Source: an uncultured Anaerolineae bacterium (lineage in GTDB: Bacteria; Chloroflexota; Anaerolineae; Aggregatilineales; UBA3940). Taken from it: DNA of 64,000 nt. This document shows positions 1 to 64,000 of the stretch, piece by piece. Every line of letters begins with the position of its first letter. Position 1 is the first letter of the stretch. Location of the stretch: assembly GCA_964439625.1 (NCBI GenBank), contig CAYTPI010000019.1:73-64072 (forward strand). The letters run 5' to 3'. The notes under the pieces are model-generated. The model saw only the letters and a program-made list of their open reading frames with translations. It made no database searches and was not told the origin of the DNA. The translations under genes were made by a program, and so were the position numbers.

Positions 1-385
1 CTATATACTGTAAAGCTTCTTCTACGCTGGCAAAGACCCGCACATGGATGTTGTTAAAGGTTGCTGTTTGGAGCCCCTGAGCCACCATTTGGAAAATATT
101 ATCGGTTGTGACAAATATAGTTTCCTGTATATTTGGATGCAAAAATATTGCCTGATCACCCCGCGCTCCTTTGTTAGTGCCCAAAATCACCTCTTCAAGC
201 TTAAAAAACGTTTGATCAAGGTCGACAACGTGGTAATGAGGTTGCTCGACTGAGTTGAAAATTGACACCAGTTCTCGATACACTTGCTCATAATGTGTAT
301 CGAAATAGAAACCCTCAAGCAGGCTGGTAAATACGATTGGAAGCTGTGGGTGTGTATGGTATGTGTACGGTTTTGAAGCAGACAT
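1..385 (-). CDS. hypothetical small protein, 3'-partial at window edge; member of a ~130-aa paralog family (see 62621..63013)
   Basis: Absent from the ORF track because it runs off the edge. Reverse-strand reading from ATG 385..383 (AGGAA about 9 nt upstream) gives MSASKPYTYHTHPQLPIVFTSLLEGFYFDTHYEQVYRELV...IHVRVFASVEEALQYI with no stop down to position 1. Its C-terminal half aligns by eye with ORF 62621..63013. Confidence 0.5.
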   Translation of the reverse strand, partial: MSASKPYTYHTHPQLPIVFTSLLEGFYFDTHYEQVYRELVSIFNSVEQPHYHVVDLDQTFFKLEEVILGTNKGARGDQAIFLHPNIQETIFVTTDNIFQMVAQGLQTATFNNIHVRVFASVEEALQYI

Positions 386-661
386 TGTCTTTTGTTCCTA
401 GTAAGTGCTAGTTAACTTTGTTTGGTATTCTACAAAGTAAAGGTTATGTTTTTATTAATCTTCATAATTAATTCATAAATCCTCCTAACGGCATAGGCGT
501 TTCACAGTGAAAGTAGCGCCCGAAGCTAACCGGCGTGCCCGTCCCTATCATCTTTTGGGTCGAGCAAGTTTTGGGCAAACTTTTGTGGAACTAATCCTGC
601 CAGCCGAACGTCTTACCAGTACGATCATATCCTCACTAATAATGCAAAATAGGAGCAATGG

Positions 662-1390
662 ATGCTTAACGAGCAAAAACTTATTCGTATGTTACTGTAT
701 GCATGTCTTGGAAGCAGTGTGGTTATTTTTACGACGGGTTGTGTGGCCCCACCGTCCGCGGTTCAAACAGGCCAAACCGGGTTAACCGTCACCGGGCGCG
801 GTGAAGCCAGCGGTGAACCGGATGTCGCTTTCGTCGAGATCGGGATTGATATTGAAAACGAAGACCTCGGAGCTGCCGTTAATGAAAGCAACGAGATCAT
901 TAACAATATCACGGCAGCATTGGATGAACTGGGCGTCCCTGAAGAAGATATCCAGACGACAAACTTCAACGTGTTTCAAGATCAGCGTTTTGATGAAAAC
1001 GACCCGACTGGTGAGTTTTTCTTCCGGGTGAATAACACAATTCGGGTTCGGATTGTGGAACTCGACCAAGCGGGTGTGGTCTTAGAGCGCAGCCTTGAAG
1101 CGGGTGCTAACCAAGTTTACGGCTTGAACTTTGGCATCGACGATCCGCAAGCCTTGCAGGATGAAGCCCGGACAGCTGCTATTGAAGACGCCCGTCGTAA
1201 GGCAGAAGGTATGGCAGCCGACCTCGGCGTGACCTTGGGTGCCCCGATTATCGTCTCTGAAGGCGGCGGTATTCCACCGGTTGTCGGCCCGCGCTTTGAT
1301 GTGGCAGAGTCTGCTATCAGCGAGGTGCCCATCAGTGCGGGGCAGCTCAGCGTCAGCAGCAGCGTCACGGTGACGTTCGAGCTTCGCTAA
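662..1390 (+). CDS. SIMPL/DUF541 (BP26-like) secreted protein
   Basis: GGAG lies 8-10 nt upstream of the ATG. There is an N-terminal signal/lipobox-like TTGC. The pattern 'LTVTGRGEASGEPDVAFVEIGI...' and the C-terminal 'ISAGQLSVSSSVTVTFEL' are typical of the SIMPL family. Confidence 0.75.
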   Translation: MLNEQKLIRMLLYACLGSSVVIFTTGCVAPPSAVQTGQTGLTVTGRGEASGEPDVAFVEIGIDIENEDLGAAVNESNEIINNITAALDELGVPEEDIQTTNFNVFQDQRFDENDPTGEFFFRVNNTIRVRIVELDQAGVVLERSLEAGANQVYGLNFGIDDPQALQDEARTAAIEDARRKAEGMAADLGVTLGAPIIVSEGGGIPPVVGPRFDVAESAISEVPISAGQLSVSSSVTVTFELR

Positions 1391-1447
1391 GACAATCTGA
1401 CATTCGGCTAATGCAATAGTCCGGCGCTTGAATGATGGCTTAACAGA

Positions 1448-1475
1448 GCAGTCGTGTCATTTATGGCACGGCTGC
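1448..1475 (+). terminator. hairpin downstream of the SIMPL gene
   Basis: gcagtcgtg (1448-1456) pairs with cacggctgc (1467-1475), including one G-U pair. It is followed by ttgatttc. Confidence 0.4.
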
Positions 1476-1570
1476 TTGATTTCATCGATAAAATGATACA
1501 GACCGTGGTATGCTTGGGGTAGGTTACATAGTTGCGGAAGTATTTCTAATACAAGCTGGAGAAATCAGAC

Positions 1571-2005
1571 TTGGCATTGACGCTTGTTCAGCAATTTTTT
1601 GAAGCACTTGAAATACATAACAAATCACGTTTGATGCAAATCTGTCATAAAAACTTCAATTATATTGACGGTGACAGGTTGCTGACGCTCGAAGAGTGGT
1701 TGATGGTTGAATATGCCCTGTTGACGGCCTTTCCGGACCGTACCTACAGTTTTTACCGCGAGTCATACGATGGGCGAATGACGACCGGCTCAATGTTGAT
1801 CAATGGGACGCATACAGGCGCACTCGATTTAACGGTCTTTTCTGGTCGGGGTGTGTACTCGCCCACCAATACCACCATTGACGTTGCGCCTGAGTACGTA
1901 GAGATTGAAGAGATTGACAACCAGATTTATGCCTTCGAGGTGTTCCCGGAAGATGCTGGTGGTTGGAGCGGTGTCTTCTCTCAGATTGGGCTTACATCTA
2001 GCTAG
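1571..2005 (+). CDS. SnoaL-like / ester cyclase family (NTF2 fold) protein
   Basis: TTG start. The motifs 'LTAFPD', 'INGTHTG', 'PTN' and the C-terminal 'FSQIGL' match the ester-cyclase (COG5485-type) pattern. Confidence 0.6.
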   Translation: MALTLVQQFFEALEIHNKSRLMQICHKNFNYIDGDRLLTLEEWLMVEYALLTAFPDRTYSFYRESYDGRMTTGSMLINGTHTGALDLTVFSGRGVYSPTNTTIDVAPEYVEIEEIDNQIYAFEVFPEDAGGWSGVFSQIGLTSS

Positions 2006-2054
2006 TGACCTTCTGCTGAATTGAATGTTTGTTAAGCACAGACTCAGCCTGTTG

Positions 2055-4475
2055 CTAGCCCTCGTATGAGAGGGCCTCACGCACGCTGATCTTAGCGGCG
2101 CGCCGTGCTGGGAGAATGCTGGAAATGGTGGCGATGATCACCGCGAGGATTAACCAAGCCAAGGCAGAACTATAGGTAATGTTATAGGGAATGGCTTCGC
2201 CACCAAACGCCAAGCCGATGCCCGTGCCCAACCCACTGCCTACTGGGACGGACAGAAAGATGCCTACCAACACGCTAAACAGCCCGATGATCAGCCCTTC
2301 TGATAGGACGATACCCAGCACCGAGCGGTTTGACGCACCAATCCCACGTAGGACGCCGATCTCGCGGGTGCGTTCCATCACATTTAGGCTCATGGTGCCA
2401 GCCAAACCGAGGCCGCCTACTATTGCAACGAGGGCGGTCATGCCGAGCATCAGGTCGGTGAGAATCGTGGGGCCCCCATCAGTGATTGAGTTTGCGAGTT
2501 CATCTTTAGTTTGAATGTTGGTCACGTTTATGGCGCGATCTTTGTACTGGTCGTCGAGCGCATCCACGATCTGCAAGCGGACAGCTTCGTTCTCCGTGGC
2601 TGTCTTGATAGCAAGCTCATTGCTGAAGCCGCGGATATTTTGGTTGCGAGCCAACGCATCATAGGGGACAAAAGCCAACGCTGCATTTGGGCCACCAAAG
2701 CCATCGATAATACCGACGATCTGCCAGGATGCCTCCTCACCATCGATGTTGATCGTGAAAGAGTCACCGAGGGCAAGGTCTTCTTCCTGGTTGAAAAAGT
2801 CTGAAGTGATCACAATCACGCGTTGTGTGTCATCGCCTGGTTGCAGCCAGCGGCCTTCGGCTGGAATGCGTTCCAAATATTCTGACCCTGGTGGAATGCC
2901 GGTGATGTTTAACTCCGAGCCTTCAGTATCATCCTCATAGACGCGCAAGCCAGACGCCGTCAGCCAGACTTCCGTATCAATGACTTCCGGCAGACGCCGT
3001 GCCTCGCGTTCAAGCAGGGGGGCGCGGTACTCGTCGCCAAACTCCACCTGAATGTCTAACCCGTAAGCATCGACCTCTGCTTGTAATTCTTCATTAAATG
3101 CAGAACGAACCCCCAAAACCGCAATGAACATCGCACCGGCAAACGAGAGCGTTACCAACGTCAGGACGAGGCGGGCGCGCTTGCGGAACGTGTTCCGTAA
3201 AGACAACATGATTGGCCTCGGCAGCCCCTTGAGATTCGCCATCACGCGGTCGATCAGAGATTGGCTGCTCGTTTTGACGCTTTCAGACTCATAGATTGCT
3301 TCCCGTGTGGTGATTCTCACACTACGGACAACAGGCAGAACAGAGGCGATTAACGGCGTGAAGAGGGCGATTAATATTTGAGCGATCAAGACTCCCGGTG
3401 GCACCTTGAAGCTCATCACGTTGAAGTTAAACAAACCAGACATAAACCGCGTCATCAAGCGCCCGAATATCACACCGATGGGTAAGGCAAACACCAACGC
3501 CAGTAAACCATAGGTTGAGACAAGTACGACGTAAATCTGGGCGATTTGGCGCGTCTTGCCGCCAATCGACTTCATAATGCCGATTTGTTTGGTCTGCTGC
3601 GTCAACAACGCACTGACTGAGTTCAGAATCAGGAAGCCGCTGAGCAGCAGCGAGAAGGAACCAATCGACACCAGCAGCAGCAAGATTGCATCAAGAATGA
3701 AGGCGGCAGGGCTTTCTTGCGGCGTGTCTGGGACATCGGTTGAAATGACGGTGAAGCCCTCTAACTCGATCCGTTCTTCTACCTCTTGGGCAACTGCTTC
3801 AATATGATCGATATCGAGCCGGTTGTTGGCGACCGTCGTGTAGAGCGTGGTGTAGTCGTCTGGCAGTTCCAGCCATTCGAGCGTCTCATAATCGATGTAA
3901 GCGTAGGCAGTCTGTGCTAGGCGTGACGGCAGAATGTTGATGTCATGAGTGATGCTGCTGACGGTCAGGTCTTTGGTTTCGCCATCCTCAAATTCAAACG
4001 TCAGCGTATCGCCTACCGCAATCCGGTAGACTTCGGCAGTGGTGCGCTCAACAGCTACCTCGCGGCGCGGCGGAGGCCACACACCGCCAGCTTCGACGCC
4101 CGTTCCAATCAACTGATTGATGCGCAGCGGGTCGTAGCGGTCTACTACGAAGAACTGTGTCGTGACAGATTCACTATTCTGAAGTAGTTCGAGGGTAAAA
4201 ACAACTCGGCCTTGCGCGTCGTCCACTTCACGCAACCCAGCGATAGAATCGACAAGGTCGTCGTCAAAAGGCGAGAGGCGGTAGGTCGCGTCAGCCGGGT
4301 TGCTGTCAATATAAGTTTGATTGTAATCCCTGACGGATACGCTGCGGGCGGTCAACAGGCCGCCAAAGGCAAACACACCGACCGCAATCGAAGCGACGAT
4401 GGTGAACGTGCGGCTTTTGTTATCCCAAAGGTCCCGCATAACTTTGCGCCAGCGTGGGGCAAATGTGGACATCAT
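2055..4475 (-). CDS. ABC transporter permease, double FtsX/MacB-type (806 aa)
   Basis: An N-terminal TM is followed by a large extracytoplasmic domain, 3 TM, a second large domain and 3 C-terminal TM. The ending '...ILPARRAAKISVREALSYEG' is the characteristic FtsX family C-terminus. No adjacent ATPase gene is present. Confidence 0.85.
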   Translation of the reverse strand: MMSTFAPRWRKVMRDLWDNKSRTFTIVASIAVGVFAFGGLLTARSVSVRDYNQTYIDSNPADATYRLSPFDDDLVDSIAGLREVDDAQGRVVFTLELLQNSESVTTQFFVVDRYDPLRINQLIGTGVEAGGVWPPPRREVAVERTTAEVYRIAVGDTLTFEFEDGETKDLTVSSITHDINILPSRLAQTAYAYIDYETLEWLELPDDYTTLYTTVANNRLDIDHIEAVAQEVEERIELEGFTVISTDVPDTPQESPAAFILDAILLLLVSIGSFSLLLSGFLILNSVSALLTQQTKQIGIMKSIGGKTRQIAQIYVVLVSTYGLLALVFALPIGVIFGRLMTRFMSGLFNFNVMSFKVPPGVLIAQILIALFTPLIASVLPVVRSVRITTREAIYESESVKTSSQSLIDRVMANLKGLPRPIMLSLRNTFRKRARLVLTLVTLSFAGAMFIAVLGVRSAFNEELQAEVDAYGLDIQVEFGDEYRAPLLEREARRLPEVIDTEVWLTASGLRVYEDDTEGSELNITGIPPGSEYLERIPAEGRWLQPGDDTQRVIVITSDFFNQEEDLALGDSFTINIDGEEASWQIVGIIDGFGGPNAALAFVPYDALARNQNIRGFSNELAIKTATENEAVRLQIVDALDDQYKDRAINVTNIQTKDELANSITDGGPTILTDLMLGMTALVAIVGGLGLAGTMSLNVMERTREIGVLRGIGASNRSVLGIVLSEGLIIGLFSVLVGIFLSVPVGSGLGTGIGLAFGGEAIPYNITYSSALAWLILAVIIATISSILPARRAAKISVREALSYEG

Positions 4476-4578
4476 GTCTGCATCACTTTCAACCTACTAA
4501 TAATTAGGTAAGCACTTCTTTCGGAGTATAGCGTCTCAACTGGCTATTTCCAGCCTTCATACAAATTCATCATATCCA

Positions 4579-4609
4579 CAGCCATGCTAGCTACGTGCTA
4601 GTATGGCTG
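4579..4609. promoter_or_regulatory. imperfect palindrome, candidate TetR operator in a divergent promoter
   Basis: CAGCCATGCTAGC-TACGT-GCTAGTATGGCTG has 13-bp arms with 1 mismatch and a 5-nt spacer. It lies between the divergent FtsX permease and TetR genes. Confidence 0.5.
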
Positions 4610-4722
4610 CGAAACAACGTACTGGTGTGCATTGGCATCATCCTTGCCGCGCCTGTGTAGATGCCCACGATAGTATAAAAGTTGAAATTACCGGGGCGAA
4701 CCGGAACAATTAGGACGTTAAC

Positions 4723-5376
4723 GTGTGTGTAATAGGTAACCCATTGAGCGACGAAATTAGCGAGGCCAAAGCCCGCGTGCTGGATGCCGCCGAAAATTTG
4801 TTCCGAGATCGCGGCTTCAACAGCGTCACCATGCAGGATATCGCTGAGGCACTTGGGATGCGGCAGGCATCGCTGTATTATCATGTACCGCAAGGCAAAG
4901 AAGAGCTCTTCGCAGAAGTACACGAACGCCTGCTGCATCGTCACAAAGAGGGACTGGTGGCTGCAATCGAGTCTGGCTCAAGTCTTGAAGGCCAACTCAA
5001 TGCCATCGCCGCTTGGTTTGCCTCACAACCACCCGTCAACCTGATCCCGATGATGCATAACGACATGCCGATCCTCAGCGCCGCCATCAAGGCGCGAGTA
5101 CAGCGAGCAGTTGAGCAGAACGTCTTCTTGCCGATTGCCTTTGCCTTTCAACGCGCAGTTGACAACGGTAACATTCGCTCCGTTGACCCATTTATGTTGA
5201 CAGGGATGTTTCTGTCGATAATAGATGGCTTGGCGGTTAGTCACGCCCACGTCGAGAATATCCCCCCGCGTGAAATTGCCTCGCGAGCGATGGTGTCCGT
5301 CATTATGAATGGTCTCTACGCTCAGTCAGGAGTATCTAAAAACGATGGCACCATCTACGGCGACCCAGTCGAATAG
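4723..5376 (+). CDS. TetR/AcrR family transcriptional regulator
   Basis: The N-terminal HTH 'ARVLDAAENLFRDRGFNSVTMQDIAEALGMRQASLYYHVPQGKEELF' is a classic TetR_N domain. The start codon is uncertain (GTG 4723 or a downstream TTG). Confidence 0.85.
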   Translation: MCVIGNPLSDEISEAKARVLDAAENLFRDRGFNSVTMQDIAEALGMRQASLYYHVPQGKEELFAEVHERLLHRHKEGLVAAIESGSSLEGQLNAIAAWFASQPPVNLIPMMHNDMPILSAAIKARVQRAVEQNVFLPIAFAFQRAVDNGNIRSVDPFMLTGMFLSIIDGLAVSHAHVENIPPREIASRAMVSVIMNGLYAQSGVSKNDGTIYGDPVE

Positions 5377-5410
5377 AATCGCAGCTGTAGTTTAACGGCT
5401 CTGGTTGCCT

Positions 5411-6733
5411 TTAGTTAACTGGCTCGAGGAAAATCTCATTAGCACTAAGCGCCTCAGTGACCCAGCCGTCGCCTTCGATGCCGCTAACCTCCCACCAGAC
5501 GAATCCATCAGCGCATACCGGGCCGCCGAATATTTCGACTGTCGCACCGGGAGAGAGCAGATACAGAATTTGGTCACTATTAACTGTTGGTTGATCGCGG
5601 ACGCGAGTTGGCAGTCCGCCAGTCTTTGTGACGCGGGCAATATCACCGACAGCCAAGCGCGAAATAGGCGCATTGGGGCAAACAGCTTCACCAGTCACGG
5701 GTTGGGCATCAACTGTTTTTGGGCCAGTGCCGAACACCACAGCCGCATCATCGAACGATGGGAAGTCGCCGTCTGCTAGGGCTGTTCCACAACCGATGTC
5801 GAGGTCGTTGCCGAGCACAGTTGCACAACGCACAACTGGCGGTGTGCTGGTTGCGCCTTGCGCCCCGATGACAGCACCCTGCTGCTGGAAAATATCCGTT
5901 TCTACGAAGACCATCCCTGTTTGCCCAGCAGTGGCAGCCTCTTGATTACCCAAGATTGCTCGGAATGCCTCTTGCGCCAGAAAGCGCCCAGTAAGTTGAT
6001 CAGGCAGCGGGATAGTTGTACTTTCATTATCAAAGCTGTAATAAACAACATCCACTGACTCACCAGGCTGAAAACCAGCAAACCAGGCTTCTGCTGCGGT
6101 TGTCCAGCCGCCAACAGGCATGTTAGGCACTATGGTTTCGTAAGCAGATTCAAGGCGGGGTTGACCGCCCTCTCGGATGGTCAGAGAGCCACTACCGATG
6201 AGAGGAATATCGGCATCCGCAAGAAATGGATCACTATTGTAGGCACCCACATACAAGCACGAGTCATCACTACGATTGATATATGGTGCGCCGAGGCCGT
6301 CGTTGGGGCGCATAAATTCGACGGCAGCATTACTTGGATCACTCAAGCCACAAGCGCACCACTCGGCACGGTCACCTGGGGCAAACGTATTAGTTTCAAA
6401 TATCCATTCTGGTGATGAGACCGGAGCACTGTCGAAGCAAGTGGCCTCCGGGGCCAACCCACCACGTCCGCCATAGACGACGACATCGAGTGGTTCACCA
6501 ACGTCCGAGGAGATCACTGTTATGGTGCTGCCGGCGACATCGGGTATAGTCGCAGGGTCGGGTTGAGGCTGGGATTCTTCGCCCGCTGGAGTGCTATCTG
6601 ATGTGTCTGAAGACTGTGGCGTTGGTTCGGGTGTGGCTGTGATGACAATTGTATCTGAGAGTGTCGGTAGATTACATGCCATTGCCGCCAAGGCAAGGGT
6701 TATAACGACTGACTTGAAAGGCGTATAGGACAC
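5411..6733 (-). CDS. secreted/lipoprotein-like protein with C-terminal bacterial SH3-like domain
   Basis: A signal peptide ending ...LAAMAC is followed by a low-complexity P/T/S/E linker. The C-terminal 'GDIARVTKTGGLPTRVRDQPTVNSDQILYLLSPGATVEIFGGPVCADGFVWWEVSGIEGDGWVTE' matches the SH3b pattern. Confidence 0.6.
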   Translation of the reverse strand: MSYTPFKSVVITLALAAMACNLPTLSDTIVITATPEPTPQSSDTSDSTPAGEESQPQPDPATIPDVAGSTITVISSDVGEPLDVVVYGGRGGLAPEATCFDSAPVSSPEWIFETNTFAPGDRAEWCACGLSDPSNAAVEFMRPNDGLGAPYINRSDDSCLYVGAYNSDPFLADADIPLIGSGSLTIREGGQPRLESAYETIVPNMPVGGWTTAAEAWFAGFQPGESVDVVYYSFDNESTTIPLPDQLTGRFLAQEAFRAILGNQEAATAGQTGMVFVETDIFQQQGAVIGAQGATSTPPVVRCATVLGNDLDIGCGTALADGDFPSFDDAAVVFGTGPKTVDAQPVTGEAVCPNAPISRLAVGDIARVTKTGGLPTRVRDQPTVNSDQILYLLSPGATVEIFGGPVCADGFVWWEVSGIEGDGWVTEALSANEIFLEPVN

Positions 6734-6960
6734 TAAGGAGCTTTTCTGACTTTTTGTTCGTTGCCTACTGATCGTAGTTAATTCTTCGGGTCTACACCAG
6801 TCAGCCCAATGGTAGGTGTTGGGGCAATCGCGCGCCGATACGCTTGGCTGATGGTCTGTAATGTCGGTACCGCTCTAATTTGGTTCGTACCCCGAGTTTG
6901 AATTTTTTACGTATTTTTGCGATCATCAAGTCGATATGTCGGTTGCGAAATAGGGTAACG

Positions 6961-7899
6961 ATGGGAACAGTTAGAATGGCTTCGATGGGCAAACAAACAC
7001 AGGTTACAGTTGGCTTAGCGTTAGCAGGTGGCGGCGCGCGTGGACTTGCGCATATTGGGGTGCTGCAAGCCCTACGTAAGGCTAATATTCATGTGGATAT
7101 GATCGCAGGTACCAGCTTTGGTGGCTTTATTGGTGCTTGCCATGCGCTTGGAAAAACACCTGATGAAATTCAAACGCTCACTGAGAGTTATGCAACGGCT
7201 GGCGCTTGGCTCAAACTGATCGATCTGCGGCGGCGCTGTCTGCTCTCAGAAGCAGGGGTGACGGCCTTCTTTGAGAGCGCCCTTGGCGCCGGCACAACTT
7301 TCGCTGACCTCAAGATACCGCTGTGCTTAACCGCGACTGATCTGACGACAGGCCGCGAAGCAGTCCTTGCGGAGGGTGCCCTCGTGCCGGCTGTCCGCGC
7401 TACCACGGCAATACCCGGTGTGGTACCGCCTGCAACTATCGGTGAGCGCCTGTATGTTGATGGGGCGGTCGTCAACAACCTACCGGTTGACCTGCCGCGC
7501 AAGATGGGGGCAGATATCGTAATTGGCGTGGATACTGCGCAGACGCTTACCAACCTTGACCACATTCAAGATGCCACCCGCTGGGCTTCCGTGCCTCGAT
7601 CTTTGAAGCGTAGCTTGCAGGATATGGAGCGCAGCCGTGTGATTATGATGCGTCAGTTGGTAAAGCACCGTGTTGAGACATCCCCACCGGATTTAATGAT
7701 TACGCCGAAACTACCTGCTGACATTACATTGTTCAACGGCTTTACCAACCTAGAGTTGATTATCGCTCAAGGGCAAAAAGCAGCGGAAGCCGCGCTGCCA
7801 CAGATTGGGCGGCTGTTAGAGCGACAGTCCAATCTCTCTTGCCGCGATGATTGCTACCAAGCAGCGGGTGACTACCCGCGGATCACAGCGGAGCAATAG
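6961..7899 (+). CDS. patatin-like phospholipase
   Basis: It has the oxyanion motif 'GGGARG', the nucleophile motif 'GTSFGG' (GxSxG) and the catalytic Asp motif 'DGAVVNNLP'. The ORF opens at 6880, but the first 27 codons are AT-rich junk, so I prefer ATG 6961. Confidence 0.85.
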   Translation: MGTVRMASMGKQTQVTVGLALAGGGARGLAHIGVLQALRKANIHVDMIAGTSFGGFIGACHALGKTPDEIQTLTESYATAGAWLKLIDLRRRCLLSEAGVTAFFESALGAGTTFADLKIPLCLTATDLTTGREAVLAEGALVPAVRATTAIPGVVPPATIGERLYVDGAVVNNLPVDLPRKMGADIVIGVDTAQTLTNLDHIQDATRWASVPRSLKRSLQDMERSRVIMMRQLVKHRVETSPPDLMITPKLPADITLFNGFTNLELIIAQGQKAAEAALPQIGRLLERQSNLSCRDDCYQAAGDYPRITAEQ

Positions 7900-8032
7900 T
7901 TCAGAGCACAAGGTAGTTCAAAAATCGAATAAACTATGTTATATTTCTTTAAACAAAGCGTTTGATAAGCGTTCAGGCGAAACGCTCCCCCCAAAAAATG
8001 CCCTACACTACTATTCGCAAGGAGAATCTCTA

Positions 8033-9058
8033 ATGCTGCCGCTACCTGCACCCCGAAACCCATTTCCGATCATTCTGCCGCATATGGTGCGCAGTGATAT
8101 GTACAAAATGGGGCGAACGTTATATGGCTTCGATGAGGAAATTCTATTTCTGATCGACTCAGACTATCAGGAGACGTTTCACGAATGCCTGAAGGTGCTC
8201 AAAGAGCACCCGAAGCACGGACGGGCTTATCTGACGGACAACATTGATAATCTGGAGCAATGTCTGTGGGAGATAGCCGAGATCATCGCAGGTGAACTAC
8301 CTGAGTACTTCAGCTTTGTTGATGATACCTACATTTGCCACTTGCTAGGGATTTCACTAAGACGTGGCGGGGAGGTGCAGTTTGACCCAGATAACGCTGT
8401 TTTCCCAGAAGAGGGCGCGGCTTGCTATGAGCATGTCCAGACGTTGGGCCCGTTCGATTGCCTCTGCGATGTGTTGCGCTTGAGCGTTCAAGAAGACTTC
8501 AACATCAGTTACGTTGGGCCAGACGGCTATCCCGATCAGTTCGACTGTCTACTCACTCCGATTCCGTCAGAGTGGGACCCAGATCATAAATTAGGGATGG
8601 ACTTTGCCACCATGCATGGGCCAATTCCGCACAACGAACGTTTGATCAAAGCGGCCCCTAATTTGATCGGGGCCATCATGAGCAAGGGTGACTTTGTCCG
8701 TTACAATTGGACAGTTGGCCCACGTTGGTGGTGCCGCAACCCAGAGCTGGAACCTGATGTAGCAGATTTTATTGCGGAACTCGACGCTATCACAGACCTT
8801 GAGGCGCTGCTCGAAACGCTCTACTTCCGGACAGAGCGCCAAACCTTGCGTGCTTTTCCGCACCTGCACCGCTATCTGTTTACGATCCACACATACTTGC
8901 ACCCACTCTCAACGGTTGTGACGACGACTGAACGGCGACAGGTTTTACTGCAAGCCCTGTTCGACATCATGCCGGACGAGTATGAAGACCGTCCGATGCT
9001 GCATAATCTACGAGACTTATTTGTGGCTGAACTCGGTGAACCAGAAAAGCAGCACTGA
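8033..9058 (+). CDS. DUF3445 family protein (heme-dependent oxidative N-demethylase alpha-subunit-like)
   Basis: 'RLSVQEDFNI...LTPIPSEWDPDHKLGMDFATMHGPIPHNERL...FVRYNWTV' matches the DUF3445 core pattern. ATG 8033 has GGAGA 7 nt upstream. The 7847 start would overlap the patatin gene. Confidence 0.6.
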   Translation: MLPLPAPRNPFPIILPHMVRSDMYKMGRTLYGFDEEILFLIDSDYQETFHECLKVLKEHPKHGRAYLTDNIDNLEQCLWEIAEIIAGELPEYFSFVDDTYICHLLGISLRRGGEVQFDPDNAVFPEEGAACYEHVQTLGPFDCLCDVLRLSVQEDFNISYVGPDGYPDQFDCLLTPIPSEWDPDHKLGMDFATMHGPIPHNERLIKAAPNLIGAIMSKGDFVRYNWTVGPRWWCRNPELEPDVADFIAELDAITDLEALLETLYFRTERQTLRAFPHLHRYLFTIHTYLHPLSTVVTTTERRQVLLQALFDIMPDEYEDRPMLHNLRDLFVAELGEPEKQH

Positions 9059-9207
9059 AAACAACAGCGCCCTACTTGAGCGGCGCAAGTCAGTACACCT
9101 TGCTGCATCTCGGCCTGAGGCTACTTCCAACAATATAGTCGAGGTCGGGTGAGGTGTTATAATCGGTGGACACACTTACCAACGACAACCACGTAAGGAA
9201 TTTACCT

Positions 9208-10659
9208 GTGGCTAAAACACCGATTACAGTGGCATACGGTGACGGCATCGGGCCGGAGATTATGGAAGCCTGCCTGTTGATGCTGAAAGAGGCGGGGGCA
9301 GAGATCGAAATTACGGAAGTGATGCTCGGTCAGAAAGCGTACCAATCAGGTATTCTGACGGGTATCAGCGAAGAAGCGTGGGAGTCGATCCGGCATACCA
9401 ATGTGCTCTACAAGGCCCCGCTGACCACGCCGCAGGGCGAAGGCTACAAGTCCGTCAATGTGACGCTGCGTAAATCGCTGGGGCTGTATGCCAACATCCG
9501 TCCAGTCGTCACTTACACACCGTACATCCATTCATCCTTCGAGAACCTCAACATTGTGATCGTCCGCGAAAATGAGGAAGACCTTTACGGTGCTATTGAG
9601 CACCGTCAAACGGACGAGGTTTACCAGACGCTCAAGCTGATCACCCGACCGGGTACGGAAAAGATCGTGCGCTATGCCTTTGAGTATGCGCGTCGCTTCG
9701 GGCGGCAGAAGGTTACCTGTATGACGAAAGACAACATCATGAAGCTGACCGATGGCTTGTTCCATAAGGTGTTCAATGAGATTGCCTTAGAATACCCGGA
9801 GATCGAATCAGAGCATATGATCATCGATATTGGGTCGGCACGTTTGGCAGCCAGCCCAGCTATGTTTGACGTAATTGTGACTCTCAACCTCTATGGTGAC
9901 ATTATCTCGGATATTGCCGCCCAGATTGCTGGCTCGGTAGGGTTGGCGGGCTCTGCCAACATCGGTGATCAAACCGCAATGTTTGAAGCCGTACATGGCT
10001 CTGCACCTGACATCACGGGGAAGGGTTTAGCAAACCCCACTGGTTTGATGCACGCAGGTTCCTTCATGATGCGCCATATTGGCCAGCCGGAGGTCTCCGT
10101 CCGTTTGCGCAACGCCTGGCGCGTTACGATTGAGGACGGCATTCACACGCCGGATATTTATCGGAAAGAAGTCAGCAAGAAGCTGGTCGGCACGCTGGAC
10201 TTCGCCAAAGAGGTAATCAAGCGGTTAGGTAAAGAACCCAAAAACTTACCCGTGGCCCGCGTCCGTAGTGGTGTAAGCCCGCACATCGAGACCAAAGTGA
10301 CGCACATCCCCGTGACCAACAAAGAGCTAATCGGCGTGGATGTCTTCCTCGATTGGAGTGAAGGTGGCCGCAACCCTAATGCTCTTGGCGAACAGTTAAG
10401 TAAGGCCAACGGCGATGGCCTCGACCTGATTATGATCACCAATCGGGGTCAAAAAGTTTGGCCCGCCGATAACGTCCAGACGCTGCTGACCGATCACTGG
10501 CGCTGCCGCTTCCAAATGGCAGCCGGAGAAGCTACAGATCATGCTGCCTTGGTTGCCTTGCTCAAGCGCATTACGGGGCTGGGGCTGGAGTTTATCAAGA
10601 TTGAGAATCTCTACTCGTTTGATGGAGTGCGCGGCTTCTCATTGGGGCAGGGCCAGTAG
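9208..10659 (+). CDS. icd: isocitrate dehydrogenase, long Thermus-type with ~140-aa C-terminal extra domain
   Basis: 'PITVAYGDGIGPEIMEA', 'NIRPV', 'IVRENEEDLY', 'LYGDIISD' and 'HGSAPDI' are isocitrate/isopropylmalate dehydrogenase family motifs. GTG 9208 is preceded by AGGAA. The ORF opens at 9166. Confidence 0.85.
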   Translation: MAKTPITVAYGDGIGPEIMEACLLMLKEAGAEIEITEVMLGQKAYQSGILTGISEEAWESIRHTNVLYKAPLTTPQGEGYKSVNVTLRKSLGLYANIRPVVTYTPYIHSSFENLNIVIVRENEEDLYGAIEHRQTDEVYQTLKLITRPGTEKIVRYAFEYARRFGRQKVTCMTKDNIMKLTDGLFHKVFNEIALEYPEIESEHMIIDIGSARLAASPAMFDVIVTLNLYGDIISDIAAQIAGSVGLAGSANIGDQTAMFEAVHGSAPDITGKGLANPTGLMHAGSFMMRHIGQPEVSVRLRNAWRVTIEDGIHTPDIYRKEVSKKLVGTLDFAKEVIKRLGKEPKNLPVARVRSGVSPHIETKVTHIPVTNKELIGVDVFLDWSEGGRNPNALGEQLSKANGDGLDLIMITNRGQKVWPADNVQTLLTDHWRCRFQMAAGEATDHAALVALLKRITGLGLEFIKIENLYSFDGVRGFSLGQGQ

Positions 10660-10823
10660 GGATTAGGATGCTCAGCCATTAATGACTGGGCTAAATGTTG
10701 CTTTGGCTCAGTCTATCTGAATCCAAACGACCTTCATTCGCAGGTAAGCTGTCGAAAGTTTGTTAAACTCGCTGGAACGAATATCATAAGAGGCGGTAAC
10801 AACGTATCGACAGGTAACGCTCT

Positions 10824-12173
10824 GTGAGAGCTTCAAAACAAATGGCCCCGATAATCCTTGCGCTTGTGGTGTTGGTCGGGTGCGGCGCTGCTGCTGCTCC
10901 GGAACCCGAAGCCGAGGCTACTGAACCAACTGAAGCAGCGCCAACCCTTCAAGTAGCAGAGAGTGAAAATATTGAAGCGCAAGATGCTGCTGCCACTGCG
11001 GTTGAGGAAAATAGCGAAGATAATACCTTGGTTGTCTGGGTACCGGAAGTGATCAACCCTGGGGCGGACACGCCTGGAAGCGAAGCGCTGCTGACCATGC
11101 TGGCGCAGTTCGATGAGACCAACCCTGATATCGAGGTGATTGTTGAAGTCAAGCGCGTCAGTGGTGATGGTAGCATGCTGTCATACTTGCAATCGGCACC
11201 ACCCGTAGCACCATCCGTCGTGCCTGATCTTGTCTTGCTGGATCGCAATGGCCTCGTCACGGCGCAAACGAATGACCTGATCGTGCCCATTGAAGATTTG
11301 ATCGACCCAGAAGTGACCACTCACCTCTACCCGATTGCGGTCGAAATGGGGACGGTCGATGGCACGGTGGCAGGTGTTAACTATTTACTGAATACCGATC
11401 ATCTCATTTACCGGGCGACCTTCTTCCCCTCGCGCGTACCTAACACATATGATGCTGTCTTAGCTGGGCTGACGCCCTTTGCCTTTCCGGCTGGTCCCTT
11501 GAGTGACATCAACCGCACGACGCTGACGCAGTACCTGGCGGAGGGTGGACGCTTGGTTGATGAGAATGGGGAGCCGGTGCTCGATGCTGAGCCGCTCTCC
11601 GATGTACTCGCTTTTTATGCCGATGCCAAACGGCTCAATGTGATCGATACAAACTTGTTCCAAATTGCAGATGCGGCTCAAACGTTGCAATTATACCGCG
11701 ACCGGCAGGTCAACATGGCGGAAGTCAGTGCGCGTGACTACCTGCTTATTCGCGAAACAATCCCCAACACCCGACCAACCTGGACGCCAACCGCAACCGG
11801 TGACCCCACCGGGTTGCTAACTGGCTGGTCGTGGGCCGTCACCACGCGGGACTCGCTAAGGCAAGAACGAGCCATAACCTTCATCAACTTTGTGCTGAAC
11901 CCGATTGTGCATGGCACCTATACGCTCAACGCCGGTTGGGTGCCCTCACAGACCACCGCGCTGGAGGTCTGGGGGAATGATGACCCCTATGTGGCATTCG
12001 CTGATGTGCTGCTGCAAAACGCGCTGATCCTACCTTCGCAGTCTGTCCGCAACACCCCCGGTGAGGCCATGCAGCAGGCTGTTGAGGAAGTACTGCTGGA
12101 TAACGCACGCCCCATTCAAGCGGCTAGCCAAGCAGCGAATGCAGTTAATTCAGTTGAGGGAGAAGTCCAATAA
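10824..12173 (+). CDS. extracellular solute-binding lipoprotein (ABC family-1, sugar-type), orphan
   Basis: It has the lipobox LVGC followed by an acidic linker, and the size and pattern of an SBP_bac_1 type protein. No permease or ATPase genes are adjacent. Confidence 0.65.
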   Translation: MRASKQMAPIILALVVLVGCGAAAAPEPEAEATEPTEAAPTLQVAESENIEAQDAAATAVEENSEDNTLVVWVPEVINPGADTPGSEALLTMLAQFDETNPDIEVIVEVKRVSGDGSMLSYLQSAPPVAPSVVPDLVLLDRNGLVTAQTNDLIVPIEDLIDPEVTTHLYPIAVEMGTVDGTVAGVNYLLNTDHLIYRATFFPSRVPNTYDAVLAGLTPFAFPAGPLSDINRTTLTQYLAEGGRLVDENGEPVLDAEPLSDVLAFYADAKRLNVIDTNLFQIADAAQTLQLYRDRQVNMAEVSARDYLLIRETIPNTRPTWTPTATGDPTGLLTGWSWAVTTRDSLRQERAITFINFVLNPIVHGTYTLNAGWVPSQTTALEVWGNDDPYVAFADVLLQNALILPSQSVRNTPGEAMQQAVEEVLLDNARPIQAASQAANAVNSVEGEVQ

Positions 12174-12205
12174 AAAAACAGCCCCAGTCTCATTCCGCAG
12201 ATCGC

Positions 12206-13765
12206 GTGCTGTTCCCGCCTTACACGCTTTTGATTGGGTCTATTATTTTGATGGGGGCCTTTATTATTCGGCTAGTGAACAATATGGCTCTGCCTTTGTT
12301 CGTCGATGAGACCTACCATATTATTCGCGGGCAGTTATTTCTAGACGGCGTCTACTTTGCCGGAATCGAAAAAAATAAGTGGTTGTTCGGCCCCTTCATC
12401 GCGATTTTCAACCCAACTGGGCCAGAAGCCCCTTTCATCGGTCGCTACGTGAATATCTTGCTGGGCATATTGACTTTAGCGCTGACCGTCAAGATTGGCG
12501 CTCGCCTTGCCGATTGGCGTACAGGTCTCTTGGCGGGTGCATTCTACATGGTTGTGCCGTTAGCGGCCTACCATGAGCGAGAAGCCTTGGTTGACCCTCT
12601 AATGGGCGTTTTTGCGGCTGCAAGTGTCTGGGTAACGTTGTCCATGGTGCGTCGCCCCAACCTTCGCTTGGCTGTGTTACTAAGCATGACGTTAGCTCTA
12701 AGCCGTCTGACAAAAGCTTCGATGGTCGGGTTTTTCTTGCTGCCTTTCGCGGGGGTTGTGCTCTTTACGCTGCTTGACGATGCAGCAGTGACTTGGCGCA
12801 ATGCAATTTCCATACTACGAACTCGCCTCAAGCAGCCGCTGCACCGCCAAAAGTTTATGCGGACACTTGCTTACACAGCCATCGGTGTGGCGCTTAGTTT
12901 GGTTATTGTCGGGGTGGCTTACCAAATCGCCGATCAGGTCGGGGGCCAAGTATCACGCAGTCGTTACTCATTGGAGCTTAGGAATTTTGCCTTTCATCTT
13001 ATTTGGGGGCGGGCCGCACCAGGGTACTTGACGAAAGAATTCGTTAAATTTGCACAAGTCCATCTCCTGTTTCTAACGCCCAGCGTACTCATCCTGATGG
13101 CAGCAGCCGTTCTTGCCAGCTTCACGCAGCAAGACCAACGCGTGATCGCTTTCTTGCTGATTCCCGCAGTCTTGTTTGCCTTCATCCCCGTTTTTGCGGA
13201 AAGACCTGTGGCAGATGGCTCTGAACTGCCAGCGCGATACTTCTACCAAGACGCGCCTTGGAGTGCTCTACTTGCGGCACTTGGGGTCGCCCCGCTTGTC
13301 GGGTGGTTGAAGCGGCGCCTGCAATCTTCGGTCATCCATGAGGCCGTGCTTAACCGATGGATGATTGCGCTCAGTCTGCTGATCCCTTTTGCCTTTACAA
13401 TGACGCTAATAGTCGCCCCCCGTCAATCTCCGCTTGTCTACCCAGCACAGGACATATGGCGTGGGTATTTGCATGAAGACATGATACATACGTTACAGGC
13501 TGCCCATGCCGCTGAGCCAGAGAAGCCAATGCAAATTTATGTGAATGGGCCTGAGCCATTATGGCTAGAAACGCACTTTGGCCCCCGTGTTGCCAACATT
13601 GAAACGGGCGTCAATCTTCAGGAACTATCAGGGGCGGCATTGGACAAATGGCTCGCTGATGATTACTTGCTTGTTCTCCTCCTGCATGAGGGATGCCCGA
13701 ACTTCAACGAGGCCATCTCACCGGCGTATCGACAGTCGTTTTACTGTTTTGAGTTAGAAGCATAG
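12206..13765 (+). CDS. GT-C fold (ArnT/PMT-like) membrane glycosyltransferase-like protein, short form; paralog of 33954..45454
   Basis: It is polytopic. It shares 'LPLFVDETYHIIRG', 'EKNKWLFG', 'NPTGPEAPFIGRYVNILLG' and 'YHEREALVDPLMG' with the five tandem paralogs. Confidence 0.7.
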   Translation: MLFPPYTLLIGSIILMGAFIIRLVNNMALPLFVDETYHIIRGQLFLDGVYFAGIEKNKWLFGPFIAIFNPTGPEAPFIGRYVNILLGILTLALTVKIGARLADWRTGLLAGAFYMVVPLAAYHEREALVDPLMGVFAAASVWVTLSMVRRPNLRLAVLLSMTLALSRLTKASMVGFFLLPFAGVVLFTLLDDAAVTWRNAISILRTRLKQPLHRQKFMRTLAYTAIGVALSLVIVGVAYQIADQVGGQVSRSRYSLELRNFAFHLIWGRAAPGYLTKEFVKFAQVHLLFLTPSVLILMAAAVLASFTQQDQRVIAFLLIPAVLFAFIPVFAERPVADGSELPARYFYQDAPWSALLAALGVAPLVGWLKRRLQSSVIHEAVLNRWMIALSLLIPFAFTMTLIVAPRQSPLVYPAQDIWRGYLHEDMIHTLQAAHAAEPEKPMQIYVNGPEPLWLETHFGPRVANIETGVNLQELSGAALDKWLADDYLLVLLLHEGCPNFNEAISPAYRQSFYCFELEA

Positions 13766-13859
13766 TACGCTTACGGCAGCATCACCACAGGGGAGGATAT
13801 CGCGCTTCTGCGTGGAGTGAGGTCAAGGTCTGGAGAGTTCTCCCCAGACCTTTTTGCAG

Positions 13860-15008
13860 CTAATAGCGCAAAATCGCAGCGATGGAGGTGTCGCTCGGCA
13901 TTTGGGTTGGGGGTAGCACATGGACTTTGCCGCCTGTCTTTAAAGTGCGGACGGCAGCTATATCCAACAGGTCGTCATTGGCAATGTGCTGCTCACTGTC
14001 AAATGCGAATGTATCTTTATCAGCATCGTAGCGACCCCAACAGTGTGCCCCCATAGCAACCAGCAGTGTATCGACGCGCCCATAATGCGCCGCACGGACA
14101 GCATCTTCGATGGCAGCCACTGACCGATTGCTATTGAGTAGGTTGTTATAGGCCTTGATGGCCTTATCTTGGGCCTCTTTGAAGATTGGTTCAACGATTG
14201 CCCATGCTTTAGCGTGCAATTCTTTATCATTGGACTTATCGGGGTTGCCGATAATGCCCTTATCAGCTAAGTTATCATAAGTATTGGCCTGCTGGTAGAT
14301 CGGGTGCAGGTAGTCAACGGTTGCCAACAGCAGCGGCGGGGTTTGGTCGCCGAAGACGGCATGCAGACCTTTATCTAACTGGCGAAAATAGCGCAGAATG
14401 CGATCTTTATGCTCATCATCTGGGTCGTGCCCATGGAACAGCGCACCGCCGCCACCGGAACTACCCATTGATCTATACTGTAACTGCTTCTCTGTCTGTT
14501 CATGGAACAAGGCATCTGCGAGGCTGGTTGGGACATCATCAAGTGGGACTTCAGAGATGTTATCGCGTGAGCCTCGTAGCAGGCGCACTTGCTTCTGACT
14601 GACTGCCAGCACGTAAAACTGACCGTTGTTTACAACCAACGGCAGCAGTGGCTTGATGTGAAAGCGCTCATTGACCATCACCATTTCCTCGAAGCTGGCG
14701 GGCAACCGATAGCTGTAGAGGTAGCTGTTAGTCAGGAAGAGCGCCAAGCCATCACTTTGCCTCTGCCAGAAGTCGTAATCGCTTAATAGGTCTTGAGCAG
14801 GTTTCAGCAGACCGTCGATGTCATCTGCTGTTAGAGAATCCATGTTGCTTAGGTGATTGCGCGCTTGCTTCAAGAGGTTCTTAAAGCGAATTTCATTCTG
14901 TTTGACCTCACTGCCTGCGCGGTAGGTCGGCATGTAAATACTGATGTGTGGACCGGGTTCGCGGTCTTCCATTAGTTCGGCGAGTGCCTGATTGTTCAGA
15001 ATTGCCAT
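13860..15008 (-). CDS. eRF1/Pelota-like protein (bacterial archaeo-eukaryotic release factor, baeRF-type)
   Basis: The N-terminus 'EPGPHISIYMPTYRAGSEVKQNEIRFKNLLKQARNHL' and the C-terminus 'AIEDAVRAAHYGRVDTLLV...DLLDIAAVRTLKTGGKVHVL' resemble the baeRF/eRF1 domain-3 pattern as I recall it. This needs HMM confirmation. Confidence 0.5.
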   Translation of the reverse strand: MAILNNQALAELMEDREPGPHISIYMPTYRAGSEVKQNEIRFKNLLKQARNHLSNMDSLTADDIDGLLKPAQDLLSDYDFWQRQSDGLALFLTNSYLYSYRLPASFEEMVMVNERFHIKPLLPLVVNNGQFYVLAVSQKQVRLLRGSRDNISEVPLDDVPTSLADALFHEQTEKQLQYRSMGSSGGGGALFHGHDPDDEHKDRILRYFRQLDKGLHAVFGDQTPPLLLATVDYLHPIYQQANTYDNLADKGIIGNPDKSNDKELHAKAWAIVEPIFKEAQDKAIKAYNNLLNSNRSVAAIEDAVRAAHYGRVDTLLVAMGAHCWGRYDADKDTFAFDSEQHIANDDLLDIAAVRTLKTGGKVHVLPPTQMPSDTSIAAILRY

Positions 15009-15232
15009 TAGCGTTGGCGTCCTTTCAACTTGGTAACATACTGTGTATACGTGCGCCTGTCACTGGGGCAAAAGTATATGTACAGGCACATATCGACATG
15101 TCATATTATAAACATGTTAAGTTGAACCTATCGTATCATAATTTGAATAATCTTGGCGTCATGTCGGGTAAAAATCGGCTAAAAGTGTGATTATTGCGGG
15201 AGATATCTTTTTACTTGCTGAGCACAGCGTGT

Positions 15233-15272
15233 TTGGCGCAATATAAATACGAAGTGGCGTAGTATGCTAGTG
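15233..15272 (+). promoter_or_regulatory. 40-nt operator/promoter module, copy 1 (upstream of the LtrA-like gene)
   Basis: TTGGCGCAATAT-N10-TGGCGTAGTAT-GCTAGTG. It matches the reverse-strand module at 19907..19946 at 28 of 30 non-spacer positions. Confidence 0.6.
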
Positions 15273-15389
15273 TACAATGCTCTGAATTGTCATATGGTCT
15301 CATCGTGTTGTGACTTATAATTGCACAGAAGATACTCATCCTAAAACTAGAATCTTTTACAAAGGTCAATCCACTGGAGTAATAAGCCA

Positions 15390-16601
15390 ATGTCAGACTT
15401 GTTCACACGTCCAAGATATTTTCGTGATGTTGTTTTTCACCGTCATACAGATCGGGCCGTTGGTTGGCTGGAGCTGTTTTATGATCTGGTCTACGTCGCC
15501 ACTTTGATTCAGATTGGTAACTTTCTAAGTGACAACTTGACTCTGCTCGGCTTTGGTCAGTTTTTGATCATGATGTTTGTGGTTTGGTGGGCCTGGACGG
15601 GAGAGACGCTCTATCAGAATCGCTTTGTCGCGGATGATTTACTGCATCGCCTTTTCGTCTTCATCCAGATAGCAGGTATTGCTACCATCGGGCTCAGCAT
15701 CAGTGAGGCCTTTGGTGATCTCTACATACAGTTCACAATTGGCTATGTGATAGTCCGCTCTATGATGGTTGTGTTGTATATCCGAATCTACAAACTAGAA
15801 TCGGAAAGTCGTTCGCAGTCGGCTAGTTTTATTATTGGCTTTAGCGGCGGTATTGCGATCTGGCTGGGGGCGATCTTTCTGCCAGCGGAATATCATTGGG
15901 TGGCTTGGCTTCTCGCCATTGTGTTTGAAATCAGCTTCTTTGCGCGTACATCAATGCTCTTAGATGCTAACAGTTGGAGCATCGATAGCCATCATGCTGT
16001 AGAGCGGTTTGGCATTTTTACAATTATCGTCTTGGGTGAGGCTTTCGTCAAAGTAATGGATGACGCTCAAGGTACAGTGTTGGGGCTTGAGCAGATATTA
16101 TTCGGAATCGTGGGATTGGTTACCCTTTACTGCCTCTGGTGGTTGTATTTCTCGGACATGGCTGGTGATGTTTGGAACCAACTTACTCCGCTTAAAGCTA
16201 TTTCTTGGGCATACGGACACCTGTTCTTGTCGGTTGGCTTGGTGGCATTTGGCGTTGCAACGAAAAAACTATTCGCTGAGGCTGTCAAACACCCGACAGA
16301 CCCTATCACAGATACATATCGCTTGCTCTTGACTGCTGCGATCACCTTTTTCCTGATCGCGTTAGCCTCAATCGATTACAGTGTGCAAGGTGCCACCACA
16401 GATAAAAACTCTGCTCTTAACGCACAAGTGCATTTTGTGAGTGCAATTGCCATCGTGATCGTTGGGTTTGTTATAACAGAGGTGACGGCGACGCAGTTTA
16501 CAGCGATTGTTGCGGTTATTTTGCTGCTGCAAGTCGCGTTAAGTATCTATGAGGCTGCATCTGAACCTGAGCATCTGCCGCAGTCTGCTGAACATGGGTA
16601 A
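15390..16601 (+). CDS. LtrA (low temperature requirement A) family membrane protein
   Basis: 'VGWLELFYDLVYVATLIQIG' is the LtrA signature. There are about 10 TM segments. Confidence 0.75.
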   Translation: MSDLFTRPRYFRDVVFHRHTDRAVGWLELFYDLVYVATLIQIGNFLSDNLTLLGFGQFLIMMFVVWWAWTGETLYQNRFVADDLLHRLFVFIQIAGIATIGLSISEAFGDLYIQFTIGYVIVRSMMVVLYIRIYKLESESRSQSASFIIGFSGGIAIWLGAIFLPAEYHWVAWLLAIVFEISFFARTSMLLDANSWSIDSHHAVERFGIFTIIVLGEAFVKVMDDAQGTVLGLEQILFGIVGLVTLYCLWWLYFSDMAGDVWNQLTPLKAISWAYGHLFLSVGLVAFGVATKKLFAEAVKHPTDPITDTYRLLLTAAITFFLIALASIDYSVQGATTDKNSALNAQVHFVSAIAIVIVGFVITEVTATQFTAIVAVILLLQVALSIYEAASEPEHLPQSAEHG

Positions 16602-16615
16602 GCCTGCTTAGGCTG

Positions 16616-17614
16616 TTACTGAAAGCGCATTCGGGCGATTTCAGGTGTTTGCCCCGTCCAAGAGCGGAAGGCTCGGAAGAACGAGTTCGGGTCTTTGTAG
16701 CCCAATAGGAAGGCAATCTGCCCATTGGTGTACTTGGAGCTTGCTAAATAATGATGTGCGAGTTCTTTGCGCAACCCGTCTAGTACTTCTTGAAAGTTTG
16801 TCCCCTCATTTCTCAGATACCGTTGGAGCGTCCGCGGACTGATGGCTAAGCGTGAGGCGACATCGCCAACTTTGTACTGCCCACTGGCGAGAATTTCCAT
16901 GAGGCAGGCGCGTACTTTTTCCGTGTAGGACGCCCTTTGGTCTAGATCCTTCATTCGTTTATTAAGTTCCGGCTCAAAGATTGCCCACATTGCATCGTTT
17001 GCAGTAAGGAAAGGGCGCTCTGCATCTGCCGCTGCAAACCTCACCCCGTCGAAATCAGAGATGGTCATCTCAACACCAAAGAAATCTTCATAGACCTGTT
17101 TTTCTGGGAACGTTCTCTTTGTATAAACATTTAGTGGTATCAAGTGTTCGCGGGTTGCCATCCGAGGCATGTGCACCCACCAGCTCAATTCTGCCGCAAT
17201 GAAGCTTGCCGGTAAACAACTTTGATCGTGCAGGATTGTGTTAATGGTGATGGTCGTATGTTCGCTTGTGATGTCAGTGTGGAGGCGAATGGGGCCGACG
17301 ATTGGCTTATAATAACCAATGCGCTTGGCGGCCACATTCAGATTGGCGCTGCAAAAAGAGGCGAATATTGGTGGGCTGAATGTCTCTGGTCTCGCACTGA
17401 GCGCAAAGTCTAAGGGAAACGTGAGGTTATCTTGCTGAACAACCTCCAGCGCGCGCCACAGTCTTGACATTTCAGTGGCTGTTACCATCGGTGACTTGCG
17501 TGAAAAGAGATCAAGCGGCAGGCTCGCAGCGCGCAGAATATCTTGCGGTGCAATGTCCAAGTCTTTCAACATGACCAGCCAACCATTATCCAGCCTATAT
17601 TTGTGATTATCCAT
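16616..17614 (-). CDS. AraC family transcriptional regulator with N-terminal ligand-binding (Arabinose_bd-like) domain
   Basis: The C-terminal double HTH is 'VGDVASRLAISPRTLQRYLRNEGTNFQEVLDGLRKELAHHYL...IAFLLGYKDPNSFFRAFRSWTGQTP'. Confidence 0.85.
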   Translation of the reverse strand: MDNHKYRLDNGWLVMLKDLDIAPQDILRAASLPLDLFSRKSPMVTATEMSRLWRALEVVQQDNLTFPLDFALSARPETFSPPIFASFCSANLNVAAKRIGYYKPIVGPIRLHTDITSEHTTITINTILHDQSCLPASFIAAELSWWVHMPRMATREHLIPLNVYTKRTFPEKQVYEDFFGVEMTISDFDGVRFAAADAERPFLTANDAMWAIFEPELNKRMKDLDQRASYTEKVRACLMEILASGQYKVGDVASRLAISPRTLQRYLRNEGTNFQEVLDGLRKELAHHYLASSKYTNGQIAFLLGYKDPNSFFRAFRSWTGQTPEIARMRFQ

Positions 17615-17680
17615 AGTATTCCGTTCTTTCTTTACGTCGCACCTGCCCGCAAACCAACTGGTTCATCCGGACTTATGAAC

Positions 17681-18910
17681 CTATAGCGGCGCACGTGCTC
17701 GTACTTCTTTGTACGCAACAGGAAGGCGTTTAGGGTCGCGTACCACATTGTTATCACGTTGAGGCAATTCTTTGGCTGGCCTAGCCAATGTCAAGCCGTG
17801 CACTCTTTGTAGTAGGGTATTAATAGCGATGCGACCTTCTAAGCGAGCCAATGGTGCCCCAACACAATAGTGTACGCCATAACCGAATCCTATATGTTTA
17901 TTGTTCTTACGGCTAATATCGAACTGATCCGCATGGTTGAATTGCGTCGGATCATGGTTGGCAGCCCCTAATATCACAATGACGCTTGCCCCTCGCCGAA
18001 TCGTTTCACCACTAATTTTGACATCCTCAGCCGCATAACGTTCAGTCGCCCGTTCAACGGGCCCATCGTAGCGCAGGAACTCCTCAATGGCGTTTTCGAT
18101 TAATGCCGGGTTTCGTTGAAGCTGGCGCATCTGGGCTGGATGTTCGAGTAAGGCCAGTGTACCATTAATAATCAGGTTAACAGTTGTCTCGTGCCCTGCG
18201 ACGATCAACAAGGCAATCATGCTGTAGAGTTCCGGCATCGAGAGCCGGTCTCCAGCCTCTTCTGCTTGAGTGAGGGTTGAGATCAAGTCGTCCTGTGGGT
18301 TAGCGCGCCGCTCCGCCACAATCTCACCAATGTAGTGGGCAAACGCCATCATCTCTTGGACGTAATCACCCCCAGTATAATCGCCGATGAAAGCATTTGA
18401 CCAGACTCGGAAGCGTTCGCGATCCGCTGGGGGAATGCCCAGCAGTTCCGCAATCACAGTGATCGGCAGCGGGAAGGCATAGGCATCAACCAGATCGACC
18501 GGCCCCTTAGCCGGGAAGGCGTCAATCAGGTCATCGGCAATTTGTTGAATATTAGGTGCTAGCGCCTGTACATGCCGGTTAGTGAAGGCTTTGCTCACCA
18601 AGGTTCGCAAGCGAGTGTGGTCGGCGCCATCAACACTGAGCATATTGTGATACAGAAAATAGTACAGATCGTTCATGTTGCGCTGCCGTCGTTGGGTCTG
18701 TGTCAGCGTATTATTGTAGTCTTTAACGAAGCGTTTGTGATCAGACAGGATTTTCCGTGCCTCTTTGTACCCCGTCACAACCCATGTGTACGCTCCATAT
18801 GACGGCAGCCGCATAATCGGTTTATCTGCCCGCATCGCGGCATAGGTCGGGTAGGGGTTGGTTCTAAATGCCTGACCATCAAGCTGGTATTTTGCTTGTT
18901 TCTTAAACAT
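17681..18910 (-). CDS. cytochrome P450
   Basis: It has the heme-binding loop 'FGYGVHYCVGAPLA', 'EEFLRYDGP' (ExxR) and the I-helix 'AGHETT'. Confidence 0.9.
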   Translation of the reverse strand: MFKKQAKYQLDGQAFRTNPYPTYAAMRADKPIMRLPSYGAYTWVVTGYKEARKILSDHKRFVKDYNNTLTQTQRRQRNMNDLYYFLYHNMLSVDGADHTRLRTLVSKAFTNRHVQALAPNIQQIADDLIDAFPAKGPVDLVDAYAFPLPITVIAELLGIPPADRERFRVWSNAFIGDYTGGDYVQEMMAFAHYIGEIVAERRANPQDDLISTLTQAEEAGDRLSMPELYSMIALLIVAGHETTVNLIINGTLALLEHPAQMRQLQRNPALIENAIEEFLRYDGPVERATERYAAEDVKISGETIRRGASVIVILGAANHDPTQFNHADQFDISRKNNKHIGFGYGVHYCVGAPLARLEGRIAINTLLQRVHGLTLARPAKELPQRDNNVVRDPKRLPVAYKEVRARAPL

Positions 18911-18949
18911 TAAAGTGGCTTATTATCCCTTCAAAGTAAATTAAAGTAT

Positions 18950-18983
18950 GCCTCGGTTACAGGAATATATTTCTAACCGAGGC
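18950..18983 (-). terminator. 10-bp perfect hairpin between the SDR and P450 genes
   Basis: gcctcggtta (18950-18959) pairs with taaccgaggc (18974-18983) around a 14-nt loop. On the minus strand it is followed by an A/T-rich tract. Confidence 0.55.
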
Positions 18984-19034
18984 AAGTGGCATATCTTTAT
19001 GGATTGGGCACGCGTTACTCAAACAGCTTAAGCG

Positions 19035-19844
19035 TTAAAGCCCAAACTGCTGCCGGATCAACGCGAAGAAATCAGCATCTGGCATCTGTGCCTTTGCACC
19101 GATCAATTGCTCGGCATCTGCACCAACAATGTAACGCATTTGGTCGGTGCCGTCTGTGGCAGCCTCGTAGACTACTTTGGCGACGTCGATGGCCTCCGAT
19201 GGGATGTCTATGGCTTGAACGCTAGCTGTAAACTTCTCGACCAGAGGCATATACTCCGCTGGGCTATCTTCAATGTTTAGGTCAAAGGAACGACCGCTAA
19301 AGTCAGTCTTGACGTTGCCGGGTTCAATAACCTTGACTGTAATGCCAACGCTGGCAAGTTCAAATGAGAGTGCTTCAGACATGCCCTCAACAGCCCATTT
19401 GGTGCCGTGGTAGAGTGTGCCCAGCGGGAAAGCAACTTTTCCGCCTACTGATGACACATTGATTACAATCCCAGAACCATTTTCGCGCATGTTGGGCAAG
19501 AACGCCTTGGTGGTCATCAGCAGGCCAATGACATTAACATCAAACTGACGGCGGATTTTTTCTTCGGCTGTTGCTTCCAGAATGCCGTAGGAGCCATAGC
19601 CTGCGTTGTTAAATAGAACATCCACCGTACCAAAATCATGGATGATTTGTGCGGCTGAATTGTTGATCGAATCAGTGTCAGTTACATCGAGTTGGTAGAG
19701 TGACACATTCTCTAACTGGTTGAGCTCCGTTTCGTTTTCTGGCTTACGCATGGTGGCGGCAACCTGCCACCCTTGCTCTGCAAAGTATTTCGCAGTTTCT
19801 TTACCAATACCTGAGCTTGAACCAGTGATCACAATCGACTTCAT
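19035..19844 (-). CDS. SDR family oxidoreductase
   Basis: It has 'ITGSSSGIGKE' (TGxxxGxG), 'NNAG' and 'YHGTK' (YxxxK). Confidence 0.9.
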   Translation of the reverse strand: MKSIVITGSSSGIGKETAKYFAEQGWQVAATMRKPENETELNQLENVSLYQLDVTDTDSINNSAAQIIHDFGTVDVLFNNAGYGSYGILEATAEEKIRRQFDVNVIGLLMTTKAFLPNMRENGSGIVINVSSVGGKVAFPLGTLYHGTKWAVEGMSEALSFELASVGITVKVIEPGNVKTDFSGRSFDLNIEDSPAEYMPLVEKFTASVQAIDIPSEAIDVAKVVYEAATDGTDQMRYIVGADAEQLIGAKAQMPDADFFALIRQQFGL

Positions 19845-19906
19845 TTAAGTTTCTCCAGATATATACAATGGTTTATCGAGAATATACGCCGTCGTCATCC
19901 AAAGTG

Positions 19907-19946
19907 CACTAGCTTATTACGCCAAAAAACTCGCATATTGCGCCAA
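19907..19946 (-). promoter_or_regulatory. 40-nt operator/promoter module, copy 2 (upstream of the SDR gene)
   Basis: The minus strand reads TTGGCGCAATAT-N10-TGGCGTAATAA-GCTAGTG. The module's proximal end (19907) lies 62 nt upstream of the SDR ATG. Confidence 0.6.
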
Positions 19947-20188
19947 ATAGGCGTGGCCTTTGCTTCTTCCCAGGGTGCTATAGTCTGGTTATATCGATGC
20001 TAGCGACGGCAAACGATAGGTTCGTTGAGCTCGCCATTGGTGACACCTACGGGGTTGGCTTGGAATACAGCCGTCGGGGTTTTATCCAAAAGTACAATAT
20101 GCGTGCAGGCTGTGTTTAGCACCCACGTCACAGGGAGAGCAAACCGAGGCGGGTTTAAGTCCCAAAGTATTGATAGGCTGTGCTGGCT

Positions 20189-20977
20189 CTACAGTTCCAT
20201 GAACTGCTGGAAGCCCTCATGGAAAGCCTCAGGTGTGTCCCACATCGGGAAGTGCCCTGCATCTTTAATATAGATCGTCTCGCCGTGTGGCATTACCTTT
20301 TTGAATAGGTGAACTTGCTTGGGGCTGACGATCACATCGCGGGCACCGTAAATGCCCAATGCGGGCATCTCCACACTCGTTAGAGGTTCGCGTAAGTCCG
20401 TGTGGCGCAATGATGAGATACTACCAAAGAAAGAGTCGGTGGTGAAGCCTGCTGAGTTTTGGATCGTCATCTCGTAGAACAAATTGGGATTCTGGCGTGA
20501 GACAAACGGCGACCAACCACGGATAAACGTCCGTAGCAGCGGCTGTTCATCTCCCATAAGCAGAATGCGAGCGATGGCTGGGTTGCCTGCCAACTTAAGG
20601 AAGAAGCTTAGGGAGCGCCCGTCAATTGGTGAGCCGACCACCCCCACTTTCTTGACGCGCTCTGGGTACTTCAGGGCAACGCCGAGGGCCGTCGTGCCGC
20701 CCATCGAATGCCCCATCACCGGAACGGGAGGCAGACCGAGAGCGTCCTGAAAGGCGGGGATTAGTTCAATGAAGTTATCGACCATGAACTGGTCTTTCGA
20801 CGATTCGCCAAAGCCCCACAGGTCTGGGGCATACATCCGGTATTGACCCTCAAAGGCTTCCATGGTAGAGCGCCACGTGTTCCATGCTTGCGTCCAGCCG
20901 TGAATCAGAATCACGGGTGGGCCGGAGCCGAGCACTTCGTAATGTACGTTTCCCTGAGGCGTCAGGATGGAAGGCAC
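20189..20977 (-). CDS. alpha/beta hydrolase
   Basis: It has 'ILIHGW', the nucleophile elbow 'GHSMGG' and the C-terminal 'DAGHFPMWD'. Confidence 0.85.
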   Translation of the reverse strand: MPSILTPQGNVHYEVLGSGPPVILIHGWTQAWNTWRSTMEAFEGQYRMYAPDLWGFGESSKDQFMVDNFIELIPAFQDALGLPPVPVMGHSMGGTTALGVALKYPERVKKVGVVGSPIDGRSLSFFLKLAGNPAIARILLMGDEQPLLRTFIRGWSPFVSRQNPNLFYEMTIQNSAGFTTDSFFGSISSLRHTDLREPLTSVEMPALGIYGARDVIVSPKQVHLFKKVMPHGETIYIKDAGHFPMWDTPEAFHEGFQQFMEL

Positions 20978-21108
20978 AGGCAGATCCTATCTGTTGCGCT
21001 GAAACAAGACCCCCGACCTTAAGTGGACGGGGGATGAAATTGTTTTTGAAAGACTAACGCTAATCTTGGTGATTAGCAATACCGATTTAGGCACCTAGCA
21101 CCGAGCGG

Positions 21109-21660
21109 TCAAGCGTCGCCTTCTTGCAGCTCCATCTCTTCGAGGATGCCGTACAGCAGTTGCAACAGCACATTCTTGACGCTCTCTTTGTCCGTCGCGA
21201 CGCAGGGCAGCATCTTGACGTCTTCATCGAGGCGCAGGGCAATGCGTAAATCTTCGATTAGCCAAGCATCATCGAGGTCTTGCTTGTTAGCAGCAACGAC
21301 GTAGGGCGTCGCAGCATAGGCGCGGAACGTCTCTAAAATGGAACGCGCTTCTGCGAAGGTCTCTGGCAGGGATGAGTCGACAAGGACGACGAACCCAAGC
21401 ATACCTTTCGCCAGAATATCCCACATGAAGTTGAAGCGCTTCTGGCCTGGCGTGCCGAATAGGTAGAGTACAAGGTCGTCATCTACCGTAATGCGCCCGA
21501 AGTCCATGGCAACGGTGGTGGAGTCTTTGACCTTTTCCGCCTCAGAACTGATGGCGCGTTCGGTCTGCACCACCTCAATCTCACTGATTGAGCCAACGAA
21601 CTTCGTCTTACCGGAGTTAAATGGCCCAGTTATGACGATTTTTACTGTTTGTGTATCCAT
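21109..21660 (-). CDS. small Ras-like GTPase (MglA/CvnD-like, COG2229 type)
   Basis: It has the P-loop 'GPFNSGKT', 'GTPGQ' (G3) and 'NKQD' (G4). Confidence 0.8.
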   Translation of the reverse strand: MDTQTVKIVITGPFNSGKTKFVGSISEIEVVQTERAISSEAEKVKDSTTVAMDFGRITVDDDLVLYLFGTPGQKRFNFMWDILAKGMLGFVVLVDSSLPETFAEARSILETFRAYAATPYVVAANKQDLDDAWLIEDLRIALRLDEDVKMLPCVATDKESVKNVLLQLLYGILEEMELQEGDA

Positions 21661-21793
21661 AGTGCCTCACTTTTGTTGTCAAAGCGGTTGGTGTCTTGGC
21701 TCACCGAACTGCTCACCCTAGTATGATTGCTGTACTATGTTACTAAATGCTGGTGTGGGTCGTGCGGTGCCCTCACCGAAATACAATAGGCGC

Positions 21794-22591
21794 TTAACTG
21801 CCCATATTCTGAAAATGGCTGATTAAGCGACCAACCAGCTTTTTCTTCTCTTTGACCTCTTCCGCACTAAGCTCTTCCTTCAGGCGGATTTGCACGAGTT
21901 CGATTAAGCCCGCTTCCCGCAAGCTACCGACGACTCGCCGAATTTGGCGGTCTTGCATCTCAAGGCTTTTGGCGATCATGCGGATGGTGTTGCCACCTTT
22001 CACGTAGCGCAGCACGCTCCACTCGTCACGGTTAAGTTCCAAATCTTTGATGACATGCTTGGAGTTTTCCGTGAACTTCAGGCCAACGTCAAGGCTTGGG
22101 ATTTCATCCATAAGCTGCTCGTCGCGCTTTTGCACGCGGGCGATCTGAATGATGATGTTCTCAAGGTCGAGCGGAACAAGAATGCGGTCATTGCCGGGGT
22201 GCTGCTGCCCGTTGAACTCGAAAGCGCCTTCTTTCCAATGGGCAAACTCGTTGATGATCGTCAGCGCATGACGCTTGATGCTTTTGATAATATCTGCCCG
22301 GCTGACGTAATTCTTTTGGATCAAGAGCAAGCCGAGCTGCTTGTCACTGGTTTTTTCAGCGTGCTTGGAGAGGGTTTCTCCTTGTTCTTTGCTGATGCGC
22401 TTCGCACGAACCAGTACATTCGCCAGTGAGCCATCTGCGCCACCCAAGGCTGCAAACACCAGCTTACCATCTTTGAAAGCCAGTGCACCCTTCGTCCCTT
22501 TGTGGTTCACATGAAGTGTCCCCGACTTTTTGGCAAGGCTTACCAGATTTAAAATCTGAGTCGGATGAAAGTCTTTGAGGTTGCCCTTCAT
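21794..22591 (-). CDS. PATAN (DUF4388) domain protein with C-terminal winged-helix-like region
   Basis: 'MKGNLKDFHPTQILNLVSLAKKSGTLHV' is the typical DUF4388/PATAN start. The C-terminal 'IRMIAKSLEMQDRQIRRVVGSLREAGLIELV' is HTH-like. Confidence 0.65.
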   Translation of the reverse strand: MKGNLKDFHPTQILNLVSLAKKSGTLHVNHKGTKGALAFKDGKLVFAALGGADGSLANVLVRAKRISKEQGETLSKHAEKTSDKQLGLLLIQKNYVSRADIIKSIKRHALTIINEFAHWKEGAFEFNGQQHPGNDRILVPLDLENIIIQIARVQKRDEQLMDEIPSLDVGLKFTENSKHVIKDLELNRDEWSVLRYVKGGNTIRMIAKSLEMQDRQIRRVVGSLREAGLIELVQIRLKEELSAEEVKEKKKLVGRLISHFQNMGS

Positions 22592-22861
22592 ATTGCAGTT
22601 CCCGTGCCGTTGTACGGTGTTAATTCAGTACCTGAGGGTTTATACTGAGATGACGAAAGTATAGCACGTCGAAAAAATTTAAGCCAAACCAGTAAACCGG
22701 CCTAGACTGCTACCAAGCACTGTTAAGCTTGTTAGAATAGTCCGTGTATTGTGCCATAGACTTTGCTGGGATGCGGAAAAAGCAGCAAGGTTGGTAACAC
22801 GTTGTAACTTTTACCAAACGACCCGCGCCCTTGAACCCTACACGCAAGAAAGGAACTTAAA

Positions 22862-23614
22862 ATGCCAAAAGACGATAAGACGCAGTCAGCTGACGCCAAT
22901 GCTGATGCTGCTGTGCCAGCACCTGAGGCCAAACAGAATGCCCTCGCGTCGACAAATGTTAAGGAAGAGGCATCGAAGCCCGCTCTGACGAGCAGCTCAG
23001 CAGTCAAAGAGCGTTCGCTGCCTAAAATCAATAAGCTGCCGCCCGGCTATATCCCCTTGTGGATTATCGCATTGACATCGTTGCTGTTGAATATTCTGTT
23101 AATCAACCAACTGCTACAGGTGCGTGCGCTTGCGGCTGTGACGATTGGTGAGGCTGCAATGATCTTGGAAGGCTTCGGTGATGAGACTTTCTCATACAAT
23201 TTTACGTTTGATGATACGTTGAATATCCAAACAGAAATTCCTGTTAATGAGACCATTCCGGTGGAAATCAACGAGCAAATTGACATATCAACAGTTGTCA
23301 ATGTGCCCATTCGTACACCGCTCGGCAACACTAGTGCTAACGTACCGATCAATACCACCATCCCCATTGATTTGGATTTTGAAGTGCCTCTCGAGCAGAC
23401 GTTTGAGGTGCAGGCTGCCGTGCCGATTAGCTTAAGTGTGCCGGTTGAGATCGGCGTCGAGGAGACACCGCTGGGTGGGGCACTTGATGAGATGGTGGCT
23501 AATCTTTACGACCTGTCTGCGGAACTCAGCCAGCCAATTGTTGCGCTTGGTGCGGGCAGTCAATCCGACAATTCAACGACTATTGAGGTGACTGCAACGC
23601 CTTCGTCAGAATAG
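22862..23614 (+). CDS. hypothetical single-pass membrane protein with repetitive 'VP(I/V)' beta-rich ectodomain
   Basis: AAAGGAA RBS. A charged N-terminus is followed by the TM 'LWIIALTSLLLNILLI'. It then has reiterated short motifs (IPVNETIPVEIN / NVPIRTP / NVPINTTIPIDL / AVPISLSVPVEI). Confidence 0.5.
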   Translation: MPKDDKTQSADANADAAVPAPEAKQNALASTNVKEEASKPALTSSSAVKERSLPKINKLPPGYIPLWIIALTSLLLNILLINQLLQVRALAAVTIGEAAMILEGFGDETFSYNFTFDDTLNIQTEIPVNETIPVEINEQIDISTVVNVPIRTPLGNTSANVPINTTIPIDLDFEVPLEQTFEVQAAVPISLSVPVEIGVEETPLGGALDEMVANLYDLSAELSQPIVALGAGSQSDNSTTIEVTATPSSE

Positions 23615-23622
23615 GTGATCAG

Positions 23623-23659
23623 TTGGGGAAGACTGCCGTGTGAGGATGGTCTTCCCCAA
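23623..23659. terminator. bidirectional hairpin between convergent genes
   Basis: ttggggaagac (23623-23633) pairs with gtcttccccaa (23649-23659). This is an 11-bp perfect stem with a 15-nt loop. Confidence 0.6.
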
Positions 23660-23670
23660 GCTGTTAATTT

Positions 23671-24462
23671 CTAATCGTCCTCTTCCTCTTCTTCATCGCC
23701 GCCGTCGTCTTCATCCTCCTCTTCCTCATCGCCGCCGTCGTCTTCATCCTCCTCTTCCTCTTCCTCTTCCTCTTCTTCATCGCCGCCGTCTTCTTCTTCA
23801 TCCTCCTCGCCACCGTCTTGATCGTCGCCACCGTCTTGATCGTCGCTGCCGTCGTCTTGATCGTCACCGCCGTCGTCTTGATCGTCACCGCCACCGTCTT
23901 GATCGTCGCCACTATCGAAATCGTCTAGATCGTCGTTAGGTGGTAGGGGCGCTGTTGGTTGGTCGTCATCATTATCATTACTGTCAGTCGCCGGTACTGC
24001 TGGCTGAGGTGCTGAAGCTGCCTCTTGTTCGTTCGTGGTTAGTTCATCCATCAGCGCTTGGTCATCATCGTCATCATCTGCCGGAGAAGCGGTATCTGAG
24101 TCTATCAGTGCTGCCGGGTCAGGCTCGTTGGGTATCGTGTCATTGACTTCATCACCGGACAGCGTCTCGATGCCCTGCTCGACTTGCTCAAGCTGCATCT
24201 GTAAGTCCATAAGGAGCGCTCTCAGCTCGTCCGTGGTGTAGAGAGCGCCGTTATAATAGATCAGTTCTGCGTCAGCAGATGGTTGAGCCGCCTCTTGTTC
24301 GGCTAAATCTGGTTGATCGATTTGCAGTAGTTCGCCATCGACTTCGCCCAGAAACTCTGGACGCTGCATCCGACGTTCAATGAGATAGCCGGCGCCGAGA
24401 ACAGCAACACTTGCGATGACTGCGAATAACCGACTGACGATTGAAAATATTGAAGCATTCAT
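23671..24462 (-). CDS. single-pass membrane protein with coiled-coil segment and ~90-aa poly-acidic (D/E/G) C-terminal tail
   Basis: The N-terminal TM 'IFSIVSRLFAVIASVAVLGAGYLI' is followed by ERRMQR. The central segment is 'LRALLMDLQMQLEQVEQGIETL'. The tail is '...DDQDGGGDDQDDGGDDQDDGSDDQDGGDDQDGGEEDEEEDGGDEEEEEEEEEEDEDDGGDEEEEDEDDGGDEEEEEDD*'. Its ATG lies 2 nt downstream of the stop of the ATP-grasp gene. Confidence 0.7.
   Translation of the reverse strand: MNASIFSIVSRLFAVIASVAVLGAGYLIERRMQRPEFLGEVDGELLQIDQPDLAEQEAAQPSADAELIYYNGALYTTDELRALLMDLQMQLEQVEQGIETLSGDEVNDTIPNEPDPAALIDSDTASPADDDDDDQALMDELTTNEQEAASAPQPAVPATDSNDNDDDQPTAPLPPNDDLDDFDSGDDQDGGGDDQDDGGDDQDDGSDDQDGGDDQDGGEEDEEEDGGDEEEEEEEEEEDEDDGGDEEEEDEDDGGDEEEEEDD
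23694..23910. repeat. in-frame tandem DNA repeats encoding the acidic tail
   Basis: There is a perfect 33-nt tandem duplication, catcgccgccgtcgtcttcatcctcctcttcct, at 23694-23726 and 23727-23759. About five degenerate 18-21-nt units (...ccgtcttgatcgtc...) lie at roughly 23809-23910. Confidence 0.85.
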
Positions 24463-24464
24463 GT

Positions 24465-25325
24465 TTAGTTCCTCTCTGTGGACTCGTCAAAAATGACGTT
24501 ATACAGTCCTGCTGTTGTGATGTTTTGTATTTCAAGGCCGGGGCGAGCATTTACTTCTAGAATAATGACCCCCAATGATTGATCAATAACAACATCAACC
24601 CCGAGATACGTTAGCCCAGTTGCTTCAGCACAACGCGCTGAGACATCGAGAATGGTGTGCCATTCTGGTATTTGTGTGCCAACCAATGGATGGTTGGTGT
24701 CAGGGTGGGTATCAACAGCCTGCCCCTTCTGGTAGGCCGCATCAATACGACCCGTCTTCAGGTTGATGGCTGCACCGAGGCCCCCTTGGTGCAGGTTGGC
24801 ACGACCGCCTGTTTCGTGCGTGGGTAGACGGGCCATTGCCAGTTCAGGTTGGCTACCGTTGCAGATCACGCGGATATCAGGTAAGCCAACTGGGGCCAGC
24901 CCAAGCAGCGTAGCATGTGGACGCAGCAGTGGTTCAAACAAGGCCATATCGCTGCTACCTGGTGAATGCTCACCGTCGATGATTTCGCGGGCGTGCTCGA
25001 AGATGGCAGCCGGTGTGATCAGCTTGCCTGAACCACTGCGCCAACCGCCCTCTGTGCGGCTTACTGCCAGCATGACGCCCTTGCCCTGTAAACTTTGGTT
25101 AGGCTTCACCACCCATGCTTCTGGCAAAACGTCGAAGTTAAAACGGCGCAGCTCAAAAGGGTCACGGATCAGGTACAGTGTCGGCACCACTGGGTTGCCC
25201 ACTGCGATGAGAGCCTGCTTGGCGGCGTGCTTATCATTGACAAGCCGGATCGCTTTCCTCGGATTGGCGCCATCAATAAATGCGTTGCGGGCGTTCAACC
25301 CTAGAATGTTGTCCCAGTTAACCAT
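24465..25325 (-). CDS. RimK-related ATP-grasp ligase ('alpha-L-glutamate ligase-like', TIGR02291-type)
   Basis: The N-terminus 'ILGLNARNAFIDGANPRKAIRLVNDKHAAKQAL' matches the remembered 'ILGMNRRN..YI..N.R......DDKL.TK' start of this family. The C-terminus 'LTYLGVDVVIDQSLGVIILEVNARPGLEIQ' is the ATP-grasp Mg/ATP site pattern. Confidence 0.7.
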   Translation of the reverse strand: MVNWDNILGLNARNAFIDGANPRKAIRLVNDKHAAKQALIAVGNPVVPTLYLIRDPFELRRFNFDVLPEAWVVKPNQSLQGKGVMLAVSRTEGGWRSGSGKLITPAAIFEHAREIIDGEHSPGSSDMALFEPLLRPHATLLGLAPVGLPDIRVICNGSQPELAMARLPTHETGGRANLHQGGLGAAINLKTGRIDAAYQKGQAVDTHPDTNHPLVGTQIPEWHTILDVSARCAEATGLTYLGVDVVIDQSLGVIILEVNARPGLEIQNITTAGLYNVIFDESTERN

Positions 25326-26478
25326 TCGTCAGTTTGGCCTCCTGTGCCGCCTGCCGAAAGCGTATGACCTCGGTCAGGCGTAAGCCGCGGTATGACCCCA
25401 ATAGCCAGATCCAGATGACACAGGCCACTGCCAAGGCGACGGGCATCGAGTCGGCAAGCAGACGAATAAAGGGGGATAGAAACAGAGCCGTCATCACCAA
25501 GGCGACGATCACAGTGCTGAGGAACAGTTTGATTGTCTTTTTTGGACCATCGACATCAAAGCCTTCGTACAACTTCTCGACGACTAGCGCAATCGCGACG
25601 AGGGGTAGGGCCATCGCCAGTGCGTTTGCATCCGAGACGGGGTTCAGCAAATAATCCAGCACGATAATCACTGCGGAAGTCAGACCGATCAGAATGCCCA
25701 AGCGCGACAGTCGTGGTGTCCGTTGGCTGCGGAGGAGGGGTTCAAGCAGCAAGCCGAGAATGATGGCGATCACTAAGATGGCAAGTGCTGAAAATATGTC
25801 AACTTGTAGCATCGAAAAAGCGATCAACATTGGGGTGAAGGTGCCCAGCATTTTGAGCCCAATGATCTGCCGCAGTGCTACGATGAAAACAGCCGCCAAT
25901 GGAATGAGCGCGACCATCGTTGCCGTTTTAATGCGGGTCTGTGTGGCAGCGATGAAGGCTTCGATAGTCGATGGTGCCCGCCCTTCGCCGGGGTCCGTCA
26001 GTTGGGTTTGGTCTACCGCGACGCGTACATCACCGAGGACACTGCGCCCAACGACCAGCGGCGTGCTGAGGTTGGCCCGGTCAGAGACGGTGGCAAATAC
26101 GGTTTGCTGCTGGCCTGCAAACTGAACCGTCAACTGAATGACGGGGCGTTTTTCCACGCCACTGGGTGTGATCACCGATACGATCTCGGCCTGCGATAAG
26201 TCGTAACCTAATGTTTCAGCGAGGGTACGGTCAATTGAGACGTCTGAAGTCGCTGTATTGACAGCCGCCAGCACCTCCTTGGGCCGCCCATTTTGGTCGA
26301 ACAACAAGACGCGTTCTTCTGCCCCTACGGTGAGTGCCTCGCCACTGGCGCGTTCGGATGGACGCGCCAACCCAAGCAAAAAGATTGCTACAACAAGAAT
26401 AACGGTTGTTCCAACCTGCACGAGTGCGGGTATTGCACGGTTCATAGATAACTCCAATTCTGAAAAGGATGTAAACAT
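25318..26478 (-). CDS. fusion of a DUF785/COG4067 retropepsin-like domain (probably inactive) to a 7TM module
   Basis: An N-terminal TM is followed by '...EVLAAVNTATSDVSID...VITPSGVEKRPVIQLTVQFAGQQQTVFATVSDRANLSTPLVVGRSVLG', which is DUF785-like. Seven predicted TM helices follow, resembling the 7TM domain found with inactive transglutaminases in RimK-like neighbourhoods. It overlaps the ATP-grasp start by 8 nt. Confidence 0.55.
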   Translation of the reverse strand: MFTSFSELELSMNRAIPALVQVGTTVILVVAIFLLGLARPSERASGEALTVGAEERVLLFDQNGRPKEVLAAVNTATSDVSIDRTLAETLGYDLSQAEIVSVITPSGVEKRPVIQLTVQFAGQQQTVFATVSDRANLSTPLVVGRSVLGDVRVAVDQTQLTDPGEGRAPSTIEAFIAATQTRIKTATMVALIPLAAVFIVALRQIIGLKMLGTFTPMLIAFSMLQVDIFSALAILVIAIILGLLLEPLLRSQRTPRLSRLGILIGLTSAVIIVLDYLLNPVSDANALAMALPLVAIALVVEKLYEGFDVDGPKKTIKLFLSTVIVALVMTALFLSPFIRLLADSMPVALAVACVIWIWLLGSYRGLRLTEVIRFRQAAQEAKLTNG

Positions 26479-26656
26479 AACGCCTGTAAAGTAATCATAA
26501 AGTCATGGGTTATGCTTTAGGTCAATGGCTATGGGCCTTGCTGTGCCTTGGTTATTGATGCGTGCGCCCACCGTTCATGAGCCTATCTACCCATTCACTA
26601 TAGAAGACGAATGACCCCCCTCAGGGGTGTACATCGATTTGGAAATTGGTCGGAAT

Positions 26657-26686
26657 CAAAAAGCCCGATGCTGCTGCACTGGGCTT
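26657..26686 (-). terminator. weak hairpin + T-run downstream of asnS
   Basis: The minus strand reads gaAGCCCagtgcagcagcatcGGGCTTTTTG. Confidence 0.4.
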
Positions 26687-26759
26687 CTCATGATCTTAAG
26701 CGCACAGTCAGCGGTGTGGGTCACGACTTAGACGCTTTCAGTCTCTATTCTATCCGATA

Positions 26760-28097
26760 CTACGGCAGTACGCGGTTGAGCATGCGCGGGAAGGGGATCG
26801 TCTCGCGTAGATGGTTGATGCCGCATAGCCATGTGACGGTGCGCTCGACGCCCAGCCCGAAGCCAGCGTGCGGCACGCTGCCATAGCGTCGCAGATCAAG
26901 GTACCACTGGTAGTCTTCTTTGTTGACTCCGAACGCTTCGATGCGCTGTTCGAGTAGGGCTAGGTCAGCGATGCGCTCGCTGCCCCCGGTGATCTCGCCG
27001 TAGCCTTCCGGTGCCAGCATATCCACGCTGCGGCAAATTTCAGGCCGACCCGCTACCGGGGTCATGTAGAAGGCCTTGACCGCCGTTGGGTAGTGGTAGA
27101 CAAAGATTGGCGTCTCGTATAGCTCTGTGAGGGCTGTCTCGTGCGGCGAACCGAAGTCCTCGCCCCATTCAATCTTGAGCAGCGCTTTCTTTTCGGAGTC
27201 TGCTTCAGCCTCGTAGAGTGCTTGCAGCTTGGCAACGGCGTCATCATAACTGATGCGCGGGAAGGGCGCTTTGACCTTCTCTAGCGGGGCCGTGTCGCGC
27301 TCTAAAACAGCCAGTTCGTTCTGGCGCTCGTTAAGCACCGTCTGCACGATATAGCTGACAAACTGTTCTTCGGCGTCCATCAGGTCTTCGAGGCTGTAGA
27401 AGGCCATCTCCGGCTCCACCATCCAGAATTCGGTCAGGTGGCGGCGCGTCTTAGATTTTTCCGCCCGGAAGGTCGGCCCGAAGCAGTAGACTTTGCCAAA
27501 CGACATGATATTGGCCTCGTTGTACAACTGCCCTGTCTGTGATAAGTAGGTTGGGTCGCCAAAATAATCGACCTCGAACAGGTTGGTGGTGTTCTCACCG
27601 GCAGTTGGGGTAATGATCGGCGTGTCCATGTTGAGGTAGCCGTTGTCATCCAGCCAATTGCGGATCGCCTTGATCACCGTAGCGCGGATGCGTAACACGG
27701 CCCACTGCTGTGACGAGCGCAGCCACAGGTGACGATTGTCCATCAAGAACTCGATGCCGTGATCTTTCGGCTGAATTGGGTACTCCTCGGCGATCTGGTA
27801 GATTTCCAGCCCACTGACGCCGACCTCGAACTTGCCCGGTACACCCGGTGCGCGATCATCAGCGCGGACGGTGCCTGTGATGCTCAGGGCGGACTCTTGC
27901 GTCAGTGTTTGGGCTTCCTCGAATAATTCCTCGCTAACATCGCCCTTGAACACGACGCATTGTACAATGCCCGTGCCGTCGCGCACTTGAATGAACTGTA
28001 GTTTGCCTTTGCCTGTCCTATTGTAGACCCAACCACGCAGTGTGACTGCTTGCCCGTCGTAGTCGGCGATGTTCTCTATACTGATTAACTCTGCCAC
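26760..28097 (-). CDS. asnS: asparagine--tRNA ligase
   Basis: It has '[22 protein letters not shown]' (OB fold), '[24 protein letters not shown]' (class II motif 2, AsnRS-type) and '[15 protein letters not shown]' (motif 3). At 445 aa the length is AsnRS-like. Confidence 0.85.
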
Positions 28098-28215
28098 CGC
28101 AAGTCTCTTTCTATACTGGGGAGTGTGTTAGCGTTATTGTAGCGCAAAGTGACACTGGCAATGGTTTAAGTCGCAGAGTCCGTGTAAGTGAGCTGTCTTC
28201 GTGAAAGTGAAATGT

Positions 28216-28518
28216 ATGAATATCGCATTATTTTGGTCGGCTGTCTTCATCATCCTTGGCGCGGTACTGGCAACCTTGGGCGTCATCGTCTTGGTTCATA
28301 GGCGGGTGGCGATCAACGTGATGGGCCTTCAACTGACTTACGGTGCAGGCCGTGCGGTGGTATTTGGCTTCTCGTTGATCAGCGGGAGTATGTTCATGGT
28401 CTTGTCTGGTATACGCGCTCAGTATGAGTTGTTTTGCGTCGGTGCCACGTTGCTGCTGTTACTGAACCCCTCGTTTGGGCTGCTGGCATTCATCAAGCAG
28501 TACCGCCGTAAACCTTGA
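28216..28518 (+). CDS. hypothetical small membrane protein (3 TM)
   Basis: The ORF has three hydrophobic segments. No family was recognised. Confidence 0.35.
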   Translation: MNIALFWSAVFIILGAVLATLGVIVLVHRRVAINVMGLQLTYGAGRAVVFGFSLISGSMFMVLSGIRAQYELFCVGATLLLLLNPSFGLLAFIKQYRRKP

Positions 28519-28587
28519 TATTGTGCAAGCCCGGCACAGTACGGTACCCTTCTTGCGCAAAAATTCTGACCACCTACTGGAGTTTCC

Positions 28588-30030
28588 ATGACGATCCGCT
28601 TCGGCACCGATGGTTGGCGTGCCGTCATCTCAGAAACGTTCACCTTTAACAATTTACGCATTCTGTCGCAGGCCATCGCTGATATGGTTCGTAACGACGT
28701 CCTAAAAATCAACGAGCAGGAAGACCCACATGTCGTCGTTGGTTTTGACACACGCTTCCTCTCTGACCGTTACGCGCTTGAAGTCGCCCGTGTAATGGCA
28801 GCGAATGGCATCAAAGCGTTGTTGACCAATAAAGACTGCCCTACGCCGACGTTGTCATGGGCGGTCAAAAATACGGGTGCTTCGGCGGGCATTATGGTGA
28901 CCGCCAGCCACAACGCGCCGCGTTACAACGGCATCAAACTGAAGGCGTCCTTCGGGGGCGGCATCAGCAAAGAGACCAGCCGTTTGGTGGAGTCTTACTT
29001 AGAGCGTAATGAAGCGCGTGCGCGTGGCCCCAACTTGATCGACTATGATTTTGGCGAGAAGCGCGGCATGATCGAGCGTTACAACCCAGCCCCCAGCTAC
29101 TACCAACACCTCCGCAGTTTGATCGATCTAGACGCGATCTGTGCGGCTGACCCCGGTGTGGTGCATGATGCCATGTATGGCTCAGGGCGGGGGTACATTC
29201 GGGCGCTGCTGGGTGGAGTCGGCTGCCAGATACATGAGATCCGTGGCGAGATGAACCCCGGCTTTGGTGGCATTCACCCTGAGCCGATCTATAAATATTT
29301 GGGTGCGCTGGCTGCCGCTATCCAATCGACGTCGGGCAATGTGGGCGTCGCCACCGATGGCGACGCAGACCGTATCGGCGCCATGGATGAGAATGGTCGC
29401 TTCATTGATCCGCATCACATCATGGCGCTGACGCTTAAGTATCTCGTCGAAGAGCGCAAGATGAGCGGCACGGTTGTGCGCACTGTCTCGACAACGCGCA
29501 TGTTGGATCGCTTATGCGACAAGTACGGCCTGCCTTTGGTTGAAACACCCGTGGGCTTCAACCACATCGCTGACTTGATGATGAATGATGACGTGTTGAT
29601 CGGCGGCGAGGAGTCCGGCGGCATCAGCATTAAGGGGCATATCCCTGAAGGCGATGGCGTTCTGATGGCGCTGCTGCTTCTAGAGATCGTCGCTACAAGT
29701 GGCAAAACTTTGGGTAAATTAATCGATGAGCTACGCGACGAGGTTGGGCAGACTTTCTATGCCCGTACCGACCTGCGCCTCAAGCGTGCCGTTCATAAGA
29801 GTGAAATAGTTAAACGCCTCTCTGAGGACGCACCCAAGCAGATCGCCGGGATCAACGTGACACAGGTCTCGACGACCGATGGGGCCAAGTACATCATGGA
29901 AGACGAAAGCTGGCTGTTGATTCGCCCAAGTGGCACCGAGCCGGTGCTGCGCGTCTATGCTGAAGGGCGCAGCCAAGAAGGGCAGGCTGGTCTGTTGGCT
30001 TACGGTGAACAGATTGCCGAGAGTGTGTAG
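28588..30030 (+). CDS. alpha-D-phosphohexomutase (phosphoglucomutase/phosphomannomutase family)
   Basis: It has the active-site loop 'TASHNAPRYNGIKL', the metal loop 'ATDGDADRIG', the sugar loop 'GGEESGG' and an RBS-like GGAG upstream. Confidence 0.9.
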   Translation: MTIRFGTDGWRAVISETFTFNNLRILSQAIADMVRNDVLKINEQEDPHVVVGFDTRFLSDRYALEVARVMAANGIKALLTNKDCPTPTLSWAVKNTGASAGIMVTASHNAPRYNGIKLKASFGGGISKETSRLVESYLERNEARARGPNLIDYDFGEKRGMIERYNPAPSYYQHLRSLIDLDAICAADPGVVHDAMYGSGRGYIRALLGGVGCQIHEIRGEMNPGFGGIHPEPIYKYLGALAAAIQSTSGNVGVATDGDADRIGAMDENGRFIDPHHIMALTLKYLVEERKMSGTVVRTVSTTRMLDRLCDKYGLPLVETPVGFNHIADLMMNDDVLIGGEESGGISIKGHIPEGDGVLMALLLLEIVATSGKTLGKLIDELRDEVGQTFYARTDLRLKRAVHKSEIVKRLSEDAPKQIAGINVTQVSTTDGAKYIMEDESWLLIRPSGTEPVLRVYAEGRSQEGQAGLLAYGEQIAESV

Positions 30031-30218
30031 TTAGAGGATGGCAATCAACCTCCACCTTACATCACTTGCTAGCTGCCATAAGCTGCTTCAAGTTTGTACG
30101 AGGTTTGCGTTTGAAAGGTAAACTAACGTGTCCTCTCTACGAGCCTGAACTGAGATGATGCGCTAGGTCGGGCTATTCAACCATTCTAGCTCGTTTGGCT
30201 GCATGTCCTGGCTATCTC

Positions 30219-30563
30219 TCAGATTTCAGACGACCCCATTTCTAACGCAGCGATTGCCTCCGCGGCAACATCACTGACGCTGCGGGTGGTGGGCATGCCG
30301 GGCATTGCGCTACGGTCATCGGCGAGATGCGTTTCTAGTAAGCCAATGTGCGAGGCATTCCCCGTGCGTCCGATCAACCAGATAGCGGCGGCTAATACAC
30401 CGCTCTGTTCATGCTGGAGCAGCGGTAGTGCGTGCGGCAGGGTCGCTTTACCAAATGATTCAAGCTTGAAAGCTGCTTCCCAACGGCGGCGTAGGTGATT
30501 ATCTGTAACGATTGCAATCAAATGCGGCTGGCTGATCTGCGGTGTGAGGTCGTCTGGTGCCAA
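30219..30563 (-). CDS. hypothetical HEAT-repeat-like protein (start uncertain)
   Basis: 'ATLPHALPLLQHEQSGVLAAAIWLIGRTGNASHIGLLETHLADD' resembles PBS-lyase HEAT repeats. The ORF opens at 30698 but would overlap the upstream lipoprotein gene by 116 nt, so TTG at 30563 is the first non-overlapping start. Confidence 0.3.
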   Translation of the reverse strand: MAPDDLTPQISQPHLIAIVTDNHLRRRWEAAFKLESFGKATLPHALPLLQHEQSGVLAAAIWLIGRTGNASHIGLLETHLADDRSAMPGMPTTRSVSDVAAEAIAALEMGSSEI

Positions 30564-30582
30564 GATAAGATTAACGCGCCAC

Positions 30583-31275
30583 TCATTCGTTGAAGATGCT
30601 CCAAACAAGGTCTGTGCCGACGATGTTGTCGTTGAAGCGCTCAACGGTTTCACCCGTGCCGCAGGCTTCCACTTGGAAGTCCCAAAAACCCTCGGCAATG
30701 CTCAATTCAACGAAGGTGTTCGGTGGGATTGTTTGATCCGATGCAAGGCGATCCTGGCCCCATTCACCTGTGCCGTTGGGCCGGGCGTACAAGAAGCACA
30801 ATTCTCTATCCGATAGATTTTCGATGGTCAGGTTGGCTGGATCCAACTCAAAAGTAAAGTCACCCCCATCTAGCTCGATGTTATATATCCCCAAGATAAC
30901 GTTACCAAAGCAATCAATGGCGATCACATCATAGAAGCCGTAGACAATCGCTGAAATAGTGTAGGAGCCGCCGGGCGGCACGGTGACATCGCGTAGTTGG
31001 TTGCCAAACGTCGGCTGCCCGGTCTCGTCGATCAAGAATTCACAGGTTTCGATGCCCGTGCGGTTGATCAACTCAATCGATGATTGAACGGCAGGGGTCG
31101 CTGTTGGCACAGGGGTTGCCGTTGGCAGTGGGGTTGGAGTCAGTGTCGGTGTTGGTATGGGCGTGGGTGTTGGTGTTGGCTCTGGTGCCAGAAAACCGCC
31201 GCAGGCTAATGATGCAAGGGCAAGGGCCAAGGCTGGGAACAACAACAGCGAGCGCTTCTTGGATTGGGCGAACAT
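30583..31275 (-). CDS. lipoprotein with PT-rich linker and two internally duplicated Cys-pair domains
   Basis: The lipobox LACG is followed by the linker 'PTPTPTPIPTPTLTPTPLPTATPVPTATP'. Two ~75-aa repeats follow, each with C...C (CEFLIDE...AIDCFGN and CFLYARP...VEACGTG). Confidence 0.6.
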   Translation of the reverse strand: MFAQSKKRSLLLFPALALALASLACGGFLAPEPTPTPTPIPTPTLTPTPLPTATPVPTATPAVQSSIELINRTGIETCEFLIDETGQPTFGNQLRDVTVPPGGSYTISAIVYGFYDVIAIDCFGNVILGIYNIELDGGDFTFELDPANLTIENLSDRELCFLYARPNGTGEWGQDRLASDQTIPPNTFVELSIAEGFWDFQVEACGTGETVERFNDNIVGTDLVWSIFNE

Positions 31276-31340
31276 GTTCTTCTCCTCTTTGGGGTGTCCA
31301 TGTTTGGGTTAATAAGAATAAAACTGAATGTACTAGGAGC

Positions 31341-31422
31341 CTATCCATAAATTCGCTACGCTCATTTTGGAATGGGCTTGATTAGGTATCTCCCGCAAAT
31401 TGCTGATGCAATTTATGGATAG
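31341..31422. repeat. 13-bp perfect inverted repeat spaced 56 nt apart in a 383-nt intergenic region
   Basis: ctatccataaatt (31341-31353) and aatttatggatag (31410-31422). Confidence 0.6.
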
Positions 31423-31658
31423 ATAGTAGTGTAACCACAGAAGGTTCACATATCACTGCATGCGAATGAATTCCCACGATATCAATTATTTCCCCATAAT
31501 AATATTTTCGCGATTGTACTAAAGAGCATTATAGTGCATCTGCCAACGTGGACAACTGACCCACTAGTCGGGAGCCGGGGCTGTTGGGCATGCCTCAGGA
31601 CGAACGACGAGGCGCTGTTCCGCCAGCCCCTTGAGGGTTTATCGCCACAACAGTGACT

Positions 31659-32453
31659 TCAATCCGCTGCGCCACTGGCAATAGATGTGGTGTTTCGCTC
31701 CCAGATAGTCCGCAGCCCTTCGAGCGTCAAGTTAGGGGCAACAATGTCGATCACGGTGACGCTCTCTTTGAAGACCGGTGCCAACCCACCAGTGGCGATC
31801 ACTTTGACTGCACCGCTGCTTAGTTCTCCCTTGATCTGCATAATCAACCCGCTGATCATGTGACTGTAGCCGAGAAACAGGCCGCTTTGCATGGCGGTGA
31901 CGGTGTTGCGACCGATTGCGCTGGGTGGTGGTTCAAGGTCAACAGAACGCAAGAGTGCAGCGCGGTTGACGAGGGCGTCATGTGCAAGGCCGATGCCAGG
32001 GGAAATCGCCCCGCCGATGTAGGCTCCATCTTCCCGAATGGCGTCGAAAGTTGTTGCTGTGCCAAAATCGACGCAGATGGCAGGGCCACCATACAAGTTA
32101 TGGATGGCTGCTGCATTCACGATGCGGTCTGGGCCGACTTCGCTGGGATTGTCTACATCCAGCTTGATGCCTGTGTCGGTTTCTGGCCCGACCACCAGCG
32201 GTTTCAAGCCAAGGTAGTCTTGGCACAATTTGCGAAAGGTTGCGGTTAAACCCGGCACGACGCTGGCGAGTACAATCGCATCAACCGCGTCGAAGGCAAA
32301 GCCGCGGCTTTCAAAAAAGCTGTTCAGCAGTACGGCATACTCGTCACCCATTTTTTCATGGATGGTGCGCGCCCGCCAGGCAGCCCGCCACGCCTCTTGA
32401 TCATAGAGGCCAAAGTGCAAGTTGGTATTGCCAATGTCGATTGTCAGCAGCAT
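31659..32453 (-). CDS. coaX: type III pantothenate kinase
   Basis: 'MLLTIDIGNTNLHFGLY', 'GPDRIVNAAA' and 'VDFGTATTFD' are CoaX motifs. The true start is ATG 32453, and the 71-codon upstream extension of the ORF is rejected. Confidence 0.9.
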   Translation of the reverse strand: MLLTIDIGNTNLHFGLYDQEAWRAAWRARTIHEKMGDEYAVLLNSFFESRGFAFDAVDAIVLASVVPGLTATFRKLCQDYLGLKPLVVGPETDTGIKLDVDNPSEVGPDRIVNAAAIHNLYGGPAICVDFGTATTFDAIREDGAYIGGAISPGIGLAHDALVNRAALLRSVDLEPPPSAIGRNTVTAMQSGLFLGYSHMISGLIMQIKGELSSGAVKVIATGGLAPVFKESVTVIDIVAPNLTLEGLRTIWERNTTSIASGAAD

Positions 32454-32567
32454 GGTTCGATTCTTTATCGTAAAATTAGATATGCTCTGATTATCCCAAT
32501 AAGGTGGGTGTCCTGACAACCTCAACTTTGGCATACTCAGCTTAGCGTAACTAAGGAAGGTGAACCG

Positions 32568-33152
32568 ATGCAGGTACAACTGCCCGCAGATGAATTCCGC
32601 TATACGCTGATGTGCACAGCGCTGCATACACTTGGCGGGGTTGGGACTGCTTTTACGTGGACGCAAAGCGATGGGTCGCTGCTGTCGGTGCTGGTGATTG
32701 GGTTGGCTGCACTGACCTTGCTGCTGGCCCTCACGTGGATCGTCAGTGTGTGGTACATGCCGCTGGGCCTATGGCTGGTGTGGCCCCTCTTCACCGCTGT
32801 TGGATGGGCATTATCCGGGGTATTGGTCGCTGTTTATCTGTTTGTGTTTACAATTCCAATGGTTTGGTTTGCCCCTATCATTGGCCTGCTGTTGTTTACG
32901 GGCATCAGCATGACAATTGCGATCTTCCAGTGGCAGGCGATGATCTTCGTCAAGCTGGCGCCGTCGTTTTACTGGGTCTGGACGAACGTCTTGGGCTGGG
33001 GCTTTGGCTGGCTGCTGGGGTTTGGGTTGGGCTACCCGCTGTACCGCTTTATTGACCCTGCGGTGGGCTACCTCGCTGGGGCGGTTGTGATGGGCGGCGT
33101 TATCGGGTTGTTTCAGGGAGTTGGCTTACCGCAAGCCCTGCGCGAGGGCTAG
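32568..33152 (+). CDS. hypothetical membrane protein (about 6 TM, W/G-rich)
   Basis: GGAAGGTG RBS. It is hydrophobic throughout. No family was recognised. Confidence 0.45.
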   Translation: MQVQLPADEFRYTLMCTALHTLGGVGTAFTWTQSDGSLLSVLVIGLAALTLLLALTWIVSVWYMPLGLWLVWPLFTAVGWALSGVLVAVYLFVFTIPMVWFAPIIGLLLFTGISMTIAIFQWQAMIFVKLAPSFYWVWTNVLGWGFGWLLGFGLGYPLYRFIDPAVGYLAGAVVMGGVIGLFQGVGLPQALREG

Positions 33153-33266
33153 CTGCTTCTGGCTTCTTCGCCGTGCCAAAGCATGTACCAGCCCTACTTG
33201 TTTTCTTTTGACGTTGTTTGCAGTCACTCTAACGGTGCATATATTTCTCGTCACCGGAGAAGGCGC

Positions 33267-33953
33267 TTAAACGTCAACCCGACGCAGAACAGTGAAGGTC
33301 GTCTCTTTGATCAACTCGAAGCCCAGTTTCTCATAGGCGGCAATGGCTGGTGCATTGTCTGCGAAGGCATGCAGGAAGGGGGTCTTGCCTGCTTGCATAA
33401 TCACCTGCATCACCTTGCTGCTGAGGATGCTGGCAAGCCCCTGCCGCCGATGGTCAGGGTGGGTACACACCGCACTGATCTCCACGTAATCGTCGAGCGC
33501 TAAGCGCTGACCCGCCATAGCAATCAACTGACCCGCCACCCGTACCCCGAAGTAGCGCCCCAGCAAGTAGGTGCGGGCTTCAAACGGGCCTGGCTCCGTC
33601 AGCGCCACCAAGGCTTGCATAGCGGGGGCATCGGCTGCACCTAACTCAATGATTGCCGTCTGGCTGGTGTCAACGGGCATTGGGTCGGTACACAGCATCC
33701 GCACGCCTCTGCCTTCACGCTCAAACACCCAATAGGGCGACTCAAGTCCGTCTAAGCTCCCAACAGCTGCTGTGTCACCGGGTTGGTGCAGCATGGCTAG
33801 GTCTCGCAGCGTGTCCTCAGCCACATATTTGACGGCTGTAATCGGTGAGATATCGGCTGGGTAGCGGACCGCGTTGCCTTCGCGCACAGCCAAATGCTGA
33901 TGCGGGCCAGTCAGGGCGTACCATGCCGGGTTCTCTAGCTGTTCGCGTGACAT
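33267..33953 (-). CDS. GNAT family N-acetyltransferase (FR47-like)
   Basis: It has the acetyl-CoA site 'VCTHPDHRRQGLASILSSKV' and 'NAPAIAAYEKLGF'. Its ATG directly abuts the stop of the upstream GT-C gene (TGAATG). Confidence 0.75.
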   Translation of the reverse strand: MSREQLENPAWYALTGPHQHLAVREGNAVRYPADISPITAVKYVAEDTLRDLAMLHQPGDTAAVGSLDGLESPYWVFEREGRGVRMLCTDPMPVDTSQTAIIELGAADAPAMQALVALTEPGPFEARTYLLGRYFGVRVAGQLIAMAGQRLALDDYVEISAVCTHPDHRRQGLASILSSKVMQVIMQAGKTPFLHAFADNAPAIAAYEKLGFELIKETTFTVLRRVDV

Positions 33954-35495
33954 TCATTCCACCTCGATGACTCGGTATATGCTGACCGGGTCTTGCTCCT
34001 GCCAGCTTTCGGTTGTGTACACATGCTCAAGAGTGGTGCCATTTGGTCCCTCGATTGCCACACCGGCACCCAGCCACTCGACGATGTAGATCGGTGTTTG
34101 TGCCGCCCACCATGCCTCGAAGCGCTCGCGCTGTTCGGCGCTGTTTGGGTTGTTCAAGTGCATATCACTGAGGCGTGGGCCGAGGTGCGTCCGGGTATGT
34201 AAGATGGTGGTGTTGTGCCCGACACCGGTTACCCGTCCAGTCTGCACTTCGTCCATGAAATAACGCACCACGTCTTGGTAGCGATAGCCACTGGTTGTGT
34301 CGGTGATATACACACGGTAGTCATAGGTGGTCAGGTTGGCTTCTGGTGGGTTTTGGTATAAGTGTCTATTGAATGCGATCATCGGCGTTACCGTGATGAG
34401 CAAGGCGGCTGGTAGTGCCCAACGTGTATCAAAACGCTCTGCGCTCGCTGTCAAACCGATAGCTGCCAGCACCACAAACGCGGCGGTATTTGGCAGCAGG
34501 TAGCGTGTGGCGATATCGTCGGTGGCGGTTGGGCGGCTGGCGAGCACGGGCACGAGCGCAAAGGCCACGGCTGGTACCAGCAGAAACAGTACAGCTTGCC
34601 AGCGATGCTGATCAGTAGTAGCGAAGATGACAGCGCCGAAGGCAAACAGCAGCATAGCGGGGCCAGCATACTTCCAGCCGATTTCGAGCAGTACGCCGAT
34701 ATCCCGTGGGGTGCGTTGAAGAAAAGCCTGCAACCCAAAGCGACCCATACCCGTGTTAGCATAGCGGAAGGTGTGCGTGTCGTGTGGGGTGGTGCCTGCC
34801 ACTGCTGCTATCTGGTAGATTGCTAACGTCAGGCCAACGGCTGTGATGATCGACACGGCTGCGATCAAAACGCCCTTAGCCAACCGCGGATTCCGCCAGG
34901 TGTTAGGTGCCTGCTTCAGTATTCCAAAAGCGATTAAGGCGACCAAGGGCATGACCAAATACGGTGCGGCGGCGGGCTTGGTCAGCAGGGCGGCTGCGAA
35001 CGAGAGCGTCAACGGGAGGGCCAACCACCAGCGCGGGCGGTGTGCTAGATGCAGTGAAGCCACCAGCGTCAGCGTGCCGAAGGCTACCATCATGGGGTCA
35101 ACTAGGGCCTGCCGCTCATGGAACACCGCCATCGGCAGTAGGGCGTAGAGCACACCCGCGACAGCTCCAGTTAGGCGGTTGTCGAGCAGGCGGCCCAGCG
35201 TGATGCAGCCCGCCATACTGACTGCGGCAAACAGTACGGTCAGGTAGCGTGCGAGCCAAGGTCCCTCAGGCCCAGTCGGGTTGAACTGCGCCAGCGTAAA
35301 AACATAGAGCCACTTGTTCTGTTCCAAGCCGTCGAAGGTGTCGCCCGCCATCACCACGTTGTGCGCCCGAGCGAGGTGTAGTACCTCATCGGTGAACATC
35401 GGCAGGGCCATCACGCGGTGCAGCCGCAGCAGCGCGCCCACACATATAATGATGACGGCACACCAGGTCAGTGTGTTGGGTCGCAGGCGGGGCAT
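33954..35495 (-). CDS. GT-C fold (ArnT/PMT-like) membrane glycosyltransferase-like protein, short form
   Basis: It has 'LPMFTDEVLHLARA', 'EQNKWLY', 'NPTGPEGPWLARYLTVLFA' and 'FHERQALVDPMM'. Its start overlaps the upstream stop (TAATG). Confidence 0.7.
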   Translation of the reverse strand: MPRLRPNTLTWCAVIIICVGALLRLHRVMALPMFTDEVLHLARAHNVVMAGDTFDGLEQNKWLYVFTLAQFNPTGPEGPWLARYLTVLFAAVSMAGCITLGRLLDNRLTGAVAGVLYALLPMAVFHERQALVDPMMVAFGTLTLVASLHLAHRPRWWLALPLTLSFAAALLTKPAAAPYLVMPLVALIAFGILKQAPNTWRNPRLAKGVLIAAVSIITAVGLTLAIYQIAAVAGTTPHDTHTFRYANTGMGRFGLQAFLQRTPRDIGVLLEIGWKYAGPAMLLFAFGAVIFATTDQHRWQAVLFLLVPAVAFALVPVLASRPTATDDIATRYLLPNTAAFVVLAAIGLTASAERFDTRWALPAALLITVTPMIAFNRHLYQNPPEANLTTYDYRVYITDTTSGYRYQDVVRYFMDEVQTGRVTGVGHNTTILHTRTHLGPRLSDMHLNNPNSAEQRERFEAWWAAQTPIYIVEWLGAGVAIEGPNGTTLEHVYTTESWQEQDPVSIYRVIEVE

Positions 35496-37942
35496 TAGTT
35501 AACGTTGATTATGCCCAGCACCACGTGGTCGCCTGTGTCGCTGCCATCAGTGACGCGCAAGCGTAGGCCATTGGCTGGGTTGTAAATGCCTGTGATCAGG
35601 CGGTAGCTGCCGGGGGCCAAGTCAGGCGGAAGCTGAAGCGCGTAGCGATCTGTGACCGTTTCGCCCGCCTCCCAATCAGTCATCGGTAACAACCCGCCGC
35701 CCGGAATACCATCTCGCTGGGTGACGAGGCTGCCATCAGCGTCGAGTAGGTGCGTAAACGTGAAGAAGGAGTCTTCGACGGGTGCATCTGTGCGCCAATC
35801 AACCGCCACGCGGATCACATCACCGGGTGCCGCTTGCTGATCGAGTAAAGCGACAGCTTCGGCATGCAATACGCCTTCAAACACCGCATCAAGTGTGGTT
35901 TTCTCAGGTGTTGCAGGCCCAGCGGCGTATATTTGGTAGTTCAACAAGCCTGACCATTGTTCCGTGCCAATCGGGTAGGCGTTCTCTAATAGCGTGGTTG
36001 CCAACACCCGCGTCGGGTCAGTTGAAGGTGGGTCGTAAATCACTAGCCCGAATGTCTCGCGGTCGTCAAGGGCCATGCTGCCGAGGGCCTCTTGGACGAC
36101 ATCCGCCGTCAGGGGCCAGCGTGCAAGCGGGAAGGCTGCTGTGGATGTGCCAGTGCCGGCTGCCAGCATCTCGGTATGGTCAAAGGGATAGGCAGTGACC
36201 TGATCGACGCCGCTGCTGTTGACGATACCCGCCAGTTGATCGTAGTCCCCCGACATAAATTCGGGTTCGTCGCCGTATAAATCATAGATGTCCGCCCCTA
36301 ACTCAGGGCCACCCCCGACAATGCGATAGGCCGTAATGTGGTCGGTGGGGGTATCCCATTGGAAGGCTGGCTCAAGAATGGTGTCGTTTGGCCCCCACAT
36401 GCGTTCATCCGTGCTCGCCATCGGGCGGATCATATCACGATAGTCGCCGGTATCAACCAAGTAGACGAGGTCTTCTGAGGCCAACCATAAGGCTAACTGG
36501 TAGCGCTGCTCTGGGCTGTCCGGGATGAGGGACTTGACCTCACCAATGCGTGGGCCAAGCAGGGTGCCCGTCCAGAAGATGGTTGCGCGATCCCCTACGG
36601 CGTGGATGCGGAAGGTATCGGTACGTTCAGCCTCACTGAGCATGAAGTCAACGGCTGGGCGGTAAAAGTACCCACTGGTCGAATGCCGTAGGTAAACGCG
36701 GTCATCATAAACGTTGAAGTTGACGTTGTACGGGTCGGTTATCAGGCGTAGGTTAAAGCTAATATTCGGCACCAGGATGCCAATCAGCGCGATGCTTGCA
36801 AACACCGACCCAACCCCTGAACGCCAGTGGTTGAGCGTCTCCGTCGTCAGGGCGATGCCGATGGCGGCTAAGACCACCAGTGCGCTGGCATCGGGCAGAA
36901 GGTAGCGCGTTGCGATCTCGCCGGAGCCAGTCGGACGGTTGGCGACCAGCGGCACCACCAAGAACACAATTCCCGGCACCGCCAAATAGGCGACCTCCCG
37001 CCAGCCCTTGCGGGTGATTAGGGCGTAACCGAGCGCTAAGACAATCGCGGTGACCGTCACCCAGCCCATATACTTGCCGAGTGCATCTGCAATTGTCACC
37101 AGATCGTCCCTGAGTGGGGGTTGTTCCTTGTCTAAGCGTGCTTCGTATTCTGCCGTCTGAAAGACGGTATTGCCCAGCGTGATCGTATGCGTTTCGCGTG
37201 GGGCCACGCCGCTGGCCTCTGCTAATTGATACACCCCTGCCGTCACCCCTAAAGTAATTGTGGCAGCAACGGCCCACATCGCCATCGGTTTAATTAAACG
37301 GTTGAGGTCGCCGAAGACACGCAGCAGTGGTGTGTCATCCCGTGGGATCAAATTTAACAACACGAACGCCACCGGCGGCAGTACCAAAAACGGCAGCATC
37401 GCTGGTTTGACCAAGCGCGCAGCCGTGAGTGAGAAGGCCAGTAGGGCCGTGTGCAGGATCCATTTCGGCTGACCCTTAGCGTTTGTCTGGGCGATCCCTA
37501 CCGTTACCACCATGCTGAAACTGGTCAGGGCTGTCATCATGGGGTCAACAAGGGCTTGGCGCTCATGGAAAGTCGCCAGTGGAATCACAGCGTAGATCAA
37601 GCCAGCGAGCACGCCGACCCAGGCCGACTTCAACTGACGGCCTAAGGCTATGACGCTGGCAATGCTGATGCAGGCCCACAGCGTGTTGAAGTAGCGTCCC
37701 AGCCAGCCAGACTCGGGGCCAGCCGGGTTGAAGTGGGAGAAAACATAGCCCCAGAACCACTTATTCTGATCCAGCCCATCGAACGTTAGCCCATTGATAA
37801 TGTTGTGGACGCGCCCAATATGGCGCACTTCATCACTAAACATGGGGATCGCCATGACGTTGGTCAGGCGGATGAGAATGGCAAGTAGAATTAGCGGGAT
37901 GGCGGCCCAGTAAATCGAGACGCTGCCGAGGCGTGTCTTCAA
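35495..37942 (-). CDS. GT-C fold membrane glycosyltransferase-like protein, long form with conserved C-terminal module
   Basis: It has 'IPMFSDEVRHIGRV', 'NPAGPESGWLGRYFNTLWA' and 'FHERQALVDPMM'. The C-terminus is 'FTFTHLLDADGSLVTQRDGIPGGGLLPMTDWEAGETVTDRYALQLPPDLAPGSYRLITGIYNP'. TTG start. Confidence 0.7.
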   Translation of the reverse strand: MKTRLGSVSIYWAAIPLILLAILIRLTNVMAIPMFSDEVRHIGRVHNIINGLTFDGLDQNKWFWGYVFSHFNPAGPESGWLGRYFNTLWACISIASVIALGRQLKSAWVGVLAGLIYAVIPLATFHERQALVDPMMTALTSFSMVVTVGIAQTNAKGQPKWILHTALLAFSLTAARLVKPAMLPFLVLPPVAFVLLNLIPRDDTPLLRVFGDLNRLIKPMAMWAVAATITLGVTAGVYQLAEASGVAPRETHTITLGNTVFQTAEYEARLDKEQPPLRDDLVTIADALGKYMGWVTVTAIVLALGYALITRKGWREVAYLAVPGIVFLVVPLVANRPTGSGEIATRYLLPDASALVVLAAIGIALTTETLNHWRSGVGSVFASIALIGILVPNISFNLRLITDPYNVNFNVYDDRVYLRHSTSGYFYRPAVDFMLSEAERTDTFRIHAVGDRATIFWTGTLLGPRIGEVKSLIPDSPEQRYQLALWLASEDLVYLVDTGDYRDMIRPMASTDERMWGPNDTILEPAFQWDTPTDHITAYRIVGGGPELGADIYDLYGDEPEFMSGDYDQLAGIVNSSGVDQVTAYPFDHTEMLAAGTGTSTAAFPLARWPLTADVVQEALGSMALDDRETFGLVIYDPPSTDPTRVLATTLLENAYPIGTEQWSGLLNYQIYAAGPATPEKTTLDAVFEGVLHAEAVALLDQQAAPGDVIRVAVDWRTDAPVEDSFFTFTHLLDADGSLVTQRDGIPGGGLLPMTDWEAGETVTDRYALQLPPDLAPGSYRLITGIYNPANGLRLRVTDGSDTGDHVVLGIINVN

Positions 37943-38054
37943 CGGAAACTCCTACATCAAACGAACGCGCAGATTATGCCTATAACAGTCCCGCACTATA
38001 GTCAGACATGCCCGTTGCTGCAACAATTCGCAGTGTTTCAGCGCAACGTCTGCC

Positions 38055-40508
38055 TTACTCTGACAGCACAAACCGACCAATTACCGCATGGTCACCTTCG
38101 CCAGCCGCTGATGTTGTTTGCAGTCGGAGGCTGCTGGCTGGGTCATAGATGCCGCTGATCACGGTGTAAGTGCCCGCGGTAAGTGTAGGCGGCAAAGGAA
38201 TCGCGTAGCGATCTGTGACGGGTTGATCAACGAACCATTGGGTCATCGGTAGCAAGCCGCCACCCGGGATGCCGTCACGTTGGAGCACCAGTTCACCGTT
38301 TTCGTCAAGAACGTGGGTGAAGGTGAAATACTCATCTTCGATTGGCGCGTTGGTCTGCCAAGTGACTTCGATCTGGAGCATCTCTTGGAAAACACGGCGT
38401 ACAAGCGCTGTCTCTAATGTGATTGCGTCCTCGAATATCACGTCTATCGGCTGCGTGTCGAGCGCGTAGGCCTCCAGGGTGTACAAGCGATAATTAAACG
38501 GTCCGTTCCAGTATTCGCGAGGCAGCGTGTAGGCCTCTTCAAACATGGTTGACGCGATCACCTGCTGCGGATCGACCGTTGGTGGTTCAAATAGAACGAT
38601 GCCCAGCGTCTCACCCGGCTCCAGCGGGATTTGAGCGACGGCCTGCTGTACATCTTCTGGGTTAAGCGGGTATACCTGTGTTTGCAGCCGCACGACCGGT
38701 TTACTCGTCTCTTGGGCGACGAAGGTCGTATGTTCCGTGGGGAAGACGGCGATGATATCCGCCGGGCTACCGGTGATCACAGGCCCGATGTTCTGCAGTT
38801 CTATCGGATAGAGTTCTGGGTCGTCTCCCAGTTGATCGTAAATGTAACTGGCCATTGGGTCAGTGGCACCTTCGACGATGTAGGCGTTTTGACGACTGTC
38901 TGGCGTGCGCCATGTATAGGCGCGCCGCAGCAGGAGGCCCTCTGGGCCAACAGGCTGCCCAAGATACTCTGTATCGCGGATGAAGTCATCTTTCCCAGTG
39001 TTCTCCAACACAATGATCGTGTCGCCTGCAATCAACCATTCGGCGATCAGTTCGCGCTGTTCATCAAAGTCTTCTTGAACTAAAAACTGCATCTCACCGA
39101 CTCGCGGCCCAAGTGTGGTCTGGGCGTAACGCAGCAGCTCTACATCGGAGAGAACATGCAGCCGCTCTGAGTCAGAGCGTTCGTATGTCCGCAGCAAAAA
39201 CTGAGCGGCACGCTCGAAGTAGTAGCCGCTGTTGCTGCTGTCGAAGTACACGCGCTGATCGTAAGCCGTCCAGTTGGCTTGGCGCGGATTGGTAATCATC
39301 ACGTAGTTAAACTGCAAATTCTGGTAGAGAATGCCTGCGACGAGCAGCAGGGCAACGGCTGGGGCCCCATAGGGAATCTGTGCTGCCTGCTGTACCACCG
39401 CGCCGATGCCAATTGCTGCAAGCACCGCCAAGGCACTGACGTTCAACAAGAGGTAACGGGTGGCGATCTCACCGGAGCCTGTCAACCTGTCGGCAAGGAG
39501 CGGCACCACCATAAAGAGGATCGCTGGGCAGGCCAGAAACACAACGGCGCGCCACTTGTAACGCAGTGCGCCTGCAAAGACGATTGCCGCCCCGATGCCA
39601 CCAACCACCACCCAGCCCATATACTTGATACTGGCATCCGTCAAGACGGTAATATCATCCAACAGGGTGCCTTGTTCAACGTCTGGCGCACCGCTGATGA
39701 TGGTGTTGCTGAAGGTGGCTTGGAACTTGTCCGTTGGAGTGACGTCGAACTCGGTTTCGGCGAACCAGTAGACGGCATACGTTGCCAGCAGTGTAGTCGC
39801 CACGGCTGCCACCCAGATCGTTAAGGGGGTGTAGGCTTGGTTCCAACGTTGGGCCAGCCAGCGCAGCGGTGATTGATCAGTTGGTAGAACCCCTAGCAGC
39901 AAAAAGGCCACTGGCGGCAGCACCAAAAACGGCAGCATCGCCGGTTTGACTAAGCGAGCTGCCAGCAATGATCCGGTCAGGATGAGGGTCAAGAGCGTGA
40001 TCGGTGCGTCGCGTCGCCAAATCGAGCGGGCCAGGGCCACAGAGGCCACCATACTCAGCGTGGTGAAGGCCGTCATCATAGGGTCAACAAGGGCTTGACG
40101 CTCATGGAAGGTCGCTATGGGCACGACGACATAAATTAGCCCAGCCAGCAGCCCGATCCAGCGAGAGCCGAGAATGCGACCGAGATAAATCGTCCCGGCA
40201 ATGCTGATCGTGGCCCATAGTATATTGAAGTAGCGCGCCAGCCATCCGGCTTCCGGGCCAGTCGGGTTGAGGCCTGCAAAGATGAAGCCCCACAGCCACT
40301 TGTTCTGAGGTAAGCCTTCGAACAGATCGCCCGTCAGTATCTCTTGTGCGCGTACGATGTGACGCACTTCATCAATGAACATCGGAATTTCGAGCACGTT
40401 GACCAGACGCAGCCAAACGCCCGCGAGCAGCAGCACGGCTGCCGTCAAATACCAGTAGCGTTGGGGATGCTCTTGAGCTTCAATTTCAGTAATTTTAATG
40501 GCGCTCAT
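38055..40508 (-). CDS. GT-C fold membrane glycosyltransferase-like protein, long form
   Basis: It carries the same motif set ('IPMFIDEVRHIVRA', 'NPTGPEAGWLARYFNILWA', 'FHERQALVDPMM', and the C-terminal 'FTFTHVLDENGELVLQRDGIPGGGLLPMTQW...'). Confidence 0.7.
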   Translation of the reverse strand: MSAIKITEIEAQEHPQRYWYLTAAVLLLAGVWLRLVNVLEIPMFIDEVRHIVRAQEILTGDLFEGLPQNKWLWGFIFAGLNPTGPEAGWLARYFNILWATISIAGTIYLGRILGSRWIGLLAGLIYVVVPIATFHERQALVDPMMTAFTTLSMVASVALARSIWRRDAPITLLTLILTGSLLAARLVKPAMLPFLVLPPVAFLLLGVLPTDQSPLRWLAQRWNQAYTPLTIWVAAVATTLLATYAVYWFAETEFDVTPTDKFQATFSNTIISGAPDVEQGTLLDDITVLTDASIKYMGWVVVGGIGAAIVFAGALRYKWRAVVFLACPAILFMVVPLLADRLTGSGEIATRYLLLNVSALAVLAAIGIGAVVQQAAQIPYGAPAVALLLVAGILYQNLQFNYVMITNPRQANWTAYDQRVYFDSSNSGYYFERAAQFLLRTYERSDSERLHVLSDVELLRYAQTTLGPRVGEMQFLVQEDFDEQRELIAEWLIAGDTIIVLENTGKDDFIRDTEYLGQPVGPEGLLLRRAYTWRTPDSRQNAYIVEGATDPMASYIYDQLGDDPELYPIELQNIGPVITGSPADIIAVFPTEHTTFVAQETSKPVVRLQTQVYPLNPEDVQQAVAQIPLEPGETLGIVLFEPPTVDPQQVIASTMFEEAYTLPREYWNGPFNYRLYTLEAYALDTQPIDVIFEDAITLETALVRRVFQEMLQIEVTWQTNAPIEDEYFTFTHVLDENGELVLQRDGIPGGGLLPMTQWFVDQPVTDRYAIPLPPTLTAGTYTVISGIYDPASSLRLQTTSAAGEGDHAVIGRFVLSE

Positions 40509-40597
40509 TGTTTATCTGCTGATCTCCAGCGTGGTGGTATCGATAAAACTGACCCTCTTTGCATCGCAGGGGCGCACCTGTGCGCCGAGCTGCATCG

Positions 40598-42997
40598 TCA
40601 TGGCCTGTGAGCAAAAGTGGCAATGGGCACGAAATCTGGGTTGGGGCTGCCGTCAGTAACGCGCAGTCGTAGTTGGCTGGTCGGTTCGTACAGCCCGATT
40701 AAGATGTCATATTCGCCTGCTGGTAGATCGGCTGGGAGCTGTACCACGTACCTATCGGTGATCGTCTCGCCCGGTTCCCACTCAGTGAGGGGGAACAAGC
40801 CGCCACCGGGAATGCCATCGCGCTGGGCGACGAGGTTGCCGTCGGCGTCAAGGATGTGGGTGAAGACCACAAAAGAGTCTTGAACCGGTTCGGCTGTTTG
40901 CCATCTCGCTTCGACCTCGACCATGCCACCGCTATTGCTAACCGCAGCAGTTTTCAAGGTGATGACGCCTTCAAACACCGCATTGACTGGCTCCGCCGCA
41001 TTGACTTCTCCATCGATGTAATGCTGTAACCGCAGCAGACCTGTCCACTGTTCGTTACCGACGAGATAATCTTGCGCAGCGAGTGCCATCGGGATGACGC
41101 GCTCAGGGTCACTAACGGGTGGGTCATAAACGATCACTGCGTAGGGGGCGTTAGGATCAAAGTCCAGTGACTCAACGGCCTCTGTGACGATCTCTGCCGT
41201 CAACGGCCAGGCGCTGACGGGCAGCGCTTCGACGCGGACGTCCGTCAGCGCGTTGAGAATAGGGGCGTGATCATAGGGGTAGGCGATCACCTGCTCGATA
41301 TTCTGCTCGGCAAGGGATGCTGCCAGCGCTTCATAGTCAGCTTGCATGAATTCCGGCTCGTCCCCTAAGAGATCGTAGACTTCAGCCGCCAAGCCTTCAC
41401 GTGCACCTATCACGCGATGCAGGCGCTCTTGACCGTATAATGAGTCCCACTCGGTAAGGTACTCTAGCTCGGTGCCATTGGGGCCTGCTTCGAATGGGTT
41501 TTCTTCTGGAGACTCAATCAGGTAAACGTACTCACCCTGTTCCAACCACAGTGCAATCTGGTACTGCTGCTCGGGGCTGTCATAGAGAATGGCTTTAGAG
41601 TCACCGACGCGTGGCCCCATATAACTCTGCACCCAGAGCATGGTCTTAGGCGGGCCGATTGTATGCTGCCGTTGACCGCCGTTGTTAATCCATTCCGCAT
41701 GCAGGCGGTTAACCACTGGGATGTGGTAATAGCCGCTGGTCGTATCTTCAAAGTATACGCGCTGGTCGTAACGGTTCCAGTTGACCTGCCAAGGGTTTTG
41801 CAGCATGCGGACGTTGAACCACATCGACTGCCCAACCACGACGATCAAAGCAAACAAAGAGATAGCTGGCGCGAGAGTCGGGCTGTACTGACTGACGCGG
41901 GTGACGACCAAGCTTAGGCCCAGCGCGACCAACACACTGAGCGAGACGGTGTTGATCAGTGTGTAGCGGGTGGCGATCTCGCCGGTAGCGGTCGGTGGGG
42001 TGGCGACCACTGGCACCGCCATAAAGAGGATCGCCGGTGCCAGAATAAAGAGCACTTCACGCCAACGGTCTTTGAAGATGAAAGCCAGCACCAACCCGCT
42101 GACCATCAACAAGGTGCCACCGATGCCAACATAACGCACAATGGCGTCCGCTAGAAAGGTAATGTCTTGCGTCAGACGTTCTTGCAGGGCAACCGGGTCA
42201 CCAAGGTAAGCCAAGAGGGTGTTGTCTGCCGAGACCTCCGTCTGCTCACGTGGGTTGACGCCGGTGCTGTCTGCCACAATGAAGATGGCTCGCTCTACGG
42301 CTAGCACAAACACAACGGCTACTAGTGCCGCCACCGTTGGCTTGATCAGCCTGCGCCAATTGGCAAACAGGGGTTTGAGGCTGAAGCGATCAGCCGGTAG
42401 GGCGAATAACAGGAGGCCCCAGATCGGCAAGGCATAGAACGGTAGAATCGATGGTTTGGTGGCACGGGCTAGGGCCATCACAATGCCAAGGCCAGCGGCA
42501 TAGTACCAGACGCTGCGCTTACGGTCGGGGCGCGCTAATGAGATGGCGAATAGCACAGCTACCGCTGCCAGCGCTGCCACCTGCGGGTCCGTTAGGGCTT
42601 GACGCTCGTGGAAGGTCGCGAGGGGCACAACAGCGTAGACTAGGCCAGCCACCAGCCCCGTGGTACGGCGGTCGAGCTTGCGCCCAACTGCCACCGCCGC
42701 CGACATGCTGATGGCGGCCCACAAAATGTTAACGTAGCGTGCGATCCAAGGGCCTTCGGGGCCAGTGGGGTTGAACCACGAGACGACATAGCCATAGAAC
42801 CACTTATTTTGATCGAACCCGGCAAAGGGCACACCGTTCAAAATGCGGTGTGCGCGGATCAGGTGCCAAGCCTCATCGCTGAAGTAAGGGATCAGCATCA
42901 CATCAATGATGCGAATGCTGACGCCAAGCAGCAAGATGCCAATGGCAAGCCAAAGTAAGGTAGTAGATCGAAGATTACGCATAGTGATGCATGTCAA
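40598..42997 (-). CDS. GT-C fold membrane glycosyltransferase-like protein, long form
   Basis: It has 'IPYFSDEAWHLIRA', 'NPTGPEGPWIARYVNILWA', 'FHERQALTDPQV' and the C-terminal 'VVFTHILDADGNLVAQRDGIPGGGLFPLTEW...'. Confidence 0.7.
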   Translation of the reverse strand: MTCITMRNLRSTTLLWLAIGILLLGVSIRIIDVMLIPYFSDEAWHLIRAHRILNGVPFAGFDQNKWFYGYVVSWFNPTGPEGPWIARYVNILWAAISMSAAVAVGRKLDRRTTGLVAGLVYAVVPLATFHERQALTDPQVAALAAVAVLFAISLARPDRKRSVWYYAAGLGIVMALARATKPSILPFYALPIWGLLLFALPADRFSLKPLFANWRRLIKPTVAALVAVVFVLAVERAIFIVADSTGVNPREQTEVSADNTLLAYLGDPVALQERLTQDITFLADAIVRYVGIGGTLLMVSGLVLAFIFKDRWREVLFILAPAILFMAVPVVATPPTATGEIATRYTLINTVSLSVLVALGLSLVVTRVSQYSPTLAPAISLFALIVVVGQSMWFNVRMLQNPWQVNWNRYDQRVYFEDTTSGYYHIPVVNRLHAEWINNGGQRQHTIGPPKTMLWVQSYMGPRVGDSKAILYDSPEQQYQIALWLEQGEYVYLIESPEENPFEAGPNGTELEYLTEWDSLYGQERLHRVIGAREGLAAEVYDLLGDEPEFMQADYEALAASLAEQNIEQVIAYPYDHAPILNALTDVRVEALPVSAWPLTAEIVTEAVESLDFDPNAPYAVIVYDPPVSDPERVIPMALAAQDYLVGNEQWTGLLRLQHYIDGEVNAAEPVNAVFEGVITLKTAAVSNSGGMVEVEARWQTAEPVQDSFVVFTHILDADGNLVAQRDGIPGGGLFPLTEWEPGETITDRYVVQLPADLPAGEYDILIGLYEPTSQLRLRVTDGSPNPDFVPIATFAHRP

Positions 42998-43036
42998 CTT
43001 TAGGTCATTACCCGCTGGTTTGTACCGCTGATGGCC

Positions 43037-45454
43037 TTATTTCACAACGATCTGCCCGATAGCGATCGCATTGTTCTCGCTGCTGCCATCGGTAACGCGC
43101 AAACGGACGTTACTCACCGGGTTATACAGTCCCACGCGCACCGTGTACGTACCCGGTTGCAGATCGGGTGCGGTTTGCAGTGCGAACCGGTCTATAATGG
43201 GCTGCCCGCGCTCCCAGCTTGACGTAGGGAACAGCCCCCGACCGGGCTGCCCGTCGTACTGAGCGACCAGATTGCCGTTTTCATCAAGGAGGTGCGTGAA
43301 GGTGGTGAAGTCATCTCGGATGCTCTCCTCCGTTACCCAAATATAGGCAAAGCGGATGGGATCACCCGCGCGAATTTCCTGATCGAGAATGGCGAAGCGA
43401 TCCAGCGCGATGACTTCTTCGTAGCCCGCTTCGACGGGAGTCAGGCTGGGGTCGGTTGGCCCAGTCACAAAGCCGATGTAATGCAGCACCCCGCTGTAGA
43501 TATCGTCGTAGGCATATAGGTTCGAGGTGTACAGTGCTAGTTGCAGTGTGCGTTCGGCATCTGTCGCTGCCTCATCGACGAGTATCACGCCAACGCGCTC
43601 GCCACCTGTGCCCATCTCGAATAGGGCCGCTTCGATCATATCTTGGTCCAGGGGCCAACGCTGTAAAATGAGGGGGCGAACCTCTGTCTCTGTGAGGCCA
43701 TCGGCGAATTCAGCATGATTCATGGGGAAGGTATACAGCACTTGGCTTGAGACCTGTGGTAGTAAGGCTTCATAATCTGCCGCCATTGATTCGGGTGAGG
43801 CGGCCTGATGCGTGTACACGGCATCGCCCTGAGCACCATTGAGCTGATCGACGCGCCACAGCCACTGGCGACCAGAGCGCGACTCGTTGCTAAATACCGT
43901 CAGCGTCAGGCCTTCAGTGCGGTAGGCCAGCGGCAGCCGGTACCCCTGCTCATCTTCGATCAGAAAAGCCTTTTCACTGCGGGCTACCCAAAAGGGCAGC
44001 GCGCTTGGGTCTTCCGGGTTGAGCACGATCACCGGGCCGGTGCGCGGGCCGAGATAGGCTTTGTATTCCATTTCAGAGAAGGTGACCAAGGTTGTGTAGG
44101 GCTGTGCGCCAGTACGGTCGGTGTTTGCGGCCCAGTCCGCGGCGATTGTCGATGCTGCGTCGCGTCCGAACGCACTCTTGCCGTACCATGGTATCTGTGA
44201 CCGGTACGGCAGTTCGGCTAGATTGAGTGAGTCCCGTAGCCAGATTGGGTCGAACATCCAAGCCATGCCGATTGCCATCGTCGGGAAGACGACCAGACTT
44301 GTAATCATGAACTGCACGGTGCGCTGCTTGTTCAAGAAGCGCTCATATGTGAGCAGAATGGCTATGGCGACGAATACCGCCAGCGCTGGCCCGTTAATCA
44401 CCAAGTAGCGGGGGAATAAGCGCTCAACGCCAAAAGCAGGCCGCACCGCCATCATTGGAATGATCAAGTAGACTAAAGCTGGAACCGCGAGCAGCAGCAG
44501 CGCCGTCCGGTACTTGTGCGACGCAACCAACCAGCCAATGCCGACGACCACAAAGACGACGACACCCAAGCTCCAGAACGTCAGGTGGATGAAGAAGATT
44601 TCGAGCAGATCAGTGCCAAAGCGCGAGACTAGAGTTGGCAGCGTCCAACTCTGCGTGAGAACCGTATTACCCAATGAGACGGTATGCGAGCCGCGTGGGG
44701 AAACCCCTTGCGCTGCTGCCAGCCTATAAATCCATTCCATCACTGCCACAACGATCACAACACTGACGGCACCGTAGGCTGCTACTCGCCAGAAATGCCC
44801 ATCGATGCGTTCGCGAAGCCGCGCAAAGGTGGGAATGCGTCCGTCCGGCATCAGGCGCAGCAGGATCAGGGCGACGAATGGCAGGGCGAAAAAACCGACC
44901 ATCGCTGGTTTCGTCAAGCGTGAGAGCAACAGGAACGCGGTCATAATGACCAGGAACAGCAGTTCACGCCGTCGAGAATAGTTGAAGCGTGCCAGCCGGA
45001 TCATAAAGAGGAAGGCGACCATAGCGGTAGCCGTCATTTGGGCATCATGGATGCCGCGCCGTTCGTGGTAGATGCCCATCGTGGCGACGGCATACAGTAG
45101 CCCCGCCAGCACCCCGGCGCGCCACGAGTGCATCATGCGACCGAGCGAGATCACTGTTGCTGTACTGACCAGCGCCCACAGCACATTGACGTAACGCCCA
45201 ACCCAACTGGCTTCCGGGCCGTTGGCCCCTAACTGCGCGACAAGATAGCCCCAGAACCACTTATTCTGATCCAATCCGTCGAAGGTGCTGCCATTAATGA
45301 TGTTGTAGATGCGCAGCAAATGCCGGATTTCATCGGCGCTAATGGGGTAGTTGTTCAGGTTGACGGTACGCAGCGTAAACGCCACAGCCATCACAAGTAG
45401 GGCCAGCAACCATAGGCTGGCGTAGCGCTGTTGATGTGGGGATGGAACGGTCAT
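43037..45454 (-). CDS. GT-C fold membrane glycosyltransferase-like protein, long form (most divergent copy)
   Basis: It has 'YPISADEIRHLLRI', 'ANGPEASWVGRYVNVLWA', 'YHERRGIHDAQM' and the C-terminal 'TTFTHLLDENGNLVAQYDGQPGRGLFPTSSW...'. Confidence 0.7.
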   Translation of the reverse strand: MTVPSPHQQRYASLWLLALLVMAVAFTLRTVNLNNYPISADEIRHLLRIYNIINGSTFDGLDQNKWFWGYLVAQLGANGPEASWVGRYVNVLWALVSTATVISLGRMMHSWRAGVLAGLLYAVATMGIYHERRGIHDAQMTATAMVAFLFMIRLARFNYSRRRELLFLVIMTAFLLLSRLTKPAMVGFFALPFVALILLRLMPDGRIPTFARLRERIDGHFWRVAAYGAVSVVIVVAVMEWIYRLAAAQGVSPRGSHTVSLGNTVLTQSWTLPTLVSRFGTDLLEIFFIHLTFWSLGVVVFVVVGIGWLVASHKYRTALLLLAVPALVYLIIPMMAVRPAFGVERLFPRYLVINGPALAVFVAIAILLTYERFLNKQRTVQFMITSLVVFPTMAIGMAWMFDPIWLRDSLNLAELPYRSQIPWYGKSAFGRDAASTIAADWAANTDRTGAQPYTTLVTFSEMEYKAYLGPRTGPVIVLNPEDPSALPFWVARSEKAFLIEDEQGYRLPLAYRTEGLTLTVFSNESRSGRQWLWRVDQLNGAQGDAVYTHQAASPESMAADYEALLPQVSSQVLYTFPMNHAEFADGLTETEVRPLILQRWPLDQDMIEAALFEMGTGGERVGVILVDEAATDAERTLQLALYTSNLYAYDDIYSGVLHYIGFVTGPTDPSLTPVEAGYEEVIALDRFAILDQEIRAGDPIRFAYIWVTEESIRDDFTTFTHLLDENGNLVAQYDGQPGRGLFPTSSWERGQPIIDRFALQTAPDLQPGTYTVRVGLYNPVSNVRLRVTDGSSENNAIAIGQIVVK

Positions 45455-45644
45455 TGAGTCGTAGATCGGTTGGAATTTTCAACGAAGCCGTATTGTAGTA
45501 GCCATTATCGGCGATTGCGAAAATAAAGCCTCAATCAGTCTAAATAAGGAAATGCTGTCAGCCTCAGGGAGCAGCAGGGGTCGAGTCCGCATTTAGTGTT
45601 CGACTACAAAGATGTGCTAAGAGCAAAACGTTTGTGACTAAACA

Positions 45645-46043
45645 CTAATACCCCAACTCGACTTGGCCTTGGGTGCTTCGTCCGTTAAGGAACGCCACCA
45701 GTGAAGGCAGGTTGTTGAAGTGCTTGAAGCGTGTGCGAGAGAGGTTGAACGCCACCAGCATCGATAACCTTGTTACTTTATCTTCCGCGATGACAAATGC
45801 AGACTTCAAATTATCATGGTTACGATAATTCTGAGTCATACGAAGATCATCAATCGTAAAATAGCCTGCGTTGAACTTCGTAGCATTAATAACTAGCTCA
45901 AGGTTGTGGTTATGTTTTTCAAGGTAAATGACGATCTCTTCATTCAGTTTTTCGAGATTATTCCTAGTCAAGGTTTCCCCAAAAGTCACATTGAGAATGT
46001 GATCAGGTTCGTACCAGTTAATTTCATATGCCATAGCTATCAT
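45645..46043 (-). CDS. hypothetical small protein (STAS/SpoIIAA-like?), last gene of the two-component operon
   Basis: This AT-rich gene encodes 132 aa. It has an alternating strand/helix pattern and ends '...FKHFNNLPSLVAFLNG'. It resembles 1..385 and 62621..63013 only weakly. Confidence 0.4.
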   Translation of the reverse strand: MIAMAYEINWYEPDHILNVTFGETLTRNNLEKLNEEIVIYLEKHNHNLELVINATKFNAGYFTIDDLRMTQNYRNHDNLKSAFVIAEDKVTRLSMLVAFNLSRTRFKHFNNLPSLVAFLNGRSTQGQVELGY

Positions 46044-46058
46044 CTTCCACTTAAAAAC

Positions 46059-46445
46059 TTAGTTGGCGATACCGTTCTCGACGAGCTGCTCTAGTGTTTC
46101 AGCCAATGCCGCGGCATCTATTGGCTTAGGAAAATACGATGCGAAGCCCGTTTCTAAGGCTTGCTGCCGTAGCTTAGACGTATGGAACGCGGTGATCGCC
46201 ACACAGGGAATGTCGCGTGTGGCGGCGTTAGTCAAGATCTCATCCAAGAGCTGCCAACCGTCCTTTTCTGGCATGGCAAGGTCAATTATAACGGCAACAA
46301 TACTAGATTGTGCGTTCTGTAGAATAGCACTTGCCTGTGCGCCGTTATCAGCGGTGATAACATCAAAGAGGTGCATCAAAGAGGCAGCGACAAATTCTTG
46401 CCCATCTGGGTCATCTTCAACGAGCAGGATCGTTTTCTGTGACAT
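46059..46445 (-). CDS. single-domain response regulator (CheY-like receiver)
   Basis: It has 'ILLVEDDPDG', the phospho-acceptor context 'VIIDLAMPEKDG' and 'FPKP'. Confidence 0.85.
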   Translation of the reverse strand: MSQKTILLVEDDPDGQEFVAASLMHLFDVITADNGAQASAILQNAQSSIVAVIIDLAMPEKDGWQLLDEILTNAATRDIPCVAITAFHTSKLRQQALETGFASYFPKPIDAAALAETLEQLVENGIAN

Positions 46446-46459
46446 ATTTCGTCAGCCTC

Positions 46460-46885
46460 CTATATGTTCAAATATTGAACAAGCTCTGGCATATCTAGAA
46501 GCAATTTTACGAGATCCTGCATAAAAGTGTCAACTGTTAGGGGTTTCGTAAGGTAGTCGTTGAAACCAGCTTCCAGTGCCCGTTGAGCATCACCTCGCAT
46601 GGCATGTGCTGTCAGTGCGATAACTGGCACCGTTTGTATCTTCGGGTCTGACTTCAAAGCCTTAACAAATCCCCAACCATCCAGTTCGGGCATGGATAAG
46701 TCAGAGATGACGAAGCGCGGTTGCACATCGTGCACGCGTTGCAGGGCTTGCTGCCCGTTCTCGGCTGTGTGAACGGTGGCTCCATATTCTGTTAGTAGGA
46801 TTTCAGCCACTTCAAGGCTGTCTTCCTCATCATCAATGATAACGACATCCCAACCTGCTAACAGATTATCTGGTATGTATTCCAT
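46460..46885 (-). CDS. single-domain response regulator (CheY-like receiver)
   Basis: It has 'VVIIDDEEDS', 'VISDLSMPELDG', 'ALTAHAM' and 'YLTKPL'. Confidence 0.85.
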   Translation of the reverse strand: MEYIPDNLLAGWDVVIIDDEEDSLEVAEILLTEYGATVHTAENGQQALQRVHDVQPRFVISDLSMPELDGWGFVKALKSDPKIQTVPVIALTAHAMRGDAQRALEAGFNDYLTKPLTVDTFMQDLVKLLLDMPELVQYLNI

Positions 46886-46909
46886 AACTATATATGCTCC
46901 TTTGGCGTT

Positions 46910-48138
46910 TCAGTTGGTTCCAGTTTTCAGCGGTAAGGTCACTGTAAAGGTGCTGCCCTTATCCAGTTCACTCTCTACTGTTACTCTTCCTTTGAGTTCG
47001 CGTGCAACGCGTTGAACGATTGCCAAGCCGAGACCAGTCCCACCGTGCTTACGCTTGGATGATTGGTCTACTTGGCGGAACTCATCAAAGATGTATTCGC
47101 GGGCATGTGGTGGAATACCCATCCCTGTGTCACTGACGTCGATCTTCATCTCAGTATCGCTGGATTTAGTCCAAGTTATTGCAATGCTGCCTCGCTCTGT
47201 AAATTTAATGGCATTGCCAATCAGGTTCGTGGCGATCTTGGTGAGCGCCTCGCCATCGGTATAGATTGTCTCAGGCAGAGATGGGTCAATCGCGAGCTTA
47301 AAGTCAAGCCCCTTCTCATAAGCAAGGCTGGATAAACTACCCTGCCATTCGAGTGCAAGCTCTCTAGGTGAAAGCGGTTCTTCGATTAGTTCCATCCGGC
47401 CAGCCTCAATCCTAGACAGATCGAGAAAGTCATTGATCAGCGCGAGCAGCCGAGTGCTGTTAGCCTTGACTTTCTTCAGATAGCGCTCGGTCTTCTCGTT
47501 GTATTCTGAGCCTGCCATTTTCTTGAGCATAATGCCGGTAAAGCCTTCGATGGCGTTCATCGGTGTACGTAGCTCATGGGGGACATCATAGCTAAAAATT
47601 CTGACTTGAGGCGGTTGCTCTCAAGTGCTATCCTTTGTGCTTCGACTGCTTCGTCGCGTGCTTTAATCAAATCTTGCTCACGCTGGCGGACTTCACGTGC
47701 CATCTGTTGGAAGGTGCGCGTTAATTGACCAAGCTCATCCTCGCGTTGTGCCAAAGCTATGAGTTCTGGAGATTCAATTTGCTCGACGGTAACCGTGTCG
47801 TTTGCGATGGCGACGGTTAGGGAATTTAGGTCATTAATCGGTGAGACAACTGAGCGCTTTATGAACCAATTGACGCTGTAGCCAATCCCGACAAACGTTA
47901 TGAGTACCACGCTGAGAATAGATGTGAGCAGTAACCCCGCTTCGGAGAGAATGTCGCCAGCAGGGACATAGATCGTCTGCGCTGCGATCACTTCGCCAAG
48001 TTGCCAGTTGTACCCACCCTCGTCACCATAGGTCGCAACCTGACTGATCGGGGCGATATCAGGTGTGCTGTGGCATTCGAGGCAGCTTTCTTGCGTGACT
48101 GTCAAGGGGCGAGCATTGTAGAATAAAGATGACGACAA
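46910..48138 (-). pseudogene. sensor histidine kinase, frameshifted within the H-box and apparently N-terminally truncated
   Basis: ORF 47557..48138 contains part of a CxxCH heme-type sensor ('CLECH', DUF3365-like), a TM, a HAMP/coiled coil and '...LKSEFLAMMSP'. ORF 46910..47560 continues with 'MNAIEGF...' followed by the HATPase_c N, G1 and G2 boxes ('GNAIKFT', 'DTGMGI', 'GGTGLGLAI'). 'HELRTP' is readable in the intervening shifted frame. Confidence 0.75.
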
Positions 48139-48366
48139 GCAACCGATTGATTTGCGTATTGAGTGTGCGATTTGAAAACACGTATGGGCATCTTTCTATC
48201 TAGAAACTGACGTAATTACTCTGCTTAGCGCATCTTGCACCTTGATGGGCCCAAATATAAAATGCTGGCTAACCCAATAGGCTTATGAAAATTTAATAAA
48301 CTGTTGCCATTCTAGCCGTCCTAGTTTAAGAACAGGCTAAGAAACCGAGATGAATAGTGGTATGAA

Positions 48367-48398
48367 ACCAAAAAGACCCCGACCATGTCGGGGTCTTT
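48367..48398 (-). terminator. rho-independent terminator of the cytochrome bc operon
   Basis: The minus strand reads AAAGACCCCGACatgGTCGGGGTCTTTTTgg. This is a 12-bp stem followed by a T-run, 21 nt after the cyt c stop. Confidence 0.8.
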
Positions 48399-48418
48399 CG
48401 AATAACTTGTGTCGGTAG

Positions 48419-49480
48419 TTAACCGGCTTCTTCGCTGGCGGCTTCTTCAGGTGCATCTTCTTCGCTGTCTTCAGCCATGTCCTCCTCAACACCTTCCTCT
48501 GGGGCCACGTAATCCGGGTCAGCCTCAGGCGGGATGGCACCGTTAAGGTCATAGATGTAGGCAATCAGGTCAGCGACGTCCTGTGCGCAGAGGCGGTCGC
48601 CGAAATTGGCAGGCATGCCACCATTTTCATAGCCTGGCACATAGAAGTTGTTCGGGGCGACAATTGACTCATGTAGGTAGTCGTTCGCATCGTCAATGCC
48701 TTCATACTCATTCTCGACACGGTCAAGGACGCCCAGGAAGGACGGGCCAACCAGCACAGAACCATCAATTGAGTGGCACGACTGGCAACCCAGTGGTGCA
48801 CCGTCAAGGACGGAACGCCCGTTGGCACTGTAGAGTACAGCACCACGCTCGGCGCTACCTGCTGGCAGCGGCACGTTCGGGTCACCACCGATGGCCTCAC
48901 AGGTGACGTCTTCGGGCGGCTCTGGTAGATCGGGTACTTCTGGGCAGTTGTCTGGGTCTTCTTCCGTGCAGACCCAATACTCACTCCAGTTCATCACATA
49001 GCGGGTGACGTCCTGCACTTGGTCATTACGGAGTGGGCCACCGAACTGCTGCCCCCACGTTGGCATAGGGTTGGCCCAACCTGCCGCCATCACAGGGCGA
49101 CCAGCAGCAACAGTAAGTTCGACATAATCATATAAGGTGCCAGACCAGCCGACCTCCGCCATGCGGGTGCCGTCAAAGAAAGCCTCGTTGTTGATGTTCG
49201 GCGCGACGCCTGGTGCACCCTGCCCAAAGGGGCCATGGCAGCTCGAGCAGTTGTTGGCATAAAGTAGCGCGCCGCGTTGGATGGAACGCCCATCAAACTG
49301 GTCGGTGTAGGCGTCGAGCCGGGCCGGCTCATTGAGCATGACCCAGCCGACTGCCATAATCGTTGCAAAGAATATCAGTGTTCCGTACAGAGCGCGCTGC
49401 TCTGCTGAGAACTGTTCGGTCATCAGGCGTTGGAACCAGTTCTTTTTAGGCTCCTGCCCTCGTGTTTCTTGGTCAGTCAT
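48419..49480 (-). CDS. membrane-anchored diheme cytochrome c with acidic C-terminal tail
   Basis: It has two CxxCH motifs ('CSSCH', 'CQSCH') and an N-terminal TM. It is the third gene after the Rieske and cyt b genes. Confidence 0.85.
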   Translation of the reverse strand: MTDQETRGQEPKKNWFQRLMTEQFSAEQRALYGTLIFFATIMAVGWVMLNEPARLDAYTDQFDGRSIQRGALLYANNCSSCHGPFGQGAPGVAPNINNEAFFDGTRMAEVGWSGTLYDYVELTVAAGRPVMAAGWANPMPTWGQQFGGPLRNDQVQDVTRYVMNWSEYWVCTEEDPDNCPEVPDLPEPPEDVTCEAIGGDPNVPLPAGSAERGAVLYSANGRSVLDGAPLGCQSCHSIDGSVLVGPSFLGVLDRVENEYEGIDDANDYLHESIVAPNNFYVPGYENGGMPANFGDRLCAQDVADLIAYIYDLNGAIPPEADPDYVAPEEGVEEDMAEDSEEDAPEEAASEEAG

Positions 49481-49485
49481 TGTTG

Positions 49486-51123
49486 TTAGTGTGCTCCACC
49501 AGCCGCATAACCGTATTCATGAATGGGCACGCTCAAGTCGGATGTAATCTGTGAGCCATCAGAGCCTTCCCAGACGATCTGTAGATCAACTGTGACGAGC
49601 TGCGGCTGCGTTTCATTGACGACTAGCGTAGCCTGTGCGTTGGGTAGTCCACCACGGTCAATGGGGACTTCACGAGCATGTTCAACTTCTTCTTGGTAGA
49701 CCTCAAGCGCATGGTATAAGCCGCTTGAACGTGGAATTTCTTCTTCCCAGTCACCCTCAAGGACATCTATCGCCCCCATTGGGATGACGGCTTCTAAGTC
49801 TTCATACGGTACCCGATGCAGCACCCCGACTTTTTCTATTGGAGCCATCTCAAAGAATATTTCTTGGTCGAGTGATGATTGTACCAAGAAGAAGGGGGTA
49901 CCCATCCATGAGAGCACTGCGATGACAGCGATGAAGATCATGCTGACGGAGATAGCCAAGCGACGCTTCGCGTAGTAGCGGACGGGGCCAACGTCAACGT
50001 ATGGCATCACCATAAACATCAGCAGGAGGATAGTCGGCAAAATAACACCCATGAAGGTTTTATCGCCGAGTTTCAACAACCCTTGAATCCATAAGAAATA
50101 CCAAGGCGCCACCGTATGGAACGGTGTATCCAGGGGGTTGGCCTGGTTTTCTAAGGGCGCATCGTAGAAGAATATCACCATCACGATCATCAAGAAGGTG
50201 GTGACACCCGCCAACCAGAGGTCAGAGGTGAACAGGTCAGGTAGGTAGTAAACACGCTCACTGACGGGGACACGCTTGGCGGTATCTTCACCGGTTTTCT
50301 CAAGCTCTGGCGGTAAGCTGTGCCCAAAAAGCACAACCTTGTAGTAATGCATGCCCAACAAAGCCAAACCGACTAACGGGAAGACGAAAACGTGTAGCAG
50401 GTAGAAGCGCAGCAAACCTGCTTGCCCAAGATCTGGTGAGCCCTTCAACAAAATGTTGACGAAGCGCCCGACAATCGGCGGCGGTGCGGCTTCAGCCATT
50501 GATGCACCAATGGTCACAGCCCAGTAGGCCAGTTGGTCCCACGGAAGTAGGTAGCCGGTAAAGCTCAAGCCCATCGTGATCACCAGCAGCAGCATACCAG
50601 TCACCCAAGTGAAACCACGGGGGTACTTATATGACGCTGTGACGTAGGTTCGCAACATGTGCAATGCGACGAATAACACCATCGCTTCGGCACCAAGGCG
50701 GTGCAAGTCGCGCATGAACTGCCCCAAAGGGACGTTACTCAAAATGTTGAGCATATTGTCGTATGCTAAGTTGGTTGACGGGGTGTAGAACACCATCAGG
50801 AACAGACCTGTGATCGCCTCAAAGGCGAAGAAGAAGGTCGATAACCAACCTAGGCGGAAATAAGGATAAACACCTGTGACGGCTTTGTTGTAGTAGCCGG
50901 GACGAATGTGCATCCAGAAACTATCAGCATGGGGGCGCAGGCGCGGGTTCGGACGGGTGAGTGGGTCATCACCGCGCAGCATTGCACGCAGCTCAGCCAC
51001 GTCGATGCCGTTTGTCGTCCGATAGACAATATCATTGATTGTGTCGCCGACTGCTGCCCGCAGGCCTGTCTCTCGGACGCGCTTAACAAAGGGCGCGTCC
51101 TTGAAATCGAGATTGTTTTCCAT
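49486..51123 (-). CDS. cytochrome b (fused b6 + subunit IV type) with ~135-aa soluble C-terminal extension
   Basis: The polytopic core has the conserved His-bearing helices ('AITGLFLMVFYTPS', 'HRLGAEAMVLFVALHMLR', 'YLLHVFVFP') and 'PWYFLW' (the PEWY-equivalent region). Confidence 0.85.
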   Translation of the reverse strand: MENNLDFKDAPFVKRVRETGLRAAVGDTINDIVYRTTNGIDVAELRAMLRGDDPLTRPNPRLRPHADSFWMHIRPGYYNKAVTGVYPYFRLGWLSTFFFAFEAITGLFLMVFYTPSTNLAYDNMLNILSNVPLGQFMRDLHRLGAEAMVLFVALHMLRTYVTASYKYPRGFTWVTGMLLLVITMGLSFTGYLLPWDQLAYWAVTIGASMAEAAPPPIVGRFVNILLKGSPDLGQAGLLRFYLLHVFVFPLVGLALLGMHYYKVVLFGHSLPPELEKTGEDTAKRVPVSERVYYLPDLFTSDLWLAGVTTFLMIVMVIFFYDAPLENQANPLDTPFHTVAPWYFLWIQGLLKLGDKTFMGVILPTILLLMFMVMPYVDVGPVRYYAKRRLAISVSMIFIAVIAVLSWMGTPFFLVQSSLDQEIFFEMAPIEKVGVLHRVPYEDLEAVIPMGAIDVLEGDWEEEIPRSSGLYHALEVYQEEVEHAREVPIDRGGLPNAQATLVVNETQPQLVTVDLQIVWEGSDGSQITSDLSVPIHEYGYAAGGAH

Positions 51124-51246
51124 CTGCGGTTCAGGCTCCTCTTAGACGAATGAAGCTGACGTTATATCTCAGCGGTTAACTGATAATTGCGTTAGAGATG
51201 GTCGTTATTATATCAACGAGTTACCAAAATGTAACTCGTGAACACG

Positions 51247-51792
51247 CTACCCAACAGGTGGCCCATCAATGCGGGAACCTGTGTTGATGACAATGCGGGT
51301 TGCATTGTCCGGGACTTGCAGCGGTGCATCTGGGTTATCTACATTAGACTCAGCAACGACATTACCACTGTCGTCTAAGGCTTGCATCTGGAAGCGGTCA
51401 AGGGCACGCGGCGCTGGCCCTTCGAAGTAGTCACCATTGAGCAAAAACTTTGAGCCGTGGCAAGGGCATTCGAAGCGCCCCGTGAGCGGCGTCCACTTGT
51501 ACAAGCAGCCAAGATGAGTACACACCTTATACAAGGCAAATACACCGGATGCTGTATTGACTAACCAGAAACGCCCGTCTGGGTTATCTACGGGTGCGCT
51601 ATCCAATGCTGGTAGGTCAGAAATAGACAGGCTGAACGCACCACCGAATTCACCCTCGCGGAAGCGGGGGTAAGCGAACCACAAAATTGCACCACCAGTA
51701 CCACCCAGCACCAACAGCATAGATGAGAGCCAGACATAATGTAGAAACTCGCGCCGGCTCATTGGGCTTGGGCTAATGACGGCCTCTGCCAT
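51247..51792 (-). CDS. Rieske [2Fe-2S] subunit
   Basis: It has 'CTHLGC' and 'CPCHGS' cluster-binding boxes and an N-terminal TM with a Tat-like 'SRREFL'. Confidence 0.9.
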   Translation of the reverse strand: MAEAVISPSPMSRREFLHYVWLSSMLLVLGGTGGAILWFAYPRFREGEFGGAFSLSISDLPALDSAPVDNPDGRFWLVNTASGVFALYKVCTHLGCLYKWTPLTGRFECPCHGSKFLLNGDYFEGPAPRALDRFQMQALDDSGNVVAESNVDNPDAPLQVPDNATRIVINTGSRIDGPPVG

Positions 51793-52081
51793 GTTACCTC
51801 CTAGGCGAACATACTCTCCGGGTTAATTATCCCGAGCTGTGTTCAGAGTTTTCGTTGGGCTGCACGGACTACGTGCAGGTCACGTTTAACGTTAGTGTAT
51901 TAGGAACCAGAGTAAATGGCATACTTACCCTAATGAGTCTCGACAAGCAATAAATGAAGACTTTTCCTCACAACGCATCTTAACATGGGTTGAATTCAGT
52001 TGTCAAAAAATTCACAAACACTTTAGCCCCGTATTTATTGAGGTGCTAGCTTACTTGATTACACGGGGCGGCACCTTATGC

Positions 52082-53848
52082 TTATCGGTTAAGATCCAGC
52101 AGGGGTGGGTATACTTGCTGCACTTGCTCATTGACGTAACCCGGCCTAATTCGCTCATAGGGGGCATAGCTGGATTCTGCCTCTGGCCCAATCACTGACA
52201 GATCGACATAGTCGTTGAACACACCAAACTCAGCCAAAGACCGCGCCGATATATCCTCGATGATTACCGCTTGCCCGTCAGTATTTTTGGTGATGAAGAT
52301 CACCTGATCCCAATTATAGTGCTGGTCGGTAAATAAAAAGGAGGGCGGCCCCGGGTGTGTCTGGGTCACGGTGACGCCGTCTTCCGTAATCTGCCAGTCG
52401 CTGCCGGCCATATTATCATTGGAGATCAGCGCCCTTGCTTTTTCTTCATACAGTACTTGTACGGCGTATTGCAGCCCGACCCCAAAGATGAACGGTGAGT
52501 CATCAGCACCTTGTGGCTGAATATGGATAAACAGTGTGCCCTCTTCAACATCAGGTGTAATGTGTGTAAGCGTTCGGAAATATTTAGCTTGATCCGACCA
52601 AACTGAGTCAAGGGCATATAATTCCCCCTGAAGGTCACTGACTTGAACAGCACCAATTGTCCCTACTGTGATTAAAACCATAGCAGCGAGTGCTTGCCTA
52701 AGCCAGTTACGTGGTAACAGTTCTGAAATCAACCACACGATAGCAGTCACTATTACCGCGACACCAATCGGTGTCGTTGAGTGCACTCTGATGGTTGTGT
52801 CGGCTACAATTGTTAGGAGAAAGGCAAACAATCCAAGGAACCAGACTAATATCCCCAACCCAAGCCAGAGAAGCGGTTTCTTTAAATTTTGAAGCCAGTA
52901 ACGATCTTTCTCAGCTTGGCCCAGGGCCCAATCTGGCGATCTCAACACGAACCAACTGGTAAGTAATAACGATGTATTCACCAATATAATTGGCAGCCGA
53001 TACTCAGTCAGTTTGCTAGCTTGTAACAAGAAAAGCGGCCGCAAGGTAAACATTGTTTGTAGAGATAAGCGCGACACAATCCGCTCTAATGACACAGGCT
53101 CCCTGAAACCACTGAAATATGTTTCGCTCCCTAAGCCAAGTATGGGGATTGCATACCATGCTGCGGAGATCGAAATAAACACGCCCCAAAGACATAATTT
53201 GAAAAAGGTTGAGCGATCATATTGGCGGCCTAGAATGATCCCTAGGGTAGGTATGCCTGCTAGGAGTGGTAAGAGTGCTTCACGCATTCCGCTTGCCAGT
53301 AAACAAAACAAGCCACTAATAAAGAGCATGCCGTAGCTTAAATCATCAACGCTGCGGAAAAAGAGATATATGGCGATTAAAGCGAAAGTAAGACTGAGTA
53401 GATGGTCACTAATAGAGAAGATATTGAGCAGAAAAAACCAATCAGGTACGAAATATAATAAGTAAATGAAGCCAGCCATGTAGCTGAACTGAACGTGCGT
53501 CAAGAGAAGCTGACGCATGTTTAAATAGACAAGGCAAGCATTCACACACCTGCCTAGCAATACGAAGATGTGTCCTGCAATTGGTGCTGTATCAAACACG
53601 AAGGCGAAAAGTGCGACGGGAACCAGTGTCGTTGGTCTACTTGAATAGTAACCAAGCCGTCCGTTAATAGCTGAGTAGTAGTGCCCCCACGAATCGCCAC
53701 CGTCACGGTTGCCGTAGTCAATGACAGTGAACAACGCCGCTGTCACTAGCAGATAAGCGGCAAACACCATGAGATCACGGCGAAGCCTTGGGTGGCTCTG
53801 AAAGTAGCTTGTAACTGATTTCTGCATAGCGGTTAACCTAGCATCCAC
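52082..53848 (-). CDS. polytopic membrane protein, family B paralog 1 (putative GT-C/GtrII-like)
   Basis: It has about 12 TM segments. It shares 'DYGNRDGGDSWGHYYSAINGRLGYYSSRPT' and the C-terminal 'YAPYERIRPGYVNEQVQQVYPPL' with 55526..57232. It is visibly more AT-rich than its paralog. Confidence 0.55.
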   Translation of the reverse strand: MDARLTAMQKSVTSYFQSHPRLRRDLMVFAAYLLVTAALFTVIDYGNRDGGDSWGHYYSAINGRLGYYSSRPTTLVPVALFAFVFDTAPIAGHIFVLLGRCVNACLVYLNMRQLLLTHVQFSYMAGFIYLLYFVPDWFFLLNIFSISDHLLSLTFALIAIYLFFRSVDDLSYGMLFISGLFCLLASGMREALLPLLAGIPTLGIILGRQYDRSTFFKLCLWGVFISISAAWYAIPILGLGSETYFSGFREPVSLERIVSRLSLQTMFTLRPLFLLQASKLTEYRLPIILVNTSLLLTSWFVLRSPDWALGQAEKDRYWLQNLKKPLLWLGLGILVWFLGLFAFLLTIVADTTIRVHSTTPIGVAVIVTAIVWLISELLPRNWLRQALAAMVLITVGTIGAVQVSDLQGELYALDSVWSDQAKYFRTLTHITPDVEEGTLFIHIQPQGADDSPFIFGVGLQYAVQVLYEEKARALISNDNMAGSDWQITEDGVTVTQTHPGPPSFLFTDQHYNWDQVIFITKNTDGQAVIIEDISARSLAEFGVFNDYVDLSVIGPEAESSYAPYERIRPGYVNEQVQQVYPPLLDLNR

Positions 53849-55529
53849 CGGGGTGCCATTGGGCCTGATAGATAATCAATGAGCCGACTTCCTCGGCTGG
53901 GCAAAGCCGTTCAGTCTGCTTGGCGGCTGCATCAATCGCGTTGATTTCAGCCGCATCCAATAGATCACGATGAAGGATGATATAGCCAATGCGCCAAGTG
54001 GCAACTGCATCAGCAAATTGCGCGCTCTCCTCGTCTGAGAGGGCGCTATCGGCCTCGATATTCAAAAAGGCCAAACCATCATACGCAGCTTCGAGTTCAG
54101 GCTCTGGGTAGGGAACACGTCCATAGATCAAACGTTTTTGATGAAACACACCGTACACACTAGCAAGGCTGGCGCCACGCTCATCTTGAAGTGCTGAAGG
54201 ATAATGTAAGATAAGATAGTCCTCTGGCTGCGAATCCATCTCCCGCAGCAACGCCAATTCATCAGGCGCAACAAGCTGTTCGGTGCGGACCGGCTCAGCC
54301 ACCGTGACGACCAACAATATTCCGATCAAATAGATGGCAGCTACCCCAGCCCATGCGTACCAGCTTGGGCGCTGAGTCAGCCAATCGTTGAAGACAAGGC
54401 CTGCATACATGCTCAGCATCAAGATGGATGGCCCCAGCAGCACCTCCGGCGCGTAAATCGGCAGGTAGTCAACACCCGCAATCGCCGAAACGACAACCAG
54501 CGGCTCAGGGATGAGGCGCTGGCCAACCAGCAAAGCCACAAAGCCCAGCACAGCCAAATGCAGATGACGGCGCTCGTTGGCCCCGACCAACACCACCGCG
54601 GCAGCAGCAGCCGTTAGGGGCAGCAGCACCGTTTCGATTAGTGCGACTGGCAAACTGATGCTTTCTGCCCGGAACAACTCAGGTGAAGAGAAAGCGGCTT
54701 CGAACCCTTGCATGCTGCGCACCACGTTAGGTAGCGGGTGAATGAGCAGAGCGGCAATGATTAAAAAAGTCATCAATCCAAACTGCAACATCTGTGGCTC
54801 CTGCTGTTCGTCGCTCGTATGCTTGCGAATATCCGTCAAGTACAGCCAAATGCCTAACGGCAGCCACACACCAAGTAACCCGGCGAACTGCTGCATACCG
54901 CACAGCAGCGTTAGGATCAGTGTCAGCCCCACCCACAGCGCATTGAGCAGCGTTTGCTTGCCCTTCCAGCGGTAGAGCGCAATCAGCGCCAGTGGCAGCC
55001 CGAATGACGAAGCCAGAATGACATCGCTGGAGCGCAGTGCATCAATGTACCATGTTGAAAAAGTAAACAGTCCAGCAACACCCAATGCCAAGATTGGGTG
55101 GGTGCCCAAGTGACGCGCCAGCAGCACAATCGAGAAGAAAGTTACAACAACCCCCACCACCAGCACAAGGTTGAAGGACAAAACCGGCTGTTGCGTGATG
55201 AGGTTGATCAGGCTGAAGAACAACGACTGCAACAACGGTGCATACAGCAGATAGTTTTGCAAGTAGGGGGCCGTCGCATAGGCTGAGAAAGTCGGTGTTT
55301 CTGCCAGGCCGATGCTATACGTAGGCCACCACGTATGCCACAGGTACAGGGACGCATCGTGCAGATCACCCAATAGCCCGAACGATAGACCCAGCGCCTG
55401 CCGCTGGAGTGAAAACCCAATCAAGACGAGGGCCAGCCCCAGCGCAAGCAGCCAGTAAGGCACAGGCAGGCGATTGTGTTGTGTCTTAGTTTCGATCATG
55501 GAATGCCGACTTTCGGCGTTTGAATTCAT
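53838..55529 (-). CDS. polytopic membrane protein (putative GT-C-like), family C
   Basis: It has about 12 TM segments and a first loop 'LGDLHDASLYLWHTWWP'. It overlaps both neighbours (by 11 nt and 4 nt). Confidence 0.5.
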   Translation of the reverse strand: MNSNAESRHSMIETKTQHNRLPVPYWLLALGLALVLIGFSLQRQALGLSFGLLGDLHDASLYLWHTWWPTYSIGLAETPTFSAYATAPYLQNYLLYAPLLQSLFFSLINLITQQPVLSFNLVLVVGVVVTFFSIVLLARHLGTHPILALGVAGLFTFSTWYIDALRSSDVILASSFGLPLALIALYRWKGKQTLLNALWVGLTLILTLLCGMQQFAGLLGVWLPLGIWLYLTDIRKHTSDEQQEPQMLQFGLMTFLIIAALLIHPLPNVVRSMQGFEAAFSSPELFRAESISLPVALIETVLLPLTAAAAAVVLVGANERRHLHLAVLGFVALLVGQRLIPEPLVVVSAIAGVDYLPIYAPEVLLGPSILMLSMYAGLVFNDWLTQRPSWYAWAGVAAIYLIGILLVVTVAEPVRTEQLVAPDELALLREMDSQPEDYLILHYPSALQDERGASLASVYGVFHQKRLIYGRVPYPEPELEAAYDGLAFLNIEADSALSDEESAQFADAVATWRIGYIILHRDLLDAAEINAIDAAAKQTERLCPAEEVGSLIIYQAQWHPGGC

Positions 55530-57232
55530 GGAAGCGGTTGGATGGATGGGTGCACTTGCTGAACCCGCCTGTTCACATACTCTGCTTCAATCCGGGCATA
55601 TGGATCGTATGTTTGCAGCGATGTTTCATCCACTACAGCGAGGTCAACATTCGGGAGGAAGAGTCCCTTACTGAGCAGTTCGGTTGTGAGTTCAGGCGCA
55701 ACATAGGTCAGGGTGTCGTCATCACGAGTTACAACGATCATCTCATCCCACCCATAGAAGCGATTTGTGTACAGTACGCCCCCTGCCAGCGGACTGTTGG
55801 AGGTCAAGCGGATGCCCTCGGCCTCAAGTGCCCAGCTTGCCACCACCAACGCGTTGTTTGAGACAACGCCTACTGCATTACCCTGGTAGAAATACCGCAC
55901 GCTGAAATCGAAGCCGGTGCCTACCAGATACGGCACTGGGTGACGGTCATCCTGTTCTAAAAACAGAATCAAGGTGTCTTCTTTAACCGTGGGCACTGCG
56001 TGGGTCATCGGGCGGAACAACTCCGCTTGATCCGTCCATACGGTGTCTAGTAGATAGTAATCGATCTGAGATTCACCCATTTGAACCACACTTACTGCGG
56101 CAATGACGGCAAGCAGTGAGACAGCACCCACACTTTGCAACCAACGAGTCGGCAGCACCTGCACCAGCAACACAATCAGGCTGGCGAGTGCAATAGCAGT
56201 GCCCAATGGTGCAATCGAATGGACGCGTTGAATGGTCTCACCGATGTTGGTCAACAAGAAGGCCAGCAAACCCAGAAACCAGACCGTCACACCGATGCCC
56301 AACCACAGGGCAGCAAAGCGTGCCATCTCAGTGCGGCCCTCGGACGGCACTTGCCAGAAGTGCACCATGGCCCACAGGCCGACTAATAGTACGATTGCGA
56401 CCAGTATGAGTGACAGCCGATAGGCGTTCAATTTGGCGGCCTGTAACCAGAAGATCGGTTGGAGGGTAGCTTCAATCTGAAACAGGACACGCTGTATAAA
56501 GATGGCAGGCCGAAACGGTTCAGCATAACCGCTGCTGTACGTTCGCTGGGTGATGCCTAAGATAGACAAGCCATAATAGGCTGCCCCCCCGGCGATCACA
56601 ACACCCCATGCCGCCAGCTTCAGGAAGCGCTCGCGTGTGTAAACTCTGTCAAAGGCAAACACACCAACAGCCACTGCTGCCATCAACGGTAGACCCGGTT
56701 CACGAATGAAGATGGAAATGAGTCCGAGCGTGGCTGCGCCCAAAAACAAAGGCCAACTGGATGATCGAACAGAACGTATGTACAGCAAGAGGCTCGCCTG
56801 CATGATCACAACGCCAACTAAGTGATCGCTTGTCGAGTAGACGTTGCCCAGCCAGAACCAGTCTGGCACGACGTACAACAGATAGGTAAGCCCGACCAAA
56901 TACGCAAACCACGAGCGGCGCACAAGTTGATCGATGATAAGGTAGAGAAGAAACCCGTTGGCAATGCGGGTTGCAACCAGCATAATGTAGCTTCCGAGTT
57001 GCTGTGCACCGAATACCTGCGCAAACAGCACCTGGGCAAAAAGTGCCAAAGGACGCCCACTATAATAGCCTACACGCCCATTGAGCGCTGAATAGAAATG
57101 GCCCCAATCATCGATGCCATCACGGTTGCCCATATCTACCAGCGTATAGAGGGCCAAAGTCAACAGTGTGAAGGTGGCAAGTGCCACCCAATGGCGCTGC
57201 TGCCAGTCTGACAGTTTAGGCGGCTGGCTCAT
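55526..57232 (-). CDS. polytopic membrane protein, family B paralog 2
   Basis: 'VDMGNRDGIDDWGHFYSALNGRVGYYSGRPL' and the overall architecture are collinear with 52082..53848. Confidence 0.55.
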   Translation of the reverse strand: MSQPPKLSDWQQRHWVALATFTLLTLALYTLVDMGNRDGIDDWGHFYSALNGRVGYYSGRPLALFAQVLFAQVFGAQQLGSYIMLVATRIANGFLLYLIIDQLVRRSWFAYLVGLTYLLYVVPDWFWLGNVYSTSDHLVGVVIMQASLLLYIRSVRSSSWPLFLGAATLGLISIFIREPGLPLMAAVAVGVFAFDRVYTRERFLKLAAWGVVIAGGAAYYGLSILGITQRTYSSGYAEPFRPAIFIQRVLFQIEATLQPIFWLQAAKLNAYRLSLILVAIVLLVGLWAMVHFWQVPSEGRTEMARFAALWLGIGVTVWFLGLLAFLLTNIGETIQRVHSIAPLGTAIALASLIVLLVQVLPTRWLQSVGAVSLLAVIAAVSVVQMGESQIDYYLLDTVWTDQAELFRPMTHAVPTVKEDTLILFLEQDDRHPVPYLVGTGFDFSVRYFYQGNAVGVVSNNALVVASWALEAEGIRLTSNSPLAGGVLYTNRFYGWDEMIVVTRDDDTLTYVAPELTTELLSKGLFLPNVDLAVVDETSLQTYDPYARIEAEYVNRRVQQVHPSIQPLP

Positions 57233-57480
57233 TAATCGAGTTCTTGCAGCGGTGGGTAGACGCGCTGTACTTTGGGGGGAACATAGCCCGGATGAATACG
57301 CTCAGATGGTGCATAAGCTGCTTCAGCTTCCCTATCAATCAGGCTGATATTAATCTCCGGGTCAAAGATGCCGAAATGCCTTACAATCTGCATCTCAGAC
57401 TCTACATACCTTGCAGCCTGTTCGCTTGGCTGCGTAACGTCAGTGATTAATATTGTACATGCTGCTAAGCTAGACCACAA
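57232..57480 (-). pseudogene. C-terminal remnant of a third family B paralog
   Basis: 'VRHFGIFDPEINISLIDREAEAAYAPSERIHPGYVPPKVQRVYPPLQELD' aligns with the last ~50 aa of 52082..53848 ('FGVFNDYVDLSVIGPEAESSYAPYERIRPGYVNEQVQQVYPPLLDLNR'). No membrane core lies upstream. Confidence 0.65.
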
Positions 57481-57568
57481 GCTGAAGCCAGACCGAGCCC
57501 TGACCCGTTCTGAGACTACACTTTAAATACTGAACATCTCTCAACAGGCAAGCAGAAGATGCGCTACC

Positions 57569-57742
57569 TTATCCCTCCTCTTCCTGAAGCTTTTCAATCA
57601 CCTCTAGATCGCGCTGATAGCTGCGCCTACGGATGAAGAGCGACACTAGATACACCAGCCCAATCGCTCCCATCACCCCATAACCGATGATCAGGCCATC
57701 GGTTGTATCTGGCGGGGGTTGTTGTAGTAATACACGGAGCAC
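57569..57742 (-). CDS. ccmD: heme exporter protein D-like small membrane protein
   Basis: GTG at 57742 overlaps the ccmC stop (TAGTG). The 57-aa product has one TM 'LIIGYGVMGAIGLVYLVSLFI' followed by a basic/acidic tail, as in CcmD. Confidence 0.5.
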   Translation of the reverse strand: MLRVLLQQPPPDTTDGLIIGYGVMGAIGLVYLVSLFIRRRSYQRDLEVIEKLQEEEG

Positions 57743-58500
57743 TAGGGGGTGTCCTGTTCTGCCCAGAACTTCATCTTGAGGGCATACACTTGCTGACCAA
57801 GGCGTTCTAAGCGCATCCGGTGCCACATCAGCGTGAAGAAGACCACGGTAAATGTGCCGAAGCTGAACAACATCGCTTGCGTCATACGTGGGGCGAGGCC
57901 AAAGTCGCCTTCTGCAACGCCTGCACTTGACCCAACGACATACGGATGAATAGTGGACTCAACAAAGCGCACGCCGTAGTAGGTCATCACGACGCTGGCA
58001 AACGCGATGATCCCATAGACTGCCGCGAAGCGTGCCCGCCGTCCGGGGTCTTCAATGCCATTGCGCAGCATCAGGTAGGCCGCATAACTGAGCCACATCA
58101 CAGCGGCGCTGGTCAGCTTTGGGTCCCACGTCCAAGGGGCGCCCCAAGCGTACTGACCCCAAATCATGCCGCCAACAATAGCGATGGTTACTAAGGCGAG
58201 GCCAACCTCGACGGAGGCCAATGACAGGACATCCCAGCGCTCATTTTTGGTGATCAAATAGACGATACCTGCAACAAGAACAACGAGAAAGGCGACAGCG
58301 CCGGCCCACGCGGCCCCAACGTGGAAGTAAAAGATTCGTTGTACTGCGCCCATTGTCAGTTCAGTGGGTGCATAAACGAAGGCCATATATGCGTTGGCTG
58401 CTAGCAAAATAACTGAAACAACGCTCAGAAGCGTCAGTGGTATGGGTAAAGTGGACTGATTCTTTTGGGCGTTGGTTAACGGTGCAGCGGAAGTTGCCAT
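57742..58500 (-). CDS. ccmC: heme exporter protein C (cytochrome c maturation system I)
   Basis: It has the tryptophan-rich WWD motif 'WGQYAWGAPWTWDPKLTSA', 6 TM segments and conserved His residues in the flanking loops. Confidence 0.8.
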   Translation of the reverse strand: MATSAAPLTNAQKNQSTLPIPLTLLSVVSVILLAANAYMAFVYAPTELTMGAVQRIFYFHVGAAWAGAVAFLVVLVAGIVYLITKNERWDVLSLASVEVGLALVTIAIVGGMIWGQYAWGAPWTWDPKLTSAAVMWLSYAAYLMLRNGIEDPGRRARFAAVYGIIAFASVVMTYYGVRFVESTIHPYVVGSSAGVAEGDFGLAPRMTQAMLFSFGTFTVVFFTLMWHRMRLERLGQQVYALKMKFWAEQDTP

Positions 58501-58636
58501 ACACTGCTTCTCCGATCAAATTGAATAACGTATTGATAATAGTCTATCAATTTTACACAGGAGAAGACAGCCTCTGCTGAGACTCTGATGAGATGCTAAA
58601 CTCATAGCGTTATTGGGTTGCTATGAAGGCGAACAT

Positions 58637-59185
58637 ATGAAAGTGACAGTCGGTGGTTACTACCTCGATGTCAAGCAAATTGAGGATGAGCAAACGGCGA
58701 TGTCCATCGCACGGACAGCACCGCTTGGCTATCTGCTGCTGCAAGATGACTCGTCAGATAATGCAGATTGGTACGTTGTTAATATTGTCAGAGAGATTGG
58801 TGTGTTTAGTGTTCTCGTAAAGGCACCTGATACCGGCGCCAGCCCACATATGATGATCCATGAGGAAAGACAGCGTTTGATCATTGGCTACGGGCATTCG
58901 CTGTCGATCTTGAATGCAGCAATGTTTGACGAACTCTTTTACTATGATGGTGGCAGTGCCTTCTATCAAATTTTTAGCTTGCGGCCCCAACACATTGATG
59001 ATGTGTTTATTGGCTGGTTTGAAAACCGGATGGTTGCTCTCACCTATGAGGGCGAGGTGCTGTGGACATACGAAGCCGCTGCCATCATCACGGATGCTGT
59101 ACTGATCGATGATGCCATTGAGATTCGCGTATGGAATAAAGATCACCCGCTGCTGCTTGAACTGTATGATGGCACAATCCGCTGA
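58637..59185 (+). CDS. hypothetical protein
   Basis: An ORF with no recognisable family. ATG 58637 is preferred over TTG 58613. Confidence 0.4.
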   Translation: MKVTVGGYYLDVKQIEDEQTAMSIARTAPLGYLLLQDDSSDNADWYVVNIVREIGVFSVLVKAPDTGASPHMMIHEERQRLIIGYGHSLSILNAAMFDELFYYDGGSAFYQIFSLRPQHIDDVFIGWFENRMVALTYEGEVLWTYEAAAIITDAVLIDDAIEIRVWNKDHPLLLELYDGTIR

Positions 59186-59198
59186 TGTGCTGTGCAGC

Positions 59199-59732
59199 CT
59201 AGTCTGGGCGGACGTTCTCAAAGCTGCCGTTGATTGTCACTGAATTGCCAGTAAGTGTAGGGTTTTGCATGTTGATGCATTGTTCGCCGTTCATACGGAA
59301 GGTGCCCGTCAGGAGCCGCCCGGCTTGGGTGATCTCGGCGCTGCCGCTAACCACCTCACAATTATAGACCTGCCCGGTCTCTGGATCACGATATTGAACG
59401 ATACCCCCTAGGTTATTTTGCCCCATTTGAATTTCTCCCGGAAACTGTAGCGCGGCTAAGTATGCCTCGACCATGTCCGGATCACTGGGGAAGTAACGGA
59501 ATTCAAGCACAGTACCGCCGTTATCCCAGTTGACCAAGCCATCCAGATTAGTAAAGCTGCGCCCCGGTGTAAAGGCCACGATGAAAGATGTGCCGCCAGA
59601 GAGCTGCGTAACTTCAATGGTGGTGATGGCATTAGAGGCTGGTGGTTGGTCTAGCCCAGTGCGGGTAGTCAGGATGCCGAGCGGCGCGCATAAAGTCAGT
59701 GCAGCAAGCAGTGGCAGAAATTGCTTCAACAT
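59199..59732 (-). CDS. hypothetical secreted protein
   Basis: It has an N-terminal signal peptide 'MLKQFLPLLAALTLCAPLG'. The mature part is beta-rich. Confidence 0.45.
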   Translation of the reverse strand: MLKQFLPLLAALTLCAPLGILTTRTGLDQPPASNAITTIEVTQLSGGTSFIVAFTPGRSFTNLDGLVNWDNGGTVLEFRYFPSDPDMVEAYLAALQFPGEIQMGQNNLGGIVQYRDPETGQVYNCEVVSGSAEITQAGRLLTGTFRMNGEQCINMQNPTLTGNSVTINGSFENVRPD

Positions 59733-59842
59733 AGGCCCCTTCAGCAGCTTTGAGTCGATTATGTCACTTAGATGACTGTAACCCTATTTTCTCATATTTT
59801 TAGCGGTGTGCAACGTCTTTTGGTTAAGGCTTTGTTGCATAT

Positions 59843-60499
59843 TCAATCATCTGCGACGATGCCATGCCGCAGCGCAAACACGGCGGCTTGTGTGCGGTCT
59901 TCCACATTGAGCTTCGACAGAATGGAACTGACGTAGTTGCGGACGGTGCCCTCACTGAGGAATAAGCGACCCGCGATGTCCGAATTGGTCAAGCCATGGG
60001 CCAGTAGCTTAAGGATATCCATTTCACGGTTGCTGAGGTCGGTGGTCAGGTTGGATTGTACAGGAGGCCCGCCTTGGTTGACCTGCGCAAACAGGCGACC
60101 CGCGACGGATGGATCAATATGAGTTTTGCCTGCGACGGTGTCGCGAACAGCTTCGATCAATCGTTCGCGGGGCGTGTCTTTCAGCAAAAATCCGGCAGCC
60201 CCTGAACGAATAGCATCAAACACCCATTCATCTTCGGCGTAGGTTGTTAAGACCAACACCTTAATATCTGGATGCTGGCGCTTGAGTTCCCGTGTCGCTT
60301 CGACGCCGTTCATTAATGGCATTTTGAGATCCATCAGGACAAGGTCAGGTGTATGTTCGGCAACCACCGCAACGACTTCTGCCCCATCGCCTGCGACGCC
60401 GACGACTTCAATGCCATTGGCAGCATTCAGAATGGCCCGCAGCCCTTCCGTCACTACAAATTGATCGTCACAGATAACGACGCGAATTGTGTCTGCCAT
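59843..60499 (-). CDS. NarL/FixJ (LuxR-type HTH) response regulator
   Basis: It has the receiver 'VVICDDQ...DLVLMDLKMPLMNG...VLTTY' and the C-terminal 'LSNREMDILKLLAHGLTNSDIAGRLFLSEGTVRNYVSSILSKL'. No cognate kinase is adjacent. Confidence 0.9.
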   Translation of the reverse strand: MADTIRVVICDDQFVVTEGLRAILNAANGIEVVGVAGDGAEVVAVVAEHTPDLVLMDLKMPLMNGVEATRELKRQHPDIKVLVLTTYAEDEWVFDAIRSGAAGFLLKDTPRERLIEAVRDTVAGKTHIDPSVAGRLFAQVNQGGPPVQSNLTTDLSNREMDILKLLAHGLTNSDIAGRLFLSEGTVRNYVSSILSKLNVEDRTQAAVFALRHGIVADD

Positions 60500-60521
60500 G
60501 GGTCGATTTCCTCAGCTTGGC

Positions 60522-60902
60522 CTAGAACTTTGGCTTATTCTTATTGATCAATTGGAAGGGAGTGCCACCTGCGAACCACTTCGAAGCACGGTTTTTCAAA
60601 CCAAGATGATTGTAGCTTTGCATAATCTCTTCAGCCTGTGCTCGGCGGCTCTTCCAGACCCATGCTACGACAAGATAGCCATGTTCTGATTTGTCGTCCT
60701 TGTAAAATTGTTCGGCGACTTTCTCTGGTTCATCGAAGTTATAACGATCTGTGTTGACGCCGTTTTCGTCTGCTGGGTAGATGGTAATGCTGTGCCGTCC
60801 GGTACCACCCTTAACCAGATCATAAACGACACGCTCTGCCGTCAGTTTATTTTCATAATGACCGACCATGGCACGAGCCACTGGTAGGATGTTAATTCCC
60901 AT
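60522..60902 (-). CDS. hypothetical protein, upstream of and co-oriented with the NarL-type regulator
   Basis: A 126-aa ORF. Its N-terminus has a faint resemblance to general-stress GSP17M-like domains. Confidence 0.4.
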   Translation of the reverse strand: MGINILPVARAMVGHYENKLTAERVVYDLVKGGTGRHSITIYPADENGVNTDRYNFDEPEKVAEQFYKDDKSEHGYLVVAWVWKSRRAQAEEIMQSYNHLGLKNRASKWFAGGTPFQLINKNKPKF

Positions 60903-61106
60903 CGGTGTGCTGTCTCCTAATTAGTATTAAAACAATACTGCTTTTCGTACAGTATACCGCATCGTTAAACAAACCTTAAAGACGTCTTGACATAAAGGCT
61001 GTAGTAAAATGAAGCTGTTAACGCTGAATTAAAAATCGGCTTTAAATGCCTCTGTAAAAGGAGTTAGATTCACCCCAAGTTTTACCATTGCGAAAGGAAT
61101 TAGATA

Positions 61107-62606
61107 ATGCCATACGTACCAGTTAAGATTACCGACCCAAGCGAACTACTCACTGAATTGAAGGCGCTACGGACTGCCGTGTATGAAGAAGGGCAGGTAA
61201 CATACGCTCGTTGGAAGCCGTTCATTAAAAGAGAGCGCTTCAAGATGAGCGCTGAAAATCTTGCGTATTACCTCGCATTTCGCAGCCGCGATCTGCGAGA
61301 TTTGCAGGCCGCATTACCACTGTGGGGCTTGTCGTCACTGGGGCGAGCGGAAGCCCGCGTATTGCAAAACCTGGACGCGGTGATTGCGACCCTCTCGGCA
61401 GTGATTGGTGCGCCAGCCGAAACACGCCCGCCACTAGAAGTTTTTGTTCAGGGGCCGGCAGCGCTAATGGCGAATGCTGAGGAACTGTTTGGTGTTCGCC
61501 CGGATAACCGCCGCGTGCGCATCATGGTGACGATGCCAGATTATGCCGCTGATGACCCGGCCTTCGTTAAGGATTTAGTTGAACGTGGGATGAATTATGC
61601 TCGCATCAACTGTGCCCACGATGACCCAGGCGCTTGGACAAAAATGATCGCGAACATTCGCAAAGCTAGCGCCGAAACGGGCCGTGGCTGTGGCATCCAT
61701 ATGGATTTAGGCGGGCCGAAAGTCCGCACAGGGGCGATCAACCGGCTGCATGGGGAAAAGCGCGCTTATAAAGGGGATGGTATTCTGCTGACGCGTGGCC
61801 CTGTTGACACAATCGATGATCAAACCATCAACTTCCAAACAATCACGTCGGAACCGGCTGTCATTGAACAGGCCCAGGTTGGGCAGGAAGTATGGATTGA
61901 TGATGGCGAGATCGGCACCGTTATCGAATCCAAGATGGATGACGCCTTGGTACTGCGCGTTACCGATGTAAGCACTAAAGGGTCTAAGCTCAAAGCAGAA
62001 AAGGGCATTAACTTTCCTGATACGGAACTGAAGCTCTCACCGTTGACACCTAAAGACATCGAAGACCTTGATTACGTGGTCGAGCATGCTGATGCCATCG
62101 GCTATTCGTTCGTGCAGACGCCTGAAGACGTTGACATGCTGCATGAAGCGATCAAATCACGGGTGGAGACAACGGATCGTCTCTACGAGCTGGCGGTGGT
62201 TGCCAAGATTGAAACCAAGCTAGCAGTCCGTAACCTGCCGGAACTGATAATCCGTTCGGCGGGGCAGCAGCCCTTCGGTGTGATGATCGCGCGCGGTGAC
62301 CTTGCCGTTGAGATCGGCTACCAGCGCATGGCGGAGATGCAAGAGCAGATTATGTGGATCTGTGAAGCGGCCCATGTCCCCGTAATCTGGGCGACTCAGG
62401 TATTCGAGAGTTTTGCGAAGCAGGGTATTCCGTCGCGGGCAGAAGTCACAGATGCGGCTATGGGCGAGCGGGCCGAATGTGTGATGCTCAATAAGGGGCC
62501 CTTCATCCACGAGGTTGTTACGACGCTTGATGATGTCCTTAGCCGGATGCAGGCCCACCAGATTAAGAAGACGCCACAGCTTCGTGAACTGCGCTCTTGG
62601 CAGTAA
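61107..62606 (+). CDS. pyruvate kinase family protein, atypical (N-terminal ~130-aa extension, no C-terminal regulatory domain)
   Basis: It has 'RINCAHD', 'GPKVRTG', 'AKIET', 'MIARGDLAVEI', 'ATQVFESF' and 'PSRAEVTDAA'. AGGAAT RBS. Confidence 0.75.
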   Translation: MPYVPVKITDPSELLTELKALRTAVYEEGQVTYARWKPFIKRERFKMSAENLAYYLAFRSRDLRDLQAALPLWGLSSLGRAEARVLQNLDAVIATLSAVIGAPAETRPPLEVFVQGPAALMANAEELFGVRPDNRRVRIMVTMPDYAADDPAFVKDLVERGMNYARINCAHDDPGAWTKMIANIRKASAETGRGCGIHMDLGGPKVRTGAINRLHGEKRAYKGDGILLTRGPVDTIDDQTINFQTITSEPAVIEQAQVGQEVWIDDGEIGTVIESKMDDALVLRVTDVSTKGSKLKAEKGINFPDTELKLSPLTPKDIEDLDYVVEHADAIGYSFVQTPEDVDMLHEAIKSRVETTDRLYELAVVAKIETKLAVRNLPELIIRSAGQQPFGVMIARGDLAVEIGYQRMAEMQEQIMWICEAAHVPVIWATQVFESFAKQGIPSRAEVTDAAMGERAECVMLNKGPFIHEVVTTLDDVLSRMQAHQIKKTPQLRELRSWQ

Positions 62607-62620
62607 AGAAAGACTAAGCT

Positions 62621-63013
62621 CTACGAGCTTGCATCATGTGCCTCGAGTTGTCTGCGTGCATAGGCGATGGCACCATCGAGGTTGTCAAAAAATTCTAGGT
62701 GCGCCAATTGATCAAAGTGAGGCTGCAACGTCTTGATGGCAATCGACAAAAAGGATTGATCGAAGACCAGTACAGGCCGAAAGCGTTTGTCTCTCAGCCC
62801 GCCGGACGGATCGGAGAGCATGCTGCTCGACGCGACGATGATATCCTGATAGGATGGCTTGATGTGGGTATAGTCAGAGCGACCATCCATCCCAGTCTTG
62901 ATGTCATCAACTTCGCTGGCAACCGCCTCTGAGATGGTCTGATAATCAACGGGTTCGATGAAATCTAGAATAAGAATACGCGCTTGATCAAGTACGTTAA
63001 CGACATATGGCAT
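62621..63013 (-). CDS. hypothetical small protein, paralog of the partial gene at 1..385
   Basis: '...RPVLVFDQSFLSIAIKTLQPHFDQLAHLEFFDNLDGAIAYA' aligns with '...ETIFVTTDNIFQMVAQGLQTATFNNIHVRVFASVEEALQYI'. Confidence 0.45.
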   Translation of the reverse strand: MPYVVNVLDQARILILDFIEPVDYQTISEAVASEVDDIKTGMDGRSDYTHIKPSYQDIIVASSSMLSDPSGGLRDKRFRPVLVFDQSFLSIAIKTLQPHFDQLAHLEFFDNLDGAIAYARRQLEAHDASS

Positions 63014-63065
63014 GAGTTGGCTCCCGAGTGCGGGGCGCTGTTGGCATCTTACCTAGCTTATAAGA

Positions 63066-63562
63066 TTACTGCGTCACGCTAGGCTCTGGGGGAACAACGT
63101 CAAGCTCACCGAGAAACAGCCCTAGTGACTGTTGGTACGCAAACTGGCTGAGTTCGTCGTTCGGCTCGTACAGTCGCAAAAACGCACGATAATCATCGAT
63201 AGCATCGCTCGTATTGCCCAGCTCGTCGAACGTCCGCGCTCACCAGAACAATGGCAGCGGGTTGGTTGGGTTTAGCTTGAGGGTGTCGGTCAGGTCTTCG
63301 GAGGCTTGTTCGTAGTTTCCTTTTTGGTAGTGCGCCAAACCTCGATTGTAGAGCAATTCAGAATTCTGGTCGTCCAACTCGATTGCCTCAGTTAATAGTG
63401 TAATAGAGCTGTCTCAGCATTACCTGCGTCTGCTGCTGCAAGCGCTTCAGCATTGAGGGTTAGTGGATCAGGTGTTGCCGTTGCGGTCGGAGTTGGCTCT
63501 CGTGCGGCAGCCGCGCACCCGGCAAGCATCAAAGGCAGAAGCCAAGTAAAACGGTCGATCAT
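63066..63562 (-). pseudogene. TPR-repeat lipoprotein, disrupted by a frameshift and an in-frame TGA
   Basis: From ATG 63562 the reading 'MIDRFTWLLPLMLAGCAAAAREPTPTATATPDPLTLNAEALAAADAGNAETALLHY*' stops at 63392-63394. Another frame continues as TPR: 'LTEAIELDDQNSELLYNRGLAHYQKGNYEQASEDLTDTLKLNPTNPLPLFW*ARTFDELGNTSDAIDDYRAFLRLYEPND...'. The TGA lies at 63241-63243. Confidence 0.7.
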
Positions 63563-63631
63563 TGTGCATCCTTCAGATGGTGTGGCGTTTACTTATTTAA
63601 GGGGCTACTCCGGCAATGCTTACGTATAAGT

Positions 63632-64000
63632 TCAGATGCTGTACTTTGGAATGCTCTCTTGTTGTAGCAACGCGCTAAGGTAGCGGTATTGTTGTTCGCT
63701 GTGATGCCGGATGTATACGAACAAAGGCAGATACATCAAAGCGATCATCAGGGCGGGCAGTACAGCCAGCAGCAGCATGGACGGGTCAAGTTGGCCCAGT
63801 TCGGCTGTCTGGCGGAGTGCTATAATCAGGATTGCTAAGGTAGTAGCACACATGCTGTACCAGCTCAGAGCAAAACCCAATAGACCACGGCTCCAGCGCA
63901 CCTGCACATTGATTTGCGTACCCGCTTCGTAGGGCTGTAACGTACCGTGATAGTAGAGCAGAGCAGGGTCGTTGACTTGCTCACTGCGATCATCACCACG
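63632..64000 (-). CDS. hypothetical membrane protein, 5'-partial (reading frame open to the window edge)
   Basis: The frame of ORF 63632..63907 stays open for all 31 upstream codons to position 64000. The C-terminal part has two TM helices. Confidence 0.35.
   Translation of the reverse strand, partial: RGDDRSEQVNDPALLYYHGTLQPYEAGTQINVQVRWSRGLLGFALSWYSMCATTLAILIIALRQTAELGQLDPSMLLLAVLPALMIALMYLPLFVYIRHHSEQQYRYLSALLQQESIPKYSI

Follow-up and report, generated by a model that had tools for sequence, protein, structure and literature searches.

A candidate Terrabacterial form of the Rlo module with an additional hyper-acidic membrane protein in an uncultured Anaerolineae bacterium

Introduction

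A locus of three genes in an uncultured Anaerolineae bacterium raises the question of what an ATP-grasp ligase acts on when it is encoded between a seven-transmembrane (7TM) protein and an extremely acidic, membrane-anchored protein. The locus lies on contig CAYTPI010000019.1 within a 64-kb stretch (64,000 nucleotides) that was analysed as a whole, hereafter the window. The initial annotation proposed a previously undescribed system, in which the acidic protein is the dedicated substrate or primer of the ligase. The claim of novelty does not hold for the core of the locus, which corresponds to the rlo operon, whose genetics and structures were described in 2025 (Lormand et al., mBio; PMC12239564). 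In Pseudomonas aeruginosa, this operon encodes the secreted retropepsin RloA, the inactive-transglutaminase 7TM protein RloB and the ATP-grasp RloC (PMC12239564). Rlo functions in hypo-osmotic tolerance and envelope integrity, and loss of the ligase or the 7TM protein suppresses loss of the protease, as described for P. aeruginosa only (PMC12239564). RloA cleaves poly-alpha-Glu and needs at least eight consecutive Glu residues, and RloA-type residues contacting polyE are needed in vivo (PMC12239564). Mutants show cell-shape and beta-lactam phenotypes (PMC12239564), and disruption of RloB in Shewanella changes membrane-vesicle production (PMC12096838). An extra acidic membrane protein could help reveal what an Rlo-type ligase acts on.

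Locus organization

Gene 1 (longest ORF 25318-26478, 386 aa), gene 2 (24465-25325, 286 aa) and gene 3 (23671-24462, 263 aa) are encoded on the minus strand, as are all features below unless stated otherwise. The ORF coordinates, overlap and gap bear out the coupling of the three genes first described. The overlap of genes 1 and 2 spans 8 nt (ATGGTTAA), and a 2-nt gap separates gene 2 from gene 3, which is preceded by an AGGA ribosome-binding site. The true start of gene 1 is most probably the second ATG at 26445, giving 375 aa, because it is preceded by a GGAG at a distance of 6 nt and matches the start of the L001 and L002 orthologues. L001 and L002 are the two nearest, syntenic metagenomic relatives of the window. 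In both, synteny extends equally to the flanking 250-aa gene and the DUF4388 gene.

A strong hairpin (23623..23659, no strand assigned) occupies the 56-nt convergent intergenic region. Its 11-bp stem, already noted in the initial annotation, is perfect, with a dG of -23.3 kcal/mol (z -6.1), and none of 200 shuffles folded equally well. The hairpin has a 15-nt loop and no T-tract, and was therefore missed by the terminator scan. Despite the absent T-tract, it probably marks the transcript end. A terminator-like hairpin downstream of the asparaginyl-tRNA synthetase gene (26614..26628, minus strand) suggests that the three genes have their own promoter within 26446-26613. No sigma-70 promoter match was found in this interval.

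A retropepsin-like domain fused to a 7TM module

Gene 1 (25318..26445) encodes an RloB-type 7TM protein with a retropepsin-type outward domain, adding up with the N-terminal anchor to eight TM segments. The 7TM module (aa 187-376, 25351..25920) matches PF14402 7TM_transglut at 7e-22 and 78.5 bits (cutoff 25), and the basic cytoplasmic C-tail overlaps the start of gene 2. The NCBIfam RloB model NF052267 also matches gene 1 (6e-19), aligning over its C-terminal model positions 312-504 only. Gene 1 gave no transglutaminase match (PF14400/PF01841), and the retropepsin-like domain sits at this place instead. Transglutaminase domains are present in the proteobacterial homologue L076.

The retropepsin-like domain (approximately aa 50-165, 25984..26331) was delimited by BLASTP, profile and topology, and is predicted to be extracytoplasmic. 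The match of gene 1 to PF05618 is weak (1.3e-3), and the single sequence scores 19-21.5 bits, below the gathering score of 27. A profile built from 20 homologues of the N-domain matches PDB entries 9g59, 9g58 and 2pma at 1.8e-10 to 1.8e-7, with 9g59 as the best match (1.8e-10) and the DTGA motif aligned. PF05618 is matched by all 20 members of the profile (best E-value 1.7e-12). On these comparisons, the domain is a divergent homologue of the RimB/RloA retropepsins (PF05618, NF052261-4). BLASTP recovered homologues in 47 ORFs of related loci.

The catalytic DTGA position is occupied by NTAT in the window (aa 74-77, 26248..26259). In the MAFFT alignment, Asn replaces the Asp in the window, L001, L002 and L003 alone, and all other aligned homologues carry D[TS]GA. 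Further loci added to the comparison are of the Asp type as well. The Asp-to-Asn and Gly-to-Ala changes predict a catalytically dead domain, and the same Asp-to-Asn change is the published inactive control D48N of RloA (PMC12239564). The residue at -2 of NTAT, equivalent to RloA K46, is Ala, and the equivalents of RloA R114 and R137 are kept as R111 and R134. Identity of the N-domain among the window, L001 and L002 is 74-75%, above the 59-66% of the ligase. The retropepsin of the window's lineage has lost its catalytic Asp (DTGA to NTAT) and is still strongly conserved, which points to a pseudo-protease.

Hydropathy and loop charge predict an N-in orientation of the TM anchor (aa 15-38, 26365..26436). 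The K/R residues of gene 1 cluster in alternate loops and the C-tail, and loop-charge analysis predicts a protein with the N-terminus in, the domain outside and the C-tail in. The domain is net acidic in the window's clade. Since it is predicted to face outward, lacks the catalytic Asp and is net acidic, it cannot be expected to trim the gene 3 tail and is poorly suited as a reader of polyanions, contrary to the role of tail reader that had been envisaged for it.

An RloC-like ATP-grasp ligase

Gene 2 (24465..25325) encodes a cytoplasmic RloC-like ATP-grasp ligase. The protein matches PF14397 ATPgrasp_ST over aa 13-277 of 286 (6e-50, 170.5 bits, cutoff 31.4), and its gene adjoins a 7TM_transglut gene through the 8-nt overlap with the PF14402 gene. 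The best NCBIfam match is TIGR02291 at 3.8e-60 and 203.5 bits, under the curated cutoff of 314.2. Classical RloA/RloB/TIGR02291 layouts were recovered among the homologues of gene 2 (ligase 443 bits), and ligases of the classical rloABC layout score 443-444 bits against this model. The Terrabacterial ligases of L004 and L033 score 210 and 235 bits, respectively. Gene 2 therefore represents a divergent sister branch that is TIGR02291-like. It keeps 45/45 columns invariant across 79 homologues.

RimK is the nearest structure to gene 2, whose sequence stays under the RimK family cutoffs (TIGR00768, 44.3 vs 143.4 bits; PRK10446, 18.9 vs 331), with the RimK-model alignment limited to the C-terminal ~40 residues. 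The AF2 model of gene 2 has a pLDDT of 91.5, and its top Foldseek matches in the PDB are the RimK entries 4iwx, 5zct, 7qys and 7qyr (E 2e-12 to 1e-10). The TM-scores to RimK are 0.49-0.57 (0.54-0.57 for the top match) at 20-23% identity. Structural neighbours also include ArgX/LysX, cyanophycin synthetase and PsnB, with Ddl lower. HMM and profile searches agree with the domain content initially assigned, namely a 7TM module, a DUF785/RimB-like domain and a TIGR02291-like ATP-grasp. The ligase of the acidic-tail loci shows no charge adaptation.

The hyper-acidic third gene

Gene 3 (23671..24462) encodes a single-pass membrane protein with a hyper-acidic disordered tail and a net charge of about -95. 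The single N-terminal hydrophobic segment (aa 12-28, 24379..24429) is followed by a juxtamembrane module running from RPEFLGEVDGE (aa 34-44) through YYNGALY (aa 69-75; 24238..24363), defined by columns that alignment A2 (window, L001 and L002) shows as invariant. The tail proper (aa 176-263, 23674..23937) is as acidic as first noted: 89% of the last 88 residues are D, E or G, including an E10 run at 23749-23778. Tandem Repeats Finder detects 33-bp and 21-bp tandem repeats encoding the tail, which in the window's lineage grew by tandem-repeat expansion into a polyanion. Gene 3 is the most acidic ORF of the window, with a peak D/E density of 0.85 compared to 0.42 for the next ORF. Orthologues are found in L001 and L002, tightly coupled there as well. 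Beyond these, searches of 5.8 billion and 1.84 billion protein sets and metagenome scans returned no homologues of gene 3.

The retropepsin-7TM fusion is common to ~55 loci of Actinomycetota and Chloroflexota, and roughly 70% of the retropepsin-type loci (~40 of ~57) encode a coupled small TM protein 3' of the ligase, the distance between the two genes being -1, -4 or -13 nt. This small gene is also listed by independent gene callers in L003, L093, L095, L097 and L103. The third position in related loci thus mostly holds a small, coupled single-pass protein with a disordered tail. The tails are usually S/T/P-rich or mixed, and the C-termini are not conserved and often non-acidic (e.g., ...ASKRP, ...GHLSP or ...GEGGER). 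Other related loci have no such gene, or a TPR protein or penicillin-binding protein at the third position; in CPR loci, a class A penicillin-binding protein comes next. Homology between gene 3 and the small anchors of actinobacteria is not demonstrable, therefore gene 3 can be equated with them as the same component by position and architecture alone.

Hyper-acidic tails at the third position belong to two sequence-unrelated families, as the third protein of L097 is also hyper-acidic and unrelated to gene 3. All four tails (window, L001, L002 and L097) end in D or E, and the gaps between genes 2 and 3 are +2, +22, -4 and -4 nt, respectively. The expectation that related ligase genes are followed by an acidic-tail gene is thus borne out for L001, L002 and, with an acidic tail of its own, L097, but not for most loci, where the tails are non-acidic. 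Neither of the two computational findings that the initial annotation named as refuting its proposal, a ligase outside the RimK/TIGR02291 clade or an acidic-tail gene conserved beside the ligase in no related genome, was obtained. L003 combines the Asn variant with a non-acidic tail, and the L097 contig is cut and does not show its catalytic motif. Hence, the association of acidic tails with a dead protease comes down to one clade (99/100 bootstraps) and one evolutionary event.

The orientation of gene 3 is ambiguous from its sequence. One K/R precedes the TM segment and three follow it (ERRMQR), so that the positive-inside rule alone would make the tail cytoplasmic. Only two points favour an outside tail, the net-charge difference and analogy to other loci. 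Third-gene proteins mostly have signal-peptide-like N-termini or N-in anchors, predicting tails outside the cell. Basic n-regions and AxA-like sites (MKR...SLQA|AG in L003 and MSAVRA|EP in Streptomyces, for instance) point to proteins that are either N-in/C-out or secreted. In Actinobacteria, S/T/P-rich tails of this kind typify extracytoplasmic linkers. These N-termini speak against the original reading of ERRMQR as the mark of a cytoplasmic C-terminus.

Discussion

We suggest, with a probability of about 0.5, that the locus is a Terrabacterial (Gram-positive-type) form of the Rlo envelope-stress module, in which gene 3 is an accessory rather than a conserved substrate. As in the rlo operon, a 7TM_transglut module adjoins and is translationally coupled with a TIGR02291-type ATP-grasp, and a RimB/RloA-type retropepsin is predicted on the outer side of the membrane. 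In contrast to rlo, the retropepsin is fused to the 7TM module and replaces the transglutaminase-like domain of RloB, Asn stands in place of its catalytic Asp, the ligase reaches 203 bits at a cutoff of 314, and an extra hyper-acidic single-pass gene is present. The host is also of Terrabacterial type, whereas Pseudomonas is a gammaproteobacterium. New relative to rlo in the window's small clade are the dead protease motif and the hyper-acidic third gene. The retropepsin-7TM/ATP-grasp/small-anchor cassettes of Actinomycetota and Thermomicrobiales share gene order, overlaps and architecture with the window. They differ in keeping the active D[TS]GA and in third-gene tails of 60-195 aa, which are mostly S/T/P-rich or mildly acidic.

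Pseudomonas genetics and RloA biochemistry suggest how such a module might work. The ligase would sit at the 7TM protein's cytoplasmic side and make an anionic alpha-peptide from free amino acids, probably poly-Glu-like. The 7TM protein would pass or present this product to the outside, where the retropepsin would normally trim it. Gene 3 might be a membrane-anchored accessory subunit with its tail more probably outside the cell, forming a genome-encoded polyanionic brush at the membrane surface. Such a brush could persist because the neighbouring protease is dead. As judged from sequence comparisons, gene 3 cannot be the general substrate of its ligase family, since ~40 related loci have S/T/P-rich or mixed tails and others lack such a gene. 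PgsBCAE/CapBCAE, an amide ligase complex bound to the membrane, produces an anionic polypeptide and exports it. It includes a very small subunit with a single pass (PgsE/CapE), and an extracytoplasmic enzyme (CapD/PgdS) processes the polymer. The resemblance is a functional analogy only, as the systems are non-homologous, with PgsB being Mur-ligase-like, the polymer is gamma-linked and no polyanion is genome-encoded.

Alternatively, the gene 3 tail might be cytoplasmic and serve as a dedicated primer or substrate, to which the ligase adds Glu or Asp as RimK does on S6, with the 7TM protein as a scaffold. We consider this unlikely, and no less unlikely a version in which gene 3 is a membrane-anchored primer for a poly-Glu or poly-Asp chain and the inactivated retropepsin a non-cleaving tail handler. 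In its favour, the third gene is tightly coupled to the ligase gene in the window, L001, L002 and L097, D or E ends every hyper-acidic tail, and acidic tails recur at the same position in unrelated proteins. ERRMQR or ERRFVR stands behind the TM segment in the window and L001, and the nearest structures act on protein or peptide carboxylates (RimK on S6, ArgX/LysX on LysW, cyanophycin synthetase and PsnB). Among the possible substrates of RloA, the authors of the Rlo study name a protein that is polyglutamylated post-translationally (PMC12239564). However, RimK polymerises Glu in vitro without a primer (as stated in PMC12239564), hence none is required. In most related loci, the ligase gene precedes one for a small protein with a non-acidic tail and C-terminus, or no such gene is there, most n-regions predict outside tails and the ligase lacks charge adaptation. 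Unless it is exported, the tail could not be lengthened by a ligase in the cytoplasm and also be read by a domain facing outward. Coupling in near relatives speaks for the dedicated-substrate proposal; S/T/P-rich tails elsewhere and predicted outside tails weaken it. If gene 3 were a primer, it would be the first dedicated protein substrate of RloC/TIGR02291-like ligases, and Rlo-type systems would be protein-tailing machines of the cell envelope.

Two characterised systems bear on this alternative. Among solved structures, RimK is closest to gene 2, the gene 1 domain is a homologue of RimB, and an acidic C-terminal tail accompanies a Glu ligase in both RimK/RimB/S6 (RpsF) and the window. RimK and RimB are, though, soluble and cytoplasmic with a ribosomal-protein target, whereas the window has membrane partners and a predicted outward-facing dead protease domain, and gene 2 fails the RimK family model (44 vs 143 bits). 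In LysW-LysX/ArgX, an ATP-grasp that is among the top structural neighbours of gene 2 couples an amino acid to a small acidic protein from the same cluster, at its C-terminal Glu. LysW is a small soluble zinc-ribbon protein of a biosynthetic operon, with no membrane component, polymer or protease.

Gene 3 could also be a fast-evolving, lineage-specific envelope protein that is mechanistically untied to the ligase, with its adjacency reflecting the shared synteny of close relatives. Conservation of gene order alone is weak evidence, as the flanking genes are equally syntenic in L001 and L002, and both the lack of homologues in the large protein sets and metagenome scans and the repeat-driven tail fit this possibility. 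It is nevertheless quite unlikely, since every case shows a stop/start overlap or a very short gap, the same kind of gene occurs 3' of the ligase across many genera with differing flanks, and the hyper-acidic tail of L097 stems from another sequence family.

Very unlikely is a ligase that amidates a carboxylate of the cell wall or a polysaccharide and makes no peptide polymer, with the 7TM protein and gene 3 as envelope-side accessories. The Pfam name of PF14397 (sugar-transfer associated ATP-grasp), the class A penicillin-binding protein in CPR loci, the cell-shape and beta-lactam phenotypes of Rlo mutants (PMC12239564) and the altered vesicle production in Shewanella (PMC12096838) would be in line with this. 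Yet the partner protease family cuts poly-alpha-Glu, with polyE-contacting residues needed in vivo (PMC12239564), and the nearest structures are peptide ligases, with Ddl lower. Finally, a RiPP-like system, in which an ATP-grasp modifies the variable C-terminus of a third-gene precursor in a graspetide-like manner and the 7TM-protease then exports and processes it, is highly improbable given that PF14397 is not among the known graspetide ligase families, the tails span 40 to 290 residues with no core motif and what is conserved at the N-terminus is a hydrophobic anchor or signal instead of a soluble leader, even though third-gene products do combine a conserved N-terminal with a hypervariable C-terminal part, PsnB is a structural neighbour of gene 2 and a protease and membrane protein share the operon.

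An Rlo-type locus with a hyper-acidic third gene

The locus is shown to be an Rlo-type pair of a 7TM membrane protein (gene 1) and an ATP-grasp ligase (gene 2), with a fused retropepsin-like domain predicted to face outward and to be catalytically dead. Gene 3 is, by position, a hyper-acidic version of a small protein commonly found after the ligase gene. The initial annotation considered the system previously undescribed, which is not the case for its core, the known rlo operon (PMC12239564). In P. aeruginosa, the operon encodes the secreted retropepsin RloA, RloB with an inactive transglutaminase domain and seven TM helices, and the cytoplasmic ATP-grasp RloC (Lormand et al., mBio 2025, PMC12239564). 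Cells that lack all three RloA paralogues die in hypo-osmotic medium, and RloA paralogue loss also harms biofilm formation, beta-lactam tolerance and cell shape. Deletion of rloB or rloC suppresses the defects caused by RloA loss. RloA cuts runs of at least eight Glu, internal or C-terminal, and leaves DDDDEEEDDD uncut. The authors looked for a poly-acidic candidate substrate in the P. aeruginosa genome and found none (PMC12239564).

Related loci are referred to by L numbers. Our genome survey with gene 2 recovered gammaproteobacterial loci with the exact rlo layout. Their proteins scored as RloA-like, RloB-like (355-453 bits) and TIGR02291 (443 bits), which identifies the gene 1/gene 2 pair as a divergent branch of the Rlo system. 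Such gene neighbourhoods were reportedly described computationally by Iyer et al. in 2009. None of the literature searched mentions PF14402, PF14397 or TIGR02291 by name. The 7TM protein and the ligase form the invariant core, with accessories related to the cell envelope. Outside Proteobacteria the pair is widespread, and the protease there is part of the same polypeptide as the membrane protein. New here are the Asn-variant pseudo-retropepsin, a recurrent small third component and its hyper-acidic form in the clade of the window.

Gene organization

Gene 1 (25318-26478, 386 aa as the longest ORF), gene 2 (24465-25325, 286 aa) and gene 3 (23671-24462, 263 aa) lie on the minus strand, exactly at the coordinates first proposed. 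The 8-nt overlap of genes 1 and 2 (ATGGTTAA), with GGAGG upstream, and the 2-nt gap between genes 2 and 3, with an AGGA ribosome-binding site, were likewise confirmed. The true start of gene 1 is most likely the second ATG at 26445 (375 aa), since GGAG is found 6 nt upstream and both orthologues begin there. The 11-bp hairpin at 23623-23659 proved strong (dG -23.3 kcal/mol, z -6.1). Given its 15-nt loop and the absence of a T-tract, the hairpin is no textbook intrinsic terminator. A minus-strand hairpin at 26614-26628 is terminator-like and has a T-rich tail. It follows the asparaginyl-tRNA synthetase gene (26760-28097) at a distance of ~130 nt and implies that the three-gene operon has its own promoter. 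A sigma-70 promoter scan retrieved none between 23300 and 26900, including the 170 nt before gene 1, and Rfam had zero matches in the window.

A predicted pseudo-protease and a probably active ligase

HMM and profile searches support the domains originally proposed (a TIGR02291-like ATP-grasp, a DUF785/RimB-like domain and a 7TM module), with TIGR02291 below cutoff. The 7TM_transglut module of gene 1 (7e-22) corresponds in NCBIfam to the C-terminal part of RloB, named "osmotic stress tolerance membrane protein". The N-terminal domain is weakly recognizable as a single sequence. A profile of 20 homologues matches the RimB/RloA-like retropepsins 9g59, 9g58 and 2pma (1.8e-10 to 1.8e-7) with aligned DTGA motifs, and all 20 members match PF05618. 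BLASTP with this domain revealed about 42 Actinomycetota/Chloroflexota loci in which it is fused to the 7TM module. The catalytic position reads D[TS]GA in all aligned homologues except four, with NTAT in the window and its two nearest relatives, L001 and L002, and NTGV in L003. All 13 further loci (L084-L103) are of the Asp type. The same Asp-to-Asn change was used as the inactive control, RloA D48N (PMC12239564). The motif Gly and the K46-equivalent are also lost in gene 1, and the equivalents of R114 and R137 are kept. By its Asp-to-Asn replacement, the domain is predicted to be catalytically dead.

The N-terminal domain is 74-75% identical among the window, L001 and L002 compared to 59-66% for the ligase, and is the best-conserved part of the operon. 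Such conservation despite the lost catalytic motif looks like that of a functional pseudo-protease. Loop charges predict an inside N-terminus, an outward-facing retropepsin-like domain and an inside basic C-tail. This agrees with RloA being secreted and with RloB having its domain in the periplasm. The single-sequence AlphaFold model of gene 1 was unusable (pLDDT 47).

Gene 2 is a PF14397 ATP-grasp over its full length (6e-50). The best NCBIfam match is TIGR02291 at 203.5 bits, under the cutoff of 314.2, and RimK-family models match a short C-terminal motif only. The AlphaFold model is confident (pLDDT 91.5) and its nearest solved structure is RimK (E = 2e-12, TM about 0.55), followed by ArgX/LysX, cyanophycin synthetase and the graspetide ligase PsnB. 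Gene 2 is probably active as a ligase, as it keeps every column invariant across 79 homologues. Among GTDB representatives, the best ligase identity to gene 2 is 54%. Adaptation of ligase charge to acidic tails was considered as well, and a comparison across loci revealed no such trend.

The hyper-acidic gene 3

The acidic tail noted in the initial annotation is borne out, with D/E/G making up 89% of the 88 C-terminal residues of gene 3. At -95 in net charge, the protein as a whole is unmatched in acidity by any other ORF in the 64 kb. A halophile-type acidic proteome was rejected as the cause, with a median D+E of 0.108 in 33 large ORFs and none near gene 3. Tandem repeats of 33 bp and 21 bp encode the tail, which includes an E10 run. 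This is the sole E run of at least eight among four hyper-acidic tails, hence what is conserved is not an RloA-type cleavage site.

Zero homologues of gene 3 were retrieved by a full-length word-indexed search (with a candidate list saturated by poly-E words), a search with the N-terminal 110 aa or exhaustive phmmer against 1.84 billion representatives. Scanning metagenomes for a pattern built from the alignment of the three sequences added none. Orthologues were located through synteny in L001 and L002, the closest ligase relatives (66% and 59%), both from one metagenome. The neighbourhood survey proposed in the initial annotation thus did find acidic-tail genes coupled to the ligase in relatives. 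Both encode the same anchor as gene 3, share the juxtamembrane motif R[PA]x[FY]LGEVDG[EQ]...YY[ND]GxL[YW] and carry D/E tails of 200 aa (net charges -111 and -118). Together with the window they form one clade (99/100 bootstraps). Since the flanking genes share this synteny, a conserved order says little by itself about a functional tie.

The third position across related loci

We scanned the position directly downstream of the ligase gene for ORFs with an N-terminal hydrophobic segment and a start at -40 to +90 nt from the ligase stop codon. Of about 57 retropepsin-type loci, about 40 have such an anchor ORF, mostly 57-195 aa long and spaced -1, -4 or -13 nt from the ligase gene. Independent gene callers also list the third gene in L003, L093, L095, L097 and L103. 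The small single-pass protein is a frequent and hitherto undescribed third partner. Its tails are mostly S/T/P-rich (0.4-0.5), mildly acidic in L015, L039 and L084 (D+E 0.28-0.36), and the C-termini lack conservation.

Hyper-acidity recurs in L097 (ligase 57% identical), where a 259-aa third-position protein has a tail charge of -87. The N-terminal part of this protein shares homology with the short non-acidic protein of L003 (46% over 43 aa, E = 3e-9) and shows none to gene 3 of the window. An HMM of gene 3 from the window, L001 and L002 detected neither L097 nor L003, and an HMM of 31 actinobacterial small anchors did not rank gene 3 of the window above 330 background ORFs. With HMMs failing in both directions, we do not claim homology across the third position. 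At least three sequence-unrelated families can be distinguished in this slot, two of them with hyper-acidity.

Other lineages differ in the third slot. Sphingomonadales loci lack a third-position gene, and an anchored TPR protein is found in Proteobacteria and Myxococcota. In L068, L070, L076 and L078 (Gammaproteobacteria, Myxococcota and deltaproteobacterial MAGs), an N-anchored protein of 640-715 aa (e.g., L076:6849-8768) is coupled after the RloC-like ligase with a gap of -4 or +2 nt. In three of these loci (L070, L076 and L078), it was confirmed to contain TPR repeats. This anchored protein might be a fourth rlo-associated component. The Pseudomonas rlo paper does not mention a downstream anchored TPR component (PMC12239564). 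CPR bacteria encode a class A penicillin-binding protein in the third slot (about 941 aa in L074) and a PKD domain on the 7TM protein (L071). In the CPR/Patescibacteria loci L069, L071, L072, L074 and L075 (Saccharibacteria, Doudnabacteria and Andersenbacteria MAGs), a retropepsin domain with intact DTGA sits at the ligase C-terminus (e.g., L074:5911-7293) and not on the 7TM protein. The third gene of an Actinomycetota MAG (L024:3596-4183) encodes an N-terminal anchor and a second retropepsin with an active motif (DTGA), besides the 7TM-fused one.

Location and possible role of the acidic tail

Most third-gene proteins have a basic n-region, and many carry AxA-like sites past the hydrophobic core (e.g., MKR...SLQA/AG in L003 and ...MSAVRA/EP in Streptomyces). 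Most of these N-termini are predicted to be signal peptides or N-in anchors, with the tail outside the cell. K/R counts before versus after the anchor are ambiguous in the window (1 vs 3), L001 (3 vs 3) and L002 (2 vs 1). In each of them, the flank on the N-terminal side of the anchor bears the more positive net charge. We lean towards a location of the gene 3 tail outside the cell in this clade.

The initial annotation proposed the tail as dedicated primer or substrate of the ligase. Tight gene coupling, acidic C-termini, the recurrence of acidic tails at the third position and structural neighbours of gene 2 acting on protein carboxylates all speak for such protein priming. Yet, with a cytoplasmic ligase and an outward-facing retropepsin-like domain, the tail could not be both extended and read unless exported. 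We consider priming unlikely; the underlying observation stands and the interpretation does so in part, with the tail as a possible ligase substrate. The further idea of the retropepsin-like protein as a tail reader is unsupported, because the dead domain is net acidic in the window clade (core net -4 to -8, compared with a median of +3 in other loci).

We suggest instead that gene 3 acts as an anchored accessory of an Rlo-type pair. Judging from Pseudomonas genetics, the ligase would make, at the membrane, an anionic alpha-peptide that the 7TM protein would move or present outward, and the retropepsin would normally trim it there. In the window clade, gene 3 might expose a repeat-expanded polyanionic tail at the outer membrane surface, where it may be tolerated because the protease beside it is dead. 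The poly-gamma-glutamate Pgs/Cap complex comprises a ligase, membrane subunits, the tiny PgsE/CapE subunit and an extracytoplasmic processing enzyme, and its likeness to the window locus is a functional analogy only. The window lineage represents a natural experiment: its protease is dead, and its third partner has become an extreme polyanion with an E10 run. The locus thus provides a cheap experimental way into what RloC-type ligases make or modify, and bears on whether the Rlo system deals in envelope polyanions.

Neighbouring genes

Two-component systems are located directly upstream of the 7TM-ligase pair in L092, L093 and L095. In an Actinomycetota MAG (L066:2313-6861), a 245-aa protein is anchored in the membrane and bears a poly-Asp tail (...DDDRDDDGGDDD); the genes after it encode a histidine kinase, a response regulator, a 7TM protein that lacks an outward-facing domain, and the ATP-grasp. 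The two-component genes of these four loci echo the links to VxrAB and CreBC that have been reported for rlo genes. The plus strand of the window (22862-23614), convergent to gene 3, encodes a 250-aa single-pass protein without a family match, and L001 and L002 carry a 250-aa ORF on the opposite strand at the matching position. A Ras/MglA-like small GTPase (PF03029, with Arf/Ras matches) and a DUF4388/PatA_N protein with a C-terminal winged-helix domain are neighbours on the minus strand (21109-22591 for the two), and the DUF4388 gene is syntenic in L001 and L002. Further away in the window, a 382-aa protein with a baeRF family 7/3 (bacterial archaeo-eukaryotic release factor) domain (13860-15008, minus strand) adjoins an LtrA-family membrane protein (15390-16601).

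Follow-up and report, generated by a model that had tools for sequence, protein, structure and literature searches.

In a 64,000-nucleotide stretch of DNA from an uncultured Anaerolineae bacterium of the Chloroflexota (here, the window), five co-oriented paralogs of a membrane protein lie head-to-tail with a GNAT acetyltransferase gene on the minus strand (positions 33267-45454), and a sixth paralog lies away from this array on the plus strand (12206-13765). On balance, we favor the reading that these copies are outward-facing GT-C glycosyltransferases that transfer sugar from polyprenyl phosphate to an extracytoplasmic envelope glycan, with the paralogs dividing the labor. The probable target of the paralogs is a glycan or glycoprotein of the cell envelope; we infer the donor type, the glycan acceptor, the division of labor, and the pairing of two of the copies.

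Array layout and orthologs

The genes of the array encode proteins of 805, 799, 817, 815, and 513 amino acids (aa), and the separate paralog encodes one of 519 aa. The features are as follows.

45492..45521, minus strand: promoter-like pair of hexamers within the 190-nt gap that precedes copy 1 (weak, consensus scan alone)
43037..45454, minus strand: copy 1, long form, 805 aa (ORF); all catalytic-loop motifs present; family HMM score, 648 bits
40598..42997, minus strand: copy 2, long form, 799 aa from a TTG start (ORF list, tree)
38055..40508, minus strand: copy 3, long form, 817 aa (ORF); Pfam PMT match, E 1.5e-4
35495..37942, minus strand: copy 4, long form, 815 aa (ORF); stop codon overlaps the start of copy 5
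33954..35495, minus strand: copy 5, short form, 513 aa; membrane core and first alpha/beta domain alone
33267..33953, minus strand: two-domain GNAT acetyltransferase, 228 aa; final gene of the co-oriented run
12206..13765, plus strand: copy 6, short form, 519 aa; begins 32 nt downstream from a solute-binding-protein gene

The ORF list and a direct reading of the junctions bore out the array as the initial annotation had described it, with its coordinates, strand, gaps, overlaps, and separate sixth copy. As read from the sequence, the intergenic gaps are 39, 89, and 112 nt, the junction of copies 4 and 5 is a TAATG overlap, and copy 5 abuts the GNAT gene directly at TGAATG. One gap depends on the start chosen, however: the public annotation (P0043) begins copy 2 at an ATG at position 42982, 15 nt downstream (794 aa), and the corresponding gap then becomes 54 nt. 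A consensus scan found no terminator-like sites in the gaps within the array. The DNA identity among the copies was patchy, as had been noted earlier (65 to 77% over stretches of ∼100 to 500 nt), and on this ground a recent duplication or gene conversion was rejected. GC content was slightly higher in the array (56 to 60%) than in its flanks (47 to 57%), and so small a difference gives no clear sign of foreign origin. Elsewhere in the window, a trio of tandem membrane-protein genes (52082-57232) was considered as part of the same family and rejected, the hhalign similarity not being significant. For the AsnRS encoded in the window, the named relatives that come closest are Chloroflexota, Anaerolineae, and Aggregatilinea, in line with the host.

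Two other metagenomic contigs, L001 and L002, carry related arrays. Copy 2 has a positional ortholog of 868 aa in L002 (55% core identity), copy 3 has one of 820 aa in L001 (71%), copy 4 has orthologs of 814 aa in L001 (77%) and 813 aa in L002 (54%), and copy 5 has orthologs of 511 aa in L001 (60%) and 542 aa in L002 (51%). Copy 1 is the array member that diverges most (24 to 32% core identity to the other copies and orthologs), and in the tree its single relative in the related loci was a separately placed 801-aa gene of L002. Orthologs by array position were 51 to 77% identical, compared with 25 to 46% for paralogs within the window; that array positions have their own orthologs, closer than the paralogs, speaks for distinct functions that have been maintained. 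As had been proposed from the window, the duplications are old and the copies have been retained; the positional orthologs in these two other organisms show this in a tree of copies and orthologs. All three arrays keep the overlap between a long and a short gene, which reads TAATG in the window and in L001 and ATGA in L002. Tandem copies of the family are also found in L008 and L012. Because the genome scan used strict peptide patterns (three loci were returned), the locus counts are not estimates of prevalence.

Sequence family, predicted fold, and topology

In the six-way alignment, the copies were 26 to 35% identical to copy 1, and 43 columns were invariant. These include, in copy 1 numbering, D41, E42, H45, R48, N64, K65, W66, G79, P80, E81, R87, Y88, H130, E131, R132, D137, and K182, each found in all six copies. 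The motif set of the family is DE..H..R, QNKW, NPxGPE, HER..D, TKP, and RY. The motif blocks that the initial annotation had listed were recovered by regular expression in every copy, with the exception that copy 1 has GANGPE and not NP(T/A)GPE. Across 114 family sequences, E38 and R346 were fully invariant, and D37 (present in 95% of the members), R25, P33, R83, Y117, P121, R128, D133, K179, and Y347 were at least 90% conserved; the DE pair (equivalents of D37 and E38) is kept in all six window copies. In copy 4, the first outside loop holds D37-E38, H41, R44, K61-W62, and G75-P76-E77, outside loop 2 holds R128 and D133, outside loop 3 holds K179, and outside loop 5 holds R346-Y347. In metagenomes, the family comprises 188 or more clusters at 50% identity, and no characterized member was found among them. 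A word-index homolog search returned only ∼16 members, which badly underrepresents the family in comparison with an exhaustive search.

By sequence, the family is an unnamed, divergent subfamily at the edge of the ArnT/PMT group (Pfam PMT_2, COG1807). The window copies scored 21.1 to 26.5 bits against PMT_2 (PF13231; gathering cutoff, 26.1), with copy 6 alone above the cutoff at 26.5 bits. Against PMT (PF02366; gathering cutoff, 22.7), copies 4, 5, and 3 scored 24.3, 23.3, and 21.8 bits, respectively, and copies 1, 2, and 6 had no match in the Pfam scan. Copy 1 matched PMT_2 (E 3.9e-4) and Wzt_C (E 0.022). An HMM check for PMT-type families, which had been suggested earlier, was also run on 64 members of the wider family, 53 of which matched PMT_2 (E<=1e-3; best E 4.8e-15) and 31 of which matched PMT. 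Neither the window copies nor these 64 members matched Emb-family or STT3 Pfam entries. No copy had a Pfam match to the MIR domain, and the WWDxG-type motif (regular expression W[WYF]D[YWFN]G) was absent from all copies. Copy 5 had a weak match to Agl23 (TIGR03663; E 1e-3), far below the cutoff.

When the 114-sequence family profile was searched against the PDB, the sole significant sequence match was ArnT (5ezm; E 6.3e-5). A profile of the six paralogs gave no meaningful match to PDB sequences, and ArnT was reached with the 114-sequence profile alone. The alignment to 5ezm pairs D133 with ArnT D158, K179 with K203, and Y347 with the LPGY tyrosine (Y345-type); chain indices 161 and 206 of 5ezm are both consistent with an offset of 3, and the tyrosine is at most one residue from its expected position. 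The functional roles of ArnT D158, K203, and Y345 have been described (PMC7801869).

AlphaFold models had a pLDDT of 87.9 and a pTM of 0.79 for copy 4 and a pLDDT of 83.2 and a pTM of 0.85 for copy 5. Foldseek matched the models to PDB structures of AglB/STT3/PglB, ArnT, ALG12/9, AftA, Pmt4, AftD, and Emb. All 26 matches of the copy 5 model at E<=1e-3 were GT-C enzymes, as were those of the copy 4 model, besides matches restricted to its soluble C-terminal region (the Wzt carbohydrate-binding domain and GH3 beta-glucosidases). Together with the ArnT profile match and the PMT_2 and PMT matches, the models support a GT-C fold of the ArnT/PMT type, in agreement with the initial annotation, which had suggested such a structure search. 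The lowest Foldseek E-values were to AglB, STT3, and PglB (1e-7 to 1e-8), and TM-scores to all known GT-C structures were 0.4 to 0.65, the highest being to ALG12, a GT-C enzyme of another structural subclass. Since the TM-scores are modest and are led by ALG12, and the E-values are led by oligosaccharyltransferases, fold matching does not fix the donor type.

Models and hydropathy analysis gave 11 transmembrane helices, which corrects the earlier estimate of 11 to 13, with the N terminus predicted inside. The mean K+R count was 9.3 in the predicted inside loops and 3.7 in the short outside loops, and the inside count exceeded the outside count in all 114 sequences. By the positive-inside rule, the DE loop should lie outside the cytoplasm, and the earlier claim to this effect stands as a prediction. 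The modeled domains of copy 4 are as follows.

36737..37942, minus strand: residues 1-402, 11-helix membrane core (model, conservation, topology, ArnT alignment)
36308..36736, minus strand: residues 403-545, first extracytoplasmic alpha/beta domain (model, alignment)
35981..36307, minus strand: residues 546-654, second alpha/beta domain, in long copies only
35498..35980, minus strand: residues 655-815, C-terminal beta-sandwich, Wzt carbohydrate-binding-like (Foldseek)

The first alpha/beta domain is common to all six copies, and the second had no Pfam match in copy 4. The beta-sandwich of copy 4 matched 6o14 (Foldseek E 1.2e-4; TM, 0.54), and two copies had subthreshold Pfam matches to Wzt_C (E 0.058 and 0.022); on this one structural match and these subthreshold scores, the predicted sandwich resembles a Wzt domain. 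By blastp, the C-terminal module is 30 to 40% identical to the C termini of PMT_2, PF11028, PF09852, and PF09913 proteins, and it is present also at the C termini of other GT-C families. Copies 5 and 6 lack the Wzt-like domain.

Proposed function and alternative readings

In the mechanism that we propose, the active site would lie at the outer face of the membrane. There, a polyprenyl-phosphate-linked sugar would be bound at its phosphate and sugar by the D-E pair, R128/D133, K179, and R346/Y347, and the sugar would be passed to an extracellular acceptor. The paralogs would differ in the sugar, linkage, or site that each one serves. The Wzt-like carbohydrate-binding beta-sandwich on the long copies points to an envelope glycan chain, and not a lipid, as the acceptor. 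The conserved start/stop overlap between the last long copy and the short copy suggests synthesis in fixed proportion, and from the gene overlap alone copies 4 and 5 may work as a pair. Pmt1-Pmt2 and EmbA-EmbB work as pairs.

Pfam scans of the ORFs in the 64-kb window found no polyprenyl-phosphate sugar synthase (GT2) and no GtrA-type flippase, and similar scans found no GT2 or GtrA-type genes among the neighbors of relatives in loci L001 to L013. The sole small multihelix ORF in the window (28216-28515) had no Pfam match, and no arn-like genes were found within the 64 kb. Beside single-copy relatives, a conserved neighbor (GT2, GtrA, or GNAT) was looked for and not found; the genes there were unrelated (SAM synthetase, PEPCK, redoxin, GDSL lipase, and response regulator). 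The initial annotation had read the locus as an assembly line for a complex envelope glycan or for protein glycosylation. That the array forms a single line for one complex glycan is at most possible: no donor synthesis or flippase genes turned up in the window or beside the relatives. A more specific version strikes us as rather unlikely: the array would be dedicated to a Chloroflexota-specific envelope polymer (e.g., a wall polysaccharide or filament sheath), with one linkage per paralog, obligate long-short heterodimers, and the beta-sandwich, common to several unrelated GT-C families of the phylum, as a polymer address tag. If true, the phylum would have its own equivalent of the mycobacterial Emb/Aft machinery, derived from another GT-C lineage.

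The GNAT matched the Pfam families FR47 (E 2e-20), Acetyltransf_1 (E 4e-14), and GNAT_acetyltran, and its closest solved structure was 3ec4 (E 4e-34), an uncharacterized structural-genomics protein. It has no membrane segment or signal peptide and is predicted to be soluble and cytoplasmic. L001 has an ortholog (E 2e-90); the L002 GNAT at this position is only distantly related, with 24% identity over 76 aa, and is no ortholog. Being cytoplasmic and of an uncharacterized family, the GNAT of the window is only weakly tied to the array, and the acetylation step once suggested for it fits poorly with GT-C active sites that face outward and with the missing ortholog at this position in L002. Most likely it is carried along as a passenger, or its substrate is a cytoplasmic precursor.

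Protein O-glycosylation is a possible alternative, to which we give a modest chance: like bacterial Pmt, fungal PMT1-7, or TMTC-like enzymes, the copies would use a polyprenyl-phosphate sugar to glycosylate Ser/Thr residues in secreted proteins, in lipoproteins, or in an S-layer, with a different set of substrates for each paralog. PMT and PMT_2 are the sole Pfam families matched, and fungal PMTs are likewise families of paralogs, which form heterodimers. Copy 6 lies 32 nt downstream of the solute-binding gene, whose lipoprotein-like product has an N-terminal linker rich in Ala, Glu, Pro, and Thr, the kind of segment that is O-mannosylated in Actinobacteria. The invariant E38, with R128, could form a Glu-Arg salt bridge like that of Pmt1 (E78-R138; PMC7801869). 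However, a carbohydrate-binding-like beta-sandwich, and not a peptide-binding MIR or TPR domain, forms the end of the long copies, and ArnT and the oligosaccharyltransferases gave stronger fold matches than Pmt4 and Pmt1/2.

The fold matches led by AglB, STT3, and PglB would also suit oligosaccharyltransferase-like enzymes, in which preassembled oligosaccharides are transferred or polymerized from polyprenyl-diphosphate carriers and the C-terminal carbohydrate-binding domain recognizes the lipid-linked glycan. The Wzt-type domain in Wzt binds the end of a lipid-linked O-antigen (PDB titles 8dky and 8dku), and the invariant R346 in outside loop 5 is placed like the arginine that binds the carrier phosphate in oligosaccharyltransferases (PMC7801869). 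This reading is nevertheless improbable: the sequence profile finds ArnT and no oligosaccharyltransferase, no STT3 Pfam match was obtained, the D133-K179 pair is an ArnT/TMTC signature, and TM-scores to oligosaccharyltransferases are no better than those to ArnT. We rejected membership in that family despite its top Foldseek ranks because no copy has the WWDxG-type motif and there is no sequence-level signal. Very improbable, finally, is that some or all copies are noncatalytic GT-C-fold scaffolds or lipid-handling subunits (PIGU/Agl23-like), or a redundant duplication with no division of labor. PIGU is among the weaker fold matches, copy 5 has its weak Agl23 match, and the partner genes are absent, but none of the six copies has lost any of the family's near-invariant acidic and basic residues, and the greater identity of positional orthologs than of paralogs speaks against redundancy.

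Comparison with known systems

The family resembles ArnT (GT83) in its predicted GT-C fold, in the acidic residue that opens the first outside loop, in the near-invariant equivalents of D158, K203, and the phosphate-contacting tyrosine, and in an outside alpha/beta domain after the last helix. It has 11 helices where ArnT has 13, a motif set of its own, and, in the long copies, an outside region extended by two more domains, and the two are ∼12% identical in a structural alignment. The acceptor of ArnT is lipid A, and its donor is undecaprenyl-phosphate-L-Ara4N, supplied by the arn genes. Descriptions of the Chloroflexota generally have the phylum without lipopolysaccharide, which makes lipid A an unlikely acceptor in this host. 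With the PMT/Pmt enzymes (GT39; PF02366 and the broader PF13231), the family shares the DE pair in loop 1, 11 helices, and the occurrence of paralog families, but it has no MIR domain and other C-terminal domains, the window copies score at the gathering cutoff, and the fold match to Pmt structures is weaker (E 1e-5 to 1e-3).

The mycobacterial embC-embA-embB array (GT53), to which the initial annotation had compared the locus, also consists of co-oriented tandem GT-C paralogs with extracytoplasmic C-terminal carbohydrate-binding domains. The Emb copies are nonredundant and build different parts of a cell-wall polysaccharide, and EmbA and EmbB form a heterodimer. The analogy holds for the gene arrangement but not beyond it: Emb is a different GT-C family with 15 helices, its structures match weakly (E 1e-2 to 1e-1), no Emb Pfam match was found, and no acyl carrier protein partner is evident for the present array.

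In three-component extracytoplasmic glycosylation, a GT2 polyprenyl-phosphate glycosyltransferase and a GtrA-type flippase act with a GT-C transferase (PMC11127046). We assume this pathway logic for an outward-facing final GT-C step, although both partner genes are missing from the array, the 64-kb window, and the neighborhoods of relatives that were examined. The last ∼160 residues of the long copies resemble the C-terminal domain of Wzt (PF14524; 6o14, 8dky) as a matching beta-sandwich. The Wzt domain, however, is cytoplasmic and part of an ABC transporter, whereas here it is predicted to lie outside and is fused to a glycosyltransferase, and the sequence scores of the present copies are far below the Pfam cutoff.

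The locus adds a new subfamily, arranged as an array, to a known kind of enzyme; it extends a well-known class without a new principle. To our knowledge, the chemistry of the Chloroflexota cell envelope, especially in the filamentous Anaerolineae, is poorly understood, and we know of no GT-C enzyme of the Chloroflexota with a known product. With its clear motif signature, its outside region of three domains, and its tendency toward tandem arrays, the subfamily offers concrete candidates for the synthesis of envelope glycans or glycoproteins and residues for mutagenesis.

Gene content of the array

The ORF list and the junctions, which were read directly, bear out the initial annotation's description of the array in its genes, gaps, overlaps, and terminal GNAT acetyltransferase gene. 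Five paralogs (copies 1 to 5) lie head-to-tail on the minus strand, with the GNAT gene next; a sixth, short paralog (copy 6) is separate.

Genes of the array and the separate sixth copy (ORF list; for the GNAT gene, also Pfam)
43037-45454, minus strand, copy 1, 805 aa
40598-42997, minus strand, copy 2, 799 aa
38055-40508, minus strand, copy 3, 817 aa
35495-37942, minus strand, copy 4, 815 aa
33954-35495, minus strand, copy 5, 513 aa
33267-33953, minus strand, GNAT gene, 228 aa
12206-13765, plus strand, copy 6, 519 aa

Copies 1 to 4 are separated by gaps of 39, 89, and 112 nt; a TAATG junction with one common base joins copies 4 and 5, and copy 5 and the GNAT gene abut at TGAATG. In the public annotation, copy 2 begins at an internal ATG, 15 nt downstream of the start used here, and is 794 aa long. 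Between the genes of the array, no terminator-like sites were found, and copy 1 is preceded by a weak promoter-like site; this layout is compatible with a single transcript.

An alignment of the six window proteins showed 26 to 35% identity to copy 1 across the first ∼510 to 550 residues and contained 43 invariant columns. Every motif listed in the initial annotation falls within these columns, and regular expressions recovered the motifs in all copies, with the exception that copy 1 has GANGPE. DNA similarity between copies was confined to stretches at 65 to 77% identity, which rules out recent duplication or gene conversion among them.

Fold, active site, and outside domains

Taken singly, the window copies scored 21 to 26.5 bits against Pfam PMT_2 (cut-off, 26.1) and 22 to 24 bits against PMT (cut-off, 22.7). 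A GtrII match in copy 5 was weak, and an NCBIfam scan of the copies returned nothing useful. Structure gave a much clearer signal. We compared AlphaFold models of copy 5 (pLDDT, 83.2; pTM, 0.85) and full-length copy 4 (pLDDT, 87.9; pTM, 0.79) with PDB structures, considering matches at E ≤ 1e-3. All matches to copy 5 were GT-C glycosyltransferases, as were those to copy 4, bar those covering only its soluble C-terminal region, and the GT-C fold assigned earlier is thereby confirmed. The matches included the oligosaccharyltransferases AglB, STT3, and PglB (E, 1e-8 to 1e-6), ArnT (E, 3e-7 to 1.5e-6; target TM-score, 0.50 to 0.55), ALG12 and ALG9 (TM-score up to 0.65), AftA, Pmt4, and AftD, and, more weakly, the Emb proteins.

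Despite this fold ranking, the absence of a WWDxG motif from the window copies argues against their being true oligosaccharyltransferases. When a 114-member profile of the family was run against PDB sequences, ArnT (5ezm) was the only significant match (E, 6.3e-5), and when 64 family members were scanned one by one, PMT_2 was matched by 53 (best E, 4.8e-15) and PMT by 31. These matches place the family, as a divergent branch that has no name, at the margin of the ArnT/PMT_2 group. It is far larger by exhaustive HMM search than by word-based searches: with clusters drawn at 50% identity, the core profile retrieved 188 cluster representatives at E ≤ 1e-30, and the number rose to 1113 when the threshold was relaxed to E ≤ 1e-10. 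Long forms (760 to 840 aa) made up 91 of the top 144 representatives, and short forms (450 to 560 aa) made up 33.

In an alignment of 114 sequences (copy 4 numbering), E38 and R346 were invariant, and R25, P33, D37, R83, Y117, P121, R128, D133, K179, P189, and Y347 were conserved at ≥90%. Profile alignment to ArnT paired D133 with D158, K179 with K203, and Y347 with the tyrosine of the LPGY motif; the ArnT chain indices for D158 and K203 are both consistent with a shift of 3 relative to the published residue numbers, and the LPGY tyrosine was within one residue of its expected position. In ArnT, a salt bridge joins D158 to K203, both of which contact the sugar, and Y345 touches the carrier phosphate (PMC7801869). 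The outside loop that holds R346 is also where oligosaccharyltransferases carry an arginine that binds phosphate, and the DE pair of Pmt1 is catalytic, its Glu being bridged to an Arg (PMC7801869). By analogy, a similar bridge could link E38 and R128.

Models and hydropathy analysis gave 11 membrane helices. With the N terminus taken as inside, the mean number of Lys and Arg residues was 9.3 in predicted cytoplasmic loops versus 3.7 in short outside loops, where the positive residues are largely the conserved R128, K179, and R346. The inside count was the higher one in 114 of 114 sequences. The prediction therefore does not put the DE loop in the cytoplasm, a placement that would have refuted the initial annotation, and the loop keeps its predicted extracytoplasmic position.

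In all six copies, helix 11 is followed by an alpha/beta domain (residues ∼403 to 545 in copy 4). The long copies alone add a second alpha/beta domain (residues 546 to 654) and a C-terminal beta-sandwich (residues 655 to 815; window 35498-35980). In the copy 4 model, this beta-sandwich resembles a domain of Wzt, an O-antigen transporter, that binds carbohydrate (6o14; E, 1.2e-4; TM, 0.54), and Pfam Wzt_C matched below threshold in copy 1 (E, 0.022) and copy 4 (E, 0.058). The same module, at 30 to 40% identity, is found at the C terminus in no fewer than four further GT-C Pfam families (PMT_2, PF11028 [TMEM260-like], PF09852, and PF09913) and is tandemly duplicated in several of their proteins (C termini of P0017-P0042, proteins sharing the module). 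The few source-named carriers are Chloroflexota or Anaerolineae. From this distribution across sequences, the beta-sandwich is a shuffled, mobile accessory domain of GT-C enzymes. Mainly because the long copies carry this carbohydrate-binding-like module, we favor a glycan as the acceptor.

Related arrays and the history of the copies

The same arrangement was found on two metagenomic contigs, L001 and L002.

Gene order of the related arrays
L001: partial copy, 820 aa, unrelated 427 aa, 814 aa, 511 aa, GNAT, pantothenate kinase
L002: PMT_2 protein, sulfotransferase, 868, 786, 813, and 542 aa, GNAT, GH1
L002, strand opposite to the array: further family member, 801 aa

A neighbor-joining tree of the core regions from the window, L001, and L002 grouped genes by array position, not by organism. 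Copy 2 grouped with L002-868 (55% identity), copy 3 with L001-820 (71%), copy 4 with L001-814 (77%) and L002-813 (54%), and copy 5 with L001-511 (60%) and L002-542 (51%); copies 1 and 6 branched outside this group. On this tree, the duplications are therefore older than the split of the three organisms, with each copy kept since. This agrees with the initial annotation, which had proposed old duplications and maintained copies, and the retention supports its suggestion of non-redundant functions.

Tandem copies also occur in two further loci (L008 and L012), and single-gene relatives in four (L003, L004, L007, and L013). Family members from genome collections come from Chloroflexi or Anaerolineae MAGs. 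No other protein in the collection compared exceeded 77% identity to the asparaginyl-tRNA synthetase of the window, whose named relatives are Chloroflexota, Anaerolineae, Aggregatilineales/Aggregatilinea, and Phototrophicaceae. The source of the window is therefore an uncultured member of the Chloroflexota, of Anaerolineae type.

The unrelated 427-aa membrane protein of L001 (3776-5059), with only a weak Pfam match to DUF2079 (E, 0.007), lies between the orthologs of copies 3 and 4, where the window has just the 112-nt gap. In L002, the genes ahead of the array, at 2106-4768, encode another membrane protein of PMT_2 type (482 aa) and a sulfotransferase (Sulfotransfer_1/3), and a GH1 glycosidase follows the GNAT (14893-16275). 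These neighbors hint that the L002 product may be a sulfated glycan.

The acetyltransferase, neighboring genes, and proposed pathway

The terminal gene is clearly a GNAT (FR47 E, 2e-20; Acetyltransf_1 E, 4e-14) and encodes a soluble two-domain protein, the closest solved relative being an uncharacterized structural-genomics entry (3ec4; E, 4e-34). Some GNAT occupies this position in all three arrays. An ortholog follows the L001 array (E, 2e-90) after a 642-nt gap. In L002, the GNAT after the short copy (14150-14881) is not an ortholog, with 24% identity over 76 residues to the window GNAT, whereas the flanking GT-C genes are 51 to 54% identical; either the GNAT has evolved very rapidly or this position was filled by recruiting another one. 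No GNAT neighbors were found beside single-copy relatives. A GNAT in the cytoplasm, as predicted here, cannot acetylate a product made outside the cell and could at most modify a precursor.

Other loci in the window
32568-33152, plus strand, 194-aa multi-helix membrane ORF without a Pfam match, between the GNAT (opposite strand) and type III pantothenate kinase genes, which are directly adjacent in L001
10824-12173, plus strand, solute-binding-protein gene (SBP_bac_8) ending 32 nt before copy 6; lipoprotein-like N terminus and long Ala-, Glu-, Pro-, and Thr-rich linker
13860-15008, minus strand, bacterial archaeo-eukaryotic release-factor-like protein (baeRF family 7/3; E, 1e-45), just past the end of copy 6, in the opposite orientation
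24465-26478, minus strand, "sugar-transfer associated" ATP-grasp gene (ATPgrasp_ST; E, 6e-50), in start/stop coupling with the gene of a 7TM_transglut membrane protein
52082-57232, minus strand, tandem trio of polytopic membrane ORFs (568, 563, and 588 aa; overlaps of 4 and 11 nt), with Rieske, cytochrome b, and cytochrome c genes immediately downstream

The SBP_bac_8 protein could be a glycoprotein substrate or a mere neighbor, and the ATP-grasp and 7TM_transglut genes are another envelope-related pair. Two members of the trio, those of 568 and 588 aa, are paralogous (37.5% identity; E, 1e-130); none of the three ORFs had a Pfam match, and hhalign gave no significant similarity to the GT-C family.

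Neither a GT2-type polyprenyl-phosphate sugar synthase nor a GtrA-type flippase is encoded in the 64-kb window, and none was found beside relatives in the other loci examined. The pathway proposed in the initial annotation, a single assembly line with an embCAB-like role and an acetylation step, is a candidate that is plausible in part. The genes themselves form a new, uncharacterized subfamily, arranged in tandem, within a well-known class of enzymes and offer a moderately interesting way into the envelope glycobiology of Chloroflexota. In all three arrays, the last long gene overlaps the short gene (TAATG in the window and L001, ATGA in L002), and this conservation suggests coupled translation of the two and possibly a long-short pair of proteins, copy 4 with copy 5, akin to Pmt1-Pmt2 and EmbA-EmbB.
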